Source of the DNA: an uncultured Selenomonadales bacterium | GTDB lineage: Bacteria > Bacillota > Negativicutes > Selenomonadales > Selenomonadaceae | NCBI GenBank assembly: GCA_937877565.1 | Contig: CALFJB010000056.1 | Span: forward strand, 11,151 to 75,150 | DNA length: 64,000 nucleotides | Direction of reading: 5' to 3' | In this document: positions 1-64,000 of the stretch, one piece after another | Position numbering within the stretch: position 1 is the first letter of the stretch | How the letters are laid out: every line of letters starts with the position of its first letter | Notes under the pieces: model-generated | What the model saw: only the letters and a program-made list of their open reading frames with translations | Databases searched by the model: none | Told to the model about the DNA's origin: nothing | Translations under genes and position numbers: made by a program

Positions 1-308
1 GCGCGGCTTGCAGTAAACTTGCAAAGGCGAACGGTTTTTCTGTCGTTACAGATTTAGGCGGTCACGGTTGCGGCAAAGATTTTCACTTAGAGCCGTTTGT
101 AAGTCACGATTGTAAAGCCGGTACTGGTATGCTTTTAGTTCCAGGTATGTCAATCACGGTTGAGCCAATGATTAACGCCGGTGGCAAAAAAGTTACAGTC
201 GATAACAAAGATCATTGGACTGTCCGCACGAAAGACGGCAGTTTGTCCGCGCAATGGGAGAAAACTATTTTAATTACTGAAACAGGCAATGAAGTTTTAG
301 CGTCGTAA
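1..308 (+). CDS. map: methionine aminopeptidase type I, C-terminal fragment (5' end outside window)
   Basis: Frame ending at TAA 306-308 translates to ...GMSITVEPMINAGGKKVTVDNKDHWTVRTKDGSLSAQWEKTILITETGNEVLAS, a typical MetAP-I C-terminus. Confidence 0.8.
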   Translation, partial: AACSKLAKANGFSVVTDLGGHGCGKDFHLEPFVSHDCKAGTGMLLVPGMSITVEPMINAGGKKVTVDNKDHWTVRTKDGSLSAQWEKTILITETGNEVLAS

Positions 309-322
309 TTTTTTATGTTTAA

Positions 323-517
323 ATGTACTTTTCTGTCAGTCGAAACAGAAAGAGCAAATGTTCGTACTCCTCACATTTGCAACCAAAAGAATTCTTTTTC
401 GCCCGTCCGCCGCTAAGGTGTAGCACGCTCCTAGTAGGTGTGCCGCCAGAGGCGGCGCGTAGTTTACCGCACGCGCCAACTTTACTGTTATCGGCGGCAC
501 AGGACGGGCGTTTTTTT
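323..517 (+). repeat. structured intergenic repeat, copy A: stem-loop HP1 (328-352), stem-loop HP2 (354-380), Rep-X module (400-510) plus T7 run
   Basis: Rep-X aligns over ~110 nt with 63451-63571 (shared GCCGCCAGAGGCGGCGCGTAGTTT..CGCACGC.CCAACTTTA..CGGCGGCACAGGACG). Closing stem GCCCGTCC/GGACGGGC plus T-run could terminate map. ORF 323..532 is only a translation of this repeat. Confidence 0.7.
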
Positions 518-544
518 ATATTTTTTATTTAAAGGTGACATTTA

Positions 545-1699
545 ATGGCAACATTTACAGAATTAAAAGTCAGCGCAGAAGTTTGCGAAATTTTAAAACG
601 GCAAGGAATTATAACGGCAACTTCCGTACAAGAAAGAGTTATCCCGCAAGCCCGCGCGGGCAATGATTTAATCGTTCAATCTAAAACCGGCACAGGAAAA
701 ACTTTGGCGTTCCTATTGCCGACGATTGAACGGCTGAAAAAAATTCCCGCCACGCAAGAATTAATTATTGCGCCGACGCGGGAACTTGCAACCCAAATTT
801 CTAAAGTTGCAGAAAAAATCTGCGCGACGCTTGAAATTGAATCTTTGCTAATTTGTGGCGGACAAGATATTGACAGGCAAAAAGAAAAACTCAAACGAAT
901 ACCGCAATTAGTTATTGGAACGCCGGGCAGACTTTTAGACCATTTGCGGCGCGGTACTATCCAACTTAAAAATATTAATAAAATCGTAATCGACGAAGCG
1001 GACGAACTTTTAAAACTTGGCTTTATTGAAGACGTTGAAAATCTTTTGCGTGAAACTGCCAAAGACAGACAAATAATTTTATGTTCGGCAACAATGCCGC
1101 TTAGAATCAGGCAACTTGCCGCCGAATTTTTAAAAACTCCAAAAGAAATTTTAGTCGAAACTAAAACCGTAACGCTTGAAAATATTAATCAAGTTGTTGT
1201 AAAAGTTTCAGCTGAAAAAAAATTTGCGTGTCTTTGTGAAATTTTGCAAAGTGAAAATCCCTATCTTGCAATGATTTTCTGCGCTACGAAGGAAACAACT
1301 TCAAAACTTGCGTTGGAATTGGCGAAGAAAAATTTTGAAGTTGACGAATTGCACGGCGATTTAACGCAACAGCAGAGAAATTTTGTACTGAAAAAATTTC
1401 GTGAGGCGAAAATTCAAATTCTTGTTTCAACTGACATTGCGGCGCGTGGCTTGGATATTGAAGGCGTGACGCACGTTATCAGCTACGAGGTACCGCGTGA
1501 CGTTGAAACTTACATTCACAGAATCGGCAGGACAGGTCGCGCAGGCGAACACGGCACGGCAATTACTTTGGTTACTGCCGCTGAAGTTGAAAAACTGCGC
1601 CGAATTGAACGCGGTATTAAAAAACAAATTGCGGTTAAACGTCCCGCGCCTAAAACTCCACGCGCCAAACAAATTCAAAAATATAACCGTAAGCGTTGA
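545..1699 (+). CDS. DEAD-box ATP-dependent RNA helicase
   Basis: Motifs AQSKTGTGKT (Walker A), VIDEADELL (DEAD), CSATMP (SAT), HRIGRTGRAG (motif VI); basic C-terminal tail. Confidence 0.95.
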   Translation: MATFTELKVSAEVCEILKRQGIITATSVQERVIPQARAGNDLIVQSKTGTGKTLAFLLPTIERLKKIPATQELIIAPTRELATQISKVAEKICATLEIESLLICGGQDIDRQKEKLKRIPQLVIGTPGRLLDHLRRGTIQLKNINKIVIDEADELLKLGFIEDVENLLRETAKDRQIILCSATMPLRIRQLAAEFLKTPKEILVETKTVTLENINQVVVKVSAEKKFACLCEILQSENPYLAMIFCATKETTSKLALELAKKNFEVDELHGDLTQQQRNFVLKKFREAKIQILVSTDIAARGLDIEGVTHVISYEVPRDVETYIHRIGRTGRAGEHGTAITLVTAAEVEKLRRIERGIKKQIAVKRPAPKTPRAKQIQKYNRKR

Positions 1700-1766
1700 A
1701 GGAATATTTCACTGCGCGGCGAAAATTGAAGTTAGAAATTTGAAATGTATCGAAAGTTTATATGCT

Positions 1767-2498
1767 ATGAAAGTTTTAAAAATTTTTTTATTGGCGGTAA
1801 TGTGTCTAAGTTGCGCCGGTTGTTTTCAAGCCGAATCCAATTTGAAAATTACTGACGACGGCGAAGTTACTATGAAAAATAAATTTATTGGTGCGCCGCT
1901 AATCGCCGGAGTTATCGAAGAATCTAAAAACAATATGCTGAAAAATAATCCCGACGCCAAAGTTAGAAATGTCAGCGAAGGCGGCTACAACGGCTACGAA
2001 ATTGAAATTTTTTATCCTGATATGGACAAATTCGCCGCAAATAATTTTGAAATGTATCAAGCGCGTCCCGGCAAATGTACCGGCGTTCAAATTTCGCACG
2101 GCTTTTTTTATGATACTTGCAATTTCGATTTACTTTTTGAAGGACAGAAAATTGACACTTCAGATTTAAACGCGGCAATGACTCAAGCATTTTTCGCGCA
2201 GATTAAATTTGATTTTGCAGTTGAAATACCTTACGCCGCCGAAAATTCCAACGCTGATTATATGAGCAACGACGGCAAAATTTTAACGTGGAATATCGCT
2301 CCGGCTTTAATCAACGGGCAGGATAAAGCTATGCAATTTAATTTTAAAATTTATCATCCGCTTAGAATTGCGGCAACATTTTTCTTGACACTGTTGGTTA
2401 TTGCGGGCGTAATTTATAATTTAACTCAAGTAAAAAATAGGAAGCTGGAGAAAAAGGAAATTAGGGAAGAAAATGAAAATCAAAACCCTAACCCCTAA
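1767..2498 (+). CDS. putative lipoprotein with C-terminal membrane anchor
   Basis: Internal ATG at 1767 gives signal peptide MKVLKIFLLAVMCLSCAGC (lipobox). The upstream part of ORF 1497.. overlaps the helicase 3' end. There is a C-terminal TM helix, and the last codons (QNPNP stop) lie inside a heptamer array. Confidence 0.6.
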   Translation: MKVLKIFLLAVMCLSCAGCFQAESNLKITDDGEVTMKNKFIGAPLIAGVIEESKNNMLKNNPDAKVRNVSEGGYNGYEIEIFYPDMDKFAANNFEMYQARPGKCTGVQISHGFFYDTCNFDLLFEGQKIDTSDLNAAMTQAFFAQIKFDFAVEIPYAAENSNADYMSNDGKILTWNIAPALINGQDKAMQFNFKIYHPLRIAATFFLTLLVIAGVIYNLTQVKNRKLEKKEIREENENQNPNP

Positions 2499-2519
2499 TT
2501 CCTAATCCCTAGCCCCTAA
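2461..2519. repeat. heptamer array (TTAGGGA ... CCCTAAC/CCCTAAT/TCCTAAT/CCCTAGC)
   Basis: Read directly; followed by the conserved leader CGACCGAAGGGAG (2523-2535) and the pfp start codon. Confidence 0.85.
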
Positions 2520-2543
2520 AAACGACCGAAGGGAGTTTTTTTA

Positions 2544-3809
2544 ATGGTTGGAGTAAGAAATGTAGTGGCTATAGTTTGTGGCGGCGGTCCCGCGCCCGGT
2601 ATTAACGCTGTTATCAGCGCGGTTACAAATACCGCCAATCGTAACGGCTGGGACGTTTTGGGAATGTACGACGGCTTTTCACATTTGGGACGCGGCGAAA
2701 AAAATTATATTCGCCTTGATTCTGCCAACGTCAACCGTATTCATTTAACCGGCGGCTGTATCCTTCGTATGTCTCGTTTCAATCCTACAAAAAAAGAATC
2801 TGATTTACATACCGTTGTTGAAACTTTGACAGAATTGGGCGTTAATTACCTCGTAACAATCGGCGGCGACGATACTGCTTTCAGCTCTTCCGCAGTTTCA
2901 GAATACGCCCGCAAACTTGGACGCACTATTAACGTTGTCCACGTTCCAAAGACGATTGATAACGATTTACCTTTGCCTGAAGGTATTCCTACATTCGGCT
3001 TTGAAACTGCCCGCGCGTTCGGTACTACCGAAATTCAAAATTTAATGGAAGATGCCCGCACTTCAAATAATCGTTGGTACTTTACAATCGCAATGGGACG
3101 CACTGCCGGACATTTGGCGTTGGGTATGGGACGCAGTGCAGGCGCGGCTGTTACGATTATTCCTGAAGAATTTCCGCAACCTAAAATTCGTCTTCAACAG
3201 ATTGTTGATATTATTGTTGGCTCAATCGTCAAACGTTATGTAATTGGTAAAAATTACGGCGTTGCAGTTATCGCTGAAGGCGTCATTGAAAAAATCGCTG
3301 AAGAAGACTTCGCCGAACTCGGCAACGTTGTACTTGATGAACACGGTCATATTCGTTACGCTGAATTGGACTTTGGCGAAATTCTCAAGCAAAAAGTTTT
3401 GGGCGAATTGAAACGCCTCAATATTAAAATGTCAATCGTCGATAAAGAAATTGGCTATGAATTCCGTTGCGCGGCTCCTATTGCTTACGATATTGACTAC
3501 GCACGCAATTTGGGCTATGAGGCTATGCAATTCTTGATGAGAGGCGACAGCGGCGCACTTATCACTATTCAAGACAATGAAGCCGTTCCAATGCGCTTTG
3601 AAAATATTCGTGATCCTGAAACAGGCAAAACATTTGTACGCCGCGTTAATGTAAATTCTGTACATTACAAAATTGCGCGTGGCTTTATGACTCGTTTGGA
3701 AAAAGGCGACCTCGAAGATCGCGGTTTGGCTAACGCTTTCAAAATGGAGCCGGAAGAATTTAAAAACCGCTATCAATATCTCTTTGATAATGAACCTTCA
3801 CTTGACTAA
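2544..3809 (+). CDS. pfp: 6-phosphofructokinase, pyrophosphate-dependent type
   Basis: PFK-family motifs CGGGPAPGINAVI, TIGGDDT, PKTIDNDL, MGRTAGH; the 421-aa length is typical of PPi-PFK. Confidence 0.85.
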   Translation: MVGVRNVVAIVCGGGPAPGINAVISAVTNTANRNGWDVLGMYDGFSHLGRGEKNYIRLDSANVNRIHLTGGCILRMSRFNPTKKESDLHTVVETLTELGVNYLVTIGGDDTAFSSSAVSEYARKLGRTINVVHVPKTIDNDLPLPEGIPTFGFETARAFGTTEIQNLMEDARTSNNRWYFTIAMGRTAGHLALGMGRSAGAAVTIIPEEFPQPKIRLQQIVDIIVGSIVKRYVIGKNYGVAVIAEGVIEKIAEEDFAELGNVVLDEHGHIRYAELDFGEILKQKVLGELKRLNIKMSIVDKEIGYEFRCAAPIAYDIDYARNLGYEAMQFLMRGDSGALITIQDNEAVPMRFENIRDPETGKTFVRRVNVNSVHYKIARGFMTRLEKGDLEDRGLANAFKMEPEEFKNRYQYLFDNEPSLD

Positions 3810-3835
3810 TTAATTTTTCACAATAAAAAAAAATT

Positions 3836-3865
3836 AAGCCGTTCAGAAATGAGCGGCTTTTTAGT
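3836..3865. terminator. bidirectional intrinsic terminator between pfp and the MATE gene
   Basis: Hairpin AAGCCG..CGGCTT flanked by an A-run and a T-run, between convergent genes. Confidence 0.6.
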
Positions 3866-5210
3866 TTTTAATTTCTTTTAAATTTTTAGTGTAAAATCTG
3901 TAGGCAATTATCAAAAATACCATTGTAAAGAACCAACTGACGCCGTAAACTGCCATTAACGCCGCGTAAGTTGGAATTTTTGCAAAGACTGTGAAAACCC
4001 AAGTAATTCTGATACCGCACACGAAAACCAAAGTAATTATCGCAGGAGCTAAAGAAATACCGTAGCCGCGCAATGAACCCGAAACTATTTCCATTACAAC
4101 CGAAATTATTTCCGGCGCAATGATATACCACAATCTTATAACGCCCAATCTTATAACTTCGGAGTCATCGTTGAAAAATCTTACAAGCGGCTCGGCAAAA
4201 TATAAAATTGCCGCAGATAAAATCAACATCAGCACGATATTTATTTGCAGCGAAACTTTTGTAACGTCCTTGCAACGTGGCAAATTTCCCGCGCCGTAAT
4301 TTTGACTTACAAAAGTTGTTGCCGCCTGTCCAAAGCCGTTTGTTAAGCAGAAAACATTTATTTCAATCGTAAAAGCCGCCGCACTTGCCGCCATTGCGTC
4401 CGCGCCCAGTGCGTTTATCGCAGATTGTATCAGCAAATTTGACAGCGAAAATACCATTCCTTGAATACCGGCGGGCAGTCCGATTCTAACCGTTTCTTTC
4501 AAGCAGGATTTATCAATTTTCAATTCTGAAATTTCAAGGTGAATGACACCTTCAGCTTTTCGCAAGCCGTGAAAAAGCATAACCGCGCTAACTGCATTTG
4601 CAATTACCGTAGCCCACGCCACGCCTTCAACGCCCATATCAAATTGCAGGACAAAAATCAAATTCAGTGCAATATTTAAAAAGCTTGCAACCGTCAGGGC
4701 AATTAACGGCGTTTGAGTATCGCCGCGACTTCTGAAAATTGCCGCCTCAAAATTGTAAATTCCCATTACGGGAAGTCCAACGGCGTAAATTCTCAAATAA
4801 GTTTCAGCCATTGGTGCAACTGCCGCCGGTACTTGCAACCATTCAAAAACGGGATTAACTAAAATTTCTGCAATTCCCCAAAGTGCCACGCCGACAATTA
4901 TTGCCAATAAAAAAGCCGTATTAACTGCATTATGCACACGGTCAAATTTTTCTGCGCCGATATTTTGAGCAATTACGACGTTTGCGCCCAAACTCAAGCC
5001 CATAAATAAATTTACAAGCAAGCCGATTAAAGCGGTGTTGTTTCCAACTGCCGCCATTGCGTTTTTGCCGACGTATTGCCCCAAAACTGCCACGTCAGCC
5101 GCGTTTAAAAGTTGTTGCATTACGCCGGTTAAAGCTAACGGCAGAGCGAACAAAATTATTTTGTCCCACAACGTGCCGTGCAACATATCAATATCACGAG
5201 TTTTTAACAT
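3861..5210 (-). CDS. MATE family multidrug efflux transporter
   Basis: 449 aa, about 12 hydrophobic helices, N-terminal LWDKIILFALPLALTGVMQQLLNAADVAVLGQ typical of MATE/NorM proteins. Confidence 0.85.
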   Translation of the reverse strand: MLKTRDIDMLHGTLWDKIILFALPLALTGVMQQLLNAADVAVLGQYVGKNAMAAVGNNTALIGLLVNLFMGLSLGANVVIAQNIGAEKFDRVHNAVNTAFLLAIIVGVALWGIAEILVNPVFEWLQVPAAVAPMAETYLRIYAVGLPVMGIYNFEAAIFRSRGDTQTPLIALTVASFLNIALNLIFVLQFDMGVEGVAWATVIANAVSAVMLFHGLRKAEGVIHLEISELKIDKSCLKETVRIGLPAGIQGMVFSLSNLLIQSAINALGADAMAASAAAFTIEINVFCLTNGFGQAATTFVSQNYGAGNLPRCKDVTKVSLQINIVLMLILSAAILYFAEPLVRFFNDDSEVIRLGVIRLWYIIAPEIISVVMEIVSGSLRGYGISLAPAIITLVFVCGIRITWVFTVFAKIPTYAALMAVYGVSWFFTMVFLIIAYRFYTKNLKEIKN

Positions 5211-5254
5211 TATTTTTCCAAATTTGAAAATTTTTAAATTGATTAAATTTCAAA

Positions 5255-5290
5255 TCCCTAATCCTTAGTCCCTATTTCCTAGCCCCTAAC
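5255..5290. repeat. heptamer array (TCCCTAA TCCTTAG TCCCTAT TTCCTAG CCCCTAA)
   Basis: Read directly; lies between the comM stop and the MATE gene start. Confidence 0.8.
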
Positions 5291-6825
5291 TACTGAACGT
5301 CCATATCTAAATCGTTGCGAAGTTTGACGGCTTCGGCAATATGTTTGGCGGAAATTTCAGCCGCGCCGCCGTCCAAATCTGCGATTGTGCGCCCAACTTT
5401 TATAATTCGGTCGTAGGAACGCGCAGAAAGTTTTTTCGTTTCAAAAACATCCTTCAAAAGTTTTTCGGCGTCTTCAGTCAATTTGCAAAATTCCTGCAAC
5501 ATTGCATGATTCATTTGTGCGTTGCAGAAAAGATTATATTTTTGAAGGCGTTGCAGTTGAATTTCACGTGCGGCGGAAACTCTTTCACGGACTGCGGCGG
5601 AAGTTTCAGCCTTTCTTTTTGAAGTTAAATCCTCGTACTTTACGCGCGGTACTCTAATATGAATGTCAATCCTATCTAAAAGCGGTCCGGAAAGTTTGCG
5701 CGTATAACGTTTAATTTCAAGCGGCGAACAGTTGCAGGTATGATCTTTATCGCCGTACCAACCGCACGGGCAGGGATTCATCGCACAAATTAAAATCATA
5801 CTGGAAGGAAAAGTTAAAGTGCCGTTGACGCGGCTAACTGTAATTTGTCTTTCTTCCAACGGCTCGCGCAGGGATTCAAGCACATTTTTTTTAAATTCAG
5901 GCAATTCGTCCAAAAATAAAACGCCGTGATGTGCAAGCGTAACTTGTCCGGGTTTTGGAATAATTCCGCCGCCAATAATCGCTGCAGTTGAGGCGTCGTG
6001 ATTCGGATTCTGAAACGGGCGTTTAGTAATTAAGCCGCCGTTACGTTTCAATTTTCCTGCCACGCTGTAAATTTTTGTAACTTCAAGAGCCTCTTCGTGC
6101 GTCAATTCCGGCAAAATTGAACTTACGCGCTTTGCAAGCATAGTTTTACCACTGCCGGGAACGCCTACCATTAAAACGTTATGCCCGCCCGCCGCCGCAA
6201 TTTCCAGCGCACGTTTCGCCATAAATTGCCCTTGCACGTCTGAAAAATCGTCAACCAATTCTATAAAGCCGTCAACTTCTTCGACAGGTTGAGGCGTTGC
6301 AGGTTTAATTTCAAATTCGCCTTGAAAAAATTCTACCAATTCAATTAAAGTTTGAGGCGCGTAAACTTCGACGCCTTCAACAAGTAAAGCCTCGTTAATG
6401 TTGTCCTGCGCGACGACAATTTTTTTAAAACCTGCGTCACGGGCTGTAACAGTCATTGGCAAAATTCCATCAACGGCGCGGAGTTTACCTTCAAGCGACA
6501 ATTCAGAAATTAATACAAACTCGTTTAAAATTTCGGTAGGAAATTTACCTTGAGCCGCCAAAAGTCCAACGGCTATTGGCAAATCTAAGCCGGAACTTTC
6601 TTTGCGAACGTCAGCAGGGGCAAGATTGACGGTAACTTTTTCTTGACGAAGACGCAAGCCGGAATTTTTTATGGCGGTGCGGACGCGCTCCTTTGCCTCA
6701 CGAACGGCAGCATTTGCAAGTCCAACAACGTCAAATGACGGCATACCGTTCGCACTGTCAACTTCAACTGAAATTATTAAGCCGTCAACCCCTTGTGTCG
6801 TTGCTCCAAAAGTTCTGGCGTACAA
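5290..6825 (-). CDS. comM: YifB/ComM family Mg-chelatase-like AAA+ ATPase
   Basis: Walker A GVPGSGKTMLAKR, Walker B GVLFLDELPEF, Cys cluster CPCGWYGDKDHTCNC, 511 aa. Confidence 0.9.
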   Translation of the reverse strand: MYARTFGATTQGVDGLIISVEVDSANGMPSFDVVGLANAAVREAKERVRTAIKNSGLRLRQEKVTVNLAPADVRKESSGLDLPIAVGLLAAQGKFPTEILNEFVLISELSLEGKLRAVDGILPMTVTARDAGFKKIVVAQDNINEALLVEGVEVYAPQTLIELVEFFQGEFEIKPATPQPVEEVDGFIELVDDFSDVQGQFMAKRALEIAAAGGHNVLMVGVPGSGKTMLAKRVSSILPELTHEEALEVTKIYSVAGKLKRNGGLITKRPFQNPNHDASTAAIIGGGIIPKPGQVTLAHHGVLFLDELPEFKKNVLESLREPLEERQITVSRVNGTLTFPSSMILICAMNPCPCGWYGDKDHTCNCSPLEIKRYTRKLSGPLLDRIDIHIRVPRVKYEDLTSKRKAETSAAVRERVSAAREIQLQRLQKYNLFCNAQMNHAMLQEFCKLTEDAEKLLKDVFETKKLSARSYDRIIKVGRTIADLDGGAAEISAKHIAEAVKLRNDLDMDVQ

Positions 6826-6850
6826 TGTTTTAACCTCCAGTCATTAAAAT

Positions 6851-7141
6851 TCAAGCGTCTATGTCGATTGTTGAAGAAAATCTTGTGTGTTGCCGCCTGT
6901 AAGTGTCATTATCTTTTTGTCGAAGTTCTTCTTCAATCTGCGCGAGTTGCCGCTCAAATTCGGCGCGTTTTGCAGGATTATTTTGAATTTGCTGTGATAA
7001 TTTTTTCTGATGATTTTTCAAATTTTCAATTTTAGAATCAACTTCATCTGTTGAGGCGGTTGTAATTTCTTCAGGTTGACGCGCTTTTTTTGGCACTTCA
7101 ATCGGCTGATAATTGTTTGAATTTACGCCGCTAATATTCAT
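6851..7141 (-). CDS. hypothetical coiled-coil protein
   Basis: 96-aa ORF in the operon gap, Gln/Glu-rich predicted helix; no family recognised. Confidence 0.4.
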   Translation of the reverse strand: MNISGVNSNNYQPIEVPKKARQPEEITTASTDEVDSKIENLKNHQKKLSQQIQNNPAKRAEFERQLAQIEEELRQKDNDTYRRQHTRFSSTIDIDA

Positions 7142-7183
7142 TTTAAAATCTCCTTCAATCGATTTTAATCAGAAATAATTTCG

Positions 7184-7903
7184 TCAATTTTTGCCCTGTT
7201 CAACGCTTTTAATTTCGTCTTTTGAGGCACCTTTCAGCGCGTAAGTATCAAAGGCGGGGCTGTCAGGTATTCGTATTTCTAAACTTGTAATTCGGCAAAA
7301 AGCCGCCTTGCCTTGATTAATGCTCACGTCAAATACATGCCCGCCGTGCTTTTTATCTTCAGAAATGAAATGCAAATGCCAACCGGCGGCGTTAATTCCG
7401 TCCATATAATCTGGGTAATATACGCAAACTAACGAGCCTTTTAAATTTTCAAAAATAAATGCTTTTTGAGTAACGCTCAAAGCATCTTTCAGCGTCAAAT
7501 GATGCGCCACTGTACCTGATTCAGATCGGGCGTCTACCTTTGAAAAATCGCCGTCAATTCTAACCGCGTACATTGAATTGAGTCCAAAATCTTCCTCAAT
7601 GCAAACTGTCAACCATTCTTTGAGATTTTCGATTGTGTCAATTTTTCCAAATTCTTCGATTCTGTTGGATTGAAAATTGCAGACAGCGGCAAACGGTACG
7701 CCGCGTTTATCTTCAGCCATAACTATATCGCCGTTATTTTTAGCGCGGTAACATTTCCCGTCCAAAACAATCATTTCGCCGTCAACATCTTCAAAAGTTC
7801 CAAGTCCCGTATCGCCATTTTTGAGCAATTCTTCAACTGTTATAACAGACTTTGAAAATCCCAATGCCAACGCCTGCAGCGTGGATACTTGATAAAATTT
7901 CAT
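7184..7903 (-). CDS. alsD: alpha-acetolactate decarboxylase
   Basis: MKFYQVSTLQALALG..GLGTFEDVDGEMIVLDGKCY..GWHLHFISEDKKHGGHV match the family. The start was moved to ATG 7903, preceded by GGGAGGAA. Confidence 0.85.
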   Translation of the reverse strand: MKFYQVSTLQALALGFSKSVITVEELLKNGDTGLGTFEDVDGEMIVLDGKCYRAKNNGDIVMAEDKRGVPFAAVCNFQSNRIEEFGKIDTIENLKEWLTVCIEEDFGLNSMYAVRIDGDFSKVDARSESGTVAHHLTLKDALSVTQKAFIFENLKGSLVCVYYPDYMDGINAAGWHLHFISEDKKHGGHVFDVSINQGKAAFCRITSLEIRIPDSPAFDTYALKGASKDEIKSVEQGKN

Positions 7904-7919
7904 TAAATTTCCTCCCGTT

Positions 7920-8294
7920 TTACATTTCGGAAATAACTTCAAAGGCGTTTTCAATGTGGTTAATTTTAAAATCCTTGCCCGCCGAAATAATTTCTATCAC
8001 GTCGAAACGACAAGCGCAGTTGCAATATTTTTCATCTTGCAAAAAAACGCTTGCCGCCTCGATAATTTTTTTCTGTTTGCGAATATTCACAGCCTCCGCC
8101 GGTAAACCGTGCCGAATATTGGAGCGCGTCTTCACTTCAACAAAAACTACGACGCCGCCGATTTCTGCGATTATGTCAATTTCTGCCGTGCGGATTCGAT
8201 AATTTCTCTCTAAAATTTTGTAGCCGTGATTTTCTAAAAATTTTGCCGCTAAATTTTCGCCGGTATTGCCCAACTTTTTTGTAGCGTCTGACAT
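7920..8294 (-). CDS. yraN: YraN family (UPF0102) endonuclease-like protein
   Basis: GENLAAKFLENHGYKILERNYR..EIDIIA..VVFVEVKTR signature, 124 aa. Confidence 0.8.
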   Translation of the reverse strand: MSDATKKLGNTGENLAAKFLENHGYKILERNYRIRTAEIDIIAEIGGVVVFVEVKTRSNIRHGLPAEAVNIRKQKKIIEAASVFLQDEKYCNCACRFDVIEIISAGKDFKINHIENAFEVISEM

Positions 8295-8807
8295 TTAAAT
8301 TTCTTCGACTGCCTGCGCGATTGTACGGCGTTCATTGTGACGACCGGCGGGAGTTGCACCTTCAGCCGCGTAGCCGACGGGGAAAAGTGCAATTAACTCG
8401 TAGCCTTGCATTTCGGTAAATTCAGATTGAAGTTTGAAGGCGTCGAACATTCCAACCCACGTTGTATCAAGTCCTTCAGCTTTTACCGCCAACATTAAAT
8501 GAGTTGCAACTATTGCGCCGTCAATCTGTGCAAAATTTAAATCATCAAACGGGCGCGTAAACGCTTTATTTTTCTGTACGCCGACAATAAAAACCATTCC
8601 TGCGCCGAATGTAAAATTGGTTGCCTTTTTAACTTTTGCCATTGATTCTTCTGAAGTGATTTTCCAAATTTTATACGGCTGATTATTTTTTGCAGTTGGT
8701 GCCGCTATTGCCGCTTGTAAAATTCGTTCGATTTTTTCCGGCTCAATCGCTTTATCTGTTAATTTTCTGCAAGAATATCTTTCCTGCGCCAATTTCAAAA
8801 AATCCAT
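8295..8807 (-). CDS. nitroreductase family protein
   Basis: MDFLKLAQERYSCRKL N-terminus and ~170-aa size typical of NAD(P)H nitroreductases; start ATG 8807 follows GGAGG. Confidence 0.75.
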   Translation of the reverse strand: MDFLKLAQERYSCRKLTDKAIEPEKIERILQAAIAAPTAKNNQPYKIWKITSEESMAKVKKATNFTFGAGMVFIVGVQKNKAFTRPFDDLNFAQIDGAIVATHLMLAVKAEGLDTTWVGMFDAFKLQSEFTEMQGYELIALFPVGYAAEGATPAGRHNERRTIAQAVEEI

Positions 8808-8886
8808 TAAAATTACCTCCAAAAATTTTTTGTAAAATATTTTTCAACGTGCAAATATTTTTTTCCTGCAAAGAATACGATATTTT

Positions 8887-10407
8887 TTAACCTGCGCTAA
8901 CGTAACTGCGATTGGGAATTTTATCCCATTCAATTTGATTGACGGCGATATTATTTTTCAAGCCGTAAGACGCCGCAATTCCCGCCGCTTCGCCCATACT
9001 CATACAAGTTGGCTGAATCCTTACTGACGCTTGCGCCGAAAAATCCGCACTTATGCAACGTCCCACAACTGCCAAATTTTCAAATTCATTTGTAACAAGT
9101 GCGCGGTAAGGTATTTCGTAAAATTCGTCTTTTTGAAATTTTGGAGAAAAATCTAATTTAGTATCATGAATATCAATCGGATAAGCCGTGCGGCAAACTG
9201 CATCAGGAAATTTTTTCCTGCCAAAATAATCATTAGCCGTCATATAATATTTGCCGTGAATACGCCATGATTCACGCACTCCTAAAATTGACGCCTCATG
9301 GCTGATATACGCTTTTTCAAATCCCGGTAAATTCTTGATAAAAAACTTTGCAAGGCGGCGCATCATTTTTCTGCCAAAAGTAACTGCCTTGCTGTAAGAA
9401 ATTGCATCAGTCGCGCTAAATTTCAATGGCGGCATTTCAGGGCAATTCATTGACATTGTATTTGGCTTGCCTTCAATCGTGAACGCTTGAATATACAAAA
9501 TATCATCCTGCGTAAGTTCGCCGCTTGCCACGCCTTTTTGGAAAAATTCTTCGGTTTTCGTCCATTTCGCAAATTCAAAAATTGGAGGTTTAGATATATT
9601 CCGAATCGGCGGTTTTATTACATTCCAGTCATCTTTTAATTTTTTCACGAAGAAATTACGCGCCTTCGTTTCATCAATTCCGCTCATTTCAAAGCGAAAA
9701 CTCATTGGCTGATTTCTGCCGGTTTTTTCAGAGCCTTTTTCGACAGGAACGCCTGCAAATCTTGCTAAAACTGCATCTCCCGTGCCGTCGATAAAAATTT
9801 TGGCGTCAATTTTATAAATTCCGCTGATTGTTTGAACTATGCAGGAAGTAATTTTTTGATTGTCAGTAACTGCACCAATAATCGACGTGTTGTATAAAAT
9901 TTCTACGCCGTATTCTTCGCACATTTCGTCATAAATTTCTGCAAGCAATTCTGGGATATAAAGACCTCTTCCGCCTCCATAATAAGTTGGCGTTTCAAAA
10001 TTCGGCACAGGTTCTTTAACGCCATGATTTTTCATTCGCAAATTTATTTCATCTATATAAGGCGTGTCGCTGTCAAAGGCAAAAGTCGGCATACAAGGAT
10101 AAACACAGCCCAAAGTTGCAAGCCCGCCCAATGCAATTCCTTTTTCAATCAGAATAACTTTTGCGCCATTTTTAGCCGCGTTAATCGCCGCCGCCGTACC
10201 TGCAGAACCGCCGCCACAAACGCAAACATCAGCACTAATCAAAGTTGGAATATTTGCGCCGTCGAAATTTATTTTTCTTTCAACGGTTGCCGCCTCCGCT
10301 TTTTTAGTTTCAATATTGCCGCTAAGCATAACTCCCGCCGTCGTTAAACCGGCAATTTTAAAAAAGTCACGTCTTGAAATTGGAATGTTAATTGAAGTTT
10401 TATCCAT
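8887..10407 (-). CDS. Tat-exported FAD-dependent oxidoreductase
   Basis: Twin-arginine signal SRRDFFKIAGLTTAG; dinucleotide fold DVCVCGGGSAGTAAA..VILIEKG. Confidence 0.75.
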   Translation of the reverse strand: MDKTSINIPISRRDFFKIAGLTTAGVMLSGNIETKKAEAATVERKINFDGANIPTLISADVCVCGGGSAGTAAAINAAKNGAKVILIEKGIALGGLATLGCVYPCMPTFAFDSDTPYIDEINLRMKNHGVKEPVPNFETPTYYGGGRGLYIPELLAEIYDEMCEEYGVEILYNTSIIGAVTDNQKITSCIVQTISGIYKIDAKIFIDGTGDAVLARFAGVPVEKGSEKTGRNQPMSFRFEMSGIDETKARNFFVKKLKDDWNVIKPPIRNISKPPIFEFAKWTKTEEFFQKGVASGELTQDDILYIQAFTIEGKPNTMSMNCPEMPPLKFSATDAISYSKAVTFGRKMMRRLAKFFIKNLPGFEKAYISHEASILGVRESWRIHGKYYMTANDYFGRKKFPDAVCRTAYPIDIHDTKLDFSPKFQKDEFYEIPYRALVTNEFENLAVVGRCISADFSAQASVRIQPTCMSMGEAAGIAASYGLKNNIAVNQIEWDKIPNRSYVSAG

Positions 10408-10425
10408 TAAAATTTTTCCCTCGTT

Positions 10426-10773
10426 TTATATTAAAATTTCGTGTGCAAGAATTTTTTCAACTTGTCGTTTCAATTCCGGCAATTCGTTTTTTATGGTAAT
10501 GTAAACGTCGCGCATTCTCAAAGTATCGTATTTGTGCGCCGCAATATCTCTAAATCCTGCTATTGCTTTCCATTCAATGTGAGAATTTTTTTCTCGAAAT
10601 TCCGGCGTTAAAGTTTTTACCAATTCGCCAACTCGAATTACGGACATTGCCATTGCAAGTTTTAATGTTTTACTTTGCAGAAAATTTTCTTTGGAAACGT
10701 CTCCAAAAACTTCAAGTGCTTCTTCAATGGCGTTAATAATTTTTTCTAAAGTAATTTTATCTCTATGCTGCAT
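10426..10773 (-). CDS. hepT: HepT (DUF86) toxin of a HepT/MntA module
   Basis: RX4HXY motif FRDIAAHKY; start ATG 10773 overlaps the mntA stop (ATGCAGCATAG). Confidence 0.8.
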   Translation of the reverse strand: MQHRDKITLEKIINAIEEALEVFGDVSKENFLQSKTLKLAMAMSVIRVGELVKTLTPEFREKNSHIEWKAIAGFRDIAAHKYDTLRMRDVYITIKNELPELKRQVEKILAHEILI

Positions 10774-11050
10774 AAATTTCAATTTCCTTTTCAACTTCAA
10801 GAAAATCTTCAGCCTCAAGCGGTCCGTGTATAATGTCAACTTTAACGCCAAGAATTTCTTCCAACTTAATCATCAAACTGGACAATTTAAGCAAAGAAAC
10901 CGCGTCAGTTTCAAATTCAACAATCAAATCAACGTCGCTATTTTCAGTGGCTGTACCGTTAGCGCGGGAGCCAAAAAGCGTAACTTTTTTCAAATTGTAT
11001 TGCGGCGCAATTTCGGCAACAACTTTTTTAATATCGTCAATCGTCAGCAT
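10763..11050 (-). CDS. mntA: MntA nucleotidyltransferase antitoxin
   Basis: Minimal NTase motif GSRANGTATENSDVDL; start at ATG 11050 after GGTGA. Confidence 0.8.
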   Translation of the reverse strand: MLTIDDIKKVVAEIAPQYNLKKVTLFGSRANGTATENSDVDLIVEFETDAVSLLKLSSLMIKLEEILGVKVDIIHGPLEAEDFLEVEKEIEIYAA

Positions 11051-11090
11051 TTTTATCACCTTATTTATCAAATTTGCCGCGAATATCTTA

Positions 11091-11378
11091 CTATGCTGCG
11101 TAAAGTTCAATTTCTTTTTCAATTTCGAGTAAGCTGTTTTTGGTAATTCCGCCGCGACTTATAACGTCAACATTTAAGCCGAAAATATCTTCAAGTTTAT
11201 GCTTTAATGAAATGTGTTTAAGCAAGCCCGTTTCTTCAGGAAAATCAACAATCAAATCAATATCGCTATTATCCGCAGCTGTACCATTTGCACGAGAACC
11301 AAAAAGCGTAACTTTTTTCAAATTGTATTGCGGCGCAATTTCCGCAACAACTTTTTTAATATCGTCAATCGTCAGCAT
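11091..11378 (-). CDS. second MntA-like nucleotidyltransferase (tandem paralog, no own HepT)
   Basis: First ~40 residues MLTIDDIKKVVAEIAPQYNLKKVTLFGSRANGTA are identical to the neighbouring MntA. The upstream leader is also duplicated. Confidence 0.75.
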   Translation of the reverse strand: MLTIDDIKKVVAEIAPQYNLKKVTLFGSRANGTAADNSDIDLIVDFPEETGLLKHISLKHKLEDIFGLNVDVISRGGITKNSLLEIEKEIELYAA

Positions 11379-11388
11379 TTTTATCACC

Positions 11389-12822
11389 TCACTTATCAAA
11401 TTCGCCGCGTATATCTTCAACCGGCGGCGCAATAGGATAATTTCCACTGAAACAGGCATCACAAATTGGCAAGCCGCCCGCCATTTCTTTTAAACATTCA
11501 AGCGGCAAATATCCAAGTGAATCTGCGCCAATGTGTTTGCAAATTTCCTCAACCGTGCGCCCGTGTGCAATAAGTTGATCTTCGCTGGGAATATCAATAC
11601 CGAAATAGCACGGGTGATAAAACGGCGGACTTGAAACGCGCATATGTACTTCCTTTGCGCCCGCGTCTCGTAACATATTTACAATTTGGTTGCTTGTAGT
11701 ACCGCGCACAATCGAATCATCAATCATAACAATTCGCTTGCCTTCAACCACGTCGCGCAGGACGCTTAATTTGACTTTGACACTTTGAACGCGGGTAGAC
11801 TGTTTGGGCTTTATAAAAGTTCTGCCGACGTAAGTATTTTTCGTAAATGCAATTCCATAAGGTATACCTGACGCCATAGAATAGCCGACCGCCGCCATAT
11901 TGCCGGATTCCGGAACACCAACAACTAAATCTGCGTCAACGGGATGAGCCTTCGCCAAAAGTTTACCGGCAGTAATTCGCGCCTTCGTTACGCTCCTGCC
12001 GTCAAAAGTTGTATCAGGGCGGCAAAAATAAATAAACTCAAAAACGCAGCGTGCAGTTTTATCGTGTTCAATCGCCAAAGTCATATCAGATTTAATTTCG
12101 CCGTTGGGCAGAATTGTAACAACTTCGCCGGGCAAAACGTCACGAACAAATTTAGCGTTAATCGTTTCAAGGGCGCAAGTTTCAGAAGTCAAAATATAGG
12201 CGTTGTCCATTTTACCGATAACCAACGGGCGAAAACCAAATGGATCACGTGCGCCAATAAGTTTACGCGGACTTGCGATAACAAGCGAATATGAGCCCTT
12301 AACTTTTTTCAACGCTTTAACGGTTGCATCTTGTACGGACTTTGCATGAACTCTTTCACGCGCAATGTGATAGGCGATAGTTTCAGTGTCGGTGGTAGTC
12401 TGGAAAATTGCGCCGTTCATAGCCAATTCGCGCCGAAGTTGCGGAGTATTAACCAAATTGCCGTTATGTGCAAGCATTAGCGTACCTTTTATATAAGCCA
12501 AAACCAGCGGCTGTGCATTTTCACGGGTAGAGCCGCCCGCCGTCGAATAGCGAACGTGTCCAATTCCCAAATTTCCTTTCAACGCCATTAAATTACTTTC
12601 TCTGAAAACTTGATTGACGCGCCCCAAATCTTTTTGACAAAGTACGCTGTCTTTGCCGTCGAAAGTGTCAGTAACGGCAATACCTGCGCTTTCCTGCCCG
12701 CGATGTTGCAGGGCGTACAAGCCGTAATAAATCGTTGGGGCAACGTCGCCGCCGTCCAAGTCATACATACCGAAAACGCCGCACGCCTCACCAACTGAAA
12801 TTTCCATATCGCCAAAATCCAT
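11389..12822 (-). CDS. purF: amidophosphoribosyltransferase
   Basis: Ntn cysteine CGVFG after a short propeptide, PRPP loop VMIDDSIVRGTT, C-terminal Cys cluster. Confidence 0.95.
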   Translation of the reverse strand: MDFGDMEISVGEACGVFGMYDLDGGDVAPTIYYGLYALQHRGQESAGIAVTDTFDGKDSVLCQKDLGRVNQVFRESNLMALKGNLGIGHVRYSTAGGSTRENAQPLVLAYIKGTLMLAHNGNLVNTPQLRRELAMNGAIFQTTTDTETIAYHIARERVHAKSVQDATVKALKKVKGSYSLVIASPRKLIGARDPFGFRPLVIGKMDNAYILTSETCALETINAKFVRDVLPGEVVTILPNGEIKSDMTLAIEHDKTARCVFEFIYFCRPDTTFDGRSVTKARITAGKLLAKAHPVDADLVVGVPESGNMAAVGYSMASGIPYGIAFTKNTYVGRTFIKPKQSTRVQSVKVKLSVLRDVVEGKRIVMIDDSIVRGTTSNQIVNMLRDAGAKEVHMRVSSPPFYHPCYFGIDIPSEDQLIAHGRTVEEICKHIGADSLGYLPLECLKEMAGGLPICDACFSGNYPIAPPVEDIRGEFDK

Positions 12823-12847
12823 TTAATTCGCTCCCTTCGGTCGCTCA

Positions 12848-12884
12848 TTAGGGGTTAGGGATTAGGGGCTAGGGATTAGGGATT
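12848..12884. repeat. heptamer array (TTAGGGG TTAGGGA TTAGGGG CTAGGGA TTAGGGA)
   Basis: Read directly; between the mnmG stop and the purF start. The adjacent leader 12831-12843 is the complement of CGACCGAAGGGAG. Confidence 0.85.
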
Positions 12885-12935
12885 TGAAAAACTAGCCGCT
12901 ACTACCTTTCCTTTTTAAAAGCTATTATATTTGCT

Positions 12936-14798
12936 TTACCGTAAAGTTTCAAGCCAAACAATCAAAACTGAAATATCAGCGGGCGAAACGCCGGAAATCC
13001 TGCTAGCCTGCCCAATCGAACGCGGGCGAATTTCTGAAAGTTTTTCCCGCGCCTCAACGCGCAAATTTTGCATTGCGTGATAGTCGATATTTTCGGGAAT
13101 AATTTTATTTTCCAGCCTGTCAAGTTTTTCTGCAAGTTCACTTTGTTTTTTAATGTAACCTTCGTAAAACAGAGAAATTTCAACTTGAGTTGCGGCGAAC
13201 GCTGAAATTTTCGGCAAGTCAAAAATCATTGAAAGTTTTTCATAGCTGACATTTGGGCGGCGCATCAATTCAGCAAGCGGCGTTGAAGTTTTAATTTCGC
13301 CAATTTCGACGCTTGCAAGTTTTTGATTTATTTCAGCACTGGGATTTATTTTAGTTTCAGTCAAAAATTTTGTTGCAGAATTTATTTCTGAAAGTTTATT
13401 TTCAAATTTTTTGATACGTTCAGGGCTTGCCAATCCAATTTTAATTGCGTAAGGCGTCAAACGTAAATCAGCGTTATCTTGACGCAGTAACAGGCGGTAT
13501 TCTGCGCGAGAAGTCATCATTCGATAAGGTTCAGCCGTGCCTTTTGTAACCAAATCATCAATCAGCACGCCGATATAACTTTCAGAGCGTTTCAAAATCA
13601 GCGGCTCAAAATTTTTAACAAGTGCCGCCGCGTTAATTCCTGCCATAATTCCTTGAGCCGCCGCCTCTTCGTAGCCGCTGCTACCGTTAGATTGTCCCGC
13701 GCTGAAAAATCCTGCGATATTTTTAAATTCCAACGTCGGCTTAAGTTGCAAAGGATCAATACAATCATATTCAATAGCGTAGCCGTGCCGCATTATTTTA
13801 GCGTTTTCAAGTCCGGGAATTGTATGCAGAAATTCAATCTGCACATCTGCGGGCATTGAAGTTGACATTCCTTGCACGTAATATTCATTCGTGTTTAATC
13901 CTTCCGGCTCCAAAAAAAGTTGGTGGCGTTCCTTGTCTGGGAAACGAATAATTTTTGACTCAATGGACGGGCAATAACGCGGACCAATTCCCTCAATAAT
14001 TCCATTTGCCATTGGGGCGCGGTGTAAATTTTTTCTCAAAATTTCGTGCGTCCGTTCGTTGGTATAAGTCAAGTAGCAACAAATTTGATTATTGGCGGGC
14101 GCGTCAGTCATAAACGAAAAATTTTGCATACCTTCATCGCCGCGTTGAATTTCCATTTTTGAAAAATCTAAAGTGCGGGCGTCAACTCGCGCAGGTGTAC
14201 CCGTTTTAAAGCGCATAAGTTTAACGCCCAAATTTTTCAGCGCGTTTGAAAGTTTCGTCGCGGCGCGTTGTCCGTTCGGTCCGCCGTCAAAAATACTTTC
14301 GCCAATAATAATTCTGCCGCTTAAATAAGTACCGCTTGCCAAAATTACCGCGTCGCTTAAAAAAGTTTCGCCAGTTTCACATTCAACGCCGACGATTTTA
14401 TTTTCTTCAACCAAAATATTTTCAATCAACAGTTGCTTTAAATCCAAATTCGGCGTATTTTCGCAAACTTTTTTCATAGCGGCTTGGTAAATTTTTTTGT
14501 CAGCTTGAGCGCGAAGGGCTTGCACTGCAAAGCCTTTACCTGTGTTCAGCGTGCGAAATTGTATGCAAGTTTCATCAGCGATAATTCCCATTTCGCCGCC
14601 GAGTGCGTCAACTTCCCTAACCAAATGACCTTTTGCACTGCCGCCGATTGACGGGTTGCAAGGCATCATTGCCAAATTTTCCAGCGATAAAGTTGTAAGC
14701 AAAGTTTTACAACCGAGCCGCGCCGCCGCCAACGCCGCCTCTATTCCGGCGTGTCCCGCGCCTATCACTATTACTTCATATTTTCCGGCTACAAACAT
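12936..14798 (-). CDS. mnmG: tRNA uridine 5-carboxymethylaminomethyl modification enzyme MnmG (GidA)
   Basis: 620 aa, [17 protein letters not shown] fold, conserved throughout. Confidence 0.97.
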
Positions 14799-14893
14799 TC
14801 AAATTCTCCTTCATTAAGGCAAAAAAAATTTTTATACCTAGCCAATCATTGCCATACCAAAAACTAAAATTTTGCCAAAAGTTTTACAGTACC

Positions 14894-15325
14894 TTAACTT
14901 TTGCTGTTCAGTAACGGTTGCTTTAATTGTTCCAAAATTACGTCCGTTTCAACGATTGACAGATTATTTTCAATCGCAGAAATTATAACAGCGTCCCAAG
15001 TATCACGCGGGTACAAAATTGCAAAGCCGCCGTACCTCAACAAATACTGCGTTTCGTCTAAATTTAATTCCATTGCCCGCGCTATCGCCAAAAGTTTTTC
15101 ACGTGACGGCTTGGCTTTACCTGAAAAAATATGATAAATATGCTTGTCATCGGGATTTATTTTTTTGACAATATCGCTTTTACGCAAATTTTTATCCTGC
15201 AAAAGTTTCATTAAATATTCGTACAGTGGCGTTTTAAATTCGTTTTCATTTTGCGCCAAAAAATTTTCCACGTCAGGTTGAATTTTCAGCTCCTCAAAAA
15301 GTTTGTCGGTATCTTTTTCAAACAT
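14894..15325 (-). CDS. hypothetical protein with helix-turn-helix-like segment
   Basis: 143-aa ORF divergent from the kinase gene. The segment KSDIVKKINPDDKHIYHIFSGKAKPSREKLLAIARAM looks XRE-like. Confidence 0.45.
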   Translation of the reverse strand: MFEKDTDKLFEELKIQPDVENFLAQNENEFKTPLYEYLMKLLQDKNLRKSDIVKKINPDDKHIYHIFSGKAKPSREKLLAIARAMELNLDETQYLLRYGGFAILYPRDTWDAVIISAIENNLSIVETDVILEQLKQPLLNSKS

Positions 15326-15382
15326 TTTTATTCCTCCTGTGCTAAGATATTACAAGAAATTTTTTGAAAGGTAAAGCGAAAA

Positions 15383-16795
15383 ATGAATCCGCTAAAATTT
15401 TTATATGATGAAGTTGACGTTTTGAAGGACGGCAAGAACGGCAAAGTTTCGCTTGTTTATGACAAGGTCGGCAAGCAAGTTTTTATTATGAAGGAACGCA
15501 CTTTAAAGACCGCCGCAATTTATGAACGTCTGCAAAATATAAAAAGTCTGTACCTGCCGGAAATTTACAGGACAGTTGAATTTGACGGCAAATTTTTTAT
15601 TGTTGAGGAATTTATCAAAGGGCGCACACTTTCAGATTATTTACTGCACAACAACGGGCTTGACGAAGAAAAATCTGTTGAAGTTTTAAAGCAACTCTGC
15701 GAATGTTTAAAAATTCTCCACGCGCAGAAAATTATTCATCGTGATATAAAGCCTTCAAATGTTATGGTTGCGGAAAATAATTTGGTAAAGCTGATTGATT
15801 TTAGCATTTCCAGAATTGAAAAAGATAACGCCGAAACTGACACAGATTTTTTGGGTACGAAAGGTTACGCGCCGCCGGAACAATTCGGCTTTGGGCAAAC
15901 TGATTCACGCAGTGATATTTATTCTTTGGGCGTTACAATTCAAAAACTTTTGGGCGAAAATTATAACGGCTATTTGAAAAAAATTTTGGCGAAGTGTACA
16001 GAATTAGATCCCGCCAAACGTTACCAAAATGTTGATGAAATTTTGGCTGACATTGACAGAAAATATTTTCGCTACAAAATAAAAAAAGCCGCCGTTACGG
16101 TAACTGCAACCTGCGCGATGAGTATTTTAATTTTTTTAGCCGTGAAAAATTTTCCAACTTCTGAAGAAAATCCCGCGCCGCAAATTAAACCTATTGAAGT
16201 TGAAAAGACTGAAAAGCCGCCGCTTGAAAAAGTTAAGCCGCGTGAAACTTCCAAAAAAGTTGAATGGGCAGAAATTAAAATTCCTGAAATTGAAAATTTA
16301 AACGTGTCGATAAATCCAACTGAAAAAAATTTTGAAATTAACGCGGTTGAAGATGCTGAAGACGCTATCGACCCGCGCCTTTATCAAGTTTGCACGTTGA
16401 ATTTGAACGGCGCAATTTATCACAGCGGCGACGGCGATATTTCAGAAAATATTTGGCAAAATTGGAAGAGTGACGGCGAAAATATTTATTTGCCGGAAAA
16501 TTTTTCTGTAAGTTTTAAACTTGAAAATAAAAATCCTGCGCCGCTGAATGTTTCGGTAATTGCGAAGTTGAAGGGTTTGCAAAAATCTGAAAAAATTTTT
16601 ACAGAGACAATCGCCGCCGCTCAATCTAAAAATTTTGAAATTCCTATTGGCGGGCTTGCTTGCAACAACGGCAGTTTTGAAGTTGAAATTTGGCTACGTG
16701 AAAATAACGGCGAGCCGCTTTTTGGTATTTGGAACGGCGAAAATTTCAATAACAAAGGCACAATCAGAATTTATTTGCAAAACTACCGCCGCTAA
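15383..16795 (+). CDS. membrane Ser/Thr protein kinase with extracellular C-terminal domain
   Basis: Hanks motifs HRDIKPSN, DFS, GTKGYAPPE; single TM AAVTVTATCAMSILIFLAV; C-terminal ~200 aa unassigned. Confidence 0.85.
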   Translation: MNPLKFLYDEVDVLKDGKNGKVSLVYDKVGKQVFIMKERTLKTAAIYERLQNIKSLYLPEIYRTVEFDGKFFIVEEFIKGRTLSDYLLHNNGLDEEKSVEVLKQLCECLKILHAQKIIHRDIKPSNVMVAENNLVKLIDFSISRIEKDNAETDTDFLGTKGYAPPEQFGFGQTDSRSDIYSLGVTIQKLLGENYNGYLKKILAKCTELDPAKRYQNVDEILADIDRKYFRYKIKKAAVTVTATCAMSILIFLAVKNFPTSEENPAPQIKPIEVEKTEKPPLEKVKPRETSKKVEWAEIKIPEIENLNVSINPTEKNFEINAVEDAEDAIDPRLYQVCTLNLNGAIYHSGDGDISENIWQNWKSDGENIYLPENFSVSFKLENKNPAPLNVSVIAKLKGLQKSEKIFTETIAAAQSKNFEIPIGGLACNNGSFEVEIWLRENNGEPLFGIWNGENFNNKGTIRIYLQNYRR

Positions 16796-16882
16796 AAATT
16801 TTTTCGCGCAGTGTTGCGGCGCAATACCAAAAATAGAATTGAATATGCTATGCTGAATTAAAAATTCAGGTGGTGACTATTT

Positions 16883-17071
16883 ATGGTGAAACTTATTTTA
16901 ATGGGAATTGGCGTTTGTTTTGTTATTAGTTTAATTAAAGAATTGCCTGATGACAAAGTTGGAGGATTTTTAATTTTAGCTGCGATAGTCGGCGGAATAG
17001 GTCTTATGTTTTCACCTATAGCGGCGTTTGTAGCATTTGCGGTAATAGTTTTTTTGTGCGGCGACGGTTAA
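16883..17071 (+). CDS. small two-helix membrane protein
   Basis: 62-aa ORF with GGTGG upstream, two hydrophobic helices, followed by a terminator. Confidence 0.4.
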   Translation: MVKLILMGIGVCFVISLIKELPDDKVGGFLILAAIVGGIGLMFSPIAAFVAFAVIVFLCGDG

Positions 17072-17093
17072 TTTATTATTTGCAAACAAAAAA

Positions 17094-17124
17094 TCCGAGC
17101 TTTTAACAAGTTCGGACTTTTTTT
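17094..17124. terminator. bidirectional intrinsic terminator
   Basis: Hairpin TCCGA..TCGGA followed by a T-run, between convergent genes. Confidence 0.55.
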
Positions 17125-17392
17125 ATTTGTCGTCGTAGTGACCTTTGCATTGTGTAATTTCTATTGCGTTGTCATCTGTAATGCGGTAAACTAATCGATT
17201 TTTTTCATCAATTTTTCTGCTGAACCAGCCTTGCCAATTACCTTTTAAAGCTTCAGGTTTTCCAATTCCATTTAATTCGCCGTTGCGTTCAATATCTTTT
17301 AGCAAATCATTGATTTTCTTCAAAATTTTTTTATCGTTCGTTTGCCAATAGACATAATCCTCAAAGCCGCGCTCATAAAATATCTTGCGCAT
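17123..17392 (-). CDS. yoeB: YoeB/Txe family toxin
   Basis: 89 aa; FEDYVYWQTNDKKILKKINDLLKDIERN..GKPEALKG..WSRKIDEKNRLVYRI..CKGHY matches the YoeB pattern. Confidence 0.8.
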   Translation of the reverse strand: MRKIFYERGFEDYVYWQTNDKKILKKINDLLKDIERNGELNGIGKPEALKGNWQGWFSRKIDEKNRLVYRITDDNAIEITQCKGHYDDK

Positions 17393-17606
17393 TTATAAAT
17401 TTTTCCCACTCTTCATCAGTAAAAGTTATAGTATTTCTGCCGTGATTCATATCGTCAATGCTTTTTTCTAAATCTTTAACATTTTTTTCACCGTAGTTGG
17501 GTGAGTTCACCTCAAACCAAGCTTTTAAAAAAGGTACAAGTTTTGAAAGGCTCTCTTCAGGAAGTTCTTCCACCAAATTCATTGCCTCCGCTCTAAGGTC
17601 AGACAT
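17373..17606 (-). CDS. putative cognate antitoxin (not Phd/YefM-like by eye)
   Basis: 77-aa acidic ORF overlapping the yoeB start by 20 nt. Confidence 0.5.
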   Translation of the reverse strand: MSDLRAEAMNLVEELPEESLSKLVPFLKAWFEVNSPNYGEKNVKDLEKSIDDMNHGRNTITFTDEEWEKFINAQDIL

Positions 17607-17670
17607 TTTTATTCACCTCCATAAAAATTTTTAAGTTATTTCGACTACGAAAAAAATTTTCCTGTAAAAT

Positions 17671-19056
17671 TTATTTACCAATGCAGAATTTGGAAAAAAT
17701 TTCGTCGATAACGTCTTCAGTAACAGATTCGCCCGTAAGTTCGCTCAAAAATTCCAACGCCGTCCGCAAGTCAATAGAAATAAAATCTACGCCAATATTT
17801 TTTTGCAGGGTAAAACGCGCCTCTTCAAGATTTTTTACTGCGCGTCTAAGTAAATCTGCTTCGCGTTCATCTCTAACAAAATTCATTTCGGCGTTGACGT
17901 TGCCGACCTTTTCAGTAATTGTCGACAAAAATTTTTCTACGCCCAAATTTTTCTTTACCGAAATTGGAATAAAACTTTCAAACTTTGTAACGTCTATAAG
18001 TTGCGGTAAGTCAGACTTTGTAACCAAAATAATTGCGTTGCGGTTTTCGATAATCTTCAAAATTTCAAAGTCTTCAGTTGAAAGTTCCCTTGCGCCGTCG
18101 AATAAAGCCAAAATCAATTCGGCGCGGCTTGCACAATCTTTGGCGCGTTCAATTCCAATTTTTTCAACTGGATTATCAGAATTTCTAATTCCCGCCGTGT
18201 CGATAATTTTCAGCGGTACGCCGCCAATATTTACAAATTCTTCGATACTGTCCCGCGTTGTACCGGGAATATCTGTTACAATGGCGCGATCTGTTTCTGC
18301 CAAAAAATTTAACAAACTGGACTTGCCAACATTCGGCTTGCCGATAATCGCAGTTTCCAGACCTTCGCGCAGGATTCGCCCGCTTTTCTGATTGTCCAGA
18401 AAAATTTTTATCTCCTCAATCTGCGCGGCAATTTTTTTATCAATATCGCCAATAAAAATATCGTCAATGTCATCTTCAGGAAAATCAATTAACGCCTCAA
18501 TGTGCGCCAAAACGTCCAAAATATTTTGGCGTATTTCACGAATTTTTTTTGAAGTCTTGCCCAAAAGTTGATTCTGCGCGACACTTAAAGCCGTTGAAGT
18601 TTTCGCCTGAATAATATCTAAAACTGCCTGCGCTTGCGTTAAATCTAATCTGCCGTTCAAAAAGGCGCGTTTGGTAAATTCGCCGCGTTCTGCAGGACGT
18701 GCGCCCGCCTCAAATGTTCTGCTCAAAACTTCACGAAGTGCCGCCGTGCCGCCGTGACATTGTATCTCTACAACATTTTCTTTGGTGTAAGAATGTGGCG
18801 CACGCATTATCAATATAATTGCCTCGTCAATAATTTCACCCGCCGAATTTTTCACGTGTCCAAAAATTATGCTCCTGTCTTGCACTTTTTTTAAATCCTT
18901 GTCAAAAATTTTGTCGGCAATTTCAATGGAATTTTCGCCGCTCATACGAATAACGCCAATTCCCGCCGTGCCAATCGCCGTTGCTATTGCGCTGATGGTA
19001 TCTTCTTTCAATTTATCACCCCGAACAATTATATAACATTTAAAAAACTTTGCCAC
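17671..19056 (-). CDS. mnmE: tRNA modification GTPase MnmE (TrmE)
   Basis: G1 GKPNVGKSSLLN, G3 DTAGIR, C-terminal CIGK. The true start may be TTG 19011 after GGGGTGA. Confidence 0.95.
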   Translation of the reverse strand: MAKFFKCYIIVRGDKLKEDTISAIATAIGTAGIGVIRMSGENSIEIADKIFDKDLKKVQDRSIIFGHVKNSAGEIIDEAIILIMRAPHSYTKENVVEIQCHGGTAALREVLSRTFEAGARPAERGEFTKRAFLNGRLDLTQAQAVLDIIQAKTSTALSVAQNQLLGKTSKKIREIRQNILDVLAHIEALIDFPEDDIDDIFIGDIDKKIAAQIEEIKIFLDNQKSGRILREGLETAIIGKPNVGKSSLLNFLAETDRAIVTDIPGTTRDSIEEFVNIGGVPLKIIDTAGIRNSDNPVEKIGIERAKDCASRAELILALFDGARELSTEDFEILKIIENRNAIILVTKSDLPQLIDVTKFESFIPISVKKNLGVEKFLSTITEKVGNVNAEMNFVRDEREADLLRRAVKNLEEARFTLQKNIGVDFISIDLRTALEFLSELTGESVTEDVIDEIFSKFCIGK

Positions 19057-19139
19057 GAAAATTTATTTTTACTGCCGTTGCTAAAATCTTTCTTAAGCGT
19101 ATAATTGAAATCAAATTTTTATTAAGGAAGTGATTTAAA

Positions 19140-21260
19140 ATGAACATTCAAAAAGAATTAAAGTATTTGGAATTTGTTAGAAAAGAAATTACACAGCGTA
19201 TGGACTACCTTTCACAAAAATTAAATAATCGTTATGGGGAGCGTTGGGGAATTAGAAATTATATTGGCGAAAATTTTGGCAACATGGATAAGATTGAAAA
19301 AATTATGAGTACAATGGATTTATCGCTACAAGAATTTTTAATATCTGACAATAAAACTGAATTGGAAAAACTGCAAGAATTGTTCCAAAAGCTATGTTTT
19401 GGAAGTATAAATTTTGAATGTGACGATTTCAGATTTGAAGATTTATCAGATAAATTCTACATTGGAAAATATAACTTTAGCACATCAGATGAAGATATTT
19501 TAATTTATGATTGGAGATCGCCAATAGCCGGAATGTTTTACAAGTACGAGACAGGCTATGCTTCATATAAAACACCAATAGGAAAAATAATTAGTGGACG
19601 TATCACCGAAAAGGAAAATTACAGATTCGACACGGACGGCAATTTAATAACCGAACAAGAATTTAGCAACGTCGATATTTTACAAACCGCGCTTGGTAAT
19701 TCCGCCGCTACTCAAATGAAAGATATTGTTGCAACGATTCAGCGCGAACAGTATTCAATTATACACAATGAAAACTATCAAATAATGGTAGTGCAAGGCG
19801 TCGCCGGTTCAGGAAAAACTTCAATAGCACTTCACAGAATCGCTTATCTTTTATACACGTCCAGAGAAAACAAAACAAATATGCAGTCGCAAAATGTAAT
19901 GATTTTGTCCCCGAATAATATTTTTTCTGATTATATTTCAAACGTTTTGCCGGAATTGGGAGAAATTAAAACGCAGGAAATACAATTTTACAATTTCGCC
20001 CAAGACGAATTGGGAAATGAATATGTTATTGAAAGTCCCACCAAAAACAATGAACGAATTATTAACGGCAAAAATTCTGAAGCACTCAAAATTTTAAATT
20101 ACAAATTGAGTGCTGATTTTTTTGAATCGATATTAAAGTTTGTAGAAAATTTTCCTGCAAATTACGTGCAATATAAAGATATTCCTTTAGATTTTATATC
20201 AAACTATGTTAAGTATGAATACGCCTTGAAAGGCAAATTGACCATAACTGCAGATTATATAAAAAATTATTTTGAAAGTAGCAAACTGCCATACTTTAAA
20301 CGCTTTGATGAAATTGGTAGAGCGTTTATTAAAAATGTGGACTGGTCGCCAAATACCACCGCCGAACAAAAACAAAGAGCGCAGCAAAATGTAATTGAAC
20401 GCATAAAAAAAATTTGCTTAATGACTGATGATATTTTGGAATTATATAACGATTTTCTAAGAAATGTTTCAGAAAAGACCGGCTTAGAATTGGGAATTGC
20501 CACGAAGAAATTATTGAAAATTGAAGATGCAATTTCTATTCTTTATTTAAAATTAGTGTTCACAGGACTTTCTGCTAAATTTGATTCGATAAAACACGTT
20601 GTAATTGACGAAATGCAGGACTATTCGTATATACATTTTGAAATTATAAAAAGAATGTTCCCTGAATGTCAAATGACTATACTCGGCGATATAAATCAAG
20701 TGTTAGTGAAACGTGAAAAGAATGTTCTGGACGTTTTGAAAAAAATTTTTCCAAACTCACACATTGAGAAAATCAACAAGGCGTATCGTTCCACGTTTGA
20801 AATAACGACGTTTGCAAGTAAACTGGCTGATATAAAAGATATTGAGCCATTTGACAGACACGGGAAAAATCCGGAAATTATTCCTTGTTTTAGTCAATCA
20901 GCGGAATTTGAACAAATTAAAAAGATTTGCCAACGTCCGGAAAACGCAGATAAAAATATTGCGATTATTTGCAAGACCGTCAAAGCGGCTGAATCAATTT
21001 ACAACAATTTAAAAAATACTATGTACAATTTAAATTTGTGCGTCAAAGAAAATTCTAATCTGAAAAATGGCGTAACGATTATTACTGCTTTTTTGGCAAA
21101 GGGATTAGAATTTGATGCTGTAATTGTTCCTGATGTTGACACTGAAAATTATGCAGACGATATTGACAGACAAATTTTATATATTTCAATCACTCGTGCT
21201 TTACATCGATTGTACATTTTGTACAGCCAAAAACAATCTAATTTATTGGCGCAAGTCTAG
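19140..21260 (+). CDS. helD: HelD-like UvrD/Rep superfamily-1 helicase
   Basis: Walker A GVAGSGKTSIALHR, VIDEMQDYS, C-terminal GLEFDAVIV..ITRALHRLYILY. GC is markedly lower than in the neighbours. Confidence 0.75.
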   Translation: MNIQKELKYLEFVRKEITQRMDYLSQKLNNRYGERWGIRNYIGENFGNMDKIEKIMSTMDLSLQEFLISDNKTELEKLQELFQKLCFGSINFECDDFRFEDLSDKFYIGKYNFSTSDEDILIYDWRSPIAGMFYKYETGYASYKTPIGKIISGRITEKENYRFDTDGNLITEQEFSNVDILQTALGNSAATQMKDIVATIQREQYSIIHNENYQIMVVQGVAGSGKTSIALHRIAYLLYTSRENKTNMQSQNVMILSPNNIFSDYISNVLPELGEIKTQEIQFYNFAQDELGNEYVIESPTKNNERIINGKNSEALKILNYKLSADFFESILKFVENFPANYVQYKDIPLDFISNYVKYEYALKGKLTITADYIKNYFESSKLPYFKRFDEIGRAFIKNVDWSPNTTAEQKQRAQQNVIERIKKICLMTDDILELYNDFLRNVSEKTGLELGIATKKLLKIEDAISILYLKLVFTGLSAKFDSIKHVVIDEMQDYSYIHFEIIKRMFPECQMTILGDINQVLVKREKNVLDVLKKIFPNSHIEKINKAYRSTFEITTFASKLADIKDIEPFDRHGKNPEIIPCFSQSAEFEQIKKICQRPENADKNIAIICKTVKAAESIYNNLKNTMYNLNLCVKENSNLKNGVTIITAFLAKGLEFDAVIVPDVDTENYADDIDRQILYISITRALHRLYILYSQKQSNLLAQV

Positions 21261-21316
21261 TTTCTTTTGTGTATTTCAGTTATTAAAAATTTCTTTAATT
21301 TCTAAAGTCATAGCTA

Positions 21317-21345
21317 TTGCGAAAAAATTTTTGCTATTATATAAT
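21317..21345 (+). promoter_or_regulatory. sigma-70 type promoter of the PTS operon
   Basis: TTGCGA, 17-nt spacer, TATAAT, about 50 nt upstream of the IIB start. Confidence 0.6.
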
Positions 21346-21393
21346 TCAAGCGTCGAATTTTATATTGTTTTCTTTTAGAAAGGTGGTATTTTT

Positions 21394-21885
21394 ATGGAAA
21401 TTGCTTTCTGCCGTATCGACGATCGTTTGATTCACGGACAAGTAGCAACTGTTTGGTCAAAGGTTACGGGTTGCAACCGCATTATGTGCGTTAGTGACGA
21501 AGTTGCAAAAGACGAACTCCGCAAAAAACTCTTATTGCAAATTGTTCCGCCCGGACTCAAAGGCTACGTTATTTCAGTTGACAAAGCTATTGAAGCTTAC
21601 AACAACCCCAAGTATGACAGCTTTAAAACTTTGTTCTTGTTCACCAATCCTACTGACGTTGTTCGCGCAGTGAAGGGCGGTATCCCCTTCAAATCCGTCA
21701 ATCTCGGCGGTAAAACCTTCAAAGACGGCGATACTATGATTTCTTCAGCCGTCGGCGTAAGTCCAAAAGACGTTGAAGCTTTAAAAGAACTTGTCAACAT
21801 GGGCATCGAAGTCGAACTTCGCAAACTTGCGAACGATACAAAAGTTGATGTAGTTGACGCATTGAAGGCTAAAGGTCTTTGGTAA
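21394..21885 (+). CDS. PTS mannose/fructose/sorbose family IIB component
   Basis: N-terminus MEIAFCRIDDRLIHGQV (phospho-His loop of Man-class IIB). Confidence 0.85.
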   Translation: MEIAFCRIDDRLIHGQVATVWSKVTGCNRIMCVSDEVAKDELRKKLLLQIVPPGLKGYVISVDKAIEAYNNPKYDSFKTLFLFTNPTDVVRAVKGGIPFKSVNLGGKTFKDGDTMISSAVGVSPKDVEALKELVNMGIEVELRKLANDTKVDVVDALKAKGLW

Positions 21886-21973
21886 AATTTTCATTATCAT
21901 TAAGGCAGGAGAGTTGGCTGAAATTTTTTCGGCTAAACTCTCTTTCCCTTAAAAGAAAGGAGTGTTCCACGTT

Positions 21974-22774
21974 ATGACAATAGTATTACTCTTTATAGTA
22001 GCAATGATAACCGGTTTTGCATCAGTTTTGGACGAAATGCAATTCCATCGCCCAGTTTTGGCTTGTACAATGACAGGCGCAGTTTTGGGCGATATGACAA
22101 CAGGTATTATTCTTGGCGGTACACTTGAAATGATGGCACTCGGCTGGATGAACGTTGGTGCGGCTATGGCTCCTGACGCGGCGTTGGCGTCCGTCGTTTC
22201 TACTATTTTGGTTATTGTAGGTCATCAAAGCATTGGTGCAGGTATCGCATTGGCTGTTCCGCTTGCGGCGGCTGGTCAAGTTTTAACTATTTTTGTTCGT
22301 ACAATAACGGTTTTCTTCCAACATTTGGCTGATAAATACGCTGAAGAGGGAAATTGTCGCGGAATTGAAATGTGTCACTTTTTAGGCTTACTTTTACAGG
22401 GTCTGCGCGTTGCTCTTCCTTCAGTTGCAATTTATATGGTTGCAGGTACTGATACTGTTAATGACGCCCTCAATTCAATTCCTGAAGTCGTTACACGCGG
22501 CTTGCAAGTCGCCGGTGGATTTATCGTTGTCGTAGGTTACGCAATGGTTATCAACCTTATGAACGCCGGAAAACTTATGGTTTACTTTTTCTTAGGATTT
22601 ATTCTTGCAGTCTTTACAGATGTCAACCTGATAGGTTTCGGTGCTATCGGCGCAATTTGTGCTTACTTCCATATTCAAACATTGCAACAGAATATCAATA
22701 TCGAAGAAGCGGCTAAAACCGGCGGCGGGTCTGCTATCGAAGGCGACGACATCGACGATTCTGATTTAATGTAA
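21974..22774 (+). CDS. PTS mannose family IIC component
   Basis: Polytopic membrane protein next to IIB and IID; start set to ATG 21974 for better spacing from AAAGGAG. Confidence 0.85.
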   Translation: MTIVLLFIVAMITGFASVLDEMQFHRPVLACTMTGAVLGDMTTGIILGGTLEMMALGWMNVGAAMAPDAALASVVSTILVIVGHQSIGAGIALAVPLAAAGQVLTIFVRTITVFFQHLADKYAEEGNCRGIEMCHFLGLLLQGLRVALPSVAIYMVAGTDTVNDALNSIPEVVTRGLQVAGGFIVVVGYAMVINLMNAGKLMVYFFLGFILAVFTDVNLIGFGAIGAICAYFHIQTLQQNINIEEAAKTGGGSAIEGDDIDDSDLM

Positions 22775-22787
22775 GGAGGCGAACGAA

Positions 22788-23609
22788 ATGGCAGAAAAAA
22801 AAGTTACAAAAGACGATCTGTTTTGGGTGTTTGTGAAATCTAACTTCCTGCTCGGCTCGTTCAACTTTGAGCGTATGCAGGCAATGGGCTTTTGCGTTGC
22901 AATGATGCCTATTTTAAAACGCGTTTATACAGGCGACGATTTGAAAAAAGCTTTAAAACGTCACTTGGAATTTTTTAACACTCAACCATTCGTTGCGGCG
23001 GCGATTATGGGTATTATCGGCGCAATGGAAGAAAAGAAAGCTAACGGCGCAGAAATTAGCGAAGCAACATTATCCGGCGTTAAAGTCGGTTTAATTGGAC
23101 CTTTGGCGGGCGTCGGCGATCCTATATTCTGGGGTACATTACGTCCTGTTTTGGCGGCACTAGGCGCGGGTATTGCTCTCACAGGCTCTTTACTTGGTCC
23201 AATTATTTTCTTCGTCGGTTTTAATGCTATTCGTCTTGCAACTCACTGGTATGGCGTTATGTACGGTTATGAACGCGGTACTGCGTTGGTTGAAAACATT
23301 GGCGGTAACCAAATGCGTTTCCTCACTGAAGGTTCATCTGTTCTCGGTTTGTTCGTTATGGGCGCACTCGTTGCGAAATGGACTAGTGTTAATATGCCGC
23401 TCGTCATTTCTGAATACGACAATTCAGCCGGTGAACACGTTGTAACAACTTTGCAATCAATTCTTGATAGTTTGATGCCTAGTATTGTTCCGCTGTTGAT
23501 GACTTTTGCTTGTATGTACCTCCTCAAGAAAGGCGTCAACGCTTTAACAATTATCGTTGGACTTTTCATTATCGGTATTGCAGGTTACGCTTGCGGTCTT
23601 ATGGCGTAA
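22788..23609 (+). CDS. PTS mannose family IID component
   Basis: FNFERMQAMGFCVAMMP..FFNTQPFVAAAIMG typical of ManZ-like IID. Confidence 0.85.
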   Translation: MAEKKVTKDDLFWVFVKSNFLLGSFNFERMQAMGFCVAMMPILKRVYTGDDLKKALKRHLEFFNTQPFVAAAIMGIIGAMEEKKANGAEISEATLSGVKVGLIGPLAGVGDPIFWGTLRPVLAALGAGIALTGSLLGPIIFFVGFNAIRLATHWYGVMYGYERGTALVENIGGNQMRFLTEGSSVLGLFVMGALVAKWTSVNMPLVISEYDNSAGEHVVTTLQSILDSLMPSIVPLLMTFACMYLLKKGVNALTIIVGLFIIGIAGYACGLMA

Positions 23610-23630
23610 TTTCATAAAAATTTTTTCTAC

Positions 23631-23661
23631 GGACTCTGCAAATTTGCGGAGTCTTTTTTTT
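23631..23661 (+). terminator. intrinsic terminator of the PTS operon
   Basis: Hairpin GGACTCTGCAAATTTGCGGAGTC followed by T8. Confidence 0.75.
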
Positions 23662-23713
23662 GCAAATTTTTATGTAATGATATAAAATTATAAAAAACAT
23701 TGGAGAGGATTTA

Positions 23714-24463
23714 ATGACGCTAGCAGTTGTTATTTTAACTAGAAATGAAGAAATTAATATAGTTGAGGTTATAAAAAATGTTCGGCAATGTACTGATGAA
23801 ATTTTAGTGATTGATTCCGGAAGTAATGATAAAACGGTTGAACTTGCCGAAGAAAACGGGGCGCAAGTTTTTTATCGTGCGTGGACGAATGACTTTGCGG
23901 CGCAGAGAAATTTTGCATTAGATAAAACTTTGGCAGATTGGATTTTATATATTGACGCGGACGAAAGATTAACTACAAAAACTGTTGAGCATATAAAAAA
24001 AATCCTCGCGCAGGAGGAATTAAATTTTCAGTATAAAGTGCAACGCAAGACAACTGCCTTTGGAGTAACTTTTAGTCATGGCGTTTTGCAACCTGATTAT
24101 ATTTTGAGAATGTTTCCGCGTGAAAAAGTGCAATGGTCAGGCAAAGTTCATGAGCATCCAAATTGCCCTTGCGAAATTAAAACATTGCGAGGTTATTTGG
24201 AACATTACACTTACAGAAATTGGGAAACGTGGGAAAAGAAAATGCAACTTTACAGCAATATATGGGCGGAAGGAGCATTTCAAAACGGTAAAAAAATTTC
24301 AAAGGCGGGAGCTTTTCTTCATGCTATTGCAGGATTTTTCAAAATGTTTATCTTGAAAGCCGGATTTTTAGATGGTTGGTATGGCTTTTATACTTGTGCG
24401 AATCACTTTTTTTATACGCAGATGAAATATTTGAAACTATTGGAGCTGCAAAATAAAAAATGA
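23714..24463 (+). CDS. family 2 glycosyltransferase
   Basis: VVILTRNEE..IDSGSNDKT..YIDADE (DxD) pattern. Confidence 0.75.
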   Translation: MTLAVVILTRNEEINIVEVIKNVRQCTDEILVIDSGSNDKTVELAEENGAQVFYRAWTNDFAAQRNFALDKTLADWILYIDADERLTTKTVEHIKKILAQEELNFQYKVQRKTTAFGVTFSHGVLQPDYILRMFPREKVQWSGKVHEHPNCPCEIKTLRGYLEHYTYRNWETWEKKMQLYSNIWAEGAFQNGKKISKAGAFLHAIAGFFKMFILKAGFLDGWYGFYTCANHFFYTQMKYLKLLELQNKK

Positions 24464-24615
24464 ATTATTTTAATTGGGAGAAACATTTTGCACAAACTAA
24501 AAAATGGGCTAACGCCCTCACAATTTTTAATTATATAATAAAACACAATCTAACCAAAATTATCAATACAAAAATTAATTCGCTACATATCACAAAAATA
24601 ACGCTTAAATATACT

Positions 24616-24674
24616 TAAACTCCACGACCTTAAACTCTCTCTTACTATCTCTATTCAAGCTGCTCCTCAAATTC
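24616..24674 (+). repeat. left copy of a perfect 59-bp direct repeat (partner 54342-54400)
   Basis: Both copies read TAAACTCCACGACCTTAAACTCTCTCTTACTATCTCTATTCAAGCTGCTCCTCAAATTC. This copy supplies the last 7 codons and stop of the acyl-CoA synthetase gene on the opposite strand. Confidence 0.95.
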
Positions 24675-26285
24675 TAGAGCGACGAGTTTATCTGCGCCGT
24701 AGGTTTTACGCAGGAGCGGTTTTTCAATTTTACCGGTAGCGTTACGGGGGACGCGGGCGAAAATAATTTTACGCGGGCGTTTGTAGCGGGGCAAATCGTT
24801 ACAGAAGTTTAAGACTTCATCGGCGGAAAGGTTGAAACCGTCTTTGAGTTCGATAATCGCGGCGGCAATTTCGCCTAAGCGTTTATCGTGCAGACCAATA
24901 ACGGCGACGTCTTTAATGGCGTCGTTTTTACGTAGGAAGTCCTCAATTTGGACGGGGTAGATATTTTCACCGCCTGAAACTATGACGTCTTTTTTTCTGT
25001 CAACGAGGTAGTAAAAGCCGTCATTATCTTGTTTAGCCATATCGCCGGTAAGAAGCCAACCGTCCTTTAAGACTTCGGCAGTGGCGGTAGGGTCGTTGTA
25101 ATAGCAAGTCATCACGCCGGGACCAAATACGGCAAGTTCGCCGACTTCTCCGCGTTTAACTTCGTTTAAATTGTCGTCAACGATTTTGCATTGCCAACGG
25201 TAACCGGGGATTCCAATTGCGCCGACTTTGTGAATATTGTCTAAGCCTAAGTGAACGCAGCCGGGACCGGTAGATTCAGATAAACCATAATTAGTATCGT
25301 ATTGATGATTGGGAAAATACTTTTTCCAACGTTTAATGAGTGAAGGCGGAACAGGTTGTGCGCCGATGTGCATTAAACGCCATTGATTTAAGTTAAAATC
25401 TTGAAGTTTCAAAATGCCGCTGTCAAGTTCGTCAAGAATATCTTGCGCCCACGGGACAAGAAGCCAAACAATGGTACAATGTTCATTGGAAATGGCGGAA
25501 AGAATATCACGCGGCTTAGTGCCTTTTAAAAGTACAGCCTTAGAGCCTGCGACAAGACTACCCATCCAGTGAAATTTTGCGCCGGTGTGGTAAAGTGGCG
25601 GGATGCACAAGAAGCAGTCGTCACGATTAGTAAGATGGTGGACTTGTTCCATTTGCGCGGCTTGAATCAGCGATTGGTGATTGTGTAGAATAGCCTTAGG
25701 AAAACCGGTAGTACCAGAACTGAAATAAATAGCGGCGTCGTCGTCATCAGTCAATTTAATATTGGGCGAAAGGCTTTTACAGTTGGCGGCTAGGATATGG
25801 TAAGACTCTGCGAATGACGGGCAGTTATTGCCGACAAAAATCAATTTAACGTCATTCAATTTATCCGAAATAGCCTCAATTCTGCCAATAAATTCTTCGC
25901 CGAAGAAAATTACATTGACGTTGGCGAGTTTAGCGCAATAGAGAATTTCATCAGCCGTGTAACGGAAATTGAAGGGAACGGCAACTGCGCCGGTTTTTAA
26001 AATACCGAAGTAAATAGGCAACCAGTCAAGGCAGTTGTACATAATCAAGGCGACTTTATCACCTTTATTAATGCCGTGTTCGATAAGGAAATTGGCGCAA
26101 CGGTTAGCTTTTTCGTCGAAGACGCGCCACGTAATATCTGCGCGAGAATCGGCAAAACGATTAGACTCAATTAAATCGAAATCTTTCCACGTACGTTTAA
26201 CGGTATTAGCGGGATTCAGTTCAATTAGAGCGGTTTCATCGGGATAAAGTTTAGCGTTACGTTCCAGATATTCCGTTACGGGCAC
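24651..26285 (-). CDS. AMP-dependent acyl-CoA synthetase/ligase
   Basis: AMP-binding motif YFSSGTTGFPKA, GWLLTGDMA, PRNATGKI; GTG start after AGGAGG. Confidence 0.85.
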   Translation of the reverse strand: MPVTEYLERNAKLYPDETALIELNPANTVKRTWKDFDLIESNRFADSRADITWRVFDEKANRCANFLIEHGINKGDKVALIMYNCLDWLPIYFGILKTGAVAVPFNFRYTADEILYCAKLANVNVIFFGEEFIGRIEAISDKLNDVKLIFVGNNCPSFAESYHILAANCKSLSPNIKLTDDDDAAIYFSSGTTGFPKAILHNHQSLIQAAQMEQVHHLTNRDDCFLCIPPLYHTGAKFHWMGSLVAGSKAVLLKGTKPRDILSAISNEHCTIVWLLVPWAQDILDELDSGILKLQDFNLNQWRLMHIGAQPVPPSLIKRWKKYFPNHQYDTNYGLSESTGPGCVHLGLDNIHKVGAIGIPGYRWQCKIVDDNLNEVKRGEVGELAVFGPGVMTCYYNDPTATAEVLKDGWLLTGDMAKQDNDGFYYLVDRKKDVIVSGGENIYPVQIEDFLRKNDAIKDVAVIGLHDKRLGEIAAAIIELKDGFNLSADEVLNFCNDLPRYKRPRKIIFARVPRNATGKIEKPLLRKTYGADKLVALEFEEQLE

Positions 26286-26315
26286 TTCAGCACCTCCTTT
26301 TACTTAACTGATTGT

Positions 26316-26343
26316 ATTATACATTGTGTTAAAAATTTGTCAA
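26316..26343 (-). promoter_or_regulatory. sigma-70 promoter of the acyl-CoA synthetase gene
   Basis: Minus strand reads TTGACA, 16 nt, TGTATAAT (extended -10). Confidence 0.6.
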
Positions 26344-26350
26344 TACAGGG

Positions 26351-26379
26351 CAAAAAAAAAGATGGCGGAAATTTCCGCC
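26351..26379 (-). terminator. intrinsic terminator ending the phage late operon
   Basis: Minus strand reads GGCGGAAATTTCCGCC followed by a T9 run. Confidence 0.75.
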
Positions 26380-26388
26380 GGTAAAAAA

Positions 26389-26721
26389 TTATTCTAAGCC
26401 GTATAAATCAAAAAGTGCGTCGTAAATATCTAGAATTGCCGCTTTAACTTCTTCGACGCTGTGAGCCTGCTGAAGATTTTCGCGCAGGACGTTTTGAATT
26501 TGAATGCCGCCGTCGACTTTTTTAATTAAAACTGTCGGCGTATTTTCTATTGGCGGCTTATCTAAGATTGAATTAATTTCGCCGTCGATTGAAATACCTT
26601 CGGCGTCGTCTTCGCTGCAGAAAATCCACGTGCCGTTGTTATTGCGGCGGATGTAGCGCGGTGTTTCCACGTTGAAACTTTCGCCGGTTGTCGTGTTTAT
26701 TATTTTGTACAAATTTTTCAC
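26389..26721 (-). CDS. hypothetical phage protein
   Basis: 110-aa ORF, last gene of the late operon. Confidence 0.5.
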   Translation of the reverse strand: MKNLYKIINTTTGESFNVETPRYIRRNNNGTWIFCSEDDAEGISIDGEINSILDKPPIENTPTVLIKKVDGGIQIQNVLRENLQQAHSVEEVKAAILDIYDALFDLYGLE

Positions 26722-26742
26722 TCCTTCACTGTATCCTAAAAA

Positions 26743-27003
26743 CTACTCCTTCAGCTTTTGTATTTCAAATTTAATCTGATGAAGTTCCTCGCGCAGGATT
26801 GTTTCAAGTGAATTTAATCGACTTTCAAAAATTTCAATGCGCTGTACAAGGAAATTGGTTTGTAATTGAAGTTGAGAAACTGCATTTGACAGCGCACTTA
26901 CGGAATCAGCCAATTCTTTCATTTTATCAATTCCTTTGAAGATTAAAATACAGTTGATAACGCCGAGTGCGCCGAGCTCCAGAAGTTTTGCGTACTCTTC
27001 CAT
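26743..27003 (-). CDS. small membrane-anchored coiled-coil protein (possible holin or lysis accessory)
   Basis: N-terminal hydrophobic helix LGALGVINCILIF followed by a heptad-rich helix; assignment is speculative. Confidence 0.4.
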   Translation of the reverse strand: MEEYAKLLELGALGVINCILIFKGIDKMKELADSVSALSNAVSQLQLQTNFLVQRIEIFESRLNSLETILREELHQIKFEIQKLKE

Positions 27004-27015
27004 AATTTCACCGCC

Positions 27016-28236
27016 TTAAATATCAGCGATGAACAGGTTTTCGTCGTCTGGCATTGCGGAATTTTCATTTTCGGGATTGAGATTTAAAAGTTGGACAGGG
27101 GCGGTTAAATCATAATCAAAACCAGTAGCAGAGACGAACGGAATATAGCGAACAGTGCCGCTTGTTACGCCGTACAAATTCGTTTCAAAGGTGACTCTAC
27201 CTCTTGAATAATAAGTAGTTATTTTTGTTCCGTTTTCAATAGCTGTAACTGTGGGAGTATCCCTTAGAATCAGCAAATCTGAATTTTGATTAAAGCCGTA
27301 AAAATTCAGCGTTGCTTTAGATTTATCAAAAATAGCAATAGTATTATTGCCTTCGGCGGTGCAAAGTGAATAATTGCCACGAGAAGAGTACTCTTTTAAA
27401 CCGATGAACTGATAACCGTGCGCTGTGGTGTCAATCGTTGCATTTTTAGCAAAACTATGAGTACTAAAAAGCGTACAATGTTGCCCTGTGTTTAAGTATA
27501 AATTAGACTCGCGTGCCTTAAGGCTGCAATAATCGCCGGAATTGTTAAAATAATACGCATTGTCTAAAGTGACGTGGTCGCCGCTGTTTGTAACCCTTCC
27601 ATAATTACAATAAACGCTGTCGCCGGTATTTGTACAAAAGGGAGTATAAAAATTAGAACTTTGAATACTCACATTGTTGCCGCTATTTGAAACTGAAGAA
27701 TACGTATATATTTTAGTGTCCGAGTCATAGTCAGTGCAACTATCGTTGACGATTATTGAACAAGACGCGCCGCTGTTTGTAATTGTTTTTGCGCCGCTGT
27801 AATTAAATGTGCCCTTCGCCGAAATAGTTACACTGTCGCCGGTATTTAAAATTGAATCGTGCCCATTGCCGCAGGCAATGCTGACGCTGTCGCCGATATT
27901 TTCTATTGTGTCGTCGCCCGCGCCGGTTACGATTGTTACCGCGTCCAAACTATTTCTTACCACGTCGTTATATTCGCCGGTATGAATTTGCTCAAAATCT
28001 GAATTGATTATACTGACTGCGCGGCTTTCAGCGTATATGACGTTGTCCGGCACTATCACAACGTCGTCAGTTTCTACTTTTTCAATCGCAGTTAAAGTGT
28101 TGTCAGAAAGGCCTGCAACGTGCGCCACGAAAACCGCCACGTCTGAATCTGCCGCCAATGGATTTACGTTGCTGATGTTTTTCGTTACTTCCGCGCCGTT
28201 CGCCTTCCTCGTCGTGTAATTTATCGAATTTGCCAT
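27016..28236 (-). CDS. phage protein: small-paralog N-domain fused to a beta-helix-like repeat domain
   Basis: N-terminal 60 aa are paralogous to the 66-aa protein upstream. They are followed by more than 8 repeats of N(S/T)GD.(V/C)(S/T)(I/L). Confidence 0.6.
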   Translation of the reverse strand: MANSINYTTRKANGAEVTKNISNVNPLAADSDVAVFVAHVAGLSDNTLTAIEKVETDDVVIVPDNVIYAESRAVSIINSDFEQIHTGEYNDVVRNSLDAVTIVTGAGDDTIENIGDSVSIACGNGHDSILNTGDSVTISAKGTFNYSGAKTITNSGASCSIIVNDSCTDYDSDTKIYTYSSVSNSGNNVSIQSSNFYTPFCTNTGDSVYCNYGRVTNSGDHVTLDNAYYFNNSGDYCSLKARESNLYLNTGQHCTLFSTHSFAKNATIDTTAHGYQFIGLKEYSSRGNYSLCTAEGNNTIAIFDKSKATLNFYGFNQNSDLLILRDTPTVTAIENGTKITTYYSRGRVTFETNLYGVTSGTVRYIPFVSATGFDYDLTAPVQLLNLNPENENSAMPDDENLFIADI

Positions 28237-28237
28237 T

Positions 28238-28438
28238 TTAATCCCCCAATTCAGGTATTTCTAAATCACTCTTCGATACTTTTTCAATTTTTTCTACAGA
28301 ATTGTTGCTCAATCCATTCAACGCCACTATAAAACTTGACAGCTCGTTATTCGTCGCGTTCGGATTTACATTGCTGATGTTGCGGGTTACTTCCTTGCCG
28401 TTCCCGCGTTTTGTTGTTACTTTTAATGTTGTTGACAT
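28238..28438 (-). CDS. small phage protein, DUF1659/DUF2922-like paralog
   Basis: MSTTLKVTTKRGNGKEVTRNISNVNPNATNNELSSFIVALNGL aligns with the N-terminus of the 406-aa protein. Confidence 0.6.
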   Translation of the reverse strand: MSTTLKVTTKRGNGKEVTRNISNVNPNATNNELSSFIVALNGLSNNSVEKIEKVSKSDLEIPELGD

Positions 28439-28463
28439 TTTTAATTTCTCCTTTCAGTCGAAA

Positions 28464-28584
28464 TTAGGTGTTAGGAATTAGGTGTTAGGAATTAGGTGTT
28501 AGGAATTAGGTGTTAGGTGTTAGGTGTTAGGTATTAGGGATTAGGGATTAGGGAAGTGTAAAACCTAAAACCTAAAACCTAAAC
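28464..28584. repeat. heptamer array forming an imperfect hairpin (TTAGGTG/TTAGGAA/TTAGGGA arm, CCTAAAA arm)
   Basis: Read directly; about 17 units. It overlaps the stop codon of the fiber gene and is followed by leader 28447-28461. Confidence 0.9.
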
Positions 28585-31500
28585 AGTAAAGCACGGCACA
28601 AATCCATACTGCAAGCACGGATTATCTGCATACATCCTGCCCATATACAATCCTAAATAATTTGTACCGTCCGTCGAACGACTCCAATTTCCAAAATATA
28701 GGTACAAGTGTCCCTCATACGTCATCGTCTGAAATGTATTCCCCGCTGCAAAAAAATCATACCGCTCTTGAAATGAATAATCTTCACTGTAACCCGACGG
28801 CAGCCAACTTGCATGCGTCGTCCCCCGCCATTCGTACCACGACATTCGCCATATCTTCTTTATTTCATATTCCCTGCCATTGTACTTTTTGCACTCCCTT
28901 ATATACGCCGCGGGTCCTCCATCTATCAAACTGTAAAAATTGTCTGGATCGTAATTAAATGTAAACGCCGCGCCATCACTGCCCGTCATTCCTTCACTAA
29001 AATTCAGCGGCGATAATACCTCCCATTGCGTAAGATGAGAGCCGGCCGTCCTAAATACCGCAAAATGTGCCCGCTTATCGCCTTCAATCGTCGCGTTGTG
29101 ATTTATTCCCATCAGTACCGCCACTAATTCTGTACCGCTTCCAAAACTTAAATCGCCCAAACTGCCTTTTACCGTCAGCTTTTTAGTTTCGCCCACGTCA
29201 AAATTTTCCGCCAGCGTTCCATTACGCGCCCACGTCGCTATCTTCGCCCAACTTAAATCATTCAACCTCAACGCTATTTTTAGCGGAACAATTCTAAAAT
29301 GACGCGAACGCTTATAATTGGCAGTCTCACTTAGATATATTTCAATGCTATATTCTATATCCGTTCGGGCTACATAATCCGGCGAATCTAAAAGCGTTTC
29401 TCCTTCTTCCCAAGTTTCTGCAGTAATGTGATATGACCTTATACCCGTCAACGTCAGCTTACCTGCCGTGCTGTCAAATGTCGATTCAAAAAAATAATTC
29501 CACGCTTTATGAAGTGTCTTTGTTATAATGCCGTCGCCGGTTTTACTTGTAACTGTAAAAGTGCGCGTCAGCTTCTTTGGCGTAAAATTTGTACGGTAGT
29601 AAATTGATTCAGCGGGTACGCCGCCAATTACTTCAAAAGTGCTGCCGTCGCTGACTGTAACCGTGAATGACGGTTCAGCTTTTTCAATCGTGAAGGTAAA
29701 AGTTTTTGCGCCGTAACTGCCATCAGCCCACGTGCAACAATTTCGCGGCGTCAATGTTATTTCGTAACTGCCCGCGTTCGTAAATGAAGTTGCCGCGTCT
29801 TTCGTCCCGCCGCCTGTACAGAATAAAAATAAACCATTCGTTGCCAAGTCTGAATCGCCCGCAATCGCTGAAAAGCCTTCAGTCCATTTGTGCGCCGTCC
29901 CGTCGTAAGTTATCGTTACATCCTGCGCGAGCGTGCTGAAATAATCCGGCAGTGCGTACGGCTCCAAATTTACCAAAATACTTTTATCAGCAGTCGTTCC
30001 ATCAGACCACGTGTAATTTGTTTTATCTTTCAAACTGACAGTGCTTGCTTTTATTTTTGACGTGTGAGAATCATCGAACCAAGACGATACTTTTGATTCA
30101 ACGACGGACACGGTAGCACCGAAATAAAAGCCGTTGGCGTTTGCATCTCTCCCGTTGGTAGTGTTTGCCTTCGTCATTAAATTCACGTCGTACCCGTTCA
30201 AAACTACGTACCAAGACATTTTACTTGAAGTTACAACCTGATAAGTTGAGCCGGTGGGAATAGGAATTGCCTGCCCGCCAATTTCCCAATGTATTTCGTA
30301 AGTTGCCGCAGTCAAGCCGTCGAATTGGTAACAAGTTGGTTTTTTCAAAGTGAAAGTTGCCGTATAATTTCCAACGTTCGCCGCCGAATAGACGCCGCCC
30401 AGTGTCATTAAAGTTTCATCGTAATTTTCAAACTCTAAAACTTTTGTACTGCCATCTGAAACAAAGTAAGTTGAAGTCGCCGCCGGGCGTGCAACTGTCG
30501 CCTTCAAAATTTTAAAATCCACGTAAATTGGGTCAGTTGCGCCGTCGTCTTCCCATTCGCAGCTGTCATTGGGCGTAAAATAGCAGGTATAATCGCCGGG
30601 CAAAATCATTCCAACATAGCCCGTGCCTTCAACGTAACCATCGCCGTAACGTTGAAATTCCCTGCCGCTCCAATTCGCAACCGTCGCCGAATGATATTTT
30701 CCGTCGTACGTGTGAACCGTCGTAGTTATAATTGGCTTAGCAATCGGCTTGCGGTTAATCGTCCACGTTACATTTTTAGCAGTTGTGGTTCCATCAGACC
30801 ACGTGTAATTTTCCTTCGGCGTTATTGTTGCCGTATAAGTGCCGGCGTTTATCGCTGAATTGCCGGTTATGTCGTGGTACGTTGAATCAAAGTTTTGAAT
30901 CGTAGGTCTTTGAGTCCTGCCAAGATAGTAAGTCAAAGTCCCAACTTGTTCAAAGCCGCTTGACATTTCCTCCGTCAATTTCGCCCGTGTAATTTGCCAC
31001 GTTAAATCGTGTGGTACGCGTGCATATGCTACTTGCCCGCCGAAATATGTATTTACATTATCTTTCAGCGTCAAAGTTATTGTATAGTTGCCAACATTTG
31101 CAGCTGAAGTGTCGCCGGTTATGGTACACCATTTTTGATAATAAGTTAAATTGTATTCGCTAAGTATTGAGCCGCTCAACTTATAAACAAGCTCCGGCGT
31201 AAATTCCGCGCCGTTGTATTCGTATTCGGTGTACTTCAACGACGGCGATTTTATTTCAAGTGCTTTAATTTTCCAATTCAAAGTTATTGGCGCGGTAGTT
31301 CCATCAGTCCACGTGTAACTTGCATCTTTGAGCGTGAAAGTCAAAGAATAATCGCCGACTGTTGTAGCCTTCCACGTTCCTTCCGCCGTCATTAATTCTT
31401 CATTGTAATTTCTGACAGGCGCGGTTTGTTCTTCGCCGCTGTAATTTAAACTGTAAGAAGCTGTCGTGAAAGGCCATTTCGGCGGGGTAACTTTGTTCAG

Positions 31501-33387
31501 TGAAATGCTCCAGTCCAAATTCACGTTGTCTGTCGTTAAATCTTCCCAAACGTGGTTAGTATCTTTCAGCGCGAAAGTAACGGTATAATCGCCCGCCGCC
31601 TTCGCCGTGATTGTCCCGCTGCGCGTCATATAACTTGAATTGTAGCCGTTAATTACGACAGTTTGATTTGAGCCGGTGTAACTCAAAAGATTATTTTCAA
31701 GCGTTGGCTTAGCAAGTGGCGCGGGGTCGATTTTCCATTCAACGTCTTTTGCAGTTGTCGTCCCGTCGTTCCACTTCATATTAGTTTGCGGCGAAATTTT
31801 TAAAGTATAAGTACCGGCGTTTTTAGCTGAAGTCGTACCGCTCAAAACGTGAATTCTATAATCGTAATGCTGAATTTTTGGAGCCAAATTAGAGCCGGTG
31901 TAAGTCAAAGTTCCAACCTGCGCGAAGCCGCTGGATTGACTTGCCGACAAAACGACTTCTTCCATATGCCATTCAATCGTTTTATTTGAAGTGGTATTGT
32001 CGCTCCACACTGTGTTGTTCGTGTCTTTGAGTGAAATAATTGCCGTGTAAGTGCCAACGTTGGTTGCCTTGTTCCCGCTGATTGTTTCATACGTTGAATC
32101 AAAATCGTGGAGGAGAAATTCTTGTTCCGTGCCGTCGTAATAATAGGACAAAACAACTTCGTAGGGGATATTCAATTTCAACTTTTCCATCGTCCAAGTT
32201 ACGCTTTTTGGCGAATTGTCTTGCGTGTCGCTCCATTTGTAACCGCTTTTCGGCGTAAAAGTTACCGTGTAAGTGCCTGCGTTTTTAGCTGAAGTCGTCC
32301 CGCCAATTTCAAGTTGAGTTGAATCGTACAAATACCATATCGGCGTTTGAGTTTCCCCGTTGTAAATCATTTCTACAAGCGAATATGGTACAAATAGAAT
32401 ATCAATTCTTTCATCAACCGGCGGCGTAAATTCTATAATCTGCCAGCCTTTGGCGGTTAAAACTGCGTCTTCGTAACCTGCGGGCGGCGCGGGGACTAAG
32501 CCGCGTTTGCCGTTCGCTGATGAAGTTGGTGCTGAAAAGTCATTCAACGAATTTGATATTGCATTGAATTTACTGTCCGTGTAACTTTTCGCACTGTTCA
32601 AAGTCGCCGTCGACTTCGTATTGATTAACGAAGTCAACGTGTTTTGCAAATTTGTAATTGCAGTTTGCCGGTCTGTTACTTCGTTTGATATTGCGCTTGA
32701 AAGGTTTGTATCTTCGGTTGTACGGTCTGATATTTCCTGATTCAATCTTTGATTTAACGTCGCTAAGTTTGCACTTTGCGTGCTTGCCTGATTCTGTATC
32801 TGATCGCGCAAATTTGTATTCGTGATACTTTGCGCCGCCTGCAAGTCTCCAAGTGAAACCATTATTGCCGCTTGCGTGTCTGCTATTTCTTGACTGCGCG
32901 CCGTACTTTCTGCGTCAATCGCCGCGTTTAAATTTGTTACCGCGTTGTTTAAATCCTCGCGCAGGTTTGCATCTGCCGCCGTCCGATTCGTTATTTCATT
33001 TTCTAACTTTGAATTTAATAGCGCAGTCGCCGCGCGTTGGGCGTCGTCTTTATTTTGAATTTCGGTTTCTAAATTCTCTACCGCGTCATTTAAATCTTGC
33101 CGGACATTCGATATTGAAGCGTTCAATTCGTCCTTCGCCGTATTTATCGCCAAAGTCCGATTTTCAGTTTCAGCAGTCAACGCCGCCATTATTTCCGCGT
33201 CTGCATTCTCCCGCGTCAATTTCTCTAACGTTAAGTCGCTTCCTATTTCTGAATCTGCGTTTTTCCGGTTTTCAATCTCTTCGCCTATTACCTCTTGCAG
33301 GCGCGTTATCTCTCGTTCAAAATACGCCGTAGTTTCGGTCTCTCGCACCTGTTCTTCCGTTACCGGCGTCTTTATTATCTGCCCCAT
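28579..33387 (-). CDS. giant tail fiber/adhesin
   Basis: 1602 aa. N-terminal coiled coil, then the fibre motif GKRGLVPAPPAG, then at least 11 Ig-like repeats (..GTYT.T.T.K....W.DGTT..K.V.W.I..), then a ~300-aa C-terminal domain. Confidence 0.7.
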   Translation of the reverse strand: MGQIIKTPVTEEQVRETETTAYFEREITRLQEVIGEEIENRKNADSEIGSDLTLEKLTRENADAEIMAALTAETENRTLAINTAKDELNASISNVRQDLNDAVENLETEIQNKDDAQRAATALLNSKLENEITNRTAADANLREDLNNAVTNLNAAIDAESTARSQEIADTQAAIMVSLGDLQAAQSITNTNLRDQIQNQASTQSANLATLNQRLNQEISDRTTEDTNLSSAISNEVTDRQTAITNLQNTLTSLINTKSTATLNSAKSYTDSKFNAISNSLNDFSAPTSSANGKRGLVPAPPAGYEDAVLTAKGWQIIEFTPPVDERIDILFVPYSLVEMIYNGETQTPIWYLYDSTQLEIGGTTSAKNAGTYTVTFTPKSGYKWSDTQDNSPKSVTWTMEKLKLNIPYEVVLSYYYDGTEQEFLLHDFDSTYETISGNKATNVGTYTAIISLKDTNNTVWSDNTTSNKTIEWHMEEVVLSASQSSGFAQVGTLTYTGSNLAPKIQHYDYRIHVLSGTTSAKNAGTYTLKISPQTNMKWNDGTTTAKDVEWKIDPAPLAKPTLENNLLSYTGSNQTVVINGYNSSYMTRSGTITAKAAGDYTVTFALKDTNHVWEDLTTDNVNLDWSISLNKVTPPKWPFTTASYSLNYSGEEQTAPVRNYNEELMTAEGTWKATTVGDYSLTFTLKDASYTWTDGTTAPITLNWKIKALEIKSPSLKYTEYEYNGAEFTPELVYKLSGSILSEYNLTYYQKWCTITGDTSAANVGNYTITLTLKDNVNTYFGGQVAYARVPHDLTWQITRAKLTEEMSSGFEQVGTLTYYLGRTQRPTIQNFDSTYHDITGNSAINAGTYTATITPKENYTWSDGTTTAKNVTWTINRKPIAKPIITTTVHTYDGKYHSATVANWSGREFQRYGDGYVEGTGYVGMILPGDYTCYFTPNDSCEWEDDGATDPIYVDFKILKATVARPAATSTYFVSDGSTKVLEFENYDETLMTLGGVYSAANVGNYTATFTLKKPTCYQFDGLTAATYEIHWEIGGQAIPIPTGSTYQVVTSSKMSWYVVLNGYDVNLMTKANTTNGRDANANGFYFGATVSVVESKVSSWFDDSHTSKIKASTVSLKDKTNYTWSDGTTADKSILVNLEPYALPDYFSTLAQDVTITYDGTAHKWTEGFSAIAGDSDLATNGLFLFCTGGGTKDAATSFTNAGSYEITLTPRNCCTWADGSYGAKTFTFTIEKAEPSFTVTVSDGSTFEVIGGVPAESIYYRTNFTPKKLTRTFTVTSKTGDGIITKTLHKAWNYFFESTFDSTAGKLTLTGIRSYHITAETWEEGETLLDSPDYVARTDIEYSIEIYLSETANYKRSRHFRIVPLKIALRLNDLSWAKIATWARNGTLAENFDVGETKKLTVKGSLGDLSFGSGTELVAVLMGINHNATIEGDKRAHFAVFRTAGSHLTQWEVLSPLNFSEGMTGSDGAAFTFNYDPDNFYSLIDGGPAAYIRECKKYNGREYEIKKIWRMSWYEWRGTTHASWLPSGYSEDYSFQERYDFFAAGNTFQTMTYEGHLYLYFGNWSRSTDGTNYLGLYMGRMYADNPCLQYGFVPCFTV

Positions 33388-33425
33388 TCTTTCACCACCG
33401 TTTTATTTATTTTTATCTTTTTTAT

Positions 33426-33496
33426 GTACTTTCTTTCCATTCGAAAAAAGAAAGTACCATGCGCGGCTTGCAAATGCGAGGAGTACGAGCATTTGC
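33426..33496 (-). repeat. stem-loops HP1 (33426-33457) and HP2 (33470-33496) upstream of the fiber gene
   Basis: In mRNA sense HP2 reads GCAAATGC-TCGTACTCCTC-GCATTTGC. This is the same loop as at 354-380, with a compensatory stem change. Confidence 0.7.
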
Positions 33497-33497
33497 T

Positions 33498-33540
33498 CCT
33501 AACACCTAACACCTAAAACCTAACAGCTAACACCTAAAAC
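33498..33540. repeat. heptamer array (CCTAACA/CCTAAAA/CCTAACAG)
   Basis: Read directly; encodes the last residues (LGVSC stop) of the 392-aa ORF. Confidence 0.85.
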
Positions 33541-34698
33541 ATATCCAAACACTTCCGCCCCGCCTTCTACTTCAATCCTGCCGCTCACTTCACGTAATGT
33601 ATCACCCAGCGTCCTATACTTAAACCGCGTCTTCTCCAATTCAGAAAAATCTAACGTCATCATCTGCCAATTCTCCGCCGCGTAATATTCATAGCTCGCC
33701 ACTATTTCTAACCCCGCCGACGCCGTCAGTTTCAAACTCGAAATTCCTGTATCCAATTCATAGTCAAAAAATGGCAAGCCTCCTATTTCCAAATGTAACG
33801 TGTCCTGCGCCACGTACCTATCCGGCAAATATATCGTCTGCTCAATTCCCGCCGTTTGCCCCAATATCACATTTTCGGCGCGTTTAGTTTCCATATTCAA
33901 ATTTACCCACGCCTTCAACTCTCGACCTTTCAACGGCTCGTGTTTTACTAACAAATAGCAAGTTTTCAAGTCCGCCGAATAGTTTTCTGTCTTCGTGTAA
34001 AACGTCCGAACATTCGCCGCATTTTTATTTGAGTCCTCTACATATTCAATTTTTAAACTGTCGATTGACGCCGCGTCCGTCCCGTCCAACGTCGTTACTA
34101 CAAAGTTTGTACGGAACTGAATCGCTTGCGCCACTTGCCCTTCAAATAAAGTGTAATAGTCCCAGTCGCTCCATTCGCCGCTAATCTTTCTAACCCGCGC
34201 ACTCGTTACCGCCGTTGCATTGTTTTCAGTCGTCTGACGTTCAGTCAATTTTACGATTCTTGCATTTTCCGCCAACTCAAAAATAGGCGAATAACTTAAA
34301 CGCGTGTAAACGTCGTTGTAGCTTGAAACTTTCAACGCCAATTTGATTTTCGGCATCACTTCAAAATCAAACGGCGCACTCAACGCAATTATCGGGTAAA
34401 CTTTTTTATTGACGAACGCCGGAATATTTTCCAGCTCCAACAATTCGCCGACCGTGTTCCCGTATTCCATCACGTCTTCAAATTCCCCACGGTACGGGTA
34501 CGGGTCCAATATCCCGTTCACAAATCTATACAGCGCGTCTTCTATCTTGAATATTATTCGCCGCATTGTTCCCGGCGGTTCTGTCCCGCCTATTTCAAAG
34601 CCTCTACAATTTGTCTCGTACGTTAAATCAAATGGTGCTAGCGATTTTATTAAGCCGCGTTTCAAAAATTTGTAACTGCTGCTCCCGTAATTTTTCAT
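33520..34698 (-). CDS. hypothetical phage structural protein (392 aa)
   Basis: Sits between the small-gene cassette and the fiber gene; ATGA overlap with the upstream gene; no family recognised. Confidence 0.55.
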   Translation of the reverse strand: MKNYGSSSYKFLKRGLIKSLAPFDLTYETNCRGFEIGGTEPPGTMRRIIFKIEDALYRFVNGILDPYPYRGEFEDVMEYGNTVGELLELENIPAFVNKKVYPIIALSAPFDFEVMPKIKLALKVSSYNDVYTRLSYSPIFELAENARIVKLTERQTTENNATAVTSARVRKISGEWSDWDYYTLFEGQVAQAIQFRTNFVVTTLDGTDAASIDSLKIEYVEDSNKNAANVRTFYTKTENYSADLKTCYLLVKHEPLKGRELKAWVNLNMETKRAENVILGQTAGIEQTIYLPDRYVAQDTLHLEIGGLPFFDYELDTGISSLKLTASAGLEIVASYEYYAAENWQMMTLDFSELEKTRFKYRTLGDTLREVSGRIEVEGGAEVFGYVLGVSC

Positions 34699-34889
34699 AA
34701 CTCCTCGCCGTCCATATAGTTTTCTATGTCAAAATTCTTCCAGTCGAACTTGCTATTGTCCGTAAATATCGCCGTCACTGCCTTTAATATTTCCGCAGTT
34801 TCAGCCGCCGTCTTCCCGTCCAATACCTTCAATATTTCGGTTATCGCCTTGCGGCTGCTGTCTTTTTGTAATATTTTTTCCAATTTCAT
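34695..34889 (-). CDS. hypothetical small phage protein (64 aa)
   Basis: Start ATG 34889 lies 8 nt after GGAGG; the stop overlaps the next start (ATGA). Confidence 0.5.
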   Translation of the reverse strand: MKLEKILQKDSSRKAITEILKVLDGKTAAETAEILKAVTAIFTDNSKFDWKNFDIENYMDGEEL

Positions 34890-34922
34890 TTTTATTACCT
34901 CCAACCTAAAACCTAAAAAAGA

Positions 34923-34944
34923 AATGACTGCACACGCCCGCGCC
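34923..34944 (+). repeat. left arm of a perfect 22-bp inverted repeat (AATGACTGCACACGCCCGCGCC)
   Basis: Exact reverse complement of 36053-36074. Confidence 0.95.
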
Positions 34945-34952
34945 CAATTATT

Positions 34953-35195
34953 CTATCTTAAATCTAAATTAGTTGTTGTTTTGCGAATTGTTCGCGCGCC
35001 GGTAAATTGTAAAAAGCCTGCTCCGCCTTTATCGCCGAGTAAAGCTTGTGTAGTTCTCCCAATCGCACTTACCGCGTTAATTTGCGCCGCTGTCAACCCG
35101 GTTTTCGGGCTGTCTACTGTCAAAACGCGCGTGTCGTTATCAGTAAACTTCATATCTATTTTCAATTCGCTTACTTGCGTTACTTTGTCTGCCAT
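34953..35195 (-). CDS. small phage protein, paralog family member (80 aa)
   Basis: Good RBS (AGGAGGAG); shares the pattern beta-strand, D/G-K/R, T, P, A-rich helix with its neighbours. Confidence 0.6.
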   Translation of the reverse strand: MADKVTQVSELKIDMKFTDNDTRVLTVDSPKTGLTAAQINAVSAIGRTTQALLGDKGGAGFLQFTGARTIRKTTTNLDLR

Positions 35196-35207
35196 TTAAA
35201 TCTCCTC

Positions 35208-35414
35208 CTATTCCGCCAATAGTTCATTCACGCTTTGTTCATCCCTAATTACCGTGTCCGAATATGTATTGGTCGTCAAATTGATTAAAGCGCGGGCAAA
35301 TGTGTCTATGTTCGCGGCGGTTGCTGCAGGGTTCGCGTGCGTCATCGTTTTTACCGATTCATTACCCAGCGCGTCTGTACTTTTTAAAATCAACATCCTA
35401 TTCACTGTCGCCAT
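35208..35414 (-). CDS. small phage protein, paralog family member (68 aa)
   Basis: ALGNESVKTMTHANPAATAANIDTFARALINLT resembles the 66-aa protein. Leader and upstream stop context are duplicated from the neighbouring gene. Confidence 0.6.
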   Translation of the reverse strand: MATVNRMLILKSTDALGNESVKTMTHANPAATAANIDTFARALINLTTNTYSDTVIRDEQSVNELLAE

Positions 35415-35426
35415 TTAAATCACCGC

Positions 35427-35672
35427 CTATTCCACGTTCAAATTAATTTCTTCTTCTTCGACGGTTACTACGGTTGCCGCGCTGATACTTGCAAACGGAC
35501 TGCCCGCCTCTGAAATGTACGTGTCTGATATCGCCGACGCGTCGAAGTTTTTAATTTTTGTACGCAATGTTTCGATAACGATTGTATCACTTGCGAATGG
35601 TCCAAATTCCAATTCGCGCTTGTCGTCGTTCGCAAATGCATTTGTTATTTTAAATTTTGTCGTATTCGCCAT
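35427..35672 (-). CDS. small phage protein, paralog family member (81 aa)
   Basis: Preceded by the conserved leader TCGACTGAAAGGAGA; acidic C-terminal tail. Confidence 0.6.
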   Translation of the reverse strand: MANTTKFKITNAFANDDKRELEFGPFASDTIVIETLRTKIKNFDASAISDTYISEAGSPFASISAATVVTVEEEEINLNVE

Positions 35673-35698
35673 TTTTTATTTCTCCTTTCAGTCGAAAT

Positions 35699-35752
35699 AG
35701 GATACAGGATACAGCTTAAAAAAATGTTTCCTGTCTCCTGTTCCCTGTTTCC
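35699..35752. repeat. heptamer hairpin of a second unit type (AGGATAC x2 arm, CCTGTCT/CCTGTTC/CCTGTTT arm)
   Basis: Read directly; intercistronic. Confidence 0.8.
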
Positions 35753-35757
35753 TAAAA

Positions 35758-36033
35758 TCAAGGCTCTTCCTCTTCTACTTCTACTACGCTATATTCTACT
35801 ACCTTTTTGCCGGTTGTATCGTCATAGCGTCCACCGGCTAACCCTGTTACAAACGCGCTGTATACTGTCTTTGCCGCCGCTAAATCCGCGTTCGTCTTGA
35901 TTCCAGGCATTGAAAATGTCTTCTTTCCTGCTGCCGTATCGCCGCTCTGCGCTATGTTCCCGTCCATCGTCAACGCTACGTCAAATTTCACTGTCGCCGC
36001 TTGCGGACTGCTCCACTGCTTTATTGTTGCCAT
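35758..36033 (-). CDS. small phage protein, paralog family member (91 aa)
   Basis: GKKTFSMPGIKTNADLAAAKTVYSAFVTGLAG fits the family pattern; acidic tail EVEEEEP. Confidence 0.6.
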   Translation of the reverse strand: MATIKQWSSPQAATVKFDVALTMDGNIAQSGDTAAGKKTFSMPGIKTNADLAAAKTVYSAFVTGLAGGRYDDTTGKKVVEYSVVEVEEEEP

Positions 36034-36052
36034 TTTTCCTTCCTCCTCAATA

Positions 36053-36074
36053 GGCGCGGGCGTGTGCAGTCATT
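36053..36074 (-). repeat. right arm of the perfect 22-bp inverted repeat
   Basis: GGCGCGGGCGTGTGCAGTCATT on the plus strand, about 10 nt upstream (mRNA sense) of the Shine-Dalgarno sequence (GAGGAGG, 36037-36043) of the 91-aa gene. Confidence 0.95.
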
Positions 36075-36099
36075 CCGCTTCCTTATTAAGGTTTTATAT

Positions 36100-36252
36100 C
36101 TTCTTTTCTTTTTCCAATGCAAAAAAGAAAAGAAGCAAAAGAAAAGTGCATTTAACGGCGCGTCAAGGCTTTGGCGTTCTCGTATCTTCTAATCTGCTGC
36201 CGCCCCTGCCTTACGTAATTCCCACTCTTGCTGACGCAAGCTGATGACGCGC
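36100..36252 (-). promoter_or_regulatory. structured sheath-to-cassette spacer
   Basis: 14-bp hairpin 36100-36135 (CTTCTTTTCTTTTT/AAAAAGAAAAGAAG). A 9-bp stem GGCGCGTCA (36157-65) / TGACGCGCC (36244-52) encloses 78 nt. Confidence 0.6.
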
Positions 36253-36255
36253 CTT

Positions 36256-36285
36256 CCTGTCCCCTGTCTCCTGTCCCCTGTCTCC
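36256..36285. repeat. heptamer array (CCTGTCC/CCTGTCT)
   Basis: Read directly; abuts the sheath stop codon. Confidence 0.8.
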
Positions 36286-37931
36286 TATATAAACAACGTC
36301 TCAAAATAACTCGTGTCTACTTCCATCTCAAATACTATCTCCTGCGCAGGCGGCGGACTCAACCAGTACAATCTAAAGTGTAACGCCCCACTCATCAAAT
36401 TCGCCGTCGTATTCTCATCTTCCGGAAATTCAAGCCTTGCTCCTAATAACGCTCCTCGCGCCGCCAAACTGCTCAAATATATGTTCGCACTCTGCAATAT
36501 CCCTTCTATGTTCCGCCTATTTATCGGATTGTCCAAATTCGTAAAATAAGTTATCGTCAAATACGCCGTCAAAAAATTCAACATCCTACGCGTCGCTATA
36601 AATTCGTCCTTATAGTCTTCGCCGGGTCCTACACTCGTATAATTACCCCAATATTTCCAGCTCCCCCAACTAAATACCGTCCCTACTCCATTTGCATTTA
36701 ACAAATTAGCCTGCTCCTGCAACAATATCATTTCCGTTCCATCTGCTGTCACCGCGCTGTCAATTTGCAATCGCTGATTCGACGGGCTCACATACGGCAA
36801 CCCGTCATTTTGACTGTCTACCTGATTCATCAACGCCGCTAAATGTGTTGACAAGTAATATTGCACGCCGTCCAACGCAACTTTAGGATAACAAACTATT
36901 AAATGCGGGTCGGACAAATTGCTCTGATTCTTAAATTCTATCGCCGCTTGATACGTCGTATTTCGTGCGCTGTCCAAGTCCGCTATCGCCACACCTTTAA
37001 ACACGCCGTCTATCGACTTCGCCTTATTCGTCAACGCCGCCGCCACGCTATTTTGTAAACTGTACTTAGGCGCAATTAACGTTCCAGGTACTATGTTAAA
37101 GCGCGCGTAAATCCCACCCACTTTTTCGATATTGTCTATTATATCCTGCGCCGTCACTGCAGACGGATCCAATTCGTGGTACGTCACTTTCACTTTGTCG
37201 TCAATTATCAAACTTTCATCCAAAATTGTTACCTGCGCGAAACTATCGCCGCTTTGAATATCAAAATCCAAACTGCGCAAATTATTTATACCGCGCGTCG
37301 TCACTTCCACTGATTCTAAAATGGCGTCTTCAGGTAATACGTACTTGCCATTTGTTAAATTAGCGTAAGCAACTTCAACTACTACCGGTTCGCCGCCAAG
37401 TGCCGTTTCAGTTTTACGGTAACTGATTTTCACAGTCCCGCCCAATAAAATTTTGCCGCTTGCATTTGAAATTGTAACGGACTTTTCAGTTATGGCTTCG
37501 TCGCCTTCGCCGGTCGTTACTTCCGCCGTCGTAATGTCATCAGCTAAATCAATATCGCCTTGATTGACGCCGGTCGTAACTGCAACCGTGTCCAAAATGA
37601 CTTCGCCTTCAAGTTTGAAACTTGCCTGCCCTTCAATTTCTTTTTCAATTTCCTTGAAATGTTTGCTGCCGTTCAGCGCGTTAATGCAGATAACCGGCGC
37701 AACGTTGTACAATTTGAAAAAGGTTGCTGCCACTTCCTCAAGCGTGTAATTGTCAAAGTCGCCGACGTAACCGAAATTTTCCACAAATTCCTTGTACGTG
37801 TAGCAGATAACCGGTTTGTCCTGCGCGATTTTCGCAGTGCCTATCGCAACGCAAATGCCGCTGTCAATTTGTACAGGAGCTTGAATTTGCGTCGCCACTT
37901 CACTAATATAAATTCCGTGTCTTATTGCCAT
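36285..37931 (-). CDS. contractile tail sheath protein
   Basis: N-terminus MAIRHGIYISEV..VAIGTA..KPVICYTYKEFVENFGY..YTLEEVA and C-terminal ..LPYVSPSNQ..GNYTS..RRML..DNPINRRN match the remembered Mu/P2-type sheath pattern. Confidence 0.7.
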   Translation of the reverse strand: MAIRHGIYISEVATQIQAPVQIDSGICVAIGTAKIAQDKPVICYTYKEFVENFGYVGDFDNYTLEEVAATFFKLYNVAPVICINALNGSKHFKEIEKEIEGQASFKLEGEVILDTVAVTTGVNQGDIDLADDITTAEVTTGEGDEAITEKSVTISNASGKILLGGTVKISYRKTETALGGEPVVVEVAYANLTNGKYVLPEDAILESVEVTTRGINNLRSLDFDIQSGDSFAQVTILDESLIIDDKVKVTYHELDPSAVTAQDIIDNIEKVGGIYARFNIVPGTLIAPKYSLQNSVAAALTNKAKSIDGVFKGVAIADLDSARNTTYQAAIEFKNQSNLSDPHLIVCYPKVALDGVQYYLSTHLAALMNQVDSQNDGLPYVSPSNQRLQIDSAVTADGTEMILLQEQANLLNANGVGTVFSWGSWKYWGNYTSVGPGEDYKDEFIATRRMLNFLTAYLTITYFTNLDNPINRRNIEGILQSANIYLSSLAARGALLGARLEFPEDENTTANLMSGALHFRLYWLSPPPAQEIVFEMEVDTSYFETLFI

Positions 37932-37955
37932 TAAAATTTCTCCTTTCAGTCGAAA

Positions 37956-38145
37956 TAGGGACTAGGGACTAATCCTTAACCCCTAACACCTAATCCCTAA
38001 CCCCTAATCCCTAATCCTTAACCCCTAACCCCTAATCCTTAACCCCTAATCCTTAACCCCTAACCCCTAATCCTTAACCTCTAATCCTTAACCCCTAACC
38101 CCTAATCCTTAACCCCTAACCCCTAATCCTTAACCCCTATAACCT
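37956..38145. repeat. longest heptamer array (TAGGGAC x2, then about 24 units of CCTTAAC/CCCTAAC/CCCTAAT)
   Basis: Read directly; runs into the last codons (LGYRG stop) of the upstream gene; leader 37939-37953 precedes the sheath start. Confidence 0.9.
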
Positions 38146-38564
38146 AAGGGCGTCTGTATTCGGTACGTTAATAAAAATTGGCTGAAAATGAAATCGCTGT
38201 CATCCTTTTCAACCGTTGCAAATTCAACCGGCAAGTCTAAGGCTGCCGCGCCAACTAATTTGTTACGTAAAATCCATTCTCTAACTTGTTCAGCTAGATT
38301 TAAATTATCCTGCCACGCGGCGGAAGTTTCGGCGTACGTGCCTAAGCTCAATAAAACAAGCGCGGTTGAAATGTCCGCGCCGTCGGTAGTTGCCAAAAGT
38401 TCCACGCAAATTAACGGGTATGACGCCTCAATTTTATCTGCCGGTACTGTTTGTACGAAAGTTTGAACGTGATTCAAGCCCTCGTACTGCGCCGGGAATT
38501 TGAAATGTGCGGAGGCGTCGCGCAGTTTTTCAGCTAAATGTTCAATAAGTTTTAAAGGAGTCAA
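38130..38564 (-). CDS. neck/tail-terminator-like protein (lambda U position)
   Basis: 144 aa, positioned after the Z-like gene; called from position and size only. Confidence 0.4.
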   Translation of the reverse strand: MTPLKLIEHLAEKLRDASAHFKFPAQYEGLNHVQTFVQTVPADKIEASYPLICVELLATTDGADISTALVLLSLGTYAETSAAWQDNLNLAEQVREWILRNKLVGAAALDLPVEFATVEKDDSDFIFSQFLLTYRIQTPLGYRG

Positions 38565-39079
38565 AATATCGCCACGCTTTCAAGGTTAGCCGCCAAATGT
38601 TTATCAAAACGCTGCTGAATTTTCCCTAAAATCAGATTGGAAATAGGCGGCGGTTTTAACATACCGGGCGCGCTAACAGTTTTAAGATGTCGAATTGGTA
38701 GACGCCGCTTGCCAATTCTTTCAAAAACTGCGCCGTTGTAGATGAACGCACGGCTGATGAAACCGCCTTGCCCGCGAACGACTTGAGCGAAGATGCCGCG
38801 TTTAGGCGGACGCTTAAGACGTTTACGGGGATTGATTTTAAACTTTTCGAGGGGATTAGCCGCGCCTTTGGAGGAAAGTTCGCCGGTTAGACCGCTGACT
38901 TTAATTTTTAAAGGACGAGTGCCAACGCCGGGATTGGTATAACGTTGTTTGATGCCGCTGGACGCGTCGGTTTTCGTGTCTTTGAGAGTTTGGCGAATAG
39001 ATTTAGAGATGGCGCGGATAATTGCGTTGGAATTGGCGCGCAAAGTTGGGATTGAACGCGGCGAAATTTTAAGTTGCAT
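38561..39079 (-). CDS. lambda gpZ-like tail completion protein
   Basis: ..KINPRKRLKRPPKRG..VVRGQGGFISRAFI.NG.VFERIGKRRLPI..K parallels lambda Z (..RRRRKKGQRS..VVGNRRIPGAFIQQLKNGRWHVMQRVGKNRYPI). Confidence 0.55.
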   Translation of the reverse strand: MQLKISPRSIPTLRANSNAIIRAISKSIRQTLKDTKTDASSGIKQRYTNPGVGTRPLKIKVSGLTGELSSKGAANPLEKFKINPRKRLKRPPKRGIFAQVVRGQGGFISRAFIYNGAVFERIGKRRLPIRHLKTVSAPGMLKPPPISNLILGKIQQRFDKHLAANLESVAIF

Positions 39080-39101
39080 AAGAATTTCTCCTTCGTCGAA
39101 A

Positions 39102-39176
39102 TTAGCTGTTAGCTGTTAGCTGTTAGCTGTTAGGTATTAGGGATTAGGGAAGTGTAAAACCTAAAACCTAAACCCT
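39102..39176. repeat. heptamer hairpin array (TTAGCTG x4, TTAGGTA, TTAGGGA x2 arm; CCTAAAA arm)
   Basis: Read directly; overlaps the last codons (GFRF stop) of the 116-aa gene. Confidence 0.9.
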
Positions 39177-39511
39177 GAAGCCTGTTCGTCAACGGATAAA
39201 GTAAGCCGCGTAATACCTTGAGCTTCAACAGATTCTGAAATTCGGTATTTTTTGCCGTTGAGAATAACGCTGCCGCCTGCCTTGAAGTTGCCGCAGGATT
39301 TAAAGTAAATAGTTAAAAAATTGCCGTGCAAAATGTTAGCGTGGCGGGTACTGTCAAGTTGTTTTTTGACGGTGTAGCCGGTTTTACTTGCGCCGGTACT
39401 TCGTATTACGACGGCGGGAATATTTTTTTCGTTCAGCTCAACGACTTCAGCGAATTCATCTAAATTAATGAACGTTAAAAAATCTTCCTGTAAAATATCT
39501 TTGAAACTCAT
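39161..39511 (-). CDS. lambda FII-like head-tail joining protein
   Basis: 116 aa versus 117 aa for lambda FII, same gene position, similar hydrophobic pattern. Confidence 0.45.
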   Translation of the reverse strand: MSFKDILQEDFLTFINLDEFAEVVELNEKNIPAVVIRSTGASKTGYTVKKQLDSTRHANILHGNFLTIYFKSCGNFKAGGSVILNGKKYRISESVEAQGITRLTLSVDEQASGFRF

Positions 39512-39696
39512 TTTTTCTTGGTGTTAAGCGGCGGCAGGCTTGCAGGTGTTAATTCTTCTTCGCCACCACCACATAAAATATCGATATTGTTATATTTTTT
39601 AGCGATACCGGCTGATACTTCATCCATTTCAAAATCTGAACCGGCTTCGTAAATTTCGCCTTTGTACAAAATTTTCTTAAGGGCTCGAACTTTCAT
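39508..39696 (-). CDS. hypothetical small head protein (62 aa)
   Basis: Start ATG 39696 after AAAGGAGAATTTATA. The longer ORF-track start runs through a hairpin belonging to the neighbouring cassette. Confidence 0.5.
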   Translation of the reverse strand: MKVRALKKILYKGEIYEAGSDFEMDEVSAGIAKKYNNIDILCGGGEEELTPASLPPLNTKKK

Positions 39697-39825
39697 TATA
39701 AATTCTCCTTTAAAGAACGTGAAAATTCCGCTATAATGTCGGCAGATACATTGACAAAACGCGGAATTTTTACGCATTTATTTTAAGTTAAAATTCCCGC
39801 CTTGTCAAATTAGGAGGAATTTTTT

Positions 39826-40047
39826 ATGGGTAAATTTCAAGATTTAACTGGCAAAATTTTTGGCTTTTTGCTTGTGCTTGAATACGTCAGCAAGTTGGAA
39901 CATTTCGGCGAACAGGGATTTGTGAAAATAATAATGGAAATTATGAACCGGGTAATTTGCGTTGGGCAACTGCAACACAACAACGCCGCAATCAACGTCG
40001 TAATATTTTTGTTGAATACAAACGCGGCGACGATTTATTTAAACCTG
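39826..40047 (+). pseudogene. degenerate homing-endonuclease-like gene, copy 1 (internal deletion, frame disrupted)
   Basis: Starts FQDLTGKIFGFLLVLE like copy 2. Another frame reads NNGNYEPGNLRWAT..QQRRNQR. The Cys-rich middle is missing. It is antisense to the late operon. Confidence 0.5.
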
Positions 40048-41103
40048 TTAAACCGTCTTGATACAATACCAAGACGCCACATCTGCCGGAACTAAAATAT
40101 ATTTTGAATAAACCGTCAACGCAGTAGTTTGAGCCGTGTCATCACTCGTATATAGTGGAACGTAAGCCGCGTTAATTGTATGCCAACCATTTTGGAAAAT
40201 ACTAACCGGCGTGTGTACTTCCCTGCCGCCGCCCGTAATTCCCAAAATTACGTTATCCGGCTCTACAAAATATTTTGTGGTTCCATCTTCAGCTGTGTAA
40301 GTTTGTGAATACGAAACTAAATCCAAATTAAGTGCGCTGATTCTGCCGATATATCTGCATTCCGCGCTTGTCCAATGTGGCGCAAAATTCGCCATAAGCA
40401 AATTCTCTCTTGAAGGCACCATCAGCCAATTTTTTATTTCAGTATTTTGAATAAGATATTTTTCAACATTTTTGCCTAAAATCGCAACTGTCGGAATTTC
40501 GCCAATGTCTCCCTGAATTTGTTCACTCACGGTTTTTAAATCTTCATAAATAGTTGCGTTGGCGTTATTCCACGTAACGGCGGGCGTTATTAAATTGCTG
40601 AAAGAAAAATCTATTTCATCAGTTTCTGCAACTTTTCCATCGTCGGCATAGGCTTTCACTGTGAGTTTTCCAGTCTGCAAAATTTCACTTGCCATTTGAT
40701 TTTTTCTATTGGCGTGAAGGCGCAATAAATCTGTTAAATCTTGTGCCTGAAGACGAGCCGCCCGCTCTTCAGGTGTTGGTGCGCCGTACAAATTCGGCAT
40801 TTCGCCAAATTGCCTTAAAGCCAAATCGCCTGCAGAAATTACACGGCGTGGACCAAAAAGCAACGGCGAATAATATTTTATTTCTGATTTTTCACGTGAT
40901 ACATTTACACCGCGTGTATTCTTCGTGATGAACGGCGCAAGGCGTCTGCCCAATTTCTGTGTTTCGACCGCTACATAATCGGCTTGCGTCTGCATCACGT
41001 TAGGAAAAAATGTATCTGCCAAAAAACTTACAGGGGCTTTGACTTGTTGCACCGCCTGTATCAATTCGTACGTATGTTCAAGAGAAAATATATCTAACGG
41101 CAT
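40048..41103 (-). CDS. major capsid protein, lambda gpE-like
   Basis: 351 aa, follows the decoration gene. N-terminus MPLDIFSLEHTYELIQAV..FLADTFFPN and overall pattern resemble the Phage_cap_E family. Confidence 0.75.
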   Translation of the reverse strand: MPLDIFSLEHTYELIQAVQQVKAPVSFLADTFFPNVMQTQADYVAVETQKLGRRLAPFITKNTRGVNVSREKSEIKYYSPLLFGPRRVISAGDLALRQFGEMPNLYGAPTPEERAARLQAQDLTDLLRLHANRKNQMASEILQTGKLTVKAYADDGKVAETDEIDFSFSNLITPAVTWNNANATIYEDLKTVSEQIQGDIGEIPTVAILGKNVEKYLIQNTEIKNWLMVPSRENLLMANFAPHWTSAECRYIGRISALNLDLVSYSQTYTAEDGTTKYFVEPDNVILGITGGGREVHTPVSIFQNGWHTINAAYVPLYTSDDTAQTTALTVYSKYILVPADVASWYCIKTV

Positions 41104-41106
41104 TGC

Positions 41107-41481
41107 TTACACCTCCCTCAAGCCGGTTAAGAAAATGTTTTGTTGGCGCAATGAAAATTCCAGTGCATCTACTACCGTTGTACCGGTTGAACCGGTTACC
41201 AATCTTTCACGGTTGAAAACGCCCGAAGTATACGCCGTTGTTATTTTACAATCGCTGTCTGCCGTGAAGTTGTCCCGCGCCACTACCAAAAATTTTGCAG
41301 TGTCCGCCGCCGTCGCCGTTTGATATACTCCTGTAGGCGTTGACGCCGCCAACAATTCCCCGCGCTTTACTTCCGCGTTACTTCCTACCTCTATATTTCG
41401 CGTTATTATAGGCTCGTACGTATCGCCTATCAATTCATCCGGATTAAAGCCCTTAAATTCCCCGCAATATTTATCGGACAT
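41107..41481 (-). CDS. head decoration protein, lambda gpD-like
   Basis: 124 aa immediately upstream of the capsid gene; ..VKRGELLA....G.....TA.DTAKFLVVARD pattern. Confidence 0.55.
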   Translation of the reverse strand: MSDKYCGEFKGFNPDELIGDTYEPIITRNIEVGSNAEVKRGELLAASTPTGVYQTATAADTAKFLVVARDNFTADSDCKITTAYTSGVFNRERLVTGSTGTTVVDALEFSLRQQNIFLTGLREV

Positions 41482-42313
41482 TGCCTGCCCCTCCTATCAT
41501 TTCATTTGCATATTTGGCGATTAATTCCGCCTGCGAAATTTTTTCCTCCGGCGTCGAAGTATTTACCTCCTCCGCGCCGCTTTTCATATTGTCTTCCAAC
41601 ATTTTTGAAAAGGCAGTTTCGCCCTTCATAGTTTTATTTTTCTGCGCAGACTTTACCGCGTCAATATATTTTTGAACGGTTGAAAGTTCCGCCCCTTCGG
41701 CTATCGCCACGTCGATTAGCGCGTTCACTTCCAAGCTTTCACTTTTCAACGCCGTTAATTCGCTCACGCGCTTTCTTTCAGCCGCCAATACCGAATTTTT
41801 ATATTTGTTCATTAATTCTTTGCCTTCTGCCGACATTTCTACCTCTCCTAAATTTTCATCAATTTTATCAATAAGTCCAAGCTCCAGCGCGTCTTCCGCC
41901 GTCATCCACGTTTCCGCGTCCATCATTTCTGATATTTCTGCGCGACTCAACTTCAACTTCGTCGAATATATATCTAAAATCGATTCTTTGATTAAGTCCA
42001 GCGAATTTTTCAGCTTGTCCAATTCCTCCGCCGTGTAAAAGTCAAATAAAATTACGCCGGGATTATGGATCATAAAAATTGAACCGGTTGACGCCGTGAC
42101 TTCCCCCGCGCACAAAATTAACGTCGCCGCGCTTGCACATAATCCATCTACCACGATTGACGCGCCTTTATTCTTCAAAAGATTGTACATTGACAGCGCA
42201 GAAAAGATGTTCCCGCCCGCGCTGTTCACGTGTATTTCTAATTCGTCGCCGCTTAGATATTCCGCCAACTGCTGCAACGTCTCATTTGTTATTTCATCAT
42301 ATATGTAAAACAT
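41471..42313 (-). CDS. ClpP/S49-type head maturation protease fused to a scaffold-like C-terminus
   Basis: IHVNSAGGNIFSALSMYNLLK..GLCASAATLI..IHNP protease core, then a coiled-coil tail. Confidence 0.75.
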   Translation of the reverse strand: MFYIYDEITNETLQQLAEYLSGDELEIHVNSAGGNIFSALSMYNLLKNKGASIVVDGLCASAATLILCAGEVTASTGSIFMIHNPGVILFDFYTAEELDKLKNSLDLIKESILDIYSTKLKLSRAEISEMMDAETWMTAEDALELGLIDKIDENLGEVEMSAEGKELMNKYKNSVLAAERKRVSELTALKSESLEVNALIDVAIAEGAELSTVQKYIDAVKSAQKNKTMKGETAFSKMLEDNMKSGAEEVNTSTPEEKISQAELIAKYANEMIGGAGNVR

Positions 42314-42535
42314 ATTTCACCTCAATTTAAAAAGCCCTGCAACTGCAGAGCCGTTATTTTTCTTAGAAAAGTTTTTCGCCTAAAATCTTTTCGGCGTCTT
42401 CATCCATTTCAAACGGCGTTTCAATTTCCGGCTGTCCAAAATAACTGTTTTCAAGTACGCTGAAAACGTCCCACGCCTTCGCGCCGCGCCCTGCAAAGTC
42501 CAAATGTCATATCTTTCAGCATTTTTACCAATTCC

Positions 42536-44002
42536 TTAATCGCTGTAAGGCGGGTTGTCAAACTTTTTTTGAAAAAGTTCATTTTCCATTTTCAACTGCT
42601 CGGCAACTTGCCAAAAGTCGTTGCCAATGCGTGTTGCTTCAATTTCTCGCGTTGAAATTCCCGTTTCAATCCTAAGTTTAGCGGCTGAAATTTCCTTTAA
42701 TGGATCAATCGCAGGGCTTACTTCAACGCGCCAATCTGCCGTGCTCCAACAATTTTTAATGAAAGGATTGTCGAAAAAGCCCGGCGCGTCGATTATTCCG
42801 CGTGCAATATTTTCTAGTAACCAACTTTCGTAAATCGGCTGGCAAAAATCATTTACAAAAGATGTACGACGGTTTTTAAATTCTCTATCGGCTTCGATTA
42901 ACGCCGCTCGCGAAGCGGAAAAACTGCTTTGAAAATTTGCCATTAAAACTTCAAACGGGATTCTCAAGGCACTGCCAATAATTTTAATGAAAAAATCAAC
43001 GTACGGCGCAAAATTACTTTGACTGTTGCCGCTTTCAACGCTTTTAACGTCAACGCCGACCGGCAACCTGTTAAGCGTTCCCGCGCCCAATTTGTATTCC
43101 TTCAAGTCAAATTCTTCCTGCGGTAAAATCTGATTCAAATTAAAATCGGTGTTCGACTGTACAAAGAAAAGTGCGAAGAAACTTTTGATAATCGACGCCG
43201 TCAACTCCGCGTCAGAATAGCGCGCAACCTGTTTCAAACTTTCGATGACGGGAGCTAAAAGCGGCGCGCCTCTGAACATATCCGGGCGCGTGTCGTAGCA
43301 GATGTGCAAGACATTTCTAAATCCATTTTCGCCGAACATTTTCACGCGTTGCCATTTTAATTCCGGCGTTCCCGTAAATGGCTCGTTCCAAATTTTATTT
43401 GAAATGTGAATCGCCGTTAATCTGCCGCTGCCGTCAACTTCAACGCCGTTTACTATTCGCCCGTTGCCTTTTAACATTTCCACCGAATTTATCAACGCGC
43501 CGTTCGTCAAGGGGTTTGAAACTCTCTGCGCCTCAATCAGTTGCAATTTCAACGTATACGCTGAATCTTTTCTACGTTTGAAAAGGCAGAAGCAGTCGCC
43601 GTCCGCCAAATACGATATGAACGCTATTCTCTGCAATTCAAAAAAATTGTTCCGCCGGTTGAAGTCGCAGTCCAAACTATTTGCCCACTGATTGAATAGC
43701 GTTTGAGTCCTGCGCGACCATTCACGCACTGCATCTGCTGACATTTTCAACGCTTTAAAATCCGGCGTCGGAAATATTTTCAAGCCAGTTGAAATTGTAC
43801 CGTTCAGCATCGTATTTATCGCCGCCGCGCCTATCGGTGAATTTATCGCCAAGTCGAAGGAGCGGTTACGTAAAATATTTAAATTCGTGTCAAGGTCTGA
43901 AACTGCCGAATAATGGCGCGGCGTCCATTCCTTCAGCGTATTTTTACTTGGACTTGCCCCGCCGCTGCTGTAACCGCTATTTTTATATTTATGTTTTTTC
44001 AT
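42536..44002 (-). CDS. portal protein, lambda gpB family
   Basis: 488 aa between the W-like and protease genes; conserved portal-like core. Confidence 0.8.
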   Translation of the reverse strand: MKKHKYKNSGYSSGGASPSKNTLKEWTPRHYSAVSDLDTNLNILRNRSFDLAINSPIGAAAINTMLNGTISTGLKIFPTPDFKALKMSADAVREWSRRTQTLFNQWANSLDCDFNRRNNFFELQRIAFISYLADGDCFCLFKRRKDSAYTLKLQLIEAQRVSNPLTNGALINSVEMLKGNGRIVNGVEVDGSGRLTAIHISNKIWNEPFTGTPELKWQRVKMFGENGFRNVLHICYDTRPDMFRGAPLLAPVIESLKQVARYSDAELTASIIKSFFALFFVQSNTDFNLNQILPQEEFDLKEYKLGAGTLNRLPVGVDVKSVESGNSQSNFAPYVDFFIKIIGSALRIPFEVLMANFQSSFSASRAALIEADREFKNRRTSFVNDFCQPIYESWLLENIARGIIDAPGFFDNPFIKNCWSTADWRVEVSPAIDPLKEISAAKLRIETGISTREIEATRIGNDFWQVAEQLKMENELFQKKFDNPPYSD

Positions 44003-44159
44003 TTTTCATCAATTCACTAAAAATTATCAGATTTAAAACCTGCACTGATTGAATTTCAAAAAATATTGCTGAAATTTCGTTCCCGCTAAAATAATTCCAC
44101 CCGTTTAATATCATCGTCAACACATTTAATATGAATATTATCAAAAAAAATTGGTTCAT
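43989..44159 (-). CDS. possible 56-aa hydrophobic protein (below ORF-track cutoff)
   Basis: ATG 44159 overlaps the gpW stop as ATGA, and the stop overlaps the portal start region. Sequence: MNQFFLIIFILNVLTMILNGWNYF... Confidence 0.35.
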   Translation of the reverse strand: MNQFFLIIFILNVLTMILNGWNYFSGNEISAIFFEIQSVQVLNLIIFSELMKNEKT

Positions 44160-44365
44160 TCTATAAATACAACTCTTTTCCTATTGCCATTTGATGGGTC
44201 GTCTGAATTAAGCTGCGCGAGTAAATCACTGATTTCAGCTTGTACTTCTTTTAAATTCGCCCGCGTGAGCTGTCTGTCACCGATGACATAACTTTGGCTC
44301 TGTAAAATGGCGCGTTCTGCCTCAAGATAAGCGGCTAGCCGCGCTTTTAAAATTTCTTTGTTCAT
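44156..44365 (-). CDS. head-tail joining protein, lambda gpW-like
   Basis: 69 aa from ATG 44365 (after AAAGGAGAATT); lies between the terminase and portal genes as in lambda. Confidence 0.5.
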   Translation of the reverse strand: MNKEILKARLAAYLEAERAILQSQSYVIGDRQLTRANLKEVQAEISDLLAQLNSDDPSNGNRKRVVFIE

Positions 44366-44483
44366 AATTCTCCTTTTCAAACGCCGAAAATCCCGTTATA
44401 ATTGCCTTGAGTACGACAATAAGCGGGATTTTTTACTTTATTTATTTTAGTTGAAAATTCCCGCCTAAGGCAGATGAAATTTT

Positions 44484-44970
44484 ATGAGTGTTTGGAATTT
44501 CAAAGATTTAACAGGTATGACTTTCGGACGCCTTACGGTTATTGAACGTGCCAAAAACGCTAATGACGGTCACGCCCGTTGGTTGTGCCGTTGCAGTTGC
44601 GGTAATTTGTGCATTGTTCTTGGCAAACATTTAATAAGTGGTAAAATTCAATCCTGCGGTTGTTTAGGGCGTGAGAAAAGCCAACACAAAACATTCAATG
44701 GCTTATACAAAAGTTTATCGCACTTGTCAAAGGCAGATGCTTTAGTTTTATGATTACGTTTCAACGCTTGAACATTTCGAAGAAAAAGGTTCCGCGAAAA
44801 TAATAACGGCAATTATGAACCGGGTAATTTAAAATGGTCAACGCAAGCTGAACAAAACCGCACTGAACCTCCCAATATCAAAGTAAATTACAACGGCGTT
44901 GAAATGTGTTTAATGGACGCCGCCGAAAAATCCGGCACACTTTACGCCAAAGATACCGCGTAGGCGATAG
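44484..44970 (+). pseudogene. degenerate homing-endonuclease-like gene, copy 2 (frameshifted)
   Basis: FKDLTGMTFGRLTVIERAKNANDGHARWLCRCSCGN..SGKIQSCGCLGREKS. The frame then breaks, and later frames read NNGNYEPGNLKWSTQAEQNR and VNYNGVEMCLMDAAEKSG. Confidence 0.55.
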
Positions 44971-45016
44971 AGGCGAACGTCTTTTCAGACCTGCAAAAAA
45001 ATATAATAAACAATAA

Positions 45017-46894
45017 CTAACCAAAAATATCAATTTCTCGACTAATAATTTTTTTATTGGTCGTTTTTTTATTTTCAACAACGCCTTCGCGCAGGGCTGC
45101 CGCTTGCATTTTCCAAAATTCAGCCGGTTCCAAATTGCCAATACAAGACTTCATCGCCGCTAAATTGTAGTTTCTTATATCCAAACTTTCATTCCGCGAC
45201 TTCGGGTTTATTTTCTCCCACGTCATATTTATCACGCCGCCACTTTTACGCGCCGTCAATCTTTCCGCTATTAATTCCTTAAAATATATTTCATCATAGC
45301 CGCGCTCCAGTTCATCATCTACCGGGAAATGAAAACTTTTCGCCCCGGGCGGCTCTATCGCTAACCTGCTAAATATTTCTGCCTTCCCGGTATCTACGCC
45401 CAATATTACCAAGATAATATTCGCATTCTTCGGCTTGCCAAATTGATATAAAAGCGGCAAACCTGCGCCACCTTTGCCTTTTATCGCAAACACGCCTTTC
45501 ACTTGCCGCGTACTGCAATATTTATATACTTCGTCCGTTGAAAAGCCTGAATCAATAAAAGTCCGCGCAACTTTTAAAGTTTTACCGTTTGAAAAGTGAT
45601 ATTCCCTATCTAAAATTTTATCTAATTCAAGCCACGTACTTTGCTTAGTCGGACTGCCCCAATTTGTCCCGCGTAAAATTCCATAACAACTTTCATCAGA
45701 CGACCAACCGCATATTTCAATTTCAAGGCGATTAGCTTGCACGTCAACGCCCGCCGTCAAAAGTAATACTTCCTCCGGCAATTCCGCCAAATATTTCTCA
45801 CGCCTCTGCAAAAATATATTCTCGTCTTGAAATTCTCCGCGTACTTGATAACTTACGCCAAACCGCGTATTAAATACCACGCGCTCACGTGTCTCGTCGC
45901 CTTTCGCCTCCAAATATTCCTGCATTATCTGCCGCCAACTCAAAAACGTTGAACTAAATCCATTTACCCAAAAACTGCGCACGCCATTTTTTAAAGCGTC
46001 CAAATTCTCCGCCACGTACTTTTGCGCCGCGTTTTTCATAGTTAATTCACTAAATTCAAAGCTACAATCAGGACACCTCCAATTTACTGAATTAACTGTG
46101 ATTGTTCGATTCTTCAACTCATCTACCTTTTCCGTAAAATCTACCTTCATATCCCGATAATCCAGCCAGTGATATTCCCCGCAATTCGGACATTGATGCA
46201 GCCACTTTTCTTGCGTCCCTAGCAAATATTCCTTGTCTATCCTTGAATAACCTTCAACTGTTGGCGTCGAAAATAGCGCAGTCTTCCGATTAAAATACGT
46301 CGTCTGCCGCTTTTCTGCTAGTGAAATTGGGTCACCTTCCTCACTTGCTGACGCCGGGTATCTGTCGCACTCGTCACATAATAATATACGTATTGGCTTT
46401 GACGCTAACCCTGCAGGCGAATTCGCTCCTACTAATACTATTCTGCCGCCGCGATACATTTTTGAAAGTATCGTCTGATTTGAATTGCGCGTCTTGTTTA
46501 AATCGTAAAATAGCGGCGTCAATACCGCGCTGTCTTTTATCATTCGCTCCAACCGGTCTTTGGAAAAATCCTGCGCCGTCTCCAACGTCGGCTGCACTAT
46601 CATCAAGTTGCACGGGTCTAAATGTGCGAACCGTCCAATTATTGCTAACAGTAATTGACTTTTGCCGGACTGTGAACTGGATTTAAACACGATTTTTTGC
46701 ACTTCGTCATCTGTGAACGCGTTCATTATTTCCTTTACATACGGCGTCCTTGAAGTTTTGTACCTGCCCGGTTCCGCCGCCGTACTCGGCAAGTATAAAT
46801 ATTTATCCGCCCATTCTGAAACTGTCATTCGCGGTACCGGGCGTAAACTTTTCGCCAACATATTTTTCAGTGCCGTTATCGTTTTCATTTTCAT
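45017..46894 (-). CDS. terminase large subunit, lambda gpA family
   Basis: 625 aa; N-terminus ..LRPVPRMTVSEWADKYLYLP parallels lambda A (..PQTAVEWADANYYLP); Walker A-like SSSQSGKSQ. Confidence 0.9.
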   Translation of the reverse strand: MKMKTITALKNMLAKSLRPVPRMTVSEWADKYLYLPSTAAEPGRYKTSRTPYVKEIMNAFTDDEVQKIVFKSSSQSGKSQLLLAIIGRFAHLDPCNLMIVQPTLETAQDFSKDRLERMIKDSAVLTPLFYDLNKTRNSNQTILSKMYRGGRIVLVGANSPAGLASKPIRILLCDECDRYPASASEEGDPISLAEKRQTTYFNRKTALFSTPTVEGYSRIDKEYLLGTQEKWLHQCPNCGEYHWLDYRDMKVDFTEKVDELKNRTITVNSVNWRCPDCSFEFSELTMKNAAQKYVAENLDALKNGVRSFWVNGFSSTFLSWRQIMQEYLEAKGDETRERVVFNTRFGVSYQVRGEFQDENIFLQRREKYLAELPEEVLLLTAGVDVQANRLEIEICGWSSDESCYGILRGTNWGSPTKQSTWLELDKILDREYHFSNGKTLKVARTFIDSGFSTDEVYKYCSTRQVKGVFAIKGKGGAGLPLLYQFGKPKNANIILVILGVDTGKAEIFSRLAIEPPGAKSFHFPVDDELERGYDEIYFKELIAERLTARKSGGVINMTWEKINPKSRNESLDIRNYNLAAMKSCIGNLEPAEFWKMQAAALREGVVENKKTTNKKIISREIDIFG

Positions 46895-47393
46895 TTGCCT
46901 CTACAAATTTTGCGCCTTCCATTTCTGATGCAAGCTCATTTAAATTATCTTCAATCTCATTTGCTAAGATTGAATTAATCTGCGCGACGCTTTTGCCTTC
47001 CAACTGCGGACTAAGTTTCGCCGCTATTCCGGTTAATTTGTTTCTGAAATTGACAAGCATTTCAGCCAAAACGCCTTCGACTTCCGCCGCCTCATACAAG
47101 TTGCCGCGTTCCTTTTCCAATTTCAATTCCGCCAATTCACGTTGCTTTTTAGTTAATAGCGCACGTTCCTTCCAATAGTTGATACTTTCCGCGCCGTCTT
47201 TTGCCGCCTGCTTACTCAAATAGTATTCGCGCAGGCTGTCTATCAAAAGTATTGCGCCGCTTTTTGAACCTTCGTCTTTCATTAAAACCTGTTCGTCAAT
47301 CAGCTGGCTCACTCGTTGCTGACTCACTCCGATTATCTGGGCAAATTGTGTTTGTGTTACCGTCCAGATTTTCGGGCTCCCTTGTAATTTCAT
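46803..47393 (-). CDS. terminase small subunit, Nu1-like
   Basis: N-terminal HTH TQTQFAQIIGVSQQRVSQLIDEQVL followed by coiled coil; immediately upstream of the large subunit (92-nt overlap). Confidence 0.6.
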   Translation of the reverse strand: MKLQGSPKIWTVTQTQFAQIIGVSQQRVSQLIDEQVLMKDEGSKSGAILLIDSLREYYLSKQAAKDGAESINYWKERALLTKKQRELAELKLEKERGNLYEAAEVEGVLAEMLVNFRNKLTGIAAKLSPQLEGKSVAQINSILANEIEDNLNELASEMEGAKFVEANENENDNGTEKYVGEKFTPGTANDSFRMGG

Positions 47394-47609
47394 TGCTACT
47401 CCTTGTATTTTTCACTTTTTCGACTATTTATTATAAAAAAACGTTCGCCGACTCCTCAAAATTACAAATACTAGTGTTTTAATTTTTTCGTGCCTGCAAA
47501 AAAATTGGACTTCCGCCGCGCTACCGGCTTTTTTTTCGTTCACAGGACCCATTATAAATCCTGCGCGACCAACTCATTAAAAAGGCGTATAAAATTTTAT
47601 TTGAAACAG

Positions 47610-47638
47610 TTGAAAATTCAACGAGTTTAGATTATGAT
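47610..47638 (+). promoter_or_regulatory. sigma-70 promoter of the plus-strand moron
   Basis: TTGAAA, 17 nt, TATGAT, 28 nt upstream of the ATG. Confidence 0.6.
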
Positions 47639-47665
47639 ATTCAAAACTTTTAAGGAGTGTTTCTA

Positions 47666-48643
47666 ATGGATAAAAAGAATTTGCCCGAATACGCTAATCT
47701 TGAGTCGATTAAGAAAGAATTTTCATTGCCGGAACTTGTTCAGCTTTCCCGTGAGGAAAATTTCGCCGAATGGCTTACTGTAAATCTTTACGCCGGTGAA
47801 GCTCAACAACTTTTGGACATCGTCGAAAATGACGGTACAGATGCCGAAATTGCCGCCGTCCTCTGCAAAATCTTCAAATATAAATTCGACGAATTGAGCG
47901 ACGCCGAAATTTCCCAAATTTCAGCTGTCATCAACCGCGCACGCGCCCGCGTCAATAATAAAGCGGTCGTCGTTGAAAATCAAGCCGACTTAGCGCACGC
48001 TATTTGGGCGACTACAAACGAAATTATTTGCCTCAATGGCGGCGAATTCAAAATTGCGATTGGCGTGCCGAACAAAACTTACAAGGGCTTTAATAACGCC
48101 GTCGTTGATATTTTCTTTGATAAGGATATTGACTTGGACGCTCAAAATATCACGCTTGAAAATCTTCAACTTTGCCTGCGTTCGCCCATCAACGTCAAAA
48201 TGGACAATTCCAAAAACGTTAAAGTTATCAACGCCTTTAAAACTATCCTCAACGAAAATATTTCATCAGAGGAAATTGCAGACGTTTTGCGTGGCAGGAG
48301 TCCTTTTGAATCCGCCGAACAATTCCGCGCACGCGCAGAAAATATCAAAGGTCTTGCCGTTGGTACCGTACTTTTGGAAGATAAAAATTACAAATTCGAC
48401 GAACAGACTTTCAAAATTGCGCCGGAGTGGAACTTTGATTTTATTTCAGTCCTGCGCGACTTCACCGCCAATAAGTCCTTCACTTTGAAAATTGCGCCCG
48501 CCGACGCTGAAAAACTCTACGCCAACGAACGCAAACTTCAAATTTTCGCCGATTTAACTTTTGCCGATAATAAATTGACTATCGCTAGCCTGTACCTTGA
48601 AACTCAAAGCGCAGGTAGAGTTTACCTTGAAAAGTGGAACTAA
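47666..48643 (+). CDS. hypothetical protein (moron, opposite strand to all other phage genes)
   Basis: 325 aa from ATG 47666 (AAGGAG 8 nt upstream); no family recognised. Confidence 0.7.
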   Translation: MDKKNLPEYANLESIKKEFSLPELVQLSREENFAEWLTVNLYAGEAQQLLDIVENDGTDAEIAAVLCKIFKYKFDELSDAEISQISAVINRARARVNNKAVVVENQADLAHAIWATTNEIICLNGGEFKIAIGVPNKTYKGFNNAVVDIFFDKDIDLDAQNITLENLQLCLRSPINVKMDNSKNVKVINAFKTILNENISSEEIADVLRGRSPFESAEQFRARAENIKGLAVGTVLLEDKNYKFDEQTFKIAPEWNFDFISVLRDFTANKSFTLKIAPADAEKLYANERKLQIFADLTFADNKLTIASLYLETQSAGRVYLEKWN

Positions 48644-49089
48644 TCTATATCTATTAAATGAAACCACGCCGCACATAACGCCGCGTAGTTTCTTATCTTT
48701 TCCAACGTTCGATAATACCCGTCTGAACTTATTCCTAGCCTCGCGCAGGTTTTTTTAAAATCTTCGCGGCTGTATCGACCGTGCATCACTTCAAAATATA
48801 TTTCCCCATTCCGGCGGCAATAGCTGCGCGTCTTGCCTATCACTTCCAGCCATTGTTCCGGATTCAGCAATTTCACATTGTCTATCACTACCGACTGTAC
48901 CGGCGTTAAATTCCTTATCGCCGTCATTGCAGTTGGGTCTGAAAGTTGGCTGTCGTTGCGTACTTCGCTTATCGCAGCCTTATTTTTTTTATGATACACT
49001 TCCTCCAGTATCAGTGGCTCGTTGTAAAAGACGTACTCTATCTTTCGTAAATAATTTGTACCGTTGATTCTTTGCATAACTTTTTCCAT
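48640..49089 (-). CDS. putative late-gene transcriptional activator (RinA/ArpU-like)
   Basis: ~150 aa located just before the packaging genes; SQLSDPTAMTAIRNL segment and C-terminal HTH-like region; family call from memory. Confidence 0.45.
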   Translation of the reverse strand: MEKVMQRINGTNYLRKIEYVFYNEPLILEEVYHKKNKAAISEVRNDSQLSDPTAMTAIRNLTPVQSVVIDNVKLLNPEQWLEVIGKTRSYCRRNGEIYFEVMHGRYSREDFKKTCARLGISSDGYYRTLEKIRNYAALCAAWFHLIDID

Positions 49090-49092
49090 ATA

Positions 49093-49120
49093 CCAAAAAA
49101 GCCGCATCACCGGCTGCGGC
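49093..49120 (-). terminator. intrinsic terminator immediately upstream of the late-activator ORF
   Basis: Minus strand reads GCCGCAGCCGGTGATGCGGC followed by T6. Confidence 0.6.
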
Positions 49121-49124
49121 TTCG

Positions 49125-49420
49125 TTGGTTTAACCCGTACAAAAATTTTATAAGGAGGTTTTACCGATTGCCTTAATGGACAACTACGATAACCCGTTAA
49201 AAGTTTAACCCGAAAGGGGGATTCTTAAATGGATAACCCGTTGTTAAATACTGAAAACCTAAAACTTGACTCAAAAAAAACGCCTAGAGAAAAAAAACAA
49301 GAGTAAAGAAAGTAACAAATTAGAAAGGTGTTAATAATTTGGTGTGATACAGAGAAATACCAAGAATAAAGAAAGTAACAAATTAGAAAGGGGGGTGTTA
49401 ACGTTTTGGTGTGATACCAA
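49125..49420. promoter_or_regulatory. phage regulatory spacer with iterated motifs
   Basis: TAACCCG at 49131, 49190, 49206, 49234. Direct repeats of about 50 bp at 49304-49350 and 49367-49417 (TAAAGAAAGTAACAAATTAGAAAGG...TGTTAA..TTTGGTGTGATAC). Confidence 0.7.
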
Positions 49421-49544
49421 TGATTGTAAGTGATTTATCTTGAAGTTGGTTTAAAACTGTAGATTTTCTACTGTAGAAATTATATCAAACTTTTCTGAAT
49501 TTGTCAGCAAAATAAGCAGAATATTTCTTTAAAATAATTTTTCT

Positions 49545-50513
49545 TTACCTGAACATAAAGTTTGTATTTGTTTCCTCCAACGCCGCTTTTTCGGCTTCGT
49601 ACTTCGCCTTCAACTCCTCGTACGTTTTGCCCTGCTCAAGTGCAAGTTTGTAACGTCCGTAACTTAACCCGCACTCCGACGCCTCCAACGCCATTAACTT
49701 TTGATGGTCGCGGTTGCCAAGTTTAAAGCGTTCAAGTTTGCTCATTGGCTCAATAGGTTTGGGATTCGCCGGGCTCCACTCCGATTCTCTGTTTTCAATT
49801 TCCTTGTAGTAATGAAACTTCGACTTTTTAGGTTTTACCGGCTTTTCAGTTTGAGCTGATGAAACGCCTGAAAGGTCTGCGTAACGTTTTTGACGACGCT
49901 TTATAATTTTTTGCTTGAGCCAATAACTTTTTCTACATTCCTCACTGCAAAATTTTTGCTGCCCGCCACCTTCCGCCATAAATTTTTTCCCGCAATTCAC
50001 GCAAATTTTTTCAACCGGCGGTTTTGGCTTATACGCAAATTTCTGATACCCAATGGCTTGACATTTATCGCTGCAGTAAAGGTGATGGTTTTTTTCCGGT
50101 ACAAATTCCTTTCCGCAAATTTCACATTTCCTTGAAAGTTTAGCCGGTTTACTTGTCGCCTTCGCGTAACATTGAACGTTTTTACATTTCTTGCTACAGT
50201 ACTTTTGATTTGGAATGACAGTTTCAAATTCCTCGCCGCAGATTGGACATTTCAATTTGCGCAATGTTCCTTTTACGCCGTTTTTCTTTTTTATATGTCT
50301 AGCCCTGTAATAACAAGTTCTGGAACAGTAAATTTTGCTCGGGTACGCGGTTTTAAATTCTGCGCCGCAAATTACGCACTTTCTCACGTACACCGGCGAA
50401 TTTTGGGTTTTTTTAGCTTTTTGAGCTTTTAGGTAACAAGAAAGCGAACAATATTTCTGGTCGCGTCTTCTTGCCTCATACTCCTTCCCGCAAATTTCAC
50501 ATTTCTTAATCAT
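49545..50513 (-). CDS. phage protein with five tandem zinc-ribbon repeats
   Basis: Five repeats of C.(I/N)CG(K/A/E)(E/K)F....(Q/H)KYCS..C, then a helical C-terminus. Confidence 0.65.
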   Translation of the reverse strand: MIKKCEICGKEYEARRRDQKYCSLSCYLKAQKAKKTQNSPVYVRKCVICGAEFKTAYPSKIYCSRTCYYRARHIKKKNGVKGTLRKLKCPICGEEFETVIPNQKYCSKKCKNVQCYAKATSKPAKLSRKCEICGKEFVPEKNHHLYCSDKCQAIGYQKFAYKPKPPVEKICVNCGKKFMAEGGGQQKFCSEECRKSYWLKQKIIKRRQKRYADLSGVSSAQTEKPVKPKKSKFHYYKEIENRESEWSPANPKPIEPMSKLERFKLGNRDHQKLMALEASECGLSYGRYKLALEQGKTYEELKAKYEAEKAALEETNTNFMFR

Positions 50514-50901
50514 TTACTACCGCCGCCTTAGTATACGCCTTTTTTCCGGCACTGCTCGGCACGCGCCACACTTTCAACTTTACAGGTTTCTTTTTCAAAT
50601 ACTCTACGACTTTGCTTTCATCGCCGCAGAAGTAGTCCACCCAACTTTGCCAAATTTTCCCTAAGTCTCCTGCAACTGCGTAAAAATGTTGGCGCGGATT
50701 CTCCTCAAACGTCAACGCCGGTAAATGCTTGCCTTTAATGTTTACCTGAAACGCGCCGTTTACCGTAACGCCTTCAGGGTACTTCGCTATTAAATCGTCG
50801 ATACTCAAATATTCGCCGTTGCCCACTGCCTCACGGGCGATCTTCGCTAAAATGTTCCCGCCCTCTACTGCTGTCGCCGCTGCTTTCGCCAATTCGTTCA
50901 T
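50506..50901 (-). CDS. hypothetical phage early protein (131 aa)
   Basis: ORF in the early operon; no family recognised. Confidence 0.5.
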   Translation of the reverse strand: MNELAKAAATAVEGGNILAKIAREAVGNGEYLSIDDLIAKYPEGVTVNGAFQVNIKGKHLPALTFEENPRQHFYAVAGDLGKIWQSWVDYFCGDESKVVEYLKKKPVKLKVWRVPSSAGKKAYTKAAVVND

Positions 50902-50911
50902 TTTTTCAACT

Positions 50912-50998
50912 CCTAAAATAAGGGCTAAGGTTTAAGGGTTAAGGGAAAAATCCATAATCCTTAGTCCCTAATCATTAATCCCTAATCCTTAATCCCTG
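50912..50998. repeat. heptamer hairpin array (CTAAGGT/TTAAGGG arm; TCCTTAG/TCCCTAA/TCATTAA/TCCTTAA arm)
   Basis: Read directly; overlaps the stop codon of the DnaC-like gene. Confidence 0.85.
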
Positions 50999-51909
50999 AT
51001 TAAGCGACGGTCTGAACCTTTCAGCGATGCAACTTTGCACATTTGCTTTAAACGGCTTGCGATTCTGTCGCCGGTCTTACCGTCCTTGCCTAAATTCATT
51101 CGCACCGCCAATTCATTCAACGTGTAATTCGACGTTATCAAAGTCTGCCTCTCGTTGTTGTAACGTTCATTTATCACAAGGTACAGTCGTTCTATCGCCC
51201 ACTCCGTCAAATTTTCAGTCCCAATATCATCCAGTATCAGCACGTCTACTTTTTCCAGCAATTCCATTTTACTTTCTATCGTATCTTCCGACCCTTTGGC
51301 GAAACTTGCACGCAGCTGATTTAAAAGTTTCGGTACGTCTATGAAAAGTAACGTCCTGCCCTGCTTGATATATTCCTGCGCGACCAACGCCACTAAAAAT
51401 GTTTTGCCCGTTCCGGGTTCCCCGTACAAAAACAGATTTAATGGATTGTCGATTATGTGACGCGCCCACTTTACCGCGCCTTCATTATTTTCATCTATTT
51501 TATAATCCTCGAACGTCTTGCCATTGTAACGAACAGGCACTTCCGCGCTTTTAAACTTTTTCATCAGCGCAGTTGCCAAACGCTGCTGCTTGCAATATTT
51601 GCATTCGCACCAACGCAATTTCAAACGATTGTCCTCAACTAAAACTTGATAACGAAAACCTACATTTGTTTCCTTCGCGCAGGGATAACCCGTGCAAGTC
51701 GCGCAGACTGCGCATTCACGCTCGGCGCGGCGTTCCTGACTCAAAAAGTACACGTCAATTCCAATACTCGTATCAGGATAAACTTTGCGCCACTTTTCGT
51801 AACCCGCTTCATTGAGCTTGTTGAGTTTCGCGGTATTCGCCGCCATCAATTCCTCAAAACCAATTTCCTTTAAATAAGTTTGAAAATCTACAATTTTAAG
51901 TTCTTCCAT
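50989..51909 (-). CDS. DnaC/IstB-like helicase loader ATPase
   Basis: Walker A GEPGTGKTFLV, Walker B VLILDDIG, ..ERYNNERQTLITSN; N-terminal Cys-rich segment. Confidence 0.8.
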   Translation of the reverse strand: MEELKIVDFQTYLKEIGFEELMAANTAKLNKLNEAGYEKWRKVYPDTSIGIDVYFLSQERRAERECAVCATCTGYPCAKETNVGFRYQVLVEDNRLKLRWCECKYCKQQRLATALMKKFKSAEVPVRYNGKTFEDYKIDENNEGAVKWARHIIDNPLNLFLYGEPGTGKTFLVALVAQEYIKQGRTLLFIDVPKLLNQLRASFAKGSEDTIESKMELLEKVDVLILDDIGTENLTEWAIERLYLVINERYNNERQTLITSNYTLNELAVRMNLGKDGKTGDRIASRLKQMCKVASLKGSDRRLIRD

Positions 51910-51910
51910 C

Positions 51911-52090
51911 TTATTCCTCTTCCTTCATCAATTCGTTTAACTTTTCGCGGACTTCTTCAAGCGTCTTGCAGTACGTTATGAAGTCCCCGCGTTTAGTGAA
52001 AAGCGCGTAACCTTCGCCCGTTATCGAATGCAATTTGTAACCGCCAAAACGCGCCTTGAGATACAATCTCTGCACCTCTTTATCTGCCAT
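51911..52090 (-). CDS. small hypothetical early protein (59 aa, below ORF-track cutoff)
   Basis: MADKEVQRLYLKARFGGYKLHSITGEGYALFTKRGDFITYCKTLEEVREKLNELMKEEE fills the gap; its stop abuts the next start. Confidence 0.45.
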   Translation of the reverse strand: MADKEVQRLYLKARFGGYKLHSITGEGYALFTKRGDFITYCKTLEEVREKLNELMKEEE

Positions 52091-52092
52091 AA

Positions 52093-52437
52093 CTACTCCT
52101 CCTTTTTATATTTTTCAATGAAGTACTTGTAAAATTCTTCCGCCAAATGGTACGCGGCGGTTTGAATGTATTCATCCAGCAAGTCGATAATCAAACGCTC
52201 CAAACTCACGCCGCGCACTACCGCCAAAATCGACAAATCGTTATACATTTCCTCCGGCAAGCTAATCTCAATTTGCTCCGTTGCGCCTTCGCCTTCGCTA
52301 ACTGCCTTTTCGGCAAGTTGGGTAACGTATTCTTCAACGCTCAATTTTTCGGCTTCCGCCATTTCCTCTAAACGCTCGTACTTTTCCGGCGTCATTTCAA
52401 TTTCCAACAACGCTGTATCTTCATCAAATTCAATCAT
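52093..52437 (-). CDS. acidic protein with two ribbon-helix-helix-like repeats
   Basis: Two copies of the pattern ..I.(M/L)(T/P)(P/E)E.Y..L...A......S.E..(V/I)...L. Confidence 0.5.
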   Translation of the reverse strand: MIEFDEDTALLEIEMTPEKYERLEEMAEAEKLSVEEYVTQLAEKAVSEGEGATEQIEISLPEEMYNDLSILAVVRGVSLERLIIDLLDEYIQTAAYHLAEEFYKYFIEKYKKEE

Positions 52438-52450
52438 TTTTTCCGCTCCT

Positions 52451-52786
52451 TTACTTTTTCGGAAAATCTATTTCGGTTGCGCCGTACCAGTCAGCCACGT
52501 AACTTTTTACCGCGTCTTCAATCAAACGCCCAACTTTCACTTTGCTTACCAACTCAATAATTTTTAAATCGTCGCACAGCTCCTCCGGCAATTCAACTTC
52601 AAGCGTCACCGTGTCGCCGTCCTCAAATTCGTTTTTAATTTCGCACCAATCTTCGGTATATTTTTTTACCGCGTCCTCAATCAAGCTTGCTACGTCAACT
52701 TCGCTTACCATCTCAATTACTTCCAAGTCGTCATACAGCACTTCCGGTAATGCTATCGTGACGCTTACCACTTTTGTATCTGCCAT
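52451..52786 (-). CDS. acidic protein with two ribbon-helix-helix-like repeats
   Basis: Internal duplication: V.(I/V).LPE(V/E)L(Y/C)DDL..IE.VS.V.V..LIEDAVK.Y..DW occurs twice. Confidence 0.55.
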   Translation of the reverse strand: MADTKVVSVTIALPEVLYDDLEVIEMVSEVDVASLIEDAVKKYTEDWCEIKNEFEDGDTVTLEVELPEELCDDLKIIELVSKVKVGRLIEDAVKSYVADWYGATEIDFPKK

Positions 52787-52798
52787 TTCTTTCTCTCC

Positions 52799-53578
52799 TT
52801 ATTCCGGCAATTCGTCATCGCCGCCGTAATTGTCGGCAACTTTTTTCACTTTCTGCCCAACGTTGGACAGCACTTTCTCTAAAAGCGGCAATGTCAACGC
52901 GCCTTTTTTGTCGTAACGACCTGCCGCTTCTATCGCCTTCAAAAGTTTTTCCGTCCCGTAAGTGTTTTCAAGTTCAATCAGTGTCAACGCTACGCCGCCG
53001 CTGTACGGTACGCCATTCCATTTCCGCCACATTTCAACGACTGCCGCACTGTTCGTACTTTTGGGCGCATCTTTGACCTCCGCGCGTAGATTTTTTTCCG
53101 GCTCGTCGCCTTCAAAAACCGCCTCGCGCGCGCCCGCTGCAGTAGGAGGAGGAGGAGGAGCTGTCTCCTTCTCCTCTCTCTCTCCGTCTTTATTTTTTTT
53201 AATATTTAATAAGCCCAGGAAATTTTCAACACTTTTTCGCCCAATTTCGGTTTTTCTTTCAAAACTTTTCTCCTCATTTGGGTTTAAAAAAAAGCGGTTT
53301 TTACCGTTCCCTAAGTTATTTTCTGTAAGTTTATAGACGCGCTTTTTACTTTGAATCGCTCCCGCGTTCAGCAGAGCGTTACGCGCGCTATCGAATGATG
53401 CACTGGATTTGATACCGCTCAGGTGTTGCAAGTACTCGTTTGACAGTTTCAATTCCGCCGGATACCTCGCCTCGTTGAATTCGCCCAATATTGCAAAATA
53501 CAAACTGCGGGCATTCGCGCTTAAATTCTCACGTCTGCTCAAGCCCTGAAACCAATTATAGTGGTCTATCAGTGTCAT
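52799..53578 (-). CDS. replisome organiser, DnaD-like
   Basis: N-terminal winged-helix-like region plus a C-terminal DnaD/DnaB-2-like segment; it is the first early gene, followed downstream by the DnaC-like loader at 50989-51909. Confidence 0.5.
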   Translation of the reverse strand: MTLIDHYNWFQGLSRRENLSANARSLYFAILGEFNEARYPAELKLSNEYLQHLSGIKSSASFDSARNALLNAGAIQSKKRVYKLTENNLGNGKNRFFLNPNEEKSFERKTEIGRKSVENFLGLLNIKKNKDGEREEKETAPPPPPTAAGAREAVFEGDEPEKNLRAEVKDAPKSTNSAAVVEMWRKWNGVPYSGGVALTLIELENTYGTEKLLKAIEAAGRYDKKGALTLPLLEKVLSNVGQKVKKVADNYGGDDELPE

Positions 53579-53679
53579 TCCCTACACCTCTATTCCTTTT
53601 TCAATGATCCGTTTTTAAGTTGCCTTTTTTCGCCCCTTAGGTGTATAATACAGTATCTTTTTTACGAAAGGGGCTTTTT

Positions 53680-54813
53680 ATGTCTGAAATTAATCTTGAA
53701 GCGTTAATCGCCAAAAAATCCGCGTCGGCGTCTTCACCAGCCGCCGCCGCGCCTGCTCCTGCGGAGCAGTTGTCGGACGACTTTTCGCCTGACGACTTAG
53801 CTAAAATCGAACAAATTAAAAATTCTATCGATATTACCGATTCTAACGCCGCCTCCTCCTTCGCCAACTCCGCTCAGGCTGACATCGCTAACTTCTCTAA
53901 CTCCATCCTCTCTAACATCCGCAATAAAGACTCCGGCCACGTCGGACTTCTTCTCAATAACCTCATTAACCACGTTAATTCCTTCGACCCTAACCCCTCC
54001 TTCCTCGATAAAATCCCCTTCCTCAACTCCATCCGCTCCCATTCCTCCAGACTACTCAACTCCTTCCAAAAAATCTCCACTCAAATCGATAAAATCTCTT
54101 CCGCTCTCTCCAATTCTAAACTTAAACTCCTCGAGGACATCGCTACTCTCGATATCCTCTACCAAAAAAACCTCGACTACTTCCACCAACTCAAACTCTT
54201 CATTCACGCCGGCGACCTCAAACTCAAAGAACTTCGCGAGGTCTCTCTTCCTTCTCTCCAGGCTCAAGTCAATTCCTCCAACGACCCTCTCGCTCCTCAA
54301 ATCCTCGCCGACTTCTCTAACTCCTTAGACCGCTTCGATCGTAAACTCCACGACCTTAAACTCTCTCTTACTATCTCTATTCAAGCTGCTCCTCAAATTC
54401 GCCTCATCCAAAATAACGACCGCCTTCTCGTTGACAGGCTTGACGCCGCTTTACTCCACACTATCCCTCTCTGGAAAAATCAATTCATTATCGCTATCGG
54501 GCTTGCTAATCAGCAAAACGTCCTTAACCTTCACAACGCCGTCACGGATTCTACTAACTCTCTTCTTCAACAAAACGCCGCTCTTCTCAAACAAAATTCT
54601 ATCGACGCCGCTAAAGCTGCTAACCGCTCCATCGTTGACATCGATACCCTTAACAAGGTTAATCAAGACCTTATCGAAACTATTCAAGAAACCCTCAAAA
54701 TTAATCAAGACGCTCAAGCCGCTCGCCTTGACGCTGAAAATCAAATCGCCAATATTCAATCTAATATCAAAGCCGCTCTTCTTCAGGCTTCTAACCGCCA
54801 TGCAAAATCTTAA
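53680..54813 (+). CDS. telA: TelA/YaaN family toxic-anion-resistance protein
   Basis: ..AAPQIRLIQNNDRLL..IPLWKNQF..TNSLLQQNAALLK..IVDIDTL pattern. Start ATG 53680 follows AAAGGGG (the GTG 53641 in the track lies inside a TATAAT box). Confidence 0.8.
   Translation: MSEINLEALIAKKSASASSPAAAAPAPAEQLSDDFSPDDLAKIEQIKNSIDITDSNAASSFANSAQADIANFSNSILSNIRNKDSGHVGLLLNNLINHVNSFDPNPSFLDKIPFLNSIRSHSSRLLNSFQKISTQIDKISSALSNSKLKLLEDIATLDILYQKNLDYFHQLKLFIHAGDLKLKELREVSLPSLQAQVNSSNDPLAPQILADFSNSLDRFDRKLHDLKLSLTISIQAAPQIRLIQNNDRLLVDRLDAALLHTIPLWKNQFIIAIGLANQQNVLNLHNAVTDSTNSLLQQNAALLKQNSIDAAKAANRSIVDIDTLNKVNQDLIETIQETLKINQDAQAARLDAENQIANIQSNIKAALLQASNRHAKS
54342..54400 (+). repeat. right copy of the perfect 59-bp direct repeat, inside telA
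   Basis: Identical to 24616-24674; here it encodes KLHDLKLSLTISIQAAPQI within an intact telA frame. Confidence 0.95.
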
Positions 54814-56836
54814 ACTTAAACTCCGCGTTAATGTCATTCGCCTTGTCTCTATCTTCCTGCTTGCCATTTTTATCATCATTTGCCGATACGGTTACCTTCA
54901 ACTCGTTCAAGGTGCCGCTCTTGCTGAACGAATGCGTTTCCAAGTCGGGCTTGATTATCTCGTTCAATCTCCGCGCGGCTCCATTATCGATTGTTTCGGC
55001 AGGGAGCTTGCCGCCTCTACCATGACTAAATCCCTTTTCGTCGACCCTCTTCACGTCGGCGACCGTAAACTTAAAATCGCTCACGATATTGCCCCTGTTA
55101 TTCGCGTTTCCGAACAAGATATTATTGATGATATTGACGTTGGCGGCGGTTTCTCTTGGATTAAACGTCGCCTTGACCAATCCGAATATGAAGCCATTCG
55201 TAAAATCATTCGTGATAATAGCTACTCCGATTGTCTCGGTTTCCGCGATGAGGCTAAACGCTTTTACCCCAATGACTTCCTTGCCGCTAACGTCCTCGGC
55301 TTCGTCGGTACTGACGATAAAGGCTTAGACGGTATCGAACAGGCTTTTGACAAATATATTAAGGGCGAAGTCACAGAGTCTTTTCTTTACACTGACTCTA
55401 GACAACGCCCCATTCTCGATTCTATTTTTGATCGCCACGCTTATTCCGGCGACCGTTGCAAGTCTATTCAACTTACCATTGATTCTGCTATTCAATTCAT
55501 CGTTGAACAGGAGCTTGACCGCGCTATGGCTGAAAATAATCCCGTCGCCGTTACTTGCGTTGCGATGAATCCTAAAACCGGCGAAATTTTAGCTATGGCT
55601 AATCGCCCGTCTTACAATCCTAATCGTTTTTGGGATTATGATCCTGAAGTTTGGAAAAATCGCGCCGTTTCTTTCATTTATGAACCCGGTTCAACTTTCA
55701 AAACTGTTACTGCCGGTGCTGCGCTTCAGGAAGGTATTGTTTCTCCTAATGAAATTTTTGTTGATCCCGGCTATGTTATGGTTAGCGGGATGAGAATTCA
55801 AAATTGGAACGGCGCAAGTTTTGGTACTGTTACTTTTGCCGACGTTGTTAAACAATCTTTGAATACAGGTTTTGCACTCATTGGATTGGAACTTGGCGGC
55901 GATAAATTGGTTAAATACGCTCATCTTTTTGGGTTTGGCGATGTTACAGGTATTGAATTGCCCGGCGAAGAATACGGACTTTTATATACACCTGATGAAA
56001 TGGTTGATTCTGATATTGCCACTATGGCGATTGGGCAAAGTATTGCTGTTACGCCCATTCAACTTGTTACGGCTATGAGTGCCGTTGCCAATGACGGCGT
56101 TTTATTGAAGCCGCACATTGTAAAAAAAATAATAAATGCAAATGGCACGGTATACAGTGAAACGGCGGTTGAGCCTGTACGCAAAACTATAGATTCAGCG
56201 GTAGATAAAACATTAGTTGGATTATTGGAGCAGGTTGTAGCGACGGGCGGCGGGCAAAAAGCCAAAGTTAGAGGTTATCGTATTGCGGGTAAAACTGGTA
56301 CGGCTCAAAAAGTAAATGAAGGCGGCTTAGGCTATGGCGAAGGCAGATATATTGCGTCATTTTTAGGTTTTGGTCCCGTTGAAGACCCTCAAATAGCACT
56401 TTTGGTAATGATTGATGAACCTAGCGGCGTTTTTTATGGCGGACAAATTGCCGCGCCGGTTGCAGGTCGTATACTTTCTCAAGTTTTCCGTTATCTGAAA
56501 ATTGAACCAAGTGAAACGCCCAACGATAATGAAGGCGAAATTCCGGAAAATGTTGGAGAAGGCGATAGTTCCGGCGCAGGCGTTCATACTTACACGCCGC
56601 AAAATATTGATACTCCCGCTGATGATAACATTTCTGATTCTGCTCAAGAAATTAGTACAACGGTTACTGTCCCTGACTTTTACGGCAAAAGTATTCGAGA
56701 GGCGGCGCGGCTTGCCAATAACAGCGGCTTAAAATTAGAATCTTCCGGCAGTGGCTTTGCCGTCGAACAAAATATTTTGCCCGGCGAAGTCGTTGACCGT
56801 GATACTACCATTAAAATTACTTTCAGTCCTCACTAA
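54800..56836 (+). CDS. class B penicillin-binding protein (FtsI/SpoVD-like) with C-terminal PASTA domain
   Basis: TM anchor, SxxK GSTFKTV, SxN KQSLNTG, KTG AGKTGTA, PASTA VTVPDFYGKSIREAARLANNSGLKL. Start ATG 54800; the 54431 start in the track is a stop-free alternative frame of telA. Confidence 0.9.
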   Translation: MQNLKLKLRVNVIRLVSIFLLAIFIIICRYGYLQLVQGAALAERMRFQVGLDYLVQSPRGSIIDCFGRELAASTMTKSLFVDPLHVGDRKLKIAHDIAPVIRVSEQDIIDDIDVGGGFSWIKRRLDQSEYEAIRKIIRDNSYSDCLGFRDEAKRFYPNDFLAANVLGFVGTDDKGLDGIEQAFDKYIKGEVTESFLYTDSRQRPILDSIFDRHAYSGDRCKSIQLTIDSAIQFIVEQELDRAMAENNPVAVTCVAMNPKTGEILAMANRPSYNPNRFWDYDPEVWKNRAVSFIYEPGSTFKTVTAGAALQEGIVSPNEIFVDPGYVMVSGMRIQNWNGASFGTVTFADVVKQSLNTGFALIGLELGGDKLVKYAHLFGFGDVTGIELPGEEYGLLYTPDEMVDSDIATMAIGQSIAVTPIQLVTAMSAVANDGVLLKPHIVKKIINANGTVYSETAVEPVRKTIDSAVDKTLVGLLEQVVATGGGQKAKVRGYRIAGKTGTAQKVNEGGLGYGEGRYIASFLGFGPVEDPQIALLVMIDEPSGVFYGGQIAAPVAGRILSQVFRYLKIEPSETPNDNEGEIPENVGEGDSSGAGVHTYTPQNIDTPADDNISDSAQEISTTVTVPDFYGKSIREAARLANNSGLKLESSGSGFAVEQNILPGEVVDRDTTIKITFSPH

Positions 56837-56854
56837 AGGAAAGGAGCACTCACT

Positions 56855-57178
56855 ATGACAATTACAAAGACCCTTGACGGCGAAAAATTGACTGTCGCAC
56901 TTGTCGGCAGACTTGATGCCGTTACCGCTATTCAGTTTGACAAAGACATTTCAAAATCTTTGGACGGCGTCAACAATTTAATTATCGACTTGGCGAATTT
57001 GGAATATATCGCCTCCGCCGGTTTACGTATCCTCTTAAAACTTCAAAAAAATTTTATGGGCGATATGAAAATTAAAAATGTTCGCTCCGAAGTCCGCGAT
57101 GTTCTGGATATGACCGGCTTTTCTCGCCTTTTGACTATCGAAGACGCCGCGTCTAAAAAACTTTCTTTCAATTTTTGA
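56855..57178 (+). CDS. STAS-domain anti-sigma-factor antagonist-like protein
   Basis: SpoIIAA-like pattern ..LTVALVGRLDA......F......L......LIIDLANLEYIASAGLRILL. Confidence 0.75.
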   Translation: MTITKTLDGEKLTVALVGRLDAVTAIQFDKDISKSLDGVNNLIIDLANLEYIASAGLRILLKLQKNFMGDMKIKNVRSEVRDVLDMTGFSRLLTIEDAASKKLSFNF

Positions 57179-57187
57179 GGTGGTACT

Positions 57188-57535
57188 ATGATTAAATCTT
57201 TAGACTTTGAAAATTTGTATTTCCGCGCCAAAGTTCCTATTCCATTTGTTGAAGACAATTTCTACCTTCCTGCCAAAGTTTTCATTGAAGGTTATTTCCC
57301 CGTCGGTACTGTTTTCAAATTTCAAGAAGCCATTTGCAGTAAAAAAATTGACGTTTACAACGACCAAGTTAATGACTACTGCCACGCCGTTTCACTTTTG
57401 TACAGCAACAAGTTTAAAGGCAATGAAGTTCCGGACGAAGATGAAGAATATAAAGTTATCTTTCACGTTGACTTGAGTGCATTATTTTTACTTGTTGAGC
57501 CAATAGATGAAAAAGGCGTTCAAATTGAACTTTAA
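57188..57535 (+). CDS. hypothetical protein (115 aa)
   Basis: ORF with GAGGTGG upstream; no family recognised. Confidence 0.5.
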   Translation: MIKSLDFENLYFRAKVPIPFVEDNFYLPAKVFIEGYFPVGTVFKFQEAICSKKIDVYNDQVNDYCHAVSLLYSNKFKGNEVPDEDEEYKVIFHVDLSALFLLVEPIDEKGVQIEL

Positions 57536-57565
57536 ATTTTTTGCAATAAAAAACCCCCTTCAAAG

Positions 57566-57594
57566 TTGACAGTCAACTTTATACGGAGTATAAT
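57566..57594 (+). promoter_or_regulatory. consensus sigma-70 promoter with no downstream ORF
   Basis: TTGACA (57566-71), exactly 17 nt, TATAAT (57589-94). Confidence 0.75.
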
Positions 57595-57600
57595 ACAATC

Positions 57601-57813
57601 ATTAAAACGAATTATACTCTATATGAAATTTATGTTTAGAATTTAGTTTAGTTAAGTTTCATTCGGTGATAGGGCATAACCTCTTGAAACTTAATCTTAA
57701 GATTTTTGTAAAACATTCAGGTTTTATAAAAACGTTAAACGTTTTACAGTGACAATCATACTTTTAGAAATAAGTTTTGTCAATAAAAAAATCGCCGGTG
57801 TGGCGGTTTTTTT
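57601..57813 (+). ncRNA. candidate ~210-nt small RNA of unknown class
   Basis: Bounded by the consensus promoter and a terminator-like hairpin with T-run (57785-57813). The only ORF is a 7-codon one. Internal 9-bp stem TTAAGTTTC/GAAACTTAA, and the ends can pair. Confidence 0.5.
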
Positions 57814-57821
57814 ATTTTATA

Positions 57822-57873
57822 AATAACGACGTGAACACTCGCGACTTTAGTCGTGAGATGAAACGTCGTTATT
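57822..57873 (+). repeat. twin-hairpin element, copy 1
   Basis: 11-bp stem AATAACGACGT/ACGTCGTTATT encloses the 16-nt hairpin CGCGACTTTAGTCGTG (57840-57855). Confidence 0.7.
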
Positions 57874-58023
57874 GACTGTATTTTAAAAATAGACTAAAAT
57901 ATTTTTAGCGGTTAGACTTCCGCTTTAACAAAAATGTTTTAAGTAAGCTGAAGCCTTCGGGCGACAGTGTAGAGGCGACGTGGACACGCCTGTAAGAATA
58001 AGGGCTTTGCCAAACTTCTTAAC

Positions 58024-58053
58024 GAAGCCCGCGACTTTAGTCGTGGGTGGTTC
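58024..58053 (+). repeat. twin-hairpin element, copy 2
   Basis: The same 16-nt hairpin CGCGACTTTAGTCGTG at 58030-58045, in direct orientation 190 nt from copy 1, in a different outer stem (GAAGCCC../..GGGTGGTTC). Confidence 0.7.
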
Positions 58054-58086
58054 ACAATATAAGTCCGCCGTTCATAAGTGTGCAAC

Positions 58087-58124
58087 AAAAAAGCCCGCCG
58101 ATTTTTCCGACGGGCTTAAATTTT
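58087..58124. terminator. bidirectional intrinsic terminator (ends the atp operon on the minus strand)
   Basis: Hairpin AAGCCCGCCGA / TCCGACGGGCTT flanked by an A-run and a T-run. Confidence 0.75.
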
Positions 58125-58550
58125 TTAATTGAAAGGTACGTTTTTAACAAGAAGTCTAGCCTTAGCGCGGGCAAGTGCCTTATTTGCGCGGGCAATATCA
58201 ATCAATGAATCTTTGGTTGCGCGTTTGTATTCTGCAATTCTTTCTTCGGCGCGTTGCATTGCTCTTTTAGCTCTGTCAACGTCGATATTTTCGGGAAGTT
58301 CAGCAGAATCTGCCAAAATTGTAATTTGCTCCGGCGTAACTTCCATAAAGCCGCCGCCTATCGCTACCAAAGTTTCGCCGCCGTCCATTTTAACTTTCAT
58401 TGCGTGCGGTAAAAGTTCAGTTAATAAATTGGCGTGGCGCGGCAAAATTCCCAATTCACCGGCAGTTGAACGTACAATCAGCATATTTATATCTTTTGAT
58501 AAAACGTCGCCTTTGTCAGGTGTAACCAACTCAAGTCGAATAGTCGCCAT
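58125..58550 (-). CDS. atpC: F1 ATP synthase epsilon subunit
   Basis: 141 aa, LELVTPDK..ML.V.STAGELGILP.H..L pattern, directly downstream of atpD. Confidence 0.9.
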   Translation of the reverse strand: MATIRLELVTPDKGDVLSKDINMLIVRSTAGELGILPRHANLLTELLPHAMKVKMDGGETLVAIGGGFMEVTPEQITILADSAELPENIDVDRAKRAMQRAEERIAEYKRATKDSLIDIARANKALARAKARLLVKNVPFN

Positions 58551-58553
58551 TGC

Positions 58554-59963
<1,410 letters not shown>

Positions 59964-59996
59964 TTAAATTCCTCCTTATTAGGAATTTTAGGGATA

Positions 59997-60434
59997 TTAG
60001 ATACTGTTTTCAATTTTCTCAACGATTAAATTTTGTAACCACTTTGGCGGCTTTGTTTTGCCTTTATCATAATTTTTTATTGTACGATAAGGCGCACGCA
60101 TTAACCTTGCCAGTCGATTTACAGGTATTCCGGCATTTTGACGCGCATGACGAATTGGATTGTCCAGCGAACTTTTCCACTCATCAAAATCAAATTCAAT
60201 AACATTAACTATAGGATTTGGATATTCTGAAGTGTCAATATCTTCAATTTTTGAAGGCGGCGGAAAATCTTTTTTGTCAACATCAAATAAATACGTTCCC
60301 ATAGCGTCTTTAATCCAGTACATTGCCGCCGTTAAATCGTCGCCTTGAGTAAGACAGCCTTGCAAATCAGGTACTATACCAATAAATTTGCCGCTTTCTC
60401 CCTGAAAAAAAATTACCGGATAATAAATTTTCAT
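59997..60434 (-). CDS. hicB: HicB family antitoxin with C-terminal HTH
   Basis: N-terminus MKIYYPVIFFQGESGKFIGIVPDLQGCLTQGDDL.AAM is typical of HicB; it lies downstream of hicA. Confidence 0.8.
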   Translation of the reverse strand: MKIYYPVIFFQGESGKFIGIVPDLQGCLTQGDDLTAAMYWIKDAMGTYLFDVDKKDFPPPSKIEDIDTSEYPNPIVNVIEFDFDEWKSSLDNPIRHARQNAGIPVNRLARLMRAPYRTIKNYDKGKTKPPKWLQNLIVEKIENSI

Positions 60435-60439
60435 AGCGT

Positions 60440-60637
60440 TTACCTTCTTTTTAATCCTGCCTGTTTAAGTATTGTTTGCTCCGTGCCTTTATCAAGATCG
60501 CCGTTGTGCATTGGCACTGTTGTTTTACGATTCGTTATCGGATTATAAAAATGTTGGTGTGAGCCGTCAGGACTTTTGACTTTGATAAAGCCGTTTTTTT
60601 CCAATAGTCGTACCATTTGTTTTGCAGTTAATGGCAT
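60440..60637 (-). CDS. hicA: HicA family mRNA interferase toxin
   Basis: 65 aa; AKQMVRLLEKNGF..V...GSH..F...........VP.H.GDL..GT...ILKQAGL. Confidence 0.8.
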   Translation of the reverse strand: MPLTAKQMVRLLEKNGFIKVKSPDGSHQHFYNPITNRKTTVPMHNGDLDKGTEQTILKQAGLKRR

Positions 60638-60647
60638 TTAAATCTCA

Positions 60648-61733
60648 TCACTCCAAAGCATTAGCACCGCCAACAATTTCGTTAATTTCGTTAGTGATAC
60701 CGGCTTGACGTACTTTGTTATAGTACAGATTGAGTTTGCCAACTAATTCTTGAGCGTTATCAGTTGCGTTACTCATTGCGTTCATACGTGAAGAAAGTTC
60801 AGACGCCGCACTGTGCAACATTGCGCCATAAATTCTTGTAGCAATTCGGCGCGGCAGAAAATCATTTAAAACCGTCACAACGTCCGGCTCGTAAATGTAT
60901 TCTTCCTTTGAATTGGTAGTGCGCTTGTAGTCATCAGTTACCAACGGCAAAAGTGTAACATCTTCCGGCGTACAACTAATCGCAGAATTAAAACGCGTGT
61001 AAACCATTGTAACGTCAATAATTTCGCCGCTCAAAAATCTTTCCATAATTAAATCAGCAATTTCTTTGGCGTGATGATAACTTGGGCGTTCGCTGATACC
61101 GTGATAACTTTTAATAATTTTGTAGCCGCGTTGTTTGAAATGTGAAGTTGCCTTGCGTCCAACCGTTATAATTTCAATGTCATCAACATAATCTGCGTCG
61201 TGAGTGTCCTGCGCGACACTGATATTTTGAGTATTGTTTGCGTGACGATGTGCGCCCGCTCTAGTCAAACTTTTTTGCGCTTTAAGTTGATCGCCGTCAA
61301 TACCTTTTGCCATTTTTACCGCGTCAAAATTTTTTTTATGGAAACTTTCTTCTTTGTCTGCATCAGATTCTTCAGGGGACGTGCCGTCATATTCGATTGT
61401 TGCATGAGCCTCTTTGAAAATATTGCTGGAATACGCGCCCGCCAATCCTTTATCTGCCGCAATTACCAAAAATAAAAATTTGCCGTCAGTTCTAGTTTGC
61501 GCGTCAATCAGTGCTTGCCGTGACATTACAAAAGGACTTTCTTCATCAGTTGACATTTGCGACATAATTCTTTTGATAATATCACGAGTTTTTTCAACGT
61601 ACGGAATATTTGAAAGTAACGTATCTTTAGCGGCGTTGAAACGTGAACGCGCTATCATATCCATTGCGTTGGTAATTTTTTGGATACTTTTAACCGAGCG
61701 AATACGGCGGCGAATATTTTGTAAATTTGCCAA
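60648..61733 (-). CDS. atpG: F1 ATP synthase gamma subunit with an internal ~65-aa insertion
   Basis: (M)ANLQNIRRRIRSVKSIQKITNAMDMIA N-terminus and QAGITNEINEIVGGA C-terminus. Start set to TTG 61733, 9 nt after GGAGG. Confidence 0.9.
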   Translation of the reverse strand: MANLQNIRRRIRSVKSIQKITNAMDMIARSRFNAAKDTLLSNIPYVEKTRDIIKRIMSQMSTDEESPFVMSRQALIDAQTRTDGKFLFLVIAADKGLAGAYSSNIFKEAHATIEYDGTSPEESDADKEESFHKKNFDAVKMAKGIDGDQLKAQKSLTRAGAHRHANNTQNISVAQDTHDADYVDDIEIITVGRKATSHFKQRGYKIIKSYHGISERPSYHHAKEIADLIMERFLSGEIIDVTMVYTRFNSAISCTPEDVTLLPLVTDDYKRTTNSKEEYIYEPDVVTVLNDFLPRRIATRIYGAMLHSAASELSSRMNAMSNATDNAQELVGKLNLYYNKVRQAGITNEINEIVGGANALE

Positions 61734-61757
61734 ATACAAAAACCTCCTTTCTTTTTC

Positions 61758-61823
61758 AGGGATTAGGTGTTAGGTGTTAGGTTTTACACTTTCCTAATAC
61801 CTAACCGCTAAAACCTAAAACCT
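61758..61823. repeat. heptamer hairpin array between atpA and atpG
   Basis: AGGGATTAGGTGTTAGGTGTTAGGTTTT arm, loop, then CTAATACCTAACCGCTAAAACCTAAAACCT arm. Confidence 0.9.
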
Positions 61824-63345
61824 ATTCAGCAGTTTTGTAGTTGATAGTTTCTTTAAATTCTTTAATCGCCGCGCTAATTTCCGCCTCAAGTGCATCATCA
61901 AGTTTCTTTTTCTCAACAATTTTCTTGCCAATTTCGGCGTGGCGGCTGTGCATAAATTTCAAAAAATCTGCGTGGAATTGAACAACTTTATCAACGGGAA
62001 TATCAGTTAAAAATCCTCTAACTGCAGTAAAAATCGTTAAAATCTGATCTTCAACCTGCAACGGCGAATATTGCGCCTGTTTCAAAGTTTCAACCATACG
62101 TGCGCCTCTGTCAAGTTGCGCCTTTGTAGCTTTATCCAAGTCAGAGCCGAATTGTGCGAACGCCGCCAACTCACGGTACTGCGCCAAATCCAAACGCATT
62201 GTACCGGCAACTTGTTTCATAGCTTTAATTTGCGCCGAGCCGCCAACACGTGAAACTGATAAACCGACTGAAATTGCGGGGCGAATACCTGAATAGAATG
62301 AATCTGTTTCAAGCATAATTTGTCCGTCTGTGATTGAAATAACGTTTGTAGGAATGTAAGCTGAAACGTCGCCCGCTTGAGTTTCGATAATTGGCAGGGC
62401 AGTAATTGAACCTGCGCCGAGTCTGTCAGAAAGTTTGGCGGCGCGTTCCAAAAGTCTTGAATGTAAATAGAAAACGTCGCCGGGATATGCTTCACGTCCG
62501 GGCGGGCGTCTCAAAAGTAATGACATTGCACGATAAGCCGCCGCGTGTTTCGTTAAATCGTCGTAAACGCAAAGGCAATGTCCGTGTTTTTCGTACATAA
62601 AATATTCAGCCATTGCAACGCCCGCGTAAGGTGCAAGATACTGCAAAGGCGCAGAATCCGCCGCAGTTGCCGCAACAACTATTGAATATTCCATTGCGCC
62701 ATGATCTTCCAAAGTTTTAACGACACGTGCAACAGTCGAGGCTTTTTGTCCAATAGCCACGTAAACGCAAATACAATTTTGCCCCTTTTGGTTAATAATC
62801 GTGTCAATCGCAATAGCTGATTTACCAATACCTCTATCGCCGATAATCAATTCACGTTGTCCGCGTCCAATAGGTACAAGCGCGTCAATCGCTTTTAAAC
62901 CTGTCTGCAACGGCTCATGAACTGATTTTCTGTCAGCAATACCGGGAGCTTTAAATTCGACAGGGCGGCTTTGAGTTGTTTCAATAGGTCCTTTGCCGTC
63001 GATAGGGCGTCCGAGTGCATCAACTACGCGCCCAATCATATTATCGCCAACCGGAACCTGCATAATTCGCGCAGTGCGTTTTACCGTTGCGCCTTCTTTA
63101 ATTTCGTTGTCGCGTCCGAGTATAACCGCACCAACGTTATCCTGCTCAAGGTTAAGAACCAGCCCAAAAATATCATTGCCGAAATCTAACAATTCGCCGG
63201 ACATTGCTTTATCTAAGCCGTGAATGTGTGCAATACCATCGCCGACCTCTATAACCGTGCCGACTTCATCAACATTTAAATCGACGTTGTAATTTTTTAT
63301 CTGATCCTTAATTATAGCAGTAATTTCATCTGGATTTATTTTCAT
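61822..63345 (-). CDS. atpA: F1 ATP synthase alpha subunit
   Basis: Walker [16 protein letters not shown], 507 aa, conserved throughout. Confidence 0.98.
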
Positions 63346-63394
63346 ATTTTTTGAGTCACCTTCTTTTGGGATTAAGGCTAATTTTTTTTATTTT

Positions 63395-63571
63395 TTGTAT
63401 GTACTTTCTTTGTGTGCGTCAAAGAAAGTACCAAAGAAAGACGCTTTATCGCGCGTCCGCCGCTTGGGTTTACGCACGCTCCAACCGTGTGAGCCGCCAG
63501 AGGCGGCGCGTAGTTTTTCGCACGCTCCAACTTTAACTTTTTACGGCGGCACAGGACGCGCTTTTTTTTTC
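63395..63571 (+). repeat. structured intergenic repeat, copy B: HP1 (63401-63432) and Rep-X (63451-63562) plus T9
   Basis: Same orientation as copy A but antisense to the atp operon. Closing stem GCGCGTCC/GGACGCGC carries a compensatory change relative to copy A. ORF 63395..63757 is an artefact of this repeat. Confidence 0.75.
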
Positions 63572-63581
63572 CATTATTTAA

Positions 63582-64000
63582 CTAGCCTCTATTCGCCGAA
63601 TTTACCGCAAGCGTACCTTTCAAACTGCGTAAACGTCCTGCCGCACTGCCGTCAATTCGTTTATCGCCTATCGTTACAATCAGTCCGCCTAAAATTGATT
63701 TATCTTCGTGTTTACGAATTTGAATTTTTTTGCCGGTTACTGCCGCAAGTTTTTTAGTAAGCTGATTTTCCTGCGTCTTTGTAAGCGGAAACGCCATTAC
63801 TACATCTGCTACCAAAATTCCCTGCTCCTGATTTTTTAAGCCCGTGAAAATTTCGTAAATCTCGTTGAAAATTCCAATTCGATTTTTATCAACCAGCAAC
63901 AGTAAAAAATTCATTACTTCGGCTGAAATTTCATCTTTGAAAGCCTTTGCAAGTAAATCTTTTTTCGCTTGATGCGGGATTAACGGATTCTGAAAAAATT
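63582..64000 (-). CDS. atpH: F1 ATP synthase delta subunit (5' end outside window)
   Basis: The frame stays open upstream of the tracked Met to the window edge (FFQNPLIPHQAKKDLLAKAFKDEISAEVMNFLLLLVDKNR...), typical of delta/OSCP. Confidence 0.85.
   Translation of the reverse strand, partial: FFQNPLIPHQAKKDLLAKAFKDEISAEVMNFLLLLVDKNRIGIFNEIYEIFTGLKNQEQGILVADVVMAFPLTKTQENQLTKKLAAVTGKKIQIRKHEDKSILGGLIVTIGDKRIDGSAAGRLRSLKGTLAVNSANRG

Follow-up and report, generated by a model that had tools for sequence, protein, structure and literature searches.

DUF1659- and DUF2922-type small proteins in the tail-fibre module of a Selenomonadaceae prophage: possible docking modules for tail fibres

Small proteins encoded in the tail-fibre module of a prophage were found to belong to, or to resemble, the families DUF1659 and DUF2922. 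On the sequence evidence, the best-supported reading is that they have a structural or adaptor role, as suggested by the conservation of a four-gene cassette and by fusions to larger tail proteins. More tentatively, we infer that they may be heterodimer-forming docking modules that attach fibre or receptor-binding proteins. The features discussed here lie in a stretch of 64,000 nucleotides (the window), in a defective prophage whose host is probably a rumen Selenomonadaceae bacterium. All open reading frames lay on the minus strand where the initial annotation had placed them (Table 1).

Table 1. Features of the tail-fibre module in the window
Feature	Coordinates	Strand	Basis or remark
p86, YvrJ-like membrane and coiled-coil protein, holin position	26743..27003	-	jackhmmer
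p406, whole gene	27016..28236	-	
p406 residues 66-406, predicted beta-solenoid, first part RTX-like	27016..28041	-	motifs, AlphaFold2, Foldseek
p406 residues 1-60, N-terminal DUF1659 domain	28057..28236	-	PF07872, 31 bits
p66, free-standing DUF1659 protein, gene before p406	28238..28438	-	PF07872, 44.2 bits
p1602, long fibre-like protein	28579..33387	-	position-equivalent homologues
p392, conserved tail-module protein after the cassette	33520..34698	-	homologues in bacterial family
p69, small conserved protein between cassette and p392, outside the family	34695..34904	-	position-equivalent homologues
Inverted repeat, downstream arm	34923..34944	.	22 nt, perfect, brackets cassette
p80, fourth cassette gene (F1), DUF2922	34953..35195	-	PF11148
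p68, third cassette gene (F2), bare DUF1659 domain	35208..35414	-	PF07872
p81, second cassette gene (F3), divergent DUF2922-like	35427..35672	-	hhalign to phage-type DUF2922
p91, first cassette gene (F4)	35758..36033	-	without Pfam match
Inverted repeat, upstream arm	36053..36074	.	22 nt, perfect, brackets cassette
Tail sheath gene, directly upstream of the cassette	36285..37931	-	phrog_23, 4.9e-68

The small proteins were compared with Pfam at the gathering cut-offs of 24.1 bits for DUF1659 (PF07872) and 25.5 bits for DUF2922 (PF11148). DUF1659 was matched by p66 (44.2 bits), by residues 11-59 of p406 (31.0 bits) and marginally by p68, whose 24.8 bits were barely over the cut-off, and p80 matched DUF2922 with 28.1 bits. 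The resemblance to these two families that the initial annotation had suggested was correct for four of the six; p81 and p91 matched no Pfam family, and neither reached the DUF1659 cut-off. None of the six matched any family in a PHROG search. In the PDB, sequence searches gave no match to p66 or to the families of p392 and DUF2922, and p66 and p392 were likewise without a tblastn match in cultured phages (50,697 phage records). As had been noticed from the letters alone, p66 aligned closely with the N-terminus of p406 (residues 1-61; 44% identity, E 3e-18 in a small database), and p68 was 30% identical to p66. When profiles built from relatives were compared, the p81 family aligned along its whole length with phage-type DUF2922 (hhalign 94%, E 1e-7), and its match to canonical DUF2922 reached only 27%. 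The match of the p91 family to DUF1659 was weak (hhalign 10%, E 0.003), and single members gave sub-threshold Pfam matches to both DUF1659 and DUF2922. A single-linkage clustering that joined p91 to DUF1659 was set aside, because the linking edges were only about 15 bits. Judged by its sequence, p91 is kept as a separate fourth family, possibly of DUF1659 type. The DUF1659 and DUF2922 profiles did not match each other significantly (hhalign 1-4%). The view that all six form one paralogous family was not borne out at the level of sequence: profile-profile similarity did not unite them as a superfamily, and a predicted beta-beta-alpha-beta topology was the sole feature common to DUF1659- and DUF2922-type members.

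AlphaFold2 predicted this topology for p81, p68, p80 and residues 1-56 of p406, in agreement with the common layout that the first reading had seen among the cassette proteins. In the p406 domain, the elements were strands 2-10 and 16-24, helix 30-41 and strand 47-56. Block-mean pLDDT was 81-93 for p81 and 78-90 for p80, and just 58-72 for the folded core of p68; the fusion model had a pTM of 0.57. Free-standing p81-family rows were left out of the fusion alignment, as MAFFT had aligned them to the DUF2922 segment instead. Fold searches with the fusion model against PDB and BFVD returned nothing usable and no known tail adaptor. The DUF1659 domain of the p406 model superposed on two small phage protein-binding inhibitors, phi29-type p56 and T7 Gp2 (TM 0.53-0.65 by target, rmsd 2.5-3.9 Å, about 55 columns), at 9-13% identity and E 0.16 or worse. 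Because the fold is very simple, this likeness may be one of shared topology only.

The four genes p91-p81-p68-p80 (F4-F3-F2-F1) occurred all or none and in a fixed order, with the whole set present in 18 loci including the window and missing as a unit in 10 others. The cassette lay invariably directly upstream of a p392-like tail gene and 3' of the baseplate and large tail genes. At the first position, p91 gave a coherent alignment with 19 proteins of 67-93 aa from the equivalent place in other loci; at the second, the p81 family and proteins of about 90 aa from relatives gave a 96% profile match. The p68 position is occupied in most relatives by a protein of 134-212 aa with an N-terminal DUF1659 domain, and a profile search of public data found 223 phage-type homologues of p80. 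The spacers p81/p68 and p68/p80 are 12 nt each, and the stop codons of p81 and p68 overlap the ribosome-binding site of the next gene (TAGGCGG and TAGGAGG), an arrangement of coupled translation. Read-through joining p81, p68 and p80 was rejected, since each spacer holds two in-frame stops together with the ribosome-binding site of the next gene. Locus L083 has, in the place equivalent to that of the bracketing repeat of the window, a 25-nt inverted repeat that is 92% complementary.

The surroundings of the cassette were then read against those of intact relatives. The sheath is 31-41% identical to sheaths of phages Lily, Saumur and others, where genes for tube, tape measure and baseplate come after it. 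No Baseplate_J gene was present on the window contig. In intact relatives, PAAR, gpU, gpW/gp25, Baseplate_J (gpJ) and Tail_P2_I (gpI) or Mu Gp48 lie upstream of the cassette, and these baseplate-region genes with three to five further ORFs fill the interval between sheath and cassette. The cassette adjoins the sheath here because the prophage lost tube, tape measure and baseplate; with the endolysin lost as well, the putative tail-connector system is a relic in the window. The placement beside the sheath noted by the initial annotation is thus true of the window but not native, being the result of a deletion, and the reading of sheath and cassette as functional neighbours was rejected. The deletion junction was not located by DNA comparison with relatives, because these are only about 67% identical in DNA.

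Of the neighbouring genes, p69 has position-equivalent homologues in L036 and L056, with ORFs of 60-70 aa in that place in L079 and L082-L084, and it showed no profile similarity to the other small-protein families. A homologue of p392, placed after the baseplate genes, was carried by 38 of the 262 genomes that represent the bacterial family; p392 had no match in Pfam, PHROG, PDB or phage isolates, and its single-protein scan of viral-contig and genome-contig collections returned nothing. Homologues of p1602 range from 1122 to 2745 aa and occupy the same position in L036, L056, L079 and L082-L084. On the other side of p406, p86 was linked by jackhmmer to 18 position-equivalent proteins. PF12841 (YvrJ) was matched by 8 of the 13 that were scanned (best E 1e-9) and not by p86 itself. 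In L083, the p86 homologue is followed by an Amidase_2 gene.

The pair of a p66-like and then a p406-like gene was also found in L036 and L083, and L079 has a p66-like gene ahead of a 531-aa gene that is truncated where the locus ends and in which the DUF1659 domain was not detected. The repeat array described earlier for p406 was recovered, with 8 occurrences of N[ST]G..[VC].[ILC] and 2 further variants. Between residues 104 and 139, xGxGxDxIx and NxGDxVxIx nonapeptides alternate; beyond residue 140, the spacing becomes irregular. AlphaFold2 predicted strands of 4 residues every 9 residues from 66 to 140 (block-mean pLDDT 77-95, and 91-95 from residue 81) and a solenoid going on to about residue 365. 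The earlier guess of a beta-helix fits this predicted parallel beta-solenoid, with fold matches that were all weak: tailspikes (8x8m, 8opz, 3th0), lyases and an RTX-like domain came out best in Foldseek, the best E being 0.059 and the TM of tailspikes and lyases 0.28 or lower. Like RTX or beta-roll repeats (PF00353), p406 has a nonapeptide motif and a 9-residue strand period, and the RTX-like domain was matched with a probability of 0.77. In contrast to them, p406 has irregular spacing after residue 140 and no PF00353 match of its own; one distant homologue carries PF00353.

The initial annotation had also raised the question of whether these families are generally associated with phage tails, and they are not. 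The canonical cellular pair accompanies an ECF-like sigma factor and YvrJ rather than phages, and further genera of this bacterial family were confirmed to have the arrangement sigma-DUF1659-DUF2922-YvrJ. Profile comparison showed clear homology between the phage-type families and their canonical counterparts (hhalign 99.4% and 99.6%). DUF1659 was present in 203 of 262 genomes of the bacterial family, and a sample of 400 other genomes from across the phylum contained no member of the phage-type subfamily at E<=1e-14; by these searches, phage-type domains appear to be confined to this bacterial family. In Staphylococcus aureus, SroA (DUF1659) and SroB (DUF2922) bind each other and not themselves in a two-hybrid assay (bioRxiv 10.1101/2022.10.19.512975). 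The pair was termed regulatory; SroA stabilises sigS mRNA and SroB counteracts it. Set against the canonical module, the window has p68 and p80 adjacent and the YvrJ-like p86 about 8 kb downstream, with no sigma factor and with tail genes as neighbours.

In relatives, the same domains are joined to larger proteins. A 453-aa protein carries Tail_P2_I at its N-terminus (1.2e-11) and two DUF2922-like domains at its C-terminus (3.8e-17 and 2.9e-15), and a C-terminal DUF2922-like domain was found in six more proteins of 340-477 aa. DUF1659 forms the N-terminus of proteins of 134-734 aa, followed by extensions that vary, and one 599-aa protein carries it at the C-terminus instead. No gpI-DUF2922 fusion was seen in the window-type lineage (L079, L082), and a baseplate socket is therefore not universal.

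That divergent DUF1659 and DUF2922 copies occur both free-standing and fused to tail proteins suggests plug-and-socket connectors for tail fibres. The small proteins would then be present in the virion, as parts of the tail-fibre apparatus of a contractile-tailed prophage family, probably of Selenomonadaceae. DUF1659-type domains (p66, p68, the p406 N-terminus and possibly p91) would pair with DUF2922-type domains (p80 and p81), and the pairing would serve the phages as a non-covalent plug and socket. DUF1659 would carry the variable payloads, among them the beta-solenoid of p406, the cassette proteins of 134-212 aa, and larger proteins (305, 599 and 734 aa). The anchor would be of DUF2922 type, either free-standing or as the C-terminus of the gpI-type wedge protein of the baseplate, the usual fibre attachment site. 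p91-p81-p68-p80 could thus form two pairs, an optional adaptor beside the fibre proteins p392 and p1602. SroA-SroB binding, homology to the cellular families, the conservation of the cassette, the fusions, coupled translation, the tail context in intact relatives, the common fold predicted for four of the proteins and the solenoid payload of p406 count for docking. Against it count the lack of a cultured-phage homologue of p66 or p392, of a PHROG match and of a match to a known tail-adaptor fold, the low pLDDT of p68 and the missing gpI-DUF2922 fusion in the window-type lineage, as well as the cellular DUF1659/DUF2922 pair, which works without a virion beside a sigma factor and YvrJ and is called regulatory in S. 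aureus.

The small genes, translationally coupled and immediately beside large fibre-like genes, could instead encode assembly factors, that is, chaperones or scaffolds for p392, p1602 and p406 that are absent from the finished particle. In agreement with this, p66 duplicates the N-terminus of the protein from the next gene downstream, and the C-terminal DUF1659 of the 599-aa protein could be an intramolecular chaperone. Fibre chaperones are usually encoded downstream of their client. The small genes, in contrast, sit upstream of their large neighbours, no Pfam or PHROG chaperone family was matched, and a structural part agrees better with domains fused permanently to solenoid N-termini and to a baseplate protein of gpI type, so that we consider assembly factors unlikely. 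Somewhat less likely still is a function in late gene regulation or lysis, in which the proteins would tune mRNA stability as SroA and SroB do for sigS, or control the YvrJ-like holin; the sigma-DUF1659-DUF2922-YvrJ module of cells would then be a virion-free form of this device. The company of the canonical pair with sigma factor and YvrJ, the position of p66-p406 directly upstream of p86 (followed by the amidase in L083) and the inverted repeat that brackets the cassette speak for it; the main cassette, however, is separated from the lysis genes by about 8 kb and stands between tail genes, fusions to Tail_P2_I and to solenoids of 300-700 aa are hard to square with a soluble regulator, and YvrJ-like genes also occur in relatives without the cassette. 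Surface decoration by accessory adhesin modules that bind the host envelope directly, and not each other, is the least probable, for although DUF1659 bears variable extensions, the RTX-like solenoid of p406 resembles those of calcium-dependent adhesins and prophages that are otherwise alike may have or lack the cassette, it is the small domain that is conserved and the payload that varies, and both the strictness of the four-gene set and the interaction documented between DUF1659 and DUF2922 point to binding among the proteins themselves.

Docking could also be extended into a broader scheme, which we regard as improbable as a whole. In that scheme, DUF1659/DUF2922 would be a general heterodimerising plug and socket that hangs exchangeable receptor-binding payloads on gpI and fibre proteins, and the Bacillota sigma-DUF1659-DUF2922-YvrJ(-hydrolase) cassette would share ancestry with a phage late region of fibre adaptors, YvrJ-type holin and endolysin, as its domesticated remnant or its source. 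DUF1659 and DUF2922 are found in most genomes of the bacterial family, yet little is known of them, and the four-gene cassette and the baseplate and solenoid fusions give them a concrete structural context. Their mutual docking is a testable idea that fits the sole experimental result on the cellular pair. If true, it would be a new way for phages to attach exchangeable receptor-binding proteins, provide a handle on phages of uncultured rumen and gut Selenomonadaceae, and hint at the origin of the cellular sigma/YvrJ-linked module.

Among the closest known systems are SroA/SroB and the Bacillota sigma-DUF1659-DUF2922-YvrJ cluster, which contain the same two Pfam families. The order DUF1659 then DUF2922 is common to p68-p80 and 15 of 16 canonical loci, and a YvrJ-like gene (p86) is also found in the window. 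In contrast to both, the window genes belong to a phage tail-fibre module and have no sigma factor beside them. Compared with the cluster, they are multiplied: DUF1659 is there three times, DUF2922 type twice, and one further family looks related. The phage-type domains form a divergent subfamily and are fused to large tail proteins. Exchangeable receptor-binding proteins use N-terminal anchor or adaptor domains, as in the branched tailspikes of CBA120 and G7C, and fibres attach to gp7/gpI-type wedge proteins. Phage DUF1659/DUF2922 showed no sequence or fold similarity to such adaptors, and the modules described here also exist as free-standing proteins of 66-91 aa. Like those adaptors, however, phage DUF1659 is a small conserved terminal domain with variable payloads, the genes likewise lie on the distal side of the baseplate genes gpJ and gpI, and the candidate socket lies, as in gp7/gpI-type attachment, on a gpI-type protein, at its C-terminus.

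Six small proteins of the window prophage, named here by length in amino acids (p66, p68, p80, p81, p91 and p406), had been read in the initial annotation as one paralogous family resembling DUF1659 and DUF2922. The close alignment of p66 with the p406 N-terminus was confirmed (44% identity over the first 61 residues), and p66 was 30% identical to p68 over 60 residues. At gathering cut-offs of 24.1 bits (DUF1659) and 25.5 bits (DUF2922), Pfam placed p66 (44.2 bits), p406 residues 11-59 (31.0 bits) and p68 (24.8 bits) in DUF1659 and p80 (28.1 bits) in DUF2922; the families proposed there thus held for four of the six. No Pfam match was obtained for p81 or p91, and none of the six matched any PHROG family. 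Profiles built from relatives matched the p81 family, along its whole length, to phage-type DUF2922, the divergent prophage form (hhalign 94%, E 1e-7), and also to the proteins of about 90 aa that occupy the corresponding place in the cassettes of other prophages (96%). The p91 family aligned coherently with 19 position-equivalent proteins; its match to DUF1659 was weak (10%, E 0.003), and the only Pfam matches among 20 members were sub-threshold, to DUF1659 in four and to DUF2922 in three. Neither the phage-type nor the canonical (ordinary cellular) profiles of DUF1659 matched those of DUF2922, and a single paralogous family was not upheld. By Pfam and profile comparison, the six are best classed as three DUF1659 proteins, one DUF2922 protein, one DUF2922-like protein and one without an assigned family.

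A common small-domain layout, also proposed earlier, was supported by predicted structures. The read-through translation of p81-p68-p80 (stops read as Gly) was folded as one chain, with alignment row placement checked, and AlphaFold modelled a beta-beta-alpha-beta unit in each protein (mean pLDDT 76, pTM 0.57). The same unit was predicted for p406 residues 1-56 (whole-model mean pLDDT 75.7). This segment (28069-28236) also superposed on phi29-type p56 and T7 Gp2, small inhibitor proteins of phages (TM 0.53-0.65 by target, E>=0.16), a likeness that may reflect only a shared simple topology. Residues 66-140 of p406 were modelled with a 4-residue strand per 9 residues (block-mean pLDDT 91-95 from residue 81), followed by a less regular solenoid to about residue 365. 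In the repeat region, xGxGxDxIx and NxGDxVxIx nonapeptides alternate, and the repeat motif first reported occurs eight times, with two further variants. Models and repeat pattern together support a beta-solenoid, as expected from the initial annotation; the depolymerase or receptor-binding function suggested with it is putative. Foldseek against the PDB gave no match at E<=1e-3. The best matches (all E >1e-3) were tailspikes, alginate and pectin lyases and an RTX-like domain, and PF00353 (RTX family) was found in one of the seven p406 homologues in public data besides p406 itself.

Genes of the prophage tail region in transcription order, with secondary structure of the p81-p68-p80 fusion model
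Gene	Position	Strand	Length	Fusion-model segments	Block-mean pLDDT
sheath	36285-37931	-	548 aa		
p91	35758-36033	-	91 aa		
p81	35427-35672	-	81 aa	E4-13, E18-27, H30-41, E59-76	81-93
p68	35208-35414	-	68 aa	E92-99, E105-113, H119-130, E136-142	58-72 (folded core)
p80	34953-35195	-	80 aa	E163-176, E181-187, H195-208, E219-235	78-90
p69	34695-34904	-	69 aa		
p392	33520-34698	-	392 aa		
p1602	28579-33387	-	1602 aa		
p66	28238-28438	-	66 aa		
p406	27016-28236	-	406 aa		
p86	26743-27003	-	86 aa		
p110	26389-26721	-	110 aa		

The tail sheath is full-length (phrog_23, 4.9e-68), and upstream of it are the genes of a lambda-type head, with gpA terminase, lambda-family portal, ClpP protease and gpD-like and gpE-like proteins. 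Within the four-gene cassette p91-p81-p68-p80, the last three genes share a single reading frame with 12-nt spacers (35193-35210 and 35412-35429) of the form TAG-G(A/C)GG-...-TAA-ATG, so that each stop codon overlaps the next ribosome-binding site. Frame and spacer pattern were the same in two related loci, L083 and L084; a third, L082, kept the frame but had spacers of 12 and 15 nt and TAA as its first stop. A perfect 22-nt inverted repeat exactly brackets the cassette (34923-34944 / 36053-36074); L083 carries a 25-nt, 92% complementary repeat of other sequence in the same place (1212-1236 / 2267-2291), and none was detected in locus L079.

In the phages Lily and Saumur, which have the same head and sheath genes, the sheath is followed by tube, chaperone, tape measure and baseplate genes, none of which is present in the window. 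The genome's only Baseplate_J genes lie on two other contigs (C11 and C30), and p86 and p110 are followed by a host AMP-dependent ligase gene with no endolysin gene between. The window prophage (26389-37931) is therefore defective, lacking tube, tape measure, baseplate and endolysin genes present in intact relatives. The cassette does adjoin the sheath here, as had been pointed out, but this position is secondary, a result of that loss.

Of 262 genomes of the bacterial family to which the window belongs, 38 encode a homologue of p392, the tail-module protein encoded downstream of the cassette. Across 20-kb neighbourhoods, IMG/VR contigs and metagenome contigs with close p80 homologues, the complete cassette was present in 18 loci, the window included, always in the order p91 type, p81 type, DUF1659, DUF2922 and always directly upstream of a p392-like gene. 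Ten other loci lacked it entirely, nine of them retaining the p392-like gene. Upstream, intact relatives carry PAAR, gpU, gpW/gp25, Baseplate_J, Tail_P2_I or Mu Gp48, and three to five ORFs; downstream follow p392-like, long fibre, p110-like, p66-like, p406-like and then p86-like genes. Proteins of 643-763 aa preceding the cassette in two loci (L036 rc 6271-8202, L041 rc 10615-12906) end in long Gly-rich tails and had no Pfam match. One IMG/VR contig (L059, 2060-6422) has a p392-like gene in the place normally taken by a portal gene, immediately ahead of ClpP, gpD and major capsid genes; rearrangement or decay has probably affected this element too.

The most informative result was a set of fusions. 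Phage-type profiles detected a DUF2922-like domain at the C-terminus of 340-477 aa baseplate-region proteins in seven relatives, in two of them as tandem copies. One of these proteins (453 aa) has Tail_P2_I at its N-terminus (1.2e-11), which we take, from P2, Mu and pyocin baseplates, to be the wedge protein where fibres attach. DUF1659 makes up the first 60 residues of the 134-212 aa cassette proteins and of proteins of 305, 325, 406 and 734 aa; in a 599-aa protein encoded just upstream of a p392-like gene, it makes up the last 55. Throughout, the small domain is conserved and the payloads vary from protein to protein.

DUF1659 itself occurs in 203 of the 262 genomes. A DUF2922 gene adjoins it in each of the 16 canonical loci examined and follows it in 15. 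Gene-by-gene reading of three loci showed an ECF-like sigma factor beside the pair in one (Sigma70_r4_2, 4.9e-13) and YvrJ in a second (1.8e-9). Homology between the phage-type and canonical profiles is clear (99.4% and 99.6%), and the phage-type DUF2922 profile had no match at E<=1e-14 in 400 other genomes over 278 genera of the phylum. Judged from these contexts and profiles, the two families are not generally phage-tail proteins, a question the initial annotation had raised; the tail form is a divergent subfamily that appears confined to one lineage. All three DUF1659 copies in the window's own genome are prophage-borne, and matches in its genus are mostly weak and of phage type. Nearly every other genus in the family has a strong canonical DUF1659 gene (1e-15 to 1e-21), which seems absent from most genomes of this genus. 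The sole experimental work found in our literature search, a preprint (bioRxiv 10.1101/2022.10.19.512975), reported mutual binding of S. aureus SroA (DUF1659) and SroB (DUF2922) but no self-association of either, with the two proteins acting in opposite directions on sigS mRNA.

Binding of SroA to SroB, the domain fusions and the constant set of four genes are together best explained if DUF1659-type and DUF2922-type domains dock to each other, which would tie the payload proteins to the baseplate or to the fibre complex. Read in order, the cassette would then consist of a p91-p81 pair followed by a p68-p80 pair, with p91 placed only tentatively. We infer that the virion contains these proteins, that the phage domains bind one another and which partners they connect; docking is the leading but tentative reading. 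That the small proteins are assembly chaperones is unlikely. A regulatory or lysis-linked role, as in the cellular module, is somewhat less likely again, and is kept alive by p86, a protein with a membrane helix at its N-terminus and a coiled coil. It was linked by jackhmmer to 18 position-equivalent proteins; although p86 itself did not match Pfam YvrJ, 8 of 13 scanned family members did (best E 1e-9), so the late region holds all three families of the cellular DUF1659-DUF2922-YvrJ triad. This also suggests common ancestry of the cellular module and the phage region. In L083, moreover, the p86-like gene sits in the holin position, followed by an Amidase_2 endolysin and then host genes. Relatives that lack the cassette also carry YvrJ-like genes, however, and the link is thus not specific to it. 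Direct adhesion by the small proteins is the least probable of these roles.

Collectively, the initial observation was real and mostly correct, and its interpretation is supported in part. No counterpart of p66 or p392 was found among cultured phages. The system is best seen as a novel variant limited to one lineage, with known DUF families recruited as modular parts of a tail-fibre apparatus of phages.

What the first reader, a model, noticed from the sequence alone, without database searches (positions are those of the whole stretch)
34923..36074. Perfect 22-bp inverted repeat precisely bracketing the four-gene small-protein cassette downstream of the sheath gene
AATGACTGCACACGCCCGCGCC at 34923-34944 is the exact reverse complement of 36053-36074. 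The right arm lies about 10 nt upstream (mRNA sense) of the Shine-Dalgarno sequence (GAGGAGG, 36037-36043) of the first cassette gene (91 aa). The left arm lies 9 nt after the stop of the last cassette gene (80 aa). A 22-bp exact inverted repeat is not expected by chance in 64 kb. I see three readings. (a) An invertible or mobile cassette: inversion would switch the four genes off, but no invertase is in the window. (b) A long-range 22-bp RNA duplex in the late transcript that would be an ideal RNase III site, excising or stabilising a 1.1-kb sub-transcript. (c) Ends of a cassette inserted where tube and tape-measure genes would normally be. The adjacent sheath-proximal spacer (36075-36284) is itself densely structured.
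Basis: seen in the sequence. Interest (0 to 1): 0.7.

Follow-up and report, generated by a model that had tools for sequence, protein, structure and literature searches.

The report
Conserved long-range helix closing a phage gene cassette
A perfect 22-base inverted repeat brackets four small tail-module genes of a defective prophage, and every related phage lineage examined keeps such a repeat there with a different sequence, so it most likely pairs in the mRNA to cut out or stabilise that four-gene message.

Summary
34923-34944 is the exact reverse complement of 36053-36074. It is the longest perfect inverted repeat in the window and is not expected by chance.

Homologous four-gene cassettes were found in five lineages (first-gene protein 65-100% identical in four; not scored for L019). 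All carry a 22-32 bp inverted repeat at the same place: just upstream of the Shine-Dalgarno sequence of gene 1, and downstream of the stop of gene 4. The outer arm sequences differ and covary. The inner GC-rich core (CGCCCGC/GCGGGCG) is kept.

Folding the whole 1.2-1.3 kb sense RNA closes the helix in every lineage. Most mismatches are G-U wobbles on the sense strand. All 20 contigs show one orientation, and no recombinase, target-site duplication or extra copy was found.

Best reading: a long-range mRNA helix that closes a four-cistron loop. An invertible DNA segment is the main rival and is not excluded.

The missing tube, tape-measure and baseplate genes reflect a separate deletion or module swap upstream of the repeat, not an insertion bounded by it. 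Nothing was tested experimentally.

The parts
36053..36074 (-). 5' arm of the helix in the sense (minus-strand) RNA: AAUGACUGCACACGCCCGCGCC. The inner half is the conserved C-rich core.
34923..34944 (-). 3' arm of the helix in the sense RNA: GGCGCGGGCGUGUGCAGUCAUU.
36051..36076 (-). Extended 5' strand of the predicted 26-bp contiguous helix: 22 Watson-Crick pairs, plus U.G and A-U at the inner end and G.U and G-C at the outer end.
   Evidence: (MFE and centroid)
34921..34946 (-). Extended 3' strand of the predicted 26-bp helix.
36042..36048 (-). Shine-Dalgarno GAGGAGG of gene 1, 4 nt downstream of the 5' arm.
   Evidence: read from the sequence
35758..36033 (-). Cassette gene 1, 91 aa. Conserved family with no Pfam or PHROG hit. 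The AlphaFold model (pLDDT 79) has no fold match in the PDB.
35673..35757 (-). Spacer between genes 1 and 2. It holds a heptamer-repeat hairpin followed by the 19-nt leader TTCGACTGAAAGGAGAAAT. It is about 71 nt longer than the 13-nt spacer in L010/L011, so it is a window-specific insertion inside the loop.
35427..35672 (-). Cassette gene 2, 81 aa, no family hit.
35208..35414 (-). Cassette gene 3, 68 aa, Pfam DUF1659 (E 2e-5).
34953..35195 (-). Cassette gene 4, 80 aa, Pfam DUF2922 (E 1.9e-6). It is 60-94% identical across lineages.
34695..34889 (-). First gene downstream of the helix (64 aa as called). Its start codon lies 33 nt after the 3' arm. It is conserved next to the cassette in all lineages.
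33520..34698 (-). Conserved 392-aa gene that always follows the cassette (51-91% identical in relatives).
36077..36284 (-). Structured spacer between the sheath gene and the 5' arm. It holds CCTGTCC heptamers, a 9-bp-closed domain and a 14-bp AAAGAAAAG hairpin. Homology to L002/L003 ends at 36275 and homology to L010/L011 starts at 36111, so the rearrangement junction lies here, outside the repeat.
36285..37931 (-). Tail sheath gene, directly upstream.

Best explanation
The two arms are the strands of a long-range RNA helix in the sense (minus-strand) late transcript. When the 3' arm is transcribed it pairs with the 5' arm made about 1.1 kb earlier. This closes a loop that holds exactly four cistrons with their ribosome-binding sites. 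The helix is 22-32 bp long, which is the size range of an RNase III substrate. I infer that RNase III cuts in the variable, AU-richer outer half. This would detach the four-gene message from the flanking genes: the sheath gene upstream in this window, fibre genes upstream in complete relatives, and the 64-aa and 392-aa genes downstream. The conserved, almost pure G-C inner 10-12 bp would then hold the new 5' and 3' ends together, shielding them from 5' and 3' exonucleases, much as in the stems flanking precursor ribosomal RNA. The result would be expression of the four small proteins set independently of their neighbours. What is shown: the repeat, its conservation and covariation, its fixed position relative to the SD and the stop codon, and its thermodynamic dominance. 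What is inferred: co-transcription of both arms, cleavage by RNase III, and the effect on stability.
For: (1) An inverted repeat brackets the homologous four genes in every relative for which both flanks are on the contig. L010/L011 carry the identical 22-mer. L012-L016 have a 25-bp core. L018 has 12 bp, a U.U mismatch, then 11 bp. L019 has 32 nt and L022 has 29 nt. (2) The arm sequences differ between lineages and change on both strands together. The core-anchored table shows AT, GC, CG and TA alternating at most outer positions, and only the inner core CGCCCGC/GCGGGCG is kept. L019 has matching insertions of about 7 nt in both arms relative to L022. (3) The cassette flanks pair far better than shuffled flanks: z is -3.5 to -9.2, and 0 of 300 shuffles reach the observed energy in any of 8 loci. 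(4) Folding the whole 1.2-1.3 kb sense RNA closes the helix in all lineages, with mean pair probability 0.92-1.00. (5) The position is fixed. The 5' arm ends 15-24 nt before the ATG of gene 1, 0-13 nt from its SD. The 3' arm starts 8-24 nt after the stop of gene 4 (155 nt in L018). Both arms lie outside the cassette ORFs, though in L012 the outer 4 nt of the 5' arm overlap the stop codon of the upstream gene. (6) There is a strand bias. Of 8 internal non-Watson-Crick positions, 5 are G.U in the sense RNA, 2 are A.C and 1 is U.U. All three mismatches in L019 are U.G. In the window the helix grows from 22 to 26 bp through G.U pairs only on the sense strand. The sense duplex is more stable than the antisense duplex in 7 of 8 loci. 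(7) The arms are 22/22 identical between the window and L010/L011, although the cassette DNA is only 87-89% identical and the adjacent spacer bases differ. (8) There is precedent. B. subtilis RNase III cuts 10-36 bp duplexes formed by mRNA segments up to 505 nt apart (PMC11780869). 5'/3' UTR pairing controls decay of hbs (PMC5737220) and icaR (PMC3868564).
Against: There is no RNA data, so co-transcription of the arms and any cleavage are inferred. L018 and L019 have terminator-like hairpins just upstream of the 5' arm, so transcript architecture may differ between lineages. The G.U versus A.C tally (5 to 2) is not significant on its own, and L022 has a tandem C.A/A.C. Covariation with perfect arms is also what gene conversion during DNA inversion would produce. 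A conserved sequence core could be a protein-binding site rather than a GC clamp. Separations of 1.0-1.2 kb exceed the mRNA examples documented so far. The host's RNase III is not in the window.
Confidence: 0.6

Rival explanations
1. Invertible DNA segment (inverton). A site-specific recombinase encoded elsewhere flips the 1.1-kb segment between the arms. This would turn the four genes antisense to the late operon, giving phase-variable expression of tail accessory proteins. Repeated inversion would keep the arms identical.
For: The arms are perfect or near-perfect inverted repeats of typical inverton length flanking a discrete segment. A short sequence core is conserved across lineages and could be a recombinase site. 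The position, distal in the tail module, recalls the Mu G and P1 C segments (my own knowledge). Putative viral invertons have been reported in metagenomes (PMC13501310). Gene conversion would also explain covariation.
Against: No recombinase, resolvase or integrase domain was found in any called gene of the window, or in the flanks of the related loci that were inspected. All 20 contigs that cross an arm, from at least 12 samples, show the same orientation, and no contig breaks at an arm. All four ORFs point one way. I saw no promoter or alternative coding end of the kind that makes known invertons useful; the reverse-strand ORFs listed were not compared between lineages. Arms with 1-3 mismatches persist, and these are mostly G.U in the sense RNA. 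The arms always avoid the cassette ORFs and sit next to the SD and stop codon, which inversion does not require.
Confidence: 0.15
2. Structural relic. The four-gene cassette was once inserted into the loop of an ordinary intergenic hairpin, and the split arms have no present function of their own.
For: The same genome shows exactly this geometry elsewhere. L010 has an intact local heptamer hairpin after the 392-aa gene, whereas in the window the two halves are separated by the 1602-aa gene.
Against: A functionless repeat would decay. Here 22-32 bp of complementarity persists in five lineages whose intergenic DNA is otherwise unalignable and whose proteins are down to about 60% identical. Changes are compensatory on both arms, and the arms are invariant between the window and L010/L011.
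Confidence: 0.07
3. Paired DNA operator sites bound by a regulator that loops the DNA, or some other protein-recognised DNA motif.
For: The GC-rich core is conserved at the inner end of both arms.
Against: Protein recognition does not explain why the variable outer 12-20 nt of the two arms stay complementary to each other while differing between lineages. It also does not explain the G.U pattern.
Confidence: 0.05
4. Terminal inverted repeats of a transposable or otherwise mobile cassette.
For: An inverted repeat bounds a compact gene set, and the tube, tape-measure and baseplate genes are missing next to it.
Against: There is no target-site duplication (flanks GAAGCGG and TCTTTTT) and no transposase. 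The window holds only one pair of arms, and there is no hit in 185,579 species genomes. The arm sequence is not conserved between lineages. The cassette keeps the same neighbours (64-aa and 392-aa genes) everywhere and sits after the baseplate genes in complete phages. The rearrangement junction in the window lies outside the arms.
Confidence: 0.03

Closest known systems
Long-range intramolecular RNase III substrates in Firmicute mRNAs (B. subtilis; PMC11780869), and the processing stems that flank 16S and 23S rRNA in precursor transcripts (my own knowledge)
   Same: A duplex of two helical turns or more forms between segments far apart on one transcript. The duplex length here (22-32 bp) falls within the reported 10-36 bp. 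The helix encloses a complete functional unit, as in rRNA precursors.
   Different: Here the enclosed unit is four protein-coding cistrons, 1.0-1.2 kb, which is longer than the 505-nt maximum reported for mRNAs. The helix is conserved with covariation across phage lineages. Cleavage has not been shown.
5'/3' UTR base-pairing in hbs mRNA of B. subtilis (14 bp; PMC5737220) and icaR mRNA of S. aureus (PMC3868564)
   Same: The untranslated regions on either side of the coding sequence pair, and this changes access of ribonucleases. Both are Firmicute systems.
   Different: Those are monocistronic primary transcripts with shorter duplexes. The icaR pairing covers the Shine-Dalgarno sequence and represses translation, whereas here the helix stops 0-13 nt short of the SD in every lineage. 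In at least L012 it is internal to a polycistronic message.
RNase III processing hairpins between genes of phage T7 early and late mRNAs (my own knowledge)
   Same: Phage operon transcripts are cut between genes, and the processed ends remain base-paired and stabilise the messages.
   Different: T7 sites are local hairpins between genes. Here the two strands of the helix lie on opposite sides of four genes.
Invertible tail-fibre segments of phages Mu (G) and P1 (C), and bacterial invertons
   Same: Inverted repeats of about 20-35 bp flank a 1-3 kb segment in the distal tail region.
   Different: Those segments have an adjacent invertase gene, carry alternative coding ends in opposite orientations, and are seen in both orientations. 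None of these was found here.
REP-type extragenic palindromes that stabilise upstream mRNA (my own knowledge)
   Same: They are intergenic hairpins within operons. This genome has its own abundant heptamer-based hairpin family.
   Different: The 22-mer is a unique sequence, is not built from the heptamer unit, and is split around genes.

Membership tests
RNase III long-range processing or stabilising stem | Continuous dsRNA of about two helical turns (20 bp or more) | tested here: met
   26 contiguous pairs in the window. Relatives have 25, 24 (one U.U), 32 and 29 (one 2x2 loop). Duplex energies are -45 to -66 kcal/mol.
RNase III long-range processing or stabilising stem | Pairing conserved through compensatory change | tested here: met
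   Five lineages have different arms that are all complementary. Shuffle z is -3.5 to -9.2.
RNase III long-range processing or stabilising stem | Both strands lie on one transcript | tested here: inconclusive
   All genes are on one strand. The simple scan finds only a weak terminator-like site, which lies inside the 3' arm, and no other site between the arms. In L012 the upstream ORF stops inside the 5' arm, which argues for co-transcription. L018 and L019 have terminator-like hairpins before the 5' arm. There is no RNA data.
RNase III long-range processing or stabilising stem | RNase III-dependent staggered cleavage (2-nt 3' overhang) within the helix | not testable with these tools
   This needs end-mapping with and without rnc, or in vitro cleavage.
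Inverton / site-specific invertible segment | Inverted repeats flanking the segment | tested here: met
Inverton / site-specific invertible segment | Cognate serine or tyrosine recombinase nearby | tested here: not met
   No recombinase Pfam family was found in any called gene of the window or of the related loci inspected. A recombinase acting in trans from elsewhere cannot be excluded.
Inverton / site-specific invertible segment | Both orientations present in populations | tested here: not met
   20 of 20 contigs that cross an arm have the same orientation. Raw reads were not available.
Inverton / site-specific invertible segment | Invertible content acts as a switch (a promoter, or alternative coding ends) | tested here: not met
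   The four complete ORFs all point one way, and both arms are intergenic. Reverse-strand ORFs were listed but not compared between lineages.
TIR-bounded transposable element or MITE | Target-site duplication, multiple copies, and TIR sequence shared between copies | tested here: not met
   No duplication is present. There are two arms only in the window, and 0 hits in genome contigs. The arms differ between lineages.
icaR-type 5'/3' UTR translational repression | The 3' UTR pairs with the Shine-Dalgarno region | tested here: not met
   The helix ends 0-13 nt upstream of the SD in all lineages, and the SD itself is unpaired in the helix.
Heptamer-repeat (REP-like) hairpins of this genome | Arms built from TTAGGNN/CCTAANN 7-nt units | tested here: not met
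   The 22-mer has no 7-nt periodicity and no further copies.

The most novel reading that the evidence does not exclude
The helix may be more than a passive processing stem. It may be the cis-acting half of a self-contained RNA module. In one version the cassette's own DUF1659/DUF2922 proteins act on it. These are relatives of S. aureus SroA/SroB, which are reported to interact and to modulate mRNA decay (bioRxiv 10.1101/2022.10.19.512975). That would autoregulate the stability of the four-gene message. In another version the helix brings the stop codon of gene 4 within a few nucleotides of the ribosome-binding site of gene 1, giving a bacterial 'closed-loop' polycistronic mRNA that recycles ribosomes. 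The split heptamer arrays around other genes in the same prophage hint that enclosing genes in long-range helices could be a general expression strategy in this phage-host group.
Probability: 0.12. Interest if true: 0.8.

Novelty: new variant of a known kind. Interest (0 to 1): 0.58.

Why it matters
Long-range pairing within bacterial mRNAs has only recently been recognised as common, and few cases have evolutionary support. This one has unusually clean comparative evidence. The helix is 22-32 bp and spans 1.0-1.2 kb. It encloses exactly four cistrons and has been maintained by compensatory change in five phage lineages. If it is an RNase III-type stem, it would show how a phage sets the dosage of a gene block inside a long late operon without a separate promoter or terminator. 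It would also give a simple sequence signature, an intergenic inverted repeat placed next to an SD and a stop codon, for finding more such loops. It further cautions that inverted repeats flagged as candidate viral invertons in metagenomes may be RNA structures.

Tried and rejected
DNA search of cultured phages with the region found nothing. Protein searches of the same collection with the 80-aa and 392-aa proteins also found nothing.

IMG/VR scans with the sheath, the 91-aa family and the 392-aa family found no relatives. Both JGI metagenome scans found nothing. A 20-mer of the arm has no match in the GTDB species genomes.

Rfam (gathering threshold) and tRNA scans of the window were empty.

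The function of the cassette proteins could not be established. There was no PHROG or NCBIfam hit for the four, no PDB sequence hit, and no significant fold match for the 91-aa model. The 68-aa and 80-aa proteins show no pairwise similarity.

A MAFFT alignment of the concatenated arms (A4) shifted L019 and was not consistent with the structure. I therefore did not run the count of structure pairs on it, and used a core-anchored gapless table instead.

Contigs ending near the cassette were checked for breaks at the arms, which would be an assembly sign of inversion. L016 starts 12 nt upstream of the 25-bp core helix (1 nt inside the extended 37-nt repeat), at a position that is polymorphic between L012 and L013. 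The other breaks fall inside gene 4 or the next gene, not at the arms.

I considered whether the repeat is two halves of two local hairpins. This was rejected because there are only two copies.

Full report
OBSERVATION

The repeat is exactly as described. AATGACTGCACACGCCCGCGCC at 34923-34944 is the perfect reverse complement of 36053-36074, with 1108 nt between the arms. With up to three mismatches allowed there are only these two copies in the window, and none appeared in 100 shuffles. It is the longest perfect inverted repeat within 6 kb anywhere in the 64 kb.

All genes here are on the minus strand. In order they are:
- a 548-aa tail sheath (36285-37931; PHROG 23, E 5e-68);
- the four small ORFs of 91, 81, 68 and 80 aa;
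- a 64-aa gene, a 392-aa gene and a 1602-aa gene.

Gene 3 is Pfam DUF1659 and gene 4 is DUF2922.

GAGGAGG is at 36042-36048, so the arm ends 4 nt from it. The other arm begins 8 nt after the stop codon.

CONTEXT

The window is a bacterial chromosome from a bioreactor metagenome (ENA ERZ922531, contig k127_22714). Host genes lie on both sides: mnmG, mnmE, uvrD and PTS genes on one, and a PBP and the ATP synthase operon on the other.

Between them lies a prophage-like element bounded by a perfect 59-bp direct repeat (24616-24674 and 54342-54400). The element has a terminase, portal, ClpP protease, capsid, neck and sheath. It has no tube, tape-measure or baseplate gene, no recognisable lysis gene, and no integrase or other recombinase.

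A 93%-identical relative (L002/L003) loses homology right after the sheath stop codon, at window 36275, and continues with different genes. More distant relatives have the usual order of sheath, tube, chaperone and tape measure.

THE KEY RESULT

Homologues of the 91-aa protein (55-100% identity) led to contigs from other samples. A search with the 392-aa protein added a Selenomonadales genome bin (L019). In every one the same gene order recurs: about 90 aa, about 80 aa, DUF1659, DUF2922, about 64 aa, then about 392-470 aa.

In the two loci long enough to show it (L012, L018), this block follows the baseplate genes (gpU, gpW, gpJ, gpI) and fibre-like genes. It is therefore a distal tail module. 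The window's prophage has lost everything between the sheath and this module.

In every lineage with both flanks available, an inverted repeat brackets exactly the four small genes:

| Locus | Helix |
|---|---|
| Window, L010, L011 | identical 22-mer |
| L012-L016 | 25-bp core, CTAAAATAGCGAGAGTGCGCCCGCT |
| L018 | 12 bp, a U.U mismatch, then 11 bp |
| L019 | 32 nt with three mismatches |
| L022 | 29 nt with three mismatches |

Contigs that reach only the 5' side (L020/L021, L024-L026) show the same kind of C-rich element just before the SD. In each locus this repeat is the longest or one of the longest long-range inverted repeats present.

ANATOMY OF THE HELIX

I anchored the arms on the shared inner core (CGCCCGC on the 5' arm, GCGGGCG on the 3' arm). 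In this register the outer 12-20 positions carry different base pairs in different lineages: A-T, G-C, C-G and T-A alternate at most positions, with both strands changed together.

L019 has matching insertions of about 7 nt in both arms relative to L022.

The inner 11-12 bp are 8-10 G-C pairs in every lineage, and the outer part is AU-richer.

The position is constant. The 5' arm ends 15-24 nt before the ATG of gene 1, which is 0-13 nt from its SD. The 3' arm starts 8-24 nt after the stop of gene 4 (155 nt in L018, where heptamer hairpins intervene). It ends 21-74 nt before the next start codon. Neither arm enters a cassette ORF; in L012 the outer 4 nt of the 5' arm overlap the stop codon of the upstream gene.

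STATISTICS AND FOLDING

The 80 nt upstream of gene 1 pair with the 80-190 nt downstream of gene 4 at -46 to -71 kcal/mol. Dinucleotide-shuffled flanks give means of -21 to -36. The z-scores are -3.5 to -9.2, and 0 of 300 shuffles reach the observed value at any of the eight loci.

Folding the complete 1.2-1.3 kb sense RNA closes the helix in the minimum-energy structure of every lineage, with mean pair probability 0.92-1.00. In the window the helix extends to 26 contiguous pairs (36051-36076 with 34921-34946) through G.U pairs that exist only on the sense strand.

RNA OR DNA?

Covariation alone cannot separate an RNA helix from an invertible DNA segment whose arms are homogenised by recombination. 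Six observations favour RNA.

1. Of eight internal non-Watson-Crick positions, five are G.U in the sense RNA, two are A.C and one is U.U. All three mismatches in L019 are U.G. The only polymorphism inside the L012-group helix is an A-to-G change that turns U-A into U.G.
2. The sense duplex is more stable than the antisense duplex in seven of eight loci, by 8 and 13 kcal/mol in the window and L019.
3. All 20 contigs that cross an arm, from at least 12 samples, have the cassette in the same orientation. No contig breaks at an arm.
4. No recombinase is recorded in the window or in the inspected flanks of the relatives.
5. The four ORFs all point one way, and I saw no promoter or alternative coding end that an inversion would switch. 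The reverse-strand ORFs listed were not compared between lineages.
6. The arms stay out of the cassette ORFs and sit next to the SD and the stop codon. That matters for an RNA helix in a translated message but not for recombination.

None of these is decisive. The G.U count is small (5 against 2), and assemblies report only the majority orientation. I put the RNA reading at about 0.6 and the inverton at about 0.15.

MECHANISM (INFERRED)

A duplex of 22-32 bp is a canonical RNase III substrate. In B. subtilis, RNase III cuts 10-36 bp duplexes formed by mRNA segments up to 505 nt apart (PMC11780869). 5'/3' UTR pairing controls ribonuclease access in hbs (PMC5737220) and icaR (PMC3868564).

I propose that the helix forms once the 3' arm is made and is cut in the variable outer half. 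The conserved GC-rich inner half would then keep the new ends of the four-gene message paired and protected from exonucleases. This would uncouple the abundance of that message from the upstream and downstream genes.

Hairpins lie just upstream of the 5' arm in most lineages: the AAAGAAAG-type hairpin in the window, L010, L011, L022 and L024-26, and terminator-like hairpins in L018 and L019. These would protect the 3' end of the upstream fragment. In L012 the upstream ORF ends inside the 5' arm, so there the arm is internal to a polycistronic RNA. That favours processing over a simple pairing of primary-transcript ends.

THE OTHER READINGS

The mobile-cassette reading fails for these reasons:
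- there is no target duplication, no transposase and no extra copy, and the arm has no match in 185,579 species genomes;
- the arms are not conserved between lineages;
- the neighbours are constant;
- the junction that removed the tube-to-baseplate genes lies in 36112-36275, outside the arms.

A functionless relic of insertion into a hairpin loop would not keep 22-32 bp of complementarity through this much divergence. That geometry does occur elsewhere in the same genome, however, and may be how the arrangement arose.

A protein operator pair does not explain the covariation of the outer arms.

WHAT THE CASSETTE ENCODES

This remains unknown. DUF1659 and DUF2922 form the SroA/SroB pair of S. 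aureus. A preprint reports that the two interact and affect sigS mRNA decay (bioRxiv 10.1101/2022.10.19.512975). NCBIfam gives a weak SroA match for the second DUF1659 gene of the window.

In the window, DUF1659 also forms the N-terminus of a 406-aa repeat protein, which suggests a structural or adaptor role in the tail. The 91-aa family gives a confident small beta/alpha model with no match in the PDB.

VERDICT

It is a conserved, covarying long-range helix that closes a four-gene loop. It fits a known kind, long-range RNase III-type or UTR-pairing helices, in a form not described to my knowledge: a multi-cistron loop inside a phage tail operon. Experimental confirmation is lacking.

Noticed in passing
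window 2486-2519, 5253-5289, 12847-12884, 28463-28590, 33498-33543, 37956-38139, 39101-39176, 50919-50997, 61763-61824; also L002:2559-2630, L010:2640-2735, L018:7990-8130: Intergenic arrays of 7-nt units resembling telomere repeats (TTAGGGN, TTAGGTG, CCCTAAN, CCTAACA). They occur in the prophage and between host genes, for example next to mnmG and between the two ATP synthase genes flanking 61763-61824. They are usually arranged as G-rich units, a loop, then C-rich units, giving hairpins. They look like a genome-wide REP-like family built from heptamers, and homology between close relatives breaks at them.
   Followed up: partly
window 28463-28554 and 33498-33543 (flanking the 1602-aa gene 28579-33387); L010:2640-2735: In L010 the site after the 392-aa gene holds one intact local heptamer hairpin. 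In the window the two halves of that hairpin are about 5 kb apart, with the 1602-aa repeat-rich gene between them (19 bp perfect, 40-46 nt at 85-90%). This is a second case of a gene sitting inside a hairpin loop, and a presence/absence polymorphism of a very large tail gene.
   Followed up: partly
window 37936-37954, 35678-35696, 28444-28462 (minus strand): The 19-nt leader TTCGACTGAAAGGAGAAAT, which includes an SD, occurs three times exactly. Each copy lies right after a heptamer array and right before a start codon: the sheath gene, the 81-aa gene and the 66-aa DUF1659 gene. About 0.01 copies are expected by chance. It looks like a portable unit of hairpin plus ribosome-binding site. One copy is part of the 71-nt insertion between cassette genes 1 and 2 that L010/L011 lack.
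   Followed up: partly
window 24616-24674 and 54342-54400: A perfect 59-bp direct repeat overlaps the 3' end of the AMP-binding enzyme gene (24651-26285). It probably marks the attachment sites of the roughly 29.8-kb element. Contig L010 joins the two ends, like an excised or circular form. This places the AMP-binding gene inside the element. No integrase was found.
   Followed up: partly
window 36112-36275, between the sheath gene and the cassette: The prophage has a sheath gene but no tube, tape-measure, baseplate or lysis genes. Close and distant relatives differ in what follows the sheath gene. The element is therefore probably defective, or a mosaic created by recombination at the repeat-rich spacers.
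   Followed up: partly
window 28238-28438 (66 aa) and 27016-28236 (406 aa): There is a second DUF1659 gene, followed by a 406-aa protein. The N-terminus of that protein is another DUF1659 domain, fused to NSGD/NTGD repeats. This small domain of unknown function is thus reused as a module of larger putative tail proteins.
   Followed up: partly
window 36100-36135, 33401-33459, 63371-63459; L010:2862-2893, L018:9781-9816, L006:10470-10503, L022:348-381: A second recurrent intergenic hairpin family (GTACTTTCTTTT, a loop, then AAAAGAAAGTAC, and variants) is shared by the prophage, its relatives and a host intergenic region.
   Followed up: no
window 38130-39079, flanked by 39101-39150 and 37969-38139: The two neck genes (172 aa and 144 aa) are also flanked by complementary heptamer arrays (about 49 nt, 73-76%). 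The 170-nt array upstream of the sheath gene is absent from the 93%-identical relative L002. This may be a by-product of neighbouring hairpins rather than a functional long-range helix.
   Followed up: no

Follow-up and report, generated by a model that had tools for sequence, protein, structure and literature searches.

The window, by which we mean the whole 64-kb stretch of DNA analysed here, contains host operons and a prophage whose gene junctions are repeatedly occupied by short arrays of heptanucleotides. The focal array (37956..38145, minus strand) consists, in the mRNA sense, of 25 G-type heptamers (TTAGGGG, TTAAGGA, TTAGGGA and similar units) followed by 2 C-type heptamers (GTCCCTA), in keeping with the roughly 26 units counted in a sequence-only reading of the same DNA, the copy number being that of one short-read k127 assembly whose sole other record is an identical contig. 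Superimposed on the heptamers is a higher-order period of 35 nt. The virion-protein ORF upstream of the array (38130-38564) stops at a TAA 15 nt into it. Downstream, the tail sheath gene (36285-37931) is served by a Shine-Dalgarno (SD) mini-hairpin leader, CCTATTTC-GACTGAAAGGA-GAAATTTT, which a covariance model places at 37933..37959 on the minus strand (C56:49083-49109).

Similar elements punctuate the remainder of the prophage, on the minus strand unless stated otherwise. A module at 39087..39183, with the tail-completion gene (38561-39079) downstream of it, consists of a G arm of 3 units, a C arm of 7 units (CAGCTAA and TCCCTAA) and a leader of a short-core variant, TTTC-GACGAAGGA-GAAA. Another, at 28441..28584, precedes a gene for a 66-aa phage protein and combines a G arm of 3 units with a C arm of 13 units and an SD mini-hairpin leader (28441-28467). 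Two elements belong to a second class of unit: a complete class II module (ACAGGNN / NNCCTGT units) at 35675..35753, with its SD mini-hairpin leader at 35675-35701, and a class II arm (CCTGTCN on the plus strand) at 36255..36286, immediately 3' of the stop codon of the sheath gene. ORF 33520-34698 runs into a lone G arm (mRNA sense) at 33498..33540 and ends there at a TAG; 3' of this arm lies a short hairpin repeat of another type. Between prophage early genes, a hairpin of G arm, loop and C arm uses TAAGGGN / NATCCTT units (50912..50998). A weak AACCTAA array of 2.3 units was detected by Tandem Repeats Finder (TRF) at 34903..34918, with no strand assigned.

Host genes carry the same kind of element. 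A hairpin module (61758..61824, minus strand) occupies the junction of atpA (61822-63345) and atpG (60648-61739), and the mnmG-to-purF junction holds another (12824..12912, minus strand), in which the G arm is degenerate, the C arm has 5 units (12847-12884) and the leader spans 12824-12850. At 5253..5290 (minus strand), a G arm takes the place of the last codons of a YifB-family gene, and on the plus strand a module at 2461..2542 lies upstream of a PPi-phosphofructokinase gene, with its C arm at 2486-2522 and its leader at 2516-2542. NCBIfam confirms the identities of atpA/atpG, mnmG and purF and, with them, the earlier proposal that such arrays reside in essential operons as well as in the prophage.

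All 12 arrays of the sequence-only reading were recovered by TRF at their coordinates in the window, the one at 34903-34918 only weakly. Genome-wide, CTAA/TTAG runs with a period of 7 numbered 161, against 3 in shuffled sequence, and TRF returned 368 rows of period 7; after merging, 163 loci remained, totalling 7.4 kb of a 3.2-Mb genome. Their placement, for which the earlier reading had proposed such a census, is far from random. Just 3 loci lie in ORF interiors although the genome is 86% coding; 117 loci fall between co-directional, 15 between convergent and 11 between divergent gene pairs, the divergent class thus holding 11 of 143 loci against 20% of intergenic length. Twelve loci overlap the last codons of an ORF, which agrees with the observation that arrays supply the final residues of some proteins. 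The arrays are genuine copies of a repeat that occurs throughout the genus between neighbouring genes. The nearest named relatives of the genus are rumen Selenomonadaceae/Quinella MAGs.

The arrays were also said always to start at or inside a stop codon. They do adjoin stops, the G arm beginning at a median of 2-4 nt upstream of the end of the upstream stop codon, but 'always' is too strong, some arrays being 30-80 nt away. Much of this regularity arises because a TAG or TAA every 7 nt stops all reading frames and because spacers are short. TAG predominates among array stop codons (TAG 61, TAA 17, TGA 4), whereas TAA does so genome-wide (TAG 441, TAA 1621, TGA 723). On the other side, the end of the C arm lies a median of 24 nt from the next start codon. 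Arm length is narrowly distributed, with 4-5 units in 170 of 206 arms, and just two arrays of the window are expanded; the suggestion that the arrays are prone to slippage fits this poorly.

From these loci emerges a dispersed intercistronic repeat of 70-110 nt, here termed a module. In the mRNA sense it comprises the upstream stop, mostly the array's own TAG, a G arm of 4-5 TTAGGNN or ACAGGNN units, an AT-rich loop and a C arm of 4-5 NNCCTAA or NNCCTGT units. Each unit has an invariant 5-nt core and two freely variable positions. Several unit dialects coexist within one genome, and class II units (ACAGGNN) lack UAG. The modules are translationally self-contained: the 5' arm, with TAG in three frames, ends any ORF that enters it. 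Arm order is strict: across 41 genomes, G preceded C in 98 cases and C preceded G in 0. In viral contigs, 29 stretches ran G to C and 10 ran C to G, 7 of the latter 10 being a 12-nt iteron family and not heptamers. The paired arms form a predicted hairpin of ~30 bp. For 91 array junctions, folding predicts a median minimum free energy of -31 kcal/mol (z = -3.9), compared with -20 kcal/mol (z = -0.9) for 80 control junctions. Arm order and predicted folding alike bear out the earlier description of a long imperfect hairpin in which a C-rich arm follows a G-rich one. Complementarity of the arms could also be maintained by DNA-level conversion between them.

A 27-nt mini-hairpin closes approximately 45 copies, or about a quarter of the loci, and contains the SD sequence of the next gene, 9-10 nt upstream of its start codon. 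Its consensus is AAAANN-GA-CY-GAA-RG-GA-N'N'TTTT, and its predicted RNA stability is -3 to -8 kcal/mol. In the alignment 84% of cells are paired, and the covariation score (0.497, against 0.178 in shuffles, with 0 of 500 shuffles equalling it) is to be read in the light of the copies being paralogues in one genome, so that a few master copies, and not many independent compensations, may account for the variants. Pair 7-21 is illustrative: UA 11, GC 8, CG 5, AU 1, UG 1 and unpaired 0. Of the six conserved leaders carrying a ribosome-binding site that the sequence-only reading had picked out, five are matches of the covariance model (2516-2542, 12824-12850, 28441-28467, 35675-35701 and 37933-37959), the remaining one (39087-39099) being the short-core variant. 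What that reading had overlooked is the covarying hairpin formed by the leader itself, and the nature of the modules as dispersed copies that expand in bursts in particular lineages. The model finds 45 copies in this genome. Of the 25 genomes of the genus, 18 have at least one copy, six of these having 17-26, and among 16 other genera just 1 gave matches; the mini-hairpin is specific to this genus. A search of Rfam gave no match at arrays or leaders (gathering score or E <= 1).

Comparison with relatives reveals both persistence and turnover. The mnmG-purF module is missing from the two closest species, and the YifB-MATE junction is an empty site in two relatives, where the genes overlap as ATGA. 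Because presence differs between close species, no single copy can be indispensable. The PPi-phosphofructokinase junction is also filled in genomes G005 and G007, where the units differ and the leader stem is compensated. More broadly, 11 of 16 module junctions of G007 are also filled in G000, where the base rate is 6%; the junctions filled in both carry other unit types and other leader variants, and the genes that flank them share ~80% DNA identity. With G017, a more distant species, junction occupancy is kept at only 1-2 of 15. All 20 copies read in G017 share one leader, their C arms are nearly identical, and most of the junctions that they occupy are empty in G000; this homogeneous set looks like a recent burst. 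Arms also share unit order beyond chance (13 pairs have 4 units in common, against 0.6 expected), and dominant units differ by species: TTAGGAA in G016-G018, TTAGCTG and TTAGTGG in G017, CACTGAC in G007. On this comparative evidence, the modules evidently spread by copying, in lineage-specific bursts.

Filled and empty sites were compared for the signs of a MITE, namely terminal inverted repeats, a target-site duplication and a clean insertion. At two junctions ~15 nt were replaced, with no duplication; at two others the boundary falls directly before TGAAAGGAG. The modules showed neither a target-site duplication nor a signature of terminal inverted repeats, and no autonomous element that could partner them was identified. 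Mobilisation of the RAYT/IS200 type was considered and rejected: PF01797 (Y1 transposase) scores above cut-off only in G000, G002 and G015, and the module-rich genomes G004, G005, G007 and G014 lack it. Among related prophages within the genus, that of G004 has a 2-unit hairpin at the sheath junction and the second prophage of G000 none at all, while an IMG/VR search with the sheath protein gave no relatives of the prophage. TTAGGNN hairpins are also found in many phyla, where many sit between convergent genes.

Long, highly expressed operons, namely those for ribosomal proteins and phage late genes, contain more modules than expected. The S12-to-L17 ribosomal-protein cluster contains 8 loci (P about 7e-4), and in the prophage 7 of 22 junctions are occupied (P about 2e-4). 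Downstream genes follow no functional theme, encompassing FlgC, GreA, CoaE, GroEL, Def, LeuD, PFK and PurF. The genome encodes RNase III, which is known to cut a 28-bp intervening-sequence stem containing heptamer repeats (PMC4990558).

The reading that we favour, and to which we give about an even chance, is that these are dispersed intercistronic modules of the heptanucleotide inverted-repeat class with a part in mRNA processing or as a barrier, and in translation restart. The module would be transcribed as part of a polycistronic mRNA, in which the long stem would serve as an RNase III-type processing site or as an exonuclease barrier. Since the stem would hold the upstream stop and the downstream ribosome-binding site near each other, translation could restart from a standard SD, and through such a self-contained restart insertion would be almost harmless, or useful, even within essential operons. 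Any such role would lie in RNA processing, stability or insulation. A more ambitious form of this proposal, which we regard as unlikely, treats the modules as a so far undescribed class of tiny mobile cistron-junction cassettes (three-frame stop, heptamer-zipper hairpin and structured ribosome-binding site) that colonise operon junctions. Their targets may be ribosomal-protein, ATP synthase and phage late operons, phages may move them between hosts, and the host may use them as standard expression parts. The 7-nt register, the species dialects and the G-to-C order may then reflect a putative trans-acting factor or copying enzyme, and one system may also underlie the TTAGGNN hairpins of many phyla.

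The alternative that most deserves discussion, possible though doubtful, is that the repeat is purely selfish or neutral DNA whose RNA is functionless, arising by replication slippage and hairpin-templated copying, spreading by illegitimate recombination and persisting only because three-frame stops and an SD of its own make it harmless. Presence that varies between close species, occupancy lost at greater evolutionary distance, the rapid turnover of arm sequences and the lack of a theme downstream are all consistent with it, as is the fact that repeats of this kind span many phyla with no function found for the kind (PMC4692102). Neutrality would not readily explain, however, why 11 of 16 junctions are retained at ~80% flanking DNA identity in a genome that is 86% coding, why arms keep to 4-5 units, why structure outlasts sequence in the arms (TTAGG/CCTAA vs ACAGG/CCTGT) and in the leader stem, or why ribosomal-protein operons, where junk should be least tolerable, are enriched. 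The invariant 5-nt core beside two free positions, the species-specific dominant units and the strict arm order could, by analogy with HutP (UAG-N4 three times) or CspB (heptamers), suggest that the arms are binding-site arrays for a putative oligomeric single-strand RNA- (or DNA-)binding protein, which would read the 7-nt register, open or clamp the hairpin and set downstream expression. We think this quite improbable: no candidate protein was identified, multiple dialects occur per genome, and class II units lack UAG. HutP itself was rejected as a reader of UAG-N4 arrays, since none of the 25 genomes of the genus has PF09021; in 12 of 16 other genera this family scores above cut-off.

Regulatory G-quadruplexes (and i-motifs), as proposed for the Xanthomonas GGGAATC and Nostoc GGGGAYT repeats, would suit the GGGG tracts of the focal array, whose predicted RNA energy falls from -47 to -83 kcal/mol when G-quadruplexes are allowed, and about four units per arm is the number that one quadruplex requires (PMC4692102). 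Yet approximately half of the units have only GG (TTAGGTT, TTAGGTG, TTAGCGG, ACAGGAA), four typical modules show zero predicted gain, and the paired C arm would compete; as a general explanation we reject quadruplexes, which appear plausible for the focal array only and are very unlikely to account for the family. Intrinsic terminators or attenuators within operons are less probable still, notwithstanding that long stable hairpins directly follow stop codons and that many lie between convergent genes in other phyla: here an A-rich stretch and an SD, and no U tract, come after the 3' arm, a terminator scan found no site at any array, and location in ribosomal-protein and atp operons would demand read-through. 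Assembly artefacts of a short-read metagenome bin merit almost no weight. The k127 assembly is indeed of short reads, the 190-nt focal array exceeds a typical read and no record was found beyond this same contig, but anatomy is consistent over ~160 loci and orthologous modules recur in species of the genus that were assembled independently, and in other phyla as well, so this doubt really touches only the unit count of long arrays.

This lineage offers unusually clean heptamer arrays, with a fixed stop-hairpin-SD layout and a searchable, covarying 27-nt leader, in addition to filled and empty orthologous junctions, a burst species with near-identical copies, and copies in a prophage and in operons for ribosomal proteins. 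Two questions thereby become directly testable: how such repeats spread without a recognisable transposase, and whether they process, stabilise or insulate mRNA. If the modules are self-contained junction cassettes, they would represent natural intercistronic parts for operon engineering.

Likeness to STRR sequences and REP-like elements had been suggested from the DNA alone, and aptly so. The STRR1-3 families, of which CCCCAGT is an example of a unit, occur in heterocystous cyanobacteria; modules differ from them in unit (TTAGGNN/ACAGGNN) and in host (Selenomonadaceae/Quinella relatives). To our knowledge, no stop-hairpin-SD cassette layout has been described for STRR. Cyanobacterial STRRs are tandem heptamer arrays that Mazel and colleagues reportedly found, in 1990, to be abundant in intergenic DNA. 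Like the modules, REP/BIME, Correia, ERIC and BOX elements are dispersed hairpin repeats of 30-150 nt co-transcribed in operons, and some of them stabilise mRNA or serve as RNase III sites (see also PMC3333891); unlike the modules, they lack heptamer periodicity. REPs, moreover, need RAYT (Y1) transposases, and these are missing from most genomes of the module genus. The intercistronic sites of phage T7 are stems processed by RNase III. Both these sites and the intervening-sequence stems of 23S rRNA (PMC4990558) resemble the predicted module stems as imperfect stems of ~28-35 bp inside a longer transcript, and the Coxiella intervening sequence has tandem heptamers whose copy number differs between strains (PMC4990558), but neither the T7 sites nor the 23S stems form genome-wide families.

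Heptamers are the commonest class of long simple-sequence repeat in many bacteria, according to Mrazek et al. 2007 as cited in PMC4679880. TAACTGA direct repeats are present in marine Beggiatoaceae, some cyanobacteria and Bacteroidetes (MacGregor 2015, PMC4679880). As with the modules, these heptamers stop all three forward frames and hence necessarily lie at ORF ends; they too are situated directly upstream of start codons and in ribosomal-protein operons, with a patchy lineage distribution. They differ in comprising 169 direct sets and 1 inverted set, with no predicted structure and usually no canonical SD (PMC4679880).

Together with the TAACTGA repeats, a published class runs counter to the earlier statement that the arrays belong to no nameable family: they are members of the class of heptanucleotide simple-sequence repeats and inverted pairs already described for Xanthomonas and Nostoc (PMC4692102). 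Our literature search did not find this repeat reported for Quinella or Selenomonadaceae. The repeats of Rehm et al. 2015 (Xanthomonas GGGAATC, Nostoc GGGGAYT; PMC4692102) likewise consist of tandem 7-nt units, with about four preferred, and lie in intergenic DNA, mostly between co-directional ORFs and rarely between divergent ones. Their inverted pairs are invariably convergent (G then C), and their position is kept across species while length and sequence vary, again with no functional theme. G3+ quadruplex tracts are a hypothesis of that study and do not define the whole repeat class; half of the module units are unable to form three-tetrad quadruplexes. The modules further depart from the Rehm repeats in their TTAGGNN/ACAGGNN units, Negativicutes host and built-in TAG stop, and in possessing a covarying SD mini-hairpin, signs of copy bursts and representatives in a prophage.

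The array at 37956-38145, on the minus (mRNA) strand upstream of the prophage tail sheath gene (36285-37931), has the sequence that the sequence-only reading had described: it consists of 25 G-type heptamers (TTAGGGG, TTAAGGA, TTAGGGA and similar units) followed by two C-type units and then by the leader of the sheath gene. Tandem Repeats Finder recovered all twelve of the arrays originally noticed, the one at 34903-34918 marginally, with 2.3 units. In each of the two long arrays of the window a single arm is expanded (37956-38145, G arm; 28463-28584, C arm); their unit counts are uncertain because the source genome, G000, is a short-read bin. This bin originates from a bioreactor metagenome (3.21 Mb, 39% GC, 112 contigs) and holds the window as C56:11151-75150. 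It contains 161 CTAA/TTAG runs at 7-nt spacing, compared with 3 in shuffled sequence and, once CCT/AGG-phased runs had been added and merged, 163 loci with 206 arms, totalling 7.4 kb. Arms of 4-5 units predominate (170 of 206). The units conform to CCTA[AG]NN, most commonly CCTAAAA, CCTAATC, CCTAACA and CCTAACC, and a second class is CCTGTNN. On the gene map, produced by a crude ORF caller (86% coding), the loci fall between co-directional genes in 117 cases, convergent genes in 15 and divergent genes in 11; only 3 lie in ORF interiors, while 12 in the genome share bases with the final codons of an ORF. The genome-wide census thus upholds the claim that the arrays occupy gene junctions, their placement relative to genes being non-random. 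A CCTAACC-type array midway in a 498-aa ORF (G000 C38:31682-31718), whose frame is kept open by an irregular unit, is either an in-frame insertion or a sign that the ORF caller merged two genes. Arrays in similar positions are also built from heptamer dialects other than TTAGG, for example AATTACG and CATTACG (G000 C86 ~100-230; upstream of purF in genomes G002 and G012 of the genus).

In the layout common to the ~110 junctions printed, the upstream stop codon is followed, in mRNA sense, by (TTAGGNN)4-5, a short AT-rich loop, (NNCCTAA)4-5, an A-rich linker, a Shine-Dalgarno (SD) sequence and the start codon. Median distances put the beginning of the G arm 2-4 nt ahead of the last base of the stop codon and the end of the C arm 24 nt upstream of the start. 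Stops at arrays are TAG in 61 cases, TAA in 17 and TGA in 4, against 441, 1621 and 723, respectively, genome-wide; therefore, most upstream ORFs terminate at the TAG of the array itself. Because TTAGG contains TAG, CCTAA contains TAA and the period is 7 nt, each frame of either strand meets a stop within 21 nt, an argument equivalent to that made by MacGregor for the TAACTGA repeats (PMC4679880), and it is for this reason that ORFs 'borrow' a few residues from the arrays.

Wherever both arms were detected in G000, the G arm precedes the C arm (43 cases, none reversed), and across 41 genomes this order was found 98 times per strand and the opposite order never. Were a single hairpin the ancestor of every copy, such an order would be trivial, since the reverse complement of a hairpin retains it; the order also holds in other phyla. 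Array junctions (n=91) have a median minimum free energy of -31 kcal/mol and a median z of -3.9, with z < -2 in 74%, compared with -20 kcal/mol, -0.9 and 31% for array-free control junctions of similar length (n=80). The stems are imperfect: TTAG/CTAA cores are paired and the variable positions often mismatched, because G arms are joined to C arms of other 'dialects'. Between class I (TTAGG/CCTAA) and class II (ACAGG/CCTGT), substitutions are compensated between the arms. Allowing G-quadruplexes changed the predicted energy of the focal array only (from -47 to -83 kcal/mol). An intrinsic terminator can be ruled out, as the printed junctions have no U tract 3' of the arrays and none of the terminator-scan sites is an array. 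A second short hairpin repeat of ~32 nt, GGAGCAAATGCTCNTACTCNTCGCATTTGCAA, with arms GCAAATGC/GCATTTGC, lies beside or inside heptamer modules at no fewer than eight junctions (window ~33455-33497; G000 C8, C30, C35, C38, C63, C77 and C102).

The conserved leader reported earlier proved, by covariation on 26 copies, to be the core of a 27-nt hairpin that follows the scheme 5'-AAAANN-GA-C(Y)-GAA-(R)G-GA-N'N'TTTT-3', with a GAA triloop and two tandem G-A blocks. A C-GAA-G turn is known from d(GCGAAGC), a mini-hairpin of very high stability. In these copies, 84% of cells are paired and the covariation score is 0.497, compared with 0.178 for shuffles (0 of 500 reach 0.497) and at most 0.165 for slid controls, although the copies are paralogues and part of this signal may stem from a handful of master copies. 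Pair 7-21 is UA in 11 copies, GC in 8, CG in 5, AU in 1 and UG in 1, and unpaired in none; pair 12-16 is UA in 15, CG in 10 and UG in 1. A sub-variant with a second G-A block obeys the same scheme (AT-GA-GC-GA-CC-GAA-GG-GA-GC-GA-AT). As RNA, the leader is predicted to form a weak hairpin (-3 to -8 kcal/mol); its core lies 9-10 nt upstream of the start codon in 27 of 35 cases, and it has no match in Rfam. The covariance model of the leader (R1) finds 45 copies in G000, at least one copy in 18 of 25 genomes of the genus (six of these have 17-26), and matches in only one of the 16 genera scanned elsewhere in the class. Heptamer arms are missing at 4 or more of the 35 regex-defined leaders, and an arm-less leader-like hairpin, AAAATC-GATTGAAGGA-GATTTT, is present at 7040-7070 in the window, upstream of an ORF at 6851-7141 (-).

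Comparison with related species shows that the modules are dispersed copies: they spread, they persist and they are overwritten. In the two closest species, whose PurF is 90-91% identical, mnmG and purF are separated by 15 nt that include a native SD; in G000 this junction is occupied by a module of 100 nt, with leader. At the YifB-MATE junction, relatives have an ATGA stop/start overlap, and G000 carries a 90-nt insertion that has replaced the last ~five codons and supplies a TAG. Persistence is evident in genome G007, in which 11 of 16 leader-carrying junctions are also occupied in G000, against a base rate of 6%; at these shared junctions the units differ (for example TTAGGAA-type versus ACAGGAA-type), as the leader variants often do. 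Upstream of PFK, a module is present in G000, G005 and G007, with a compensated leader stem (AC/GT with CC/GG in one genome, CT/AG with CT/AG in the others). A burst is indicated in the more distant G017, where an identical leader and near-identical C arms recur in all 20 copies read, at junctions mostly empty in G000 (1-2 of 15 occupied). Within G000, 13 arm pairs have four consecutive units in common (0.6 expected), and one such unit order, CTGTTTCCTGTATCCTGTCAACTGTTTCCT, recurs at four or more loci. Simple local slippage fails to account for the empty sites, the persistence, the burst and the shared unit order, which together argue for dispersed copies overwritten in place. Around purF we also observed a ~130-nt tandem duplication of the mnmG 3' end and the spacer upstream of purF in G007 (locus L152, G007:C8:47738-48300) and, in the window, a 2.5-kb insertion downstream of purF (8830-11391), absent in G005 and G007, which contains two small nucleotidyltransferase (MNT-like) genes, a HepT-like gene and a FAD-dependent oxidoreductase.

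As to the route of spread, Y1 transposases are absent in most module-carrying genomes, and no target-site duplication was seen between filled and empty sites. In two further empty-site comparisons, the right-hand boundary lies just before the native TGAAAGGAG, a position that would fit copying by way of microhomology at the SD.

Modules accumulate in the ribosomal-protein super-operon (eight loci; P ~7e-4 per junction), at S12-S7, S19-L22, L6-L18 and S13-S11 as confirmed by NCBIfam, and at EF-G-EF-Tu, EF-Tu-S10 and S4-RpoA as assigned from N-terminal sequences only. The myovirus-like prophage has loci at 7 of 22 junctions (P ~2e-4). Its leaders share the stem variant TTTC/GAAA, and 3 of the 4 combine it with the core GACTGAAAGGA, which no host copy was seen to do. 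At the same junction, a related prophage in genome G004, whose sheath is 43% identical, carries a hairpin of 2 units; the second prophage of G000 has no hairpin at the corresponding one. Other downstream genes include FlgC, GreA, CoaE, GroEL, Def, LeuD, PFK, PurF and AtpG, with no shared functional theme. The atpG ORF (60648-61739) is 363 aa as called, and its match to the 286-position gamma-subunit profile falls into two stretches, which may reflect an extended N terminus, an internal insertion or a start that was called wrongly.

The module supplies the elements required at a gene junction. Its 5' end provides a stop whatever the frame, its 3' end provides, in ~45 copies, an SD whose distance from the start codon is fixed, and a ~30-bp stem brings the two ends together. 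Beyond this, we infer that the stem, within a polycistronic mRNA, could plausibly serve as a substrate of RNase III or as a barrier to exonucleases; rnc is present in G000, and RNase III cuts the 28-bp stem, with heptamer repeats, of the Coxiella intervening sequence (PMC4990558). The hairpin may also hold the upstream stop and the downstream ribosome-binding site near each other, while the weak mini-hairpin may block pairing of the SD with the anti-SD-like C arm. Roles of this sort would account for the tolerance of modules, or a preference for them, in the operons of ribosomal proteins and late phage genes.

Hairpins of the TTAGGNN pattern are present in 14 of the 25 genomes from the genus and absent from all 16 genera scanned elsewhere in the class. 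Species scoring zero carry other units (CACTGAC and TCACTAA in G007, TTAGTGG in G015, TTAGCTG and TTAGTGG in G017). The nearest named public metagenome-assembled genomes (MAGs) are sheep 'uncultured Selenomonadaceae' (86-92% amino-acid identity) and rumen 'Quinella sp.'. HutP (PF09021), whose target is UAG-N4 three times, that is, a 7-nt register, is found in 0 of 25 genomes of the genus and above cut-off in 12 of 16 other genera; its absence may be a coincidence, or HutP may be incompatible with hundreds of UAG-heptamer arrays. A pattern scan of one genome per GTDB species returned at least 119 stretches. Those listed come from Cyanobacteria, Bacteroidota, Acidobacteriota, Patescibacteria, Chloroflexota, Planctomycetota, Deinococcus, Pseudomonadota and one Bathyarchaeota MAG, and in each the arrays extend into the flanks. 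Among the other-phyla matches listed, 60% of stop-side genes end -25 to +10 nt from the array, and neighbouring gene pairs are convergent in 35 cases, tandem in 53 and divergent in 8. In IMG/VR, 29 stretches are G-then-C and 10 the reverse, 7 of the latter belonging to a 12-nt iteron family without heptamers. In these phages (L178, L180, L181, L207, L208, L211 and L213), 12-nt TTAGGTGTTAGG iterons adjoin an inverted CCTAACACCTAA copy, an arrangement more suggestive of an origin or operator array than of a heptamer hairpin.

The modules are of the same kind as the heptamer repeats described in Xanthomonas and Nostoc by Rehm et al. 2015 (PMC4692102), in which the preferred number of units is four. 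Those repeats separate aligned ORFs, with the G strand following the stop codon and the C strand preceding the next ORF (in Xanthomonas the arm order is likewise G-then-C), and form 70-75 convergent inverted pairs; their position is conserved, their sequence and length are variable, and the authors discerned no functional theme and assigned no function (PMC4692102). The STRR and TAACTGA repeats are further members of this kind. What is new here is the unit, the host lineage, the built-in TAG and the covarying SD mini-hairpin, together with the evidence for burst and in-place replacement and the over-representation in operons of ribosomal proteins and of the prophage.
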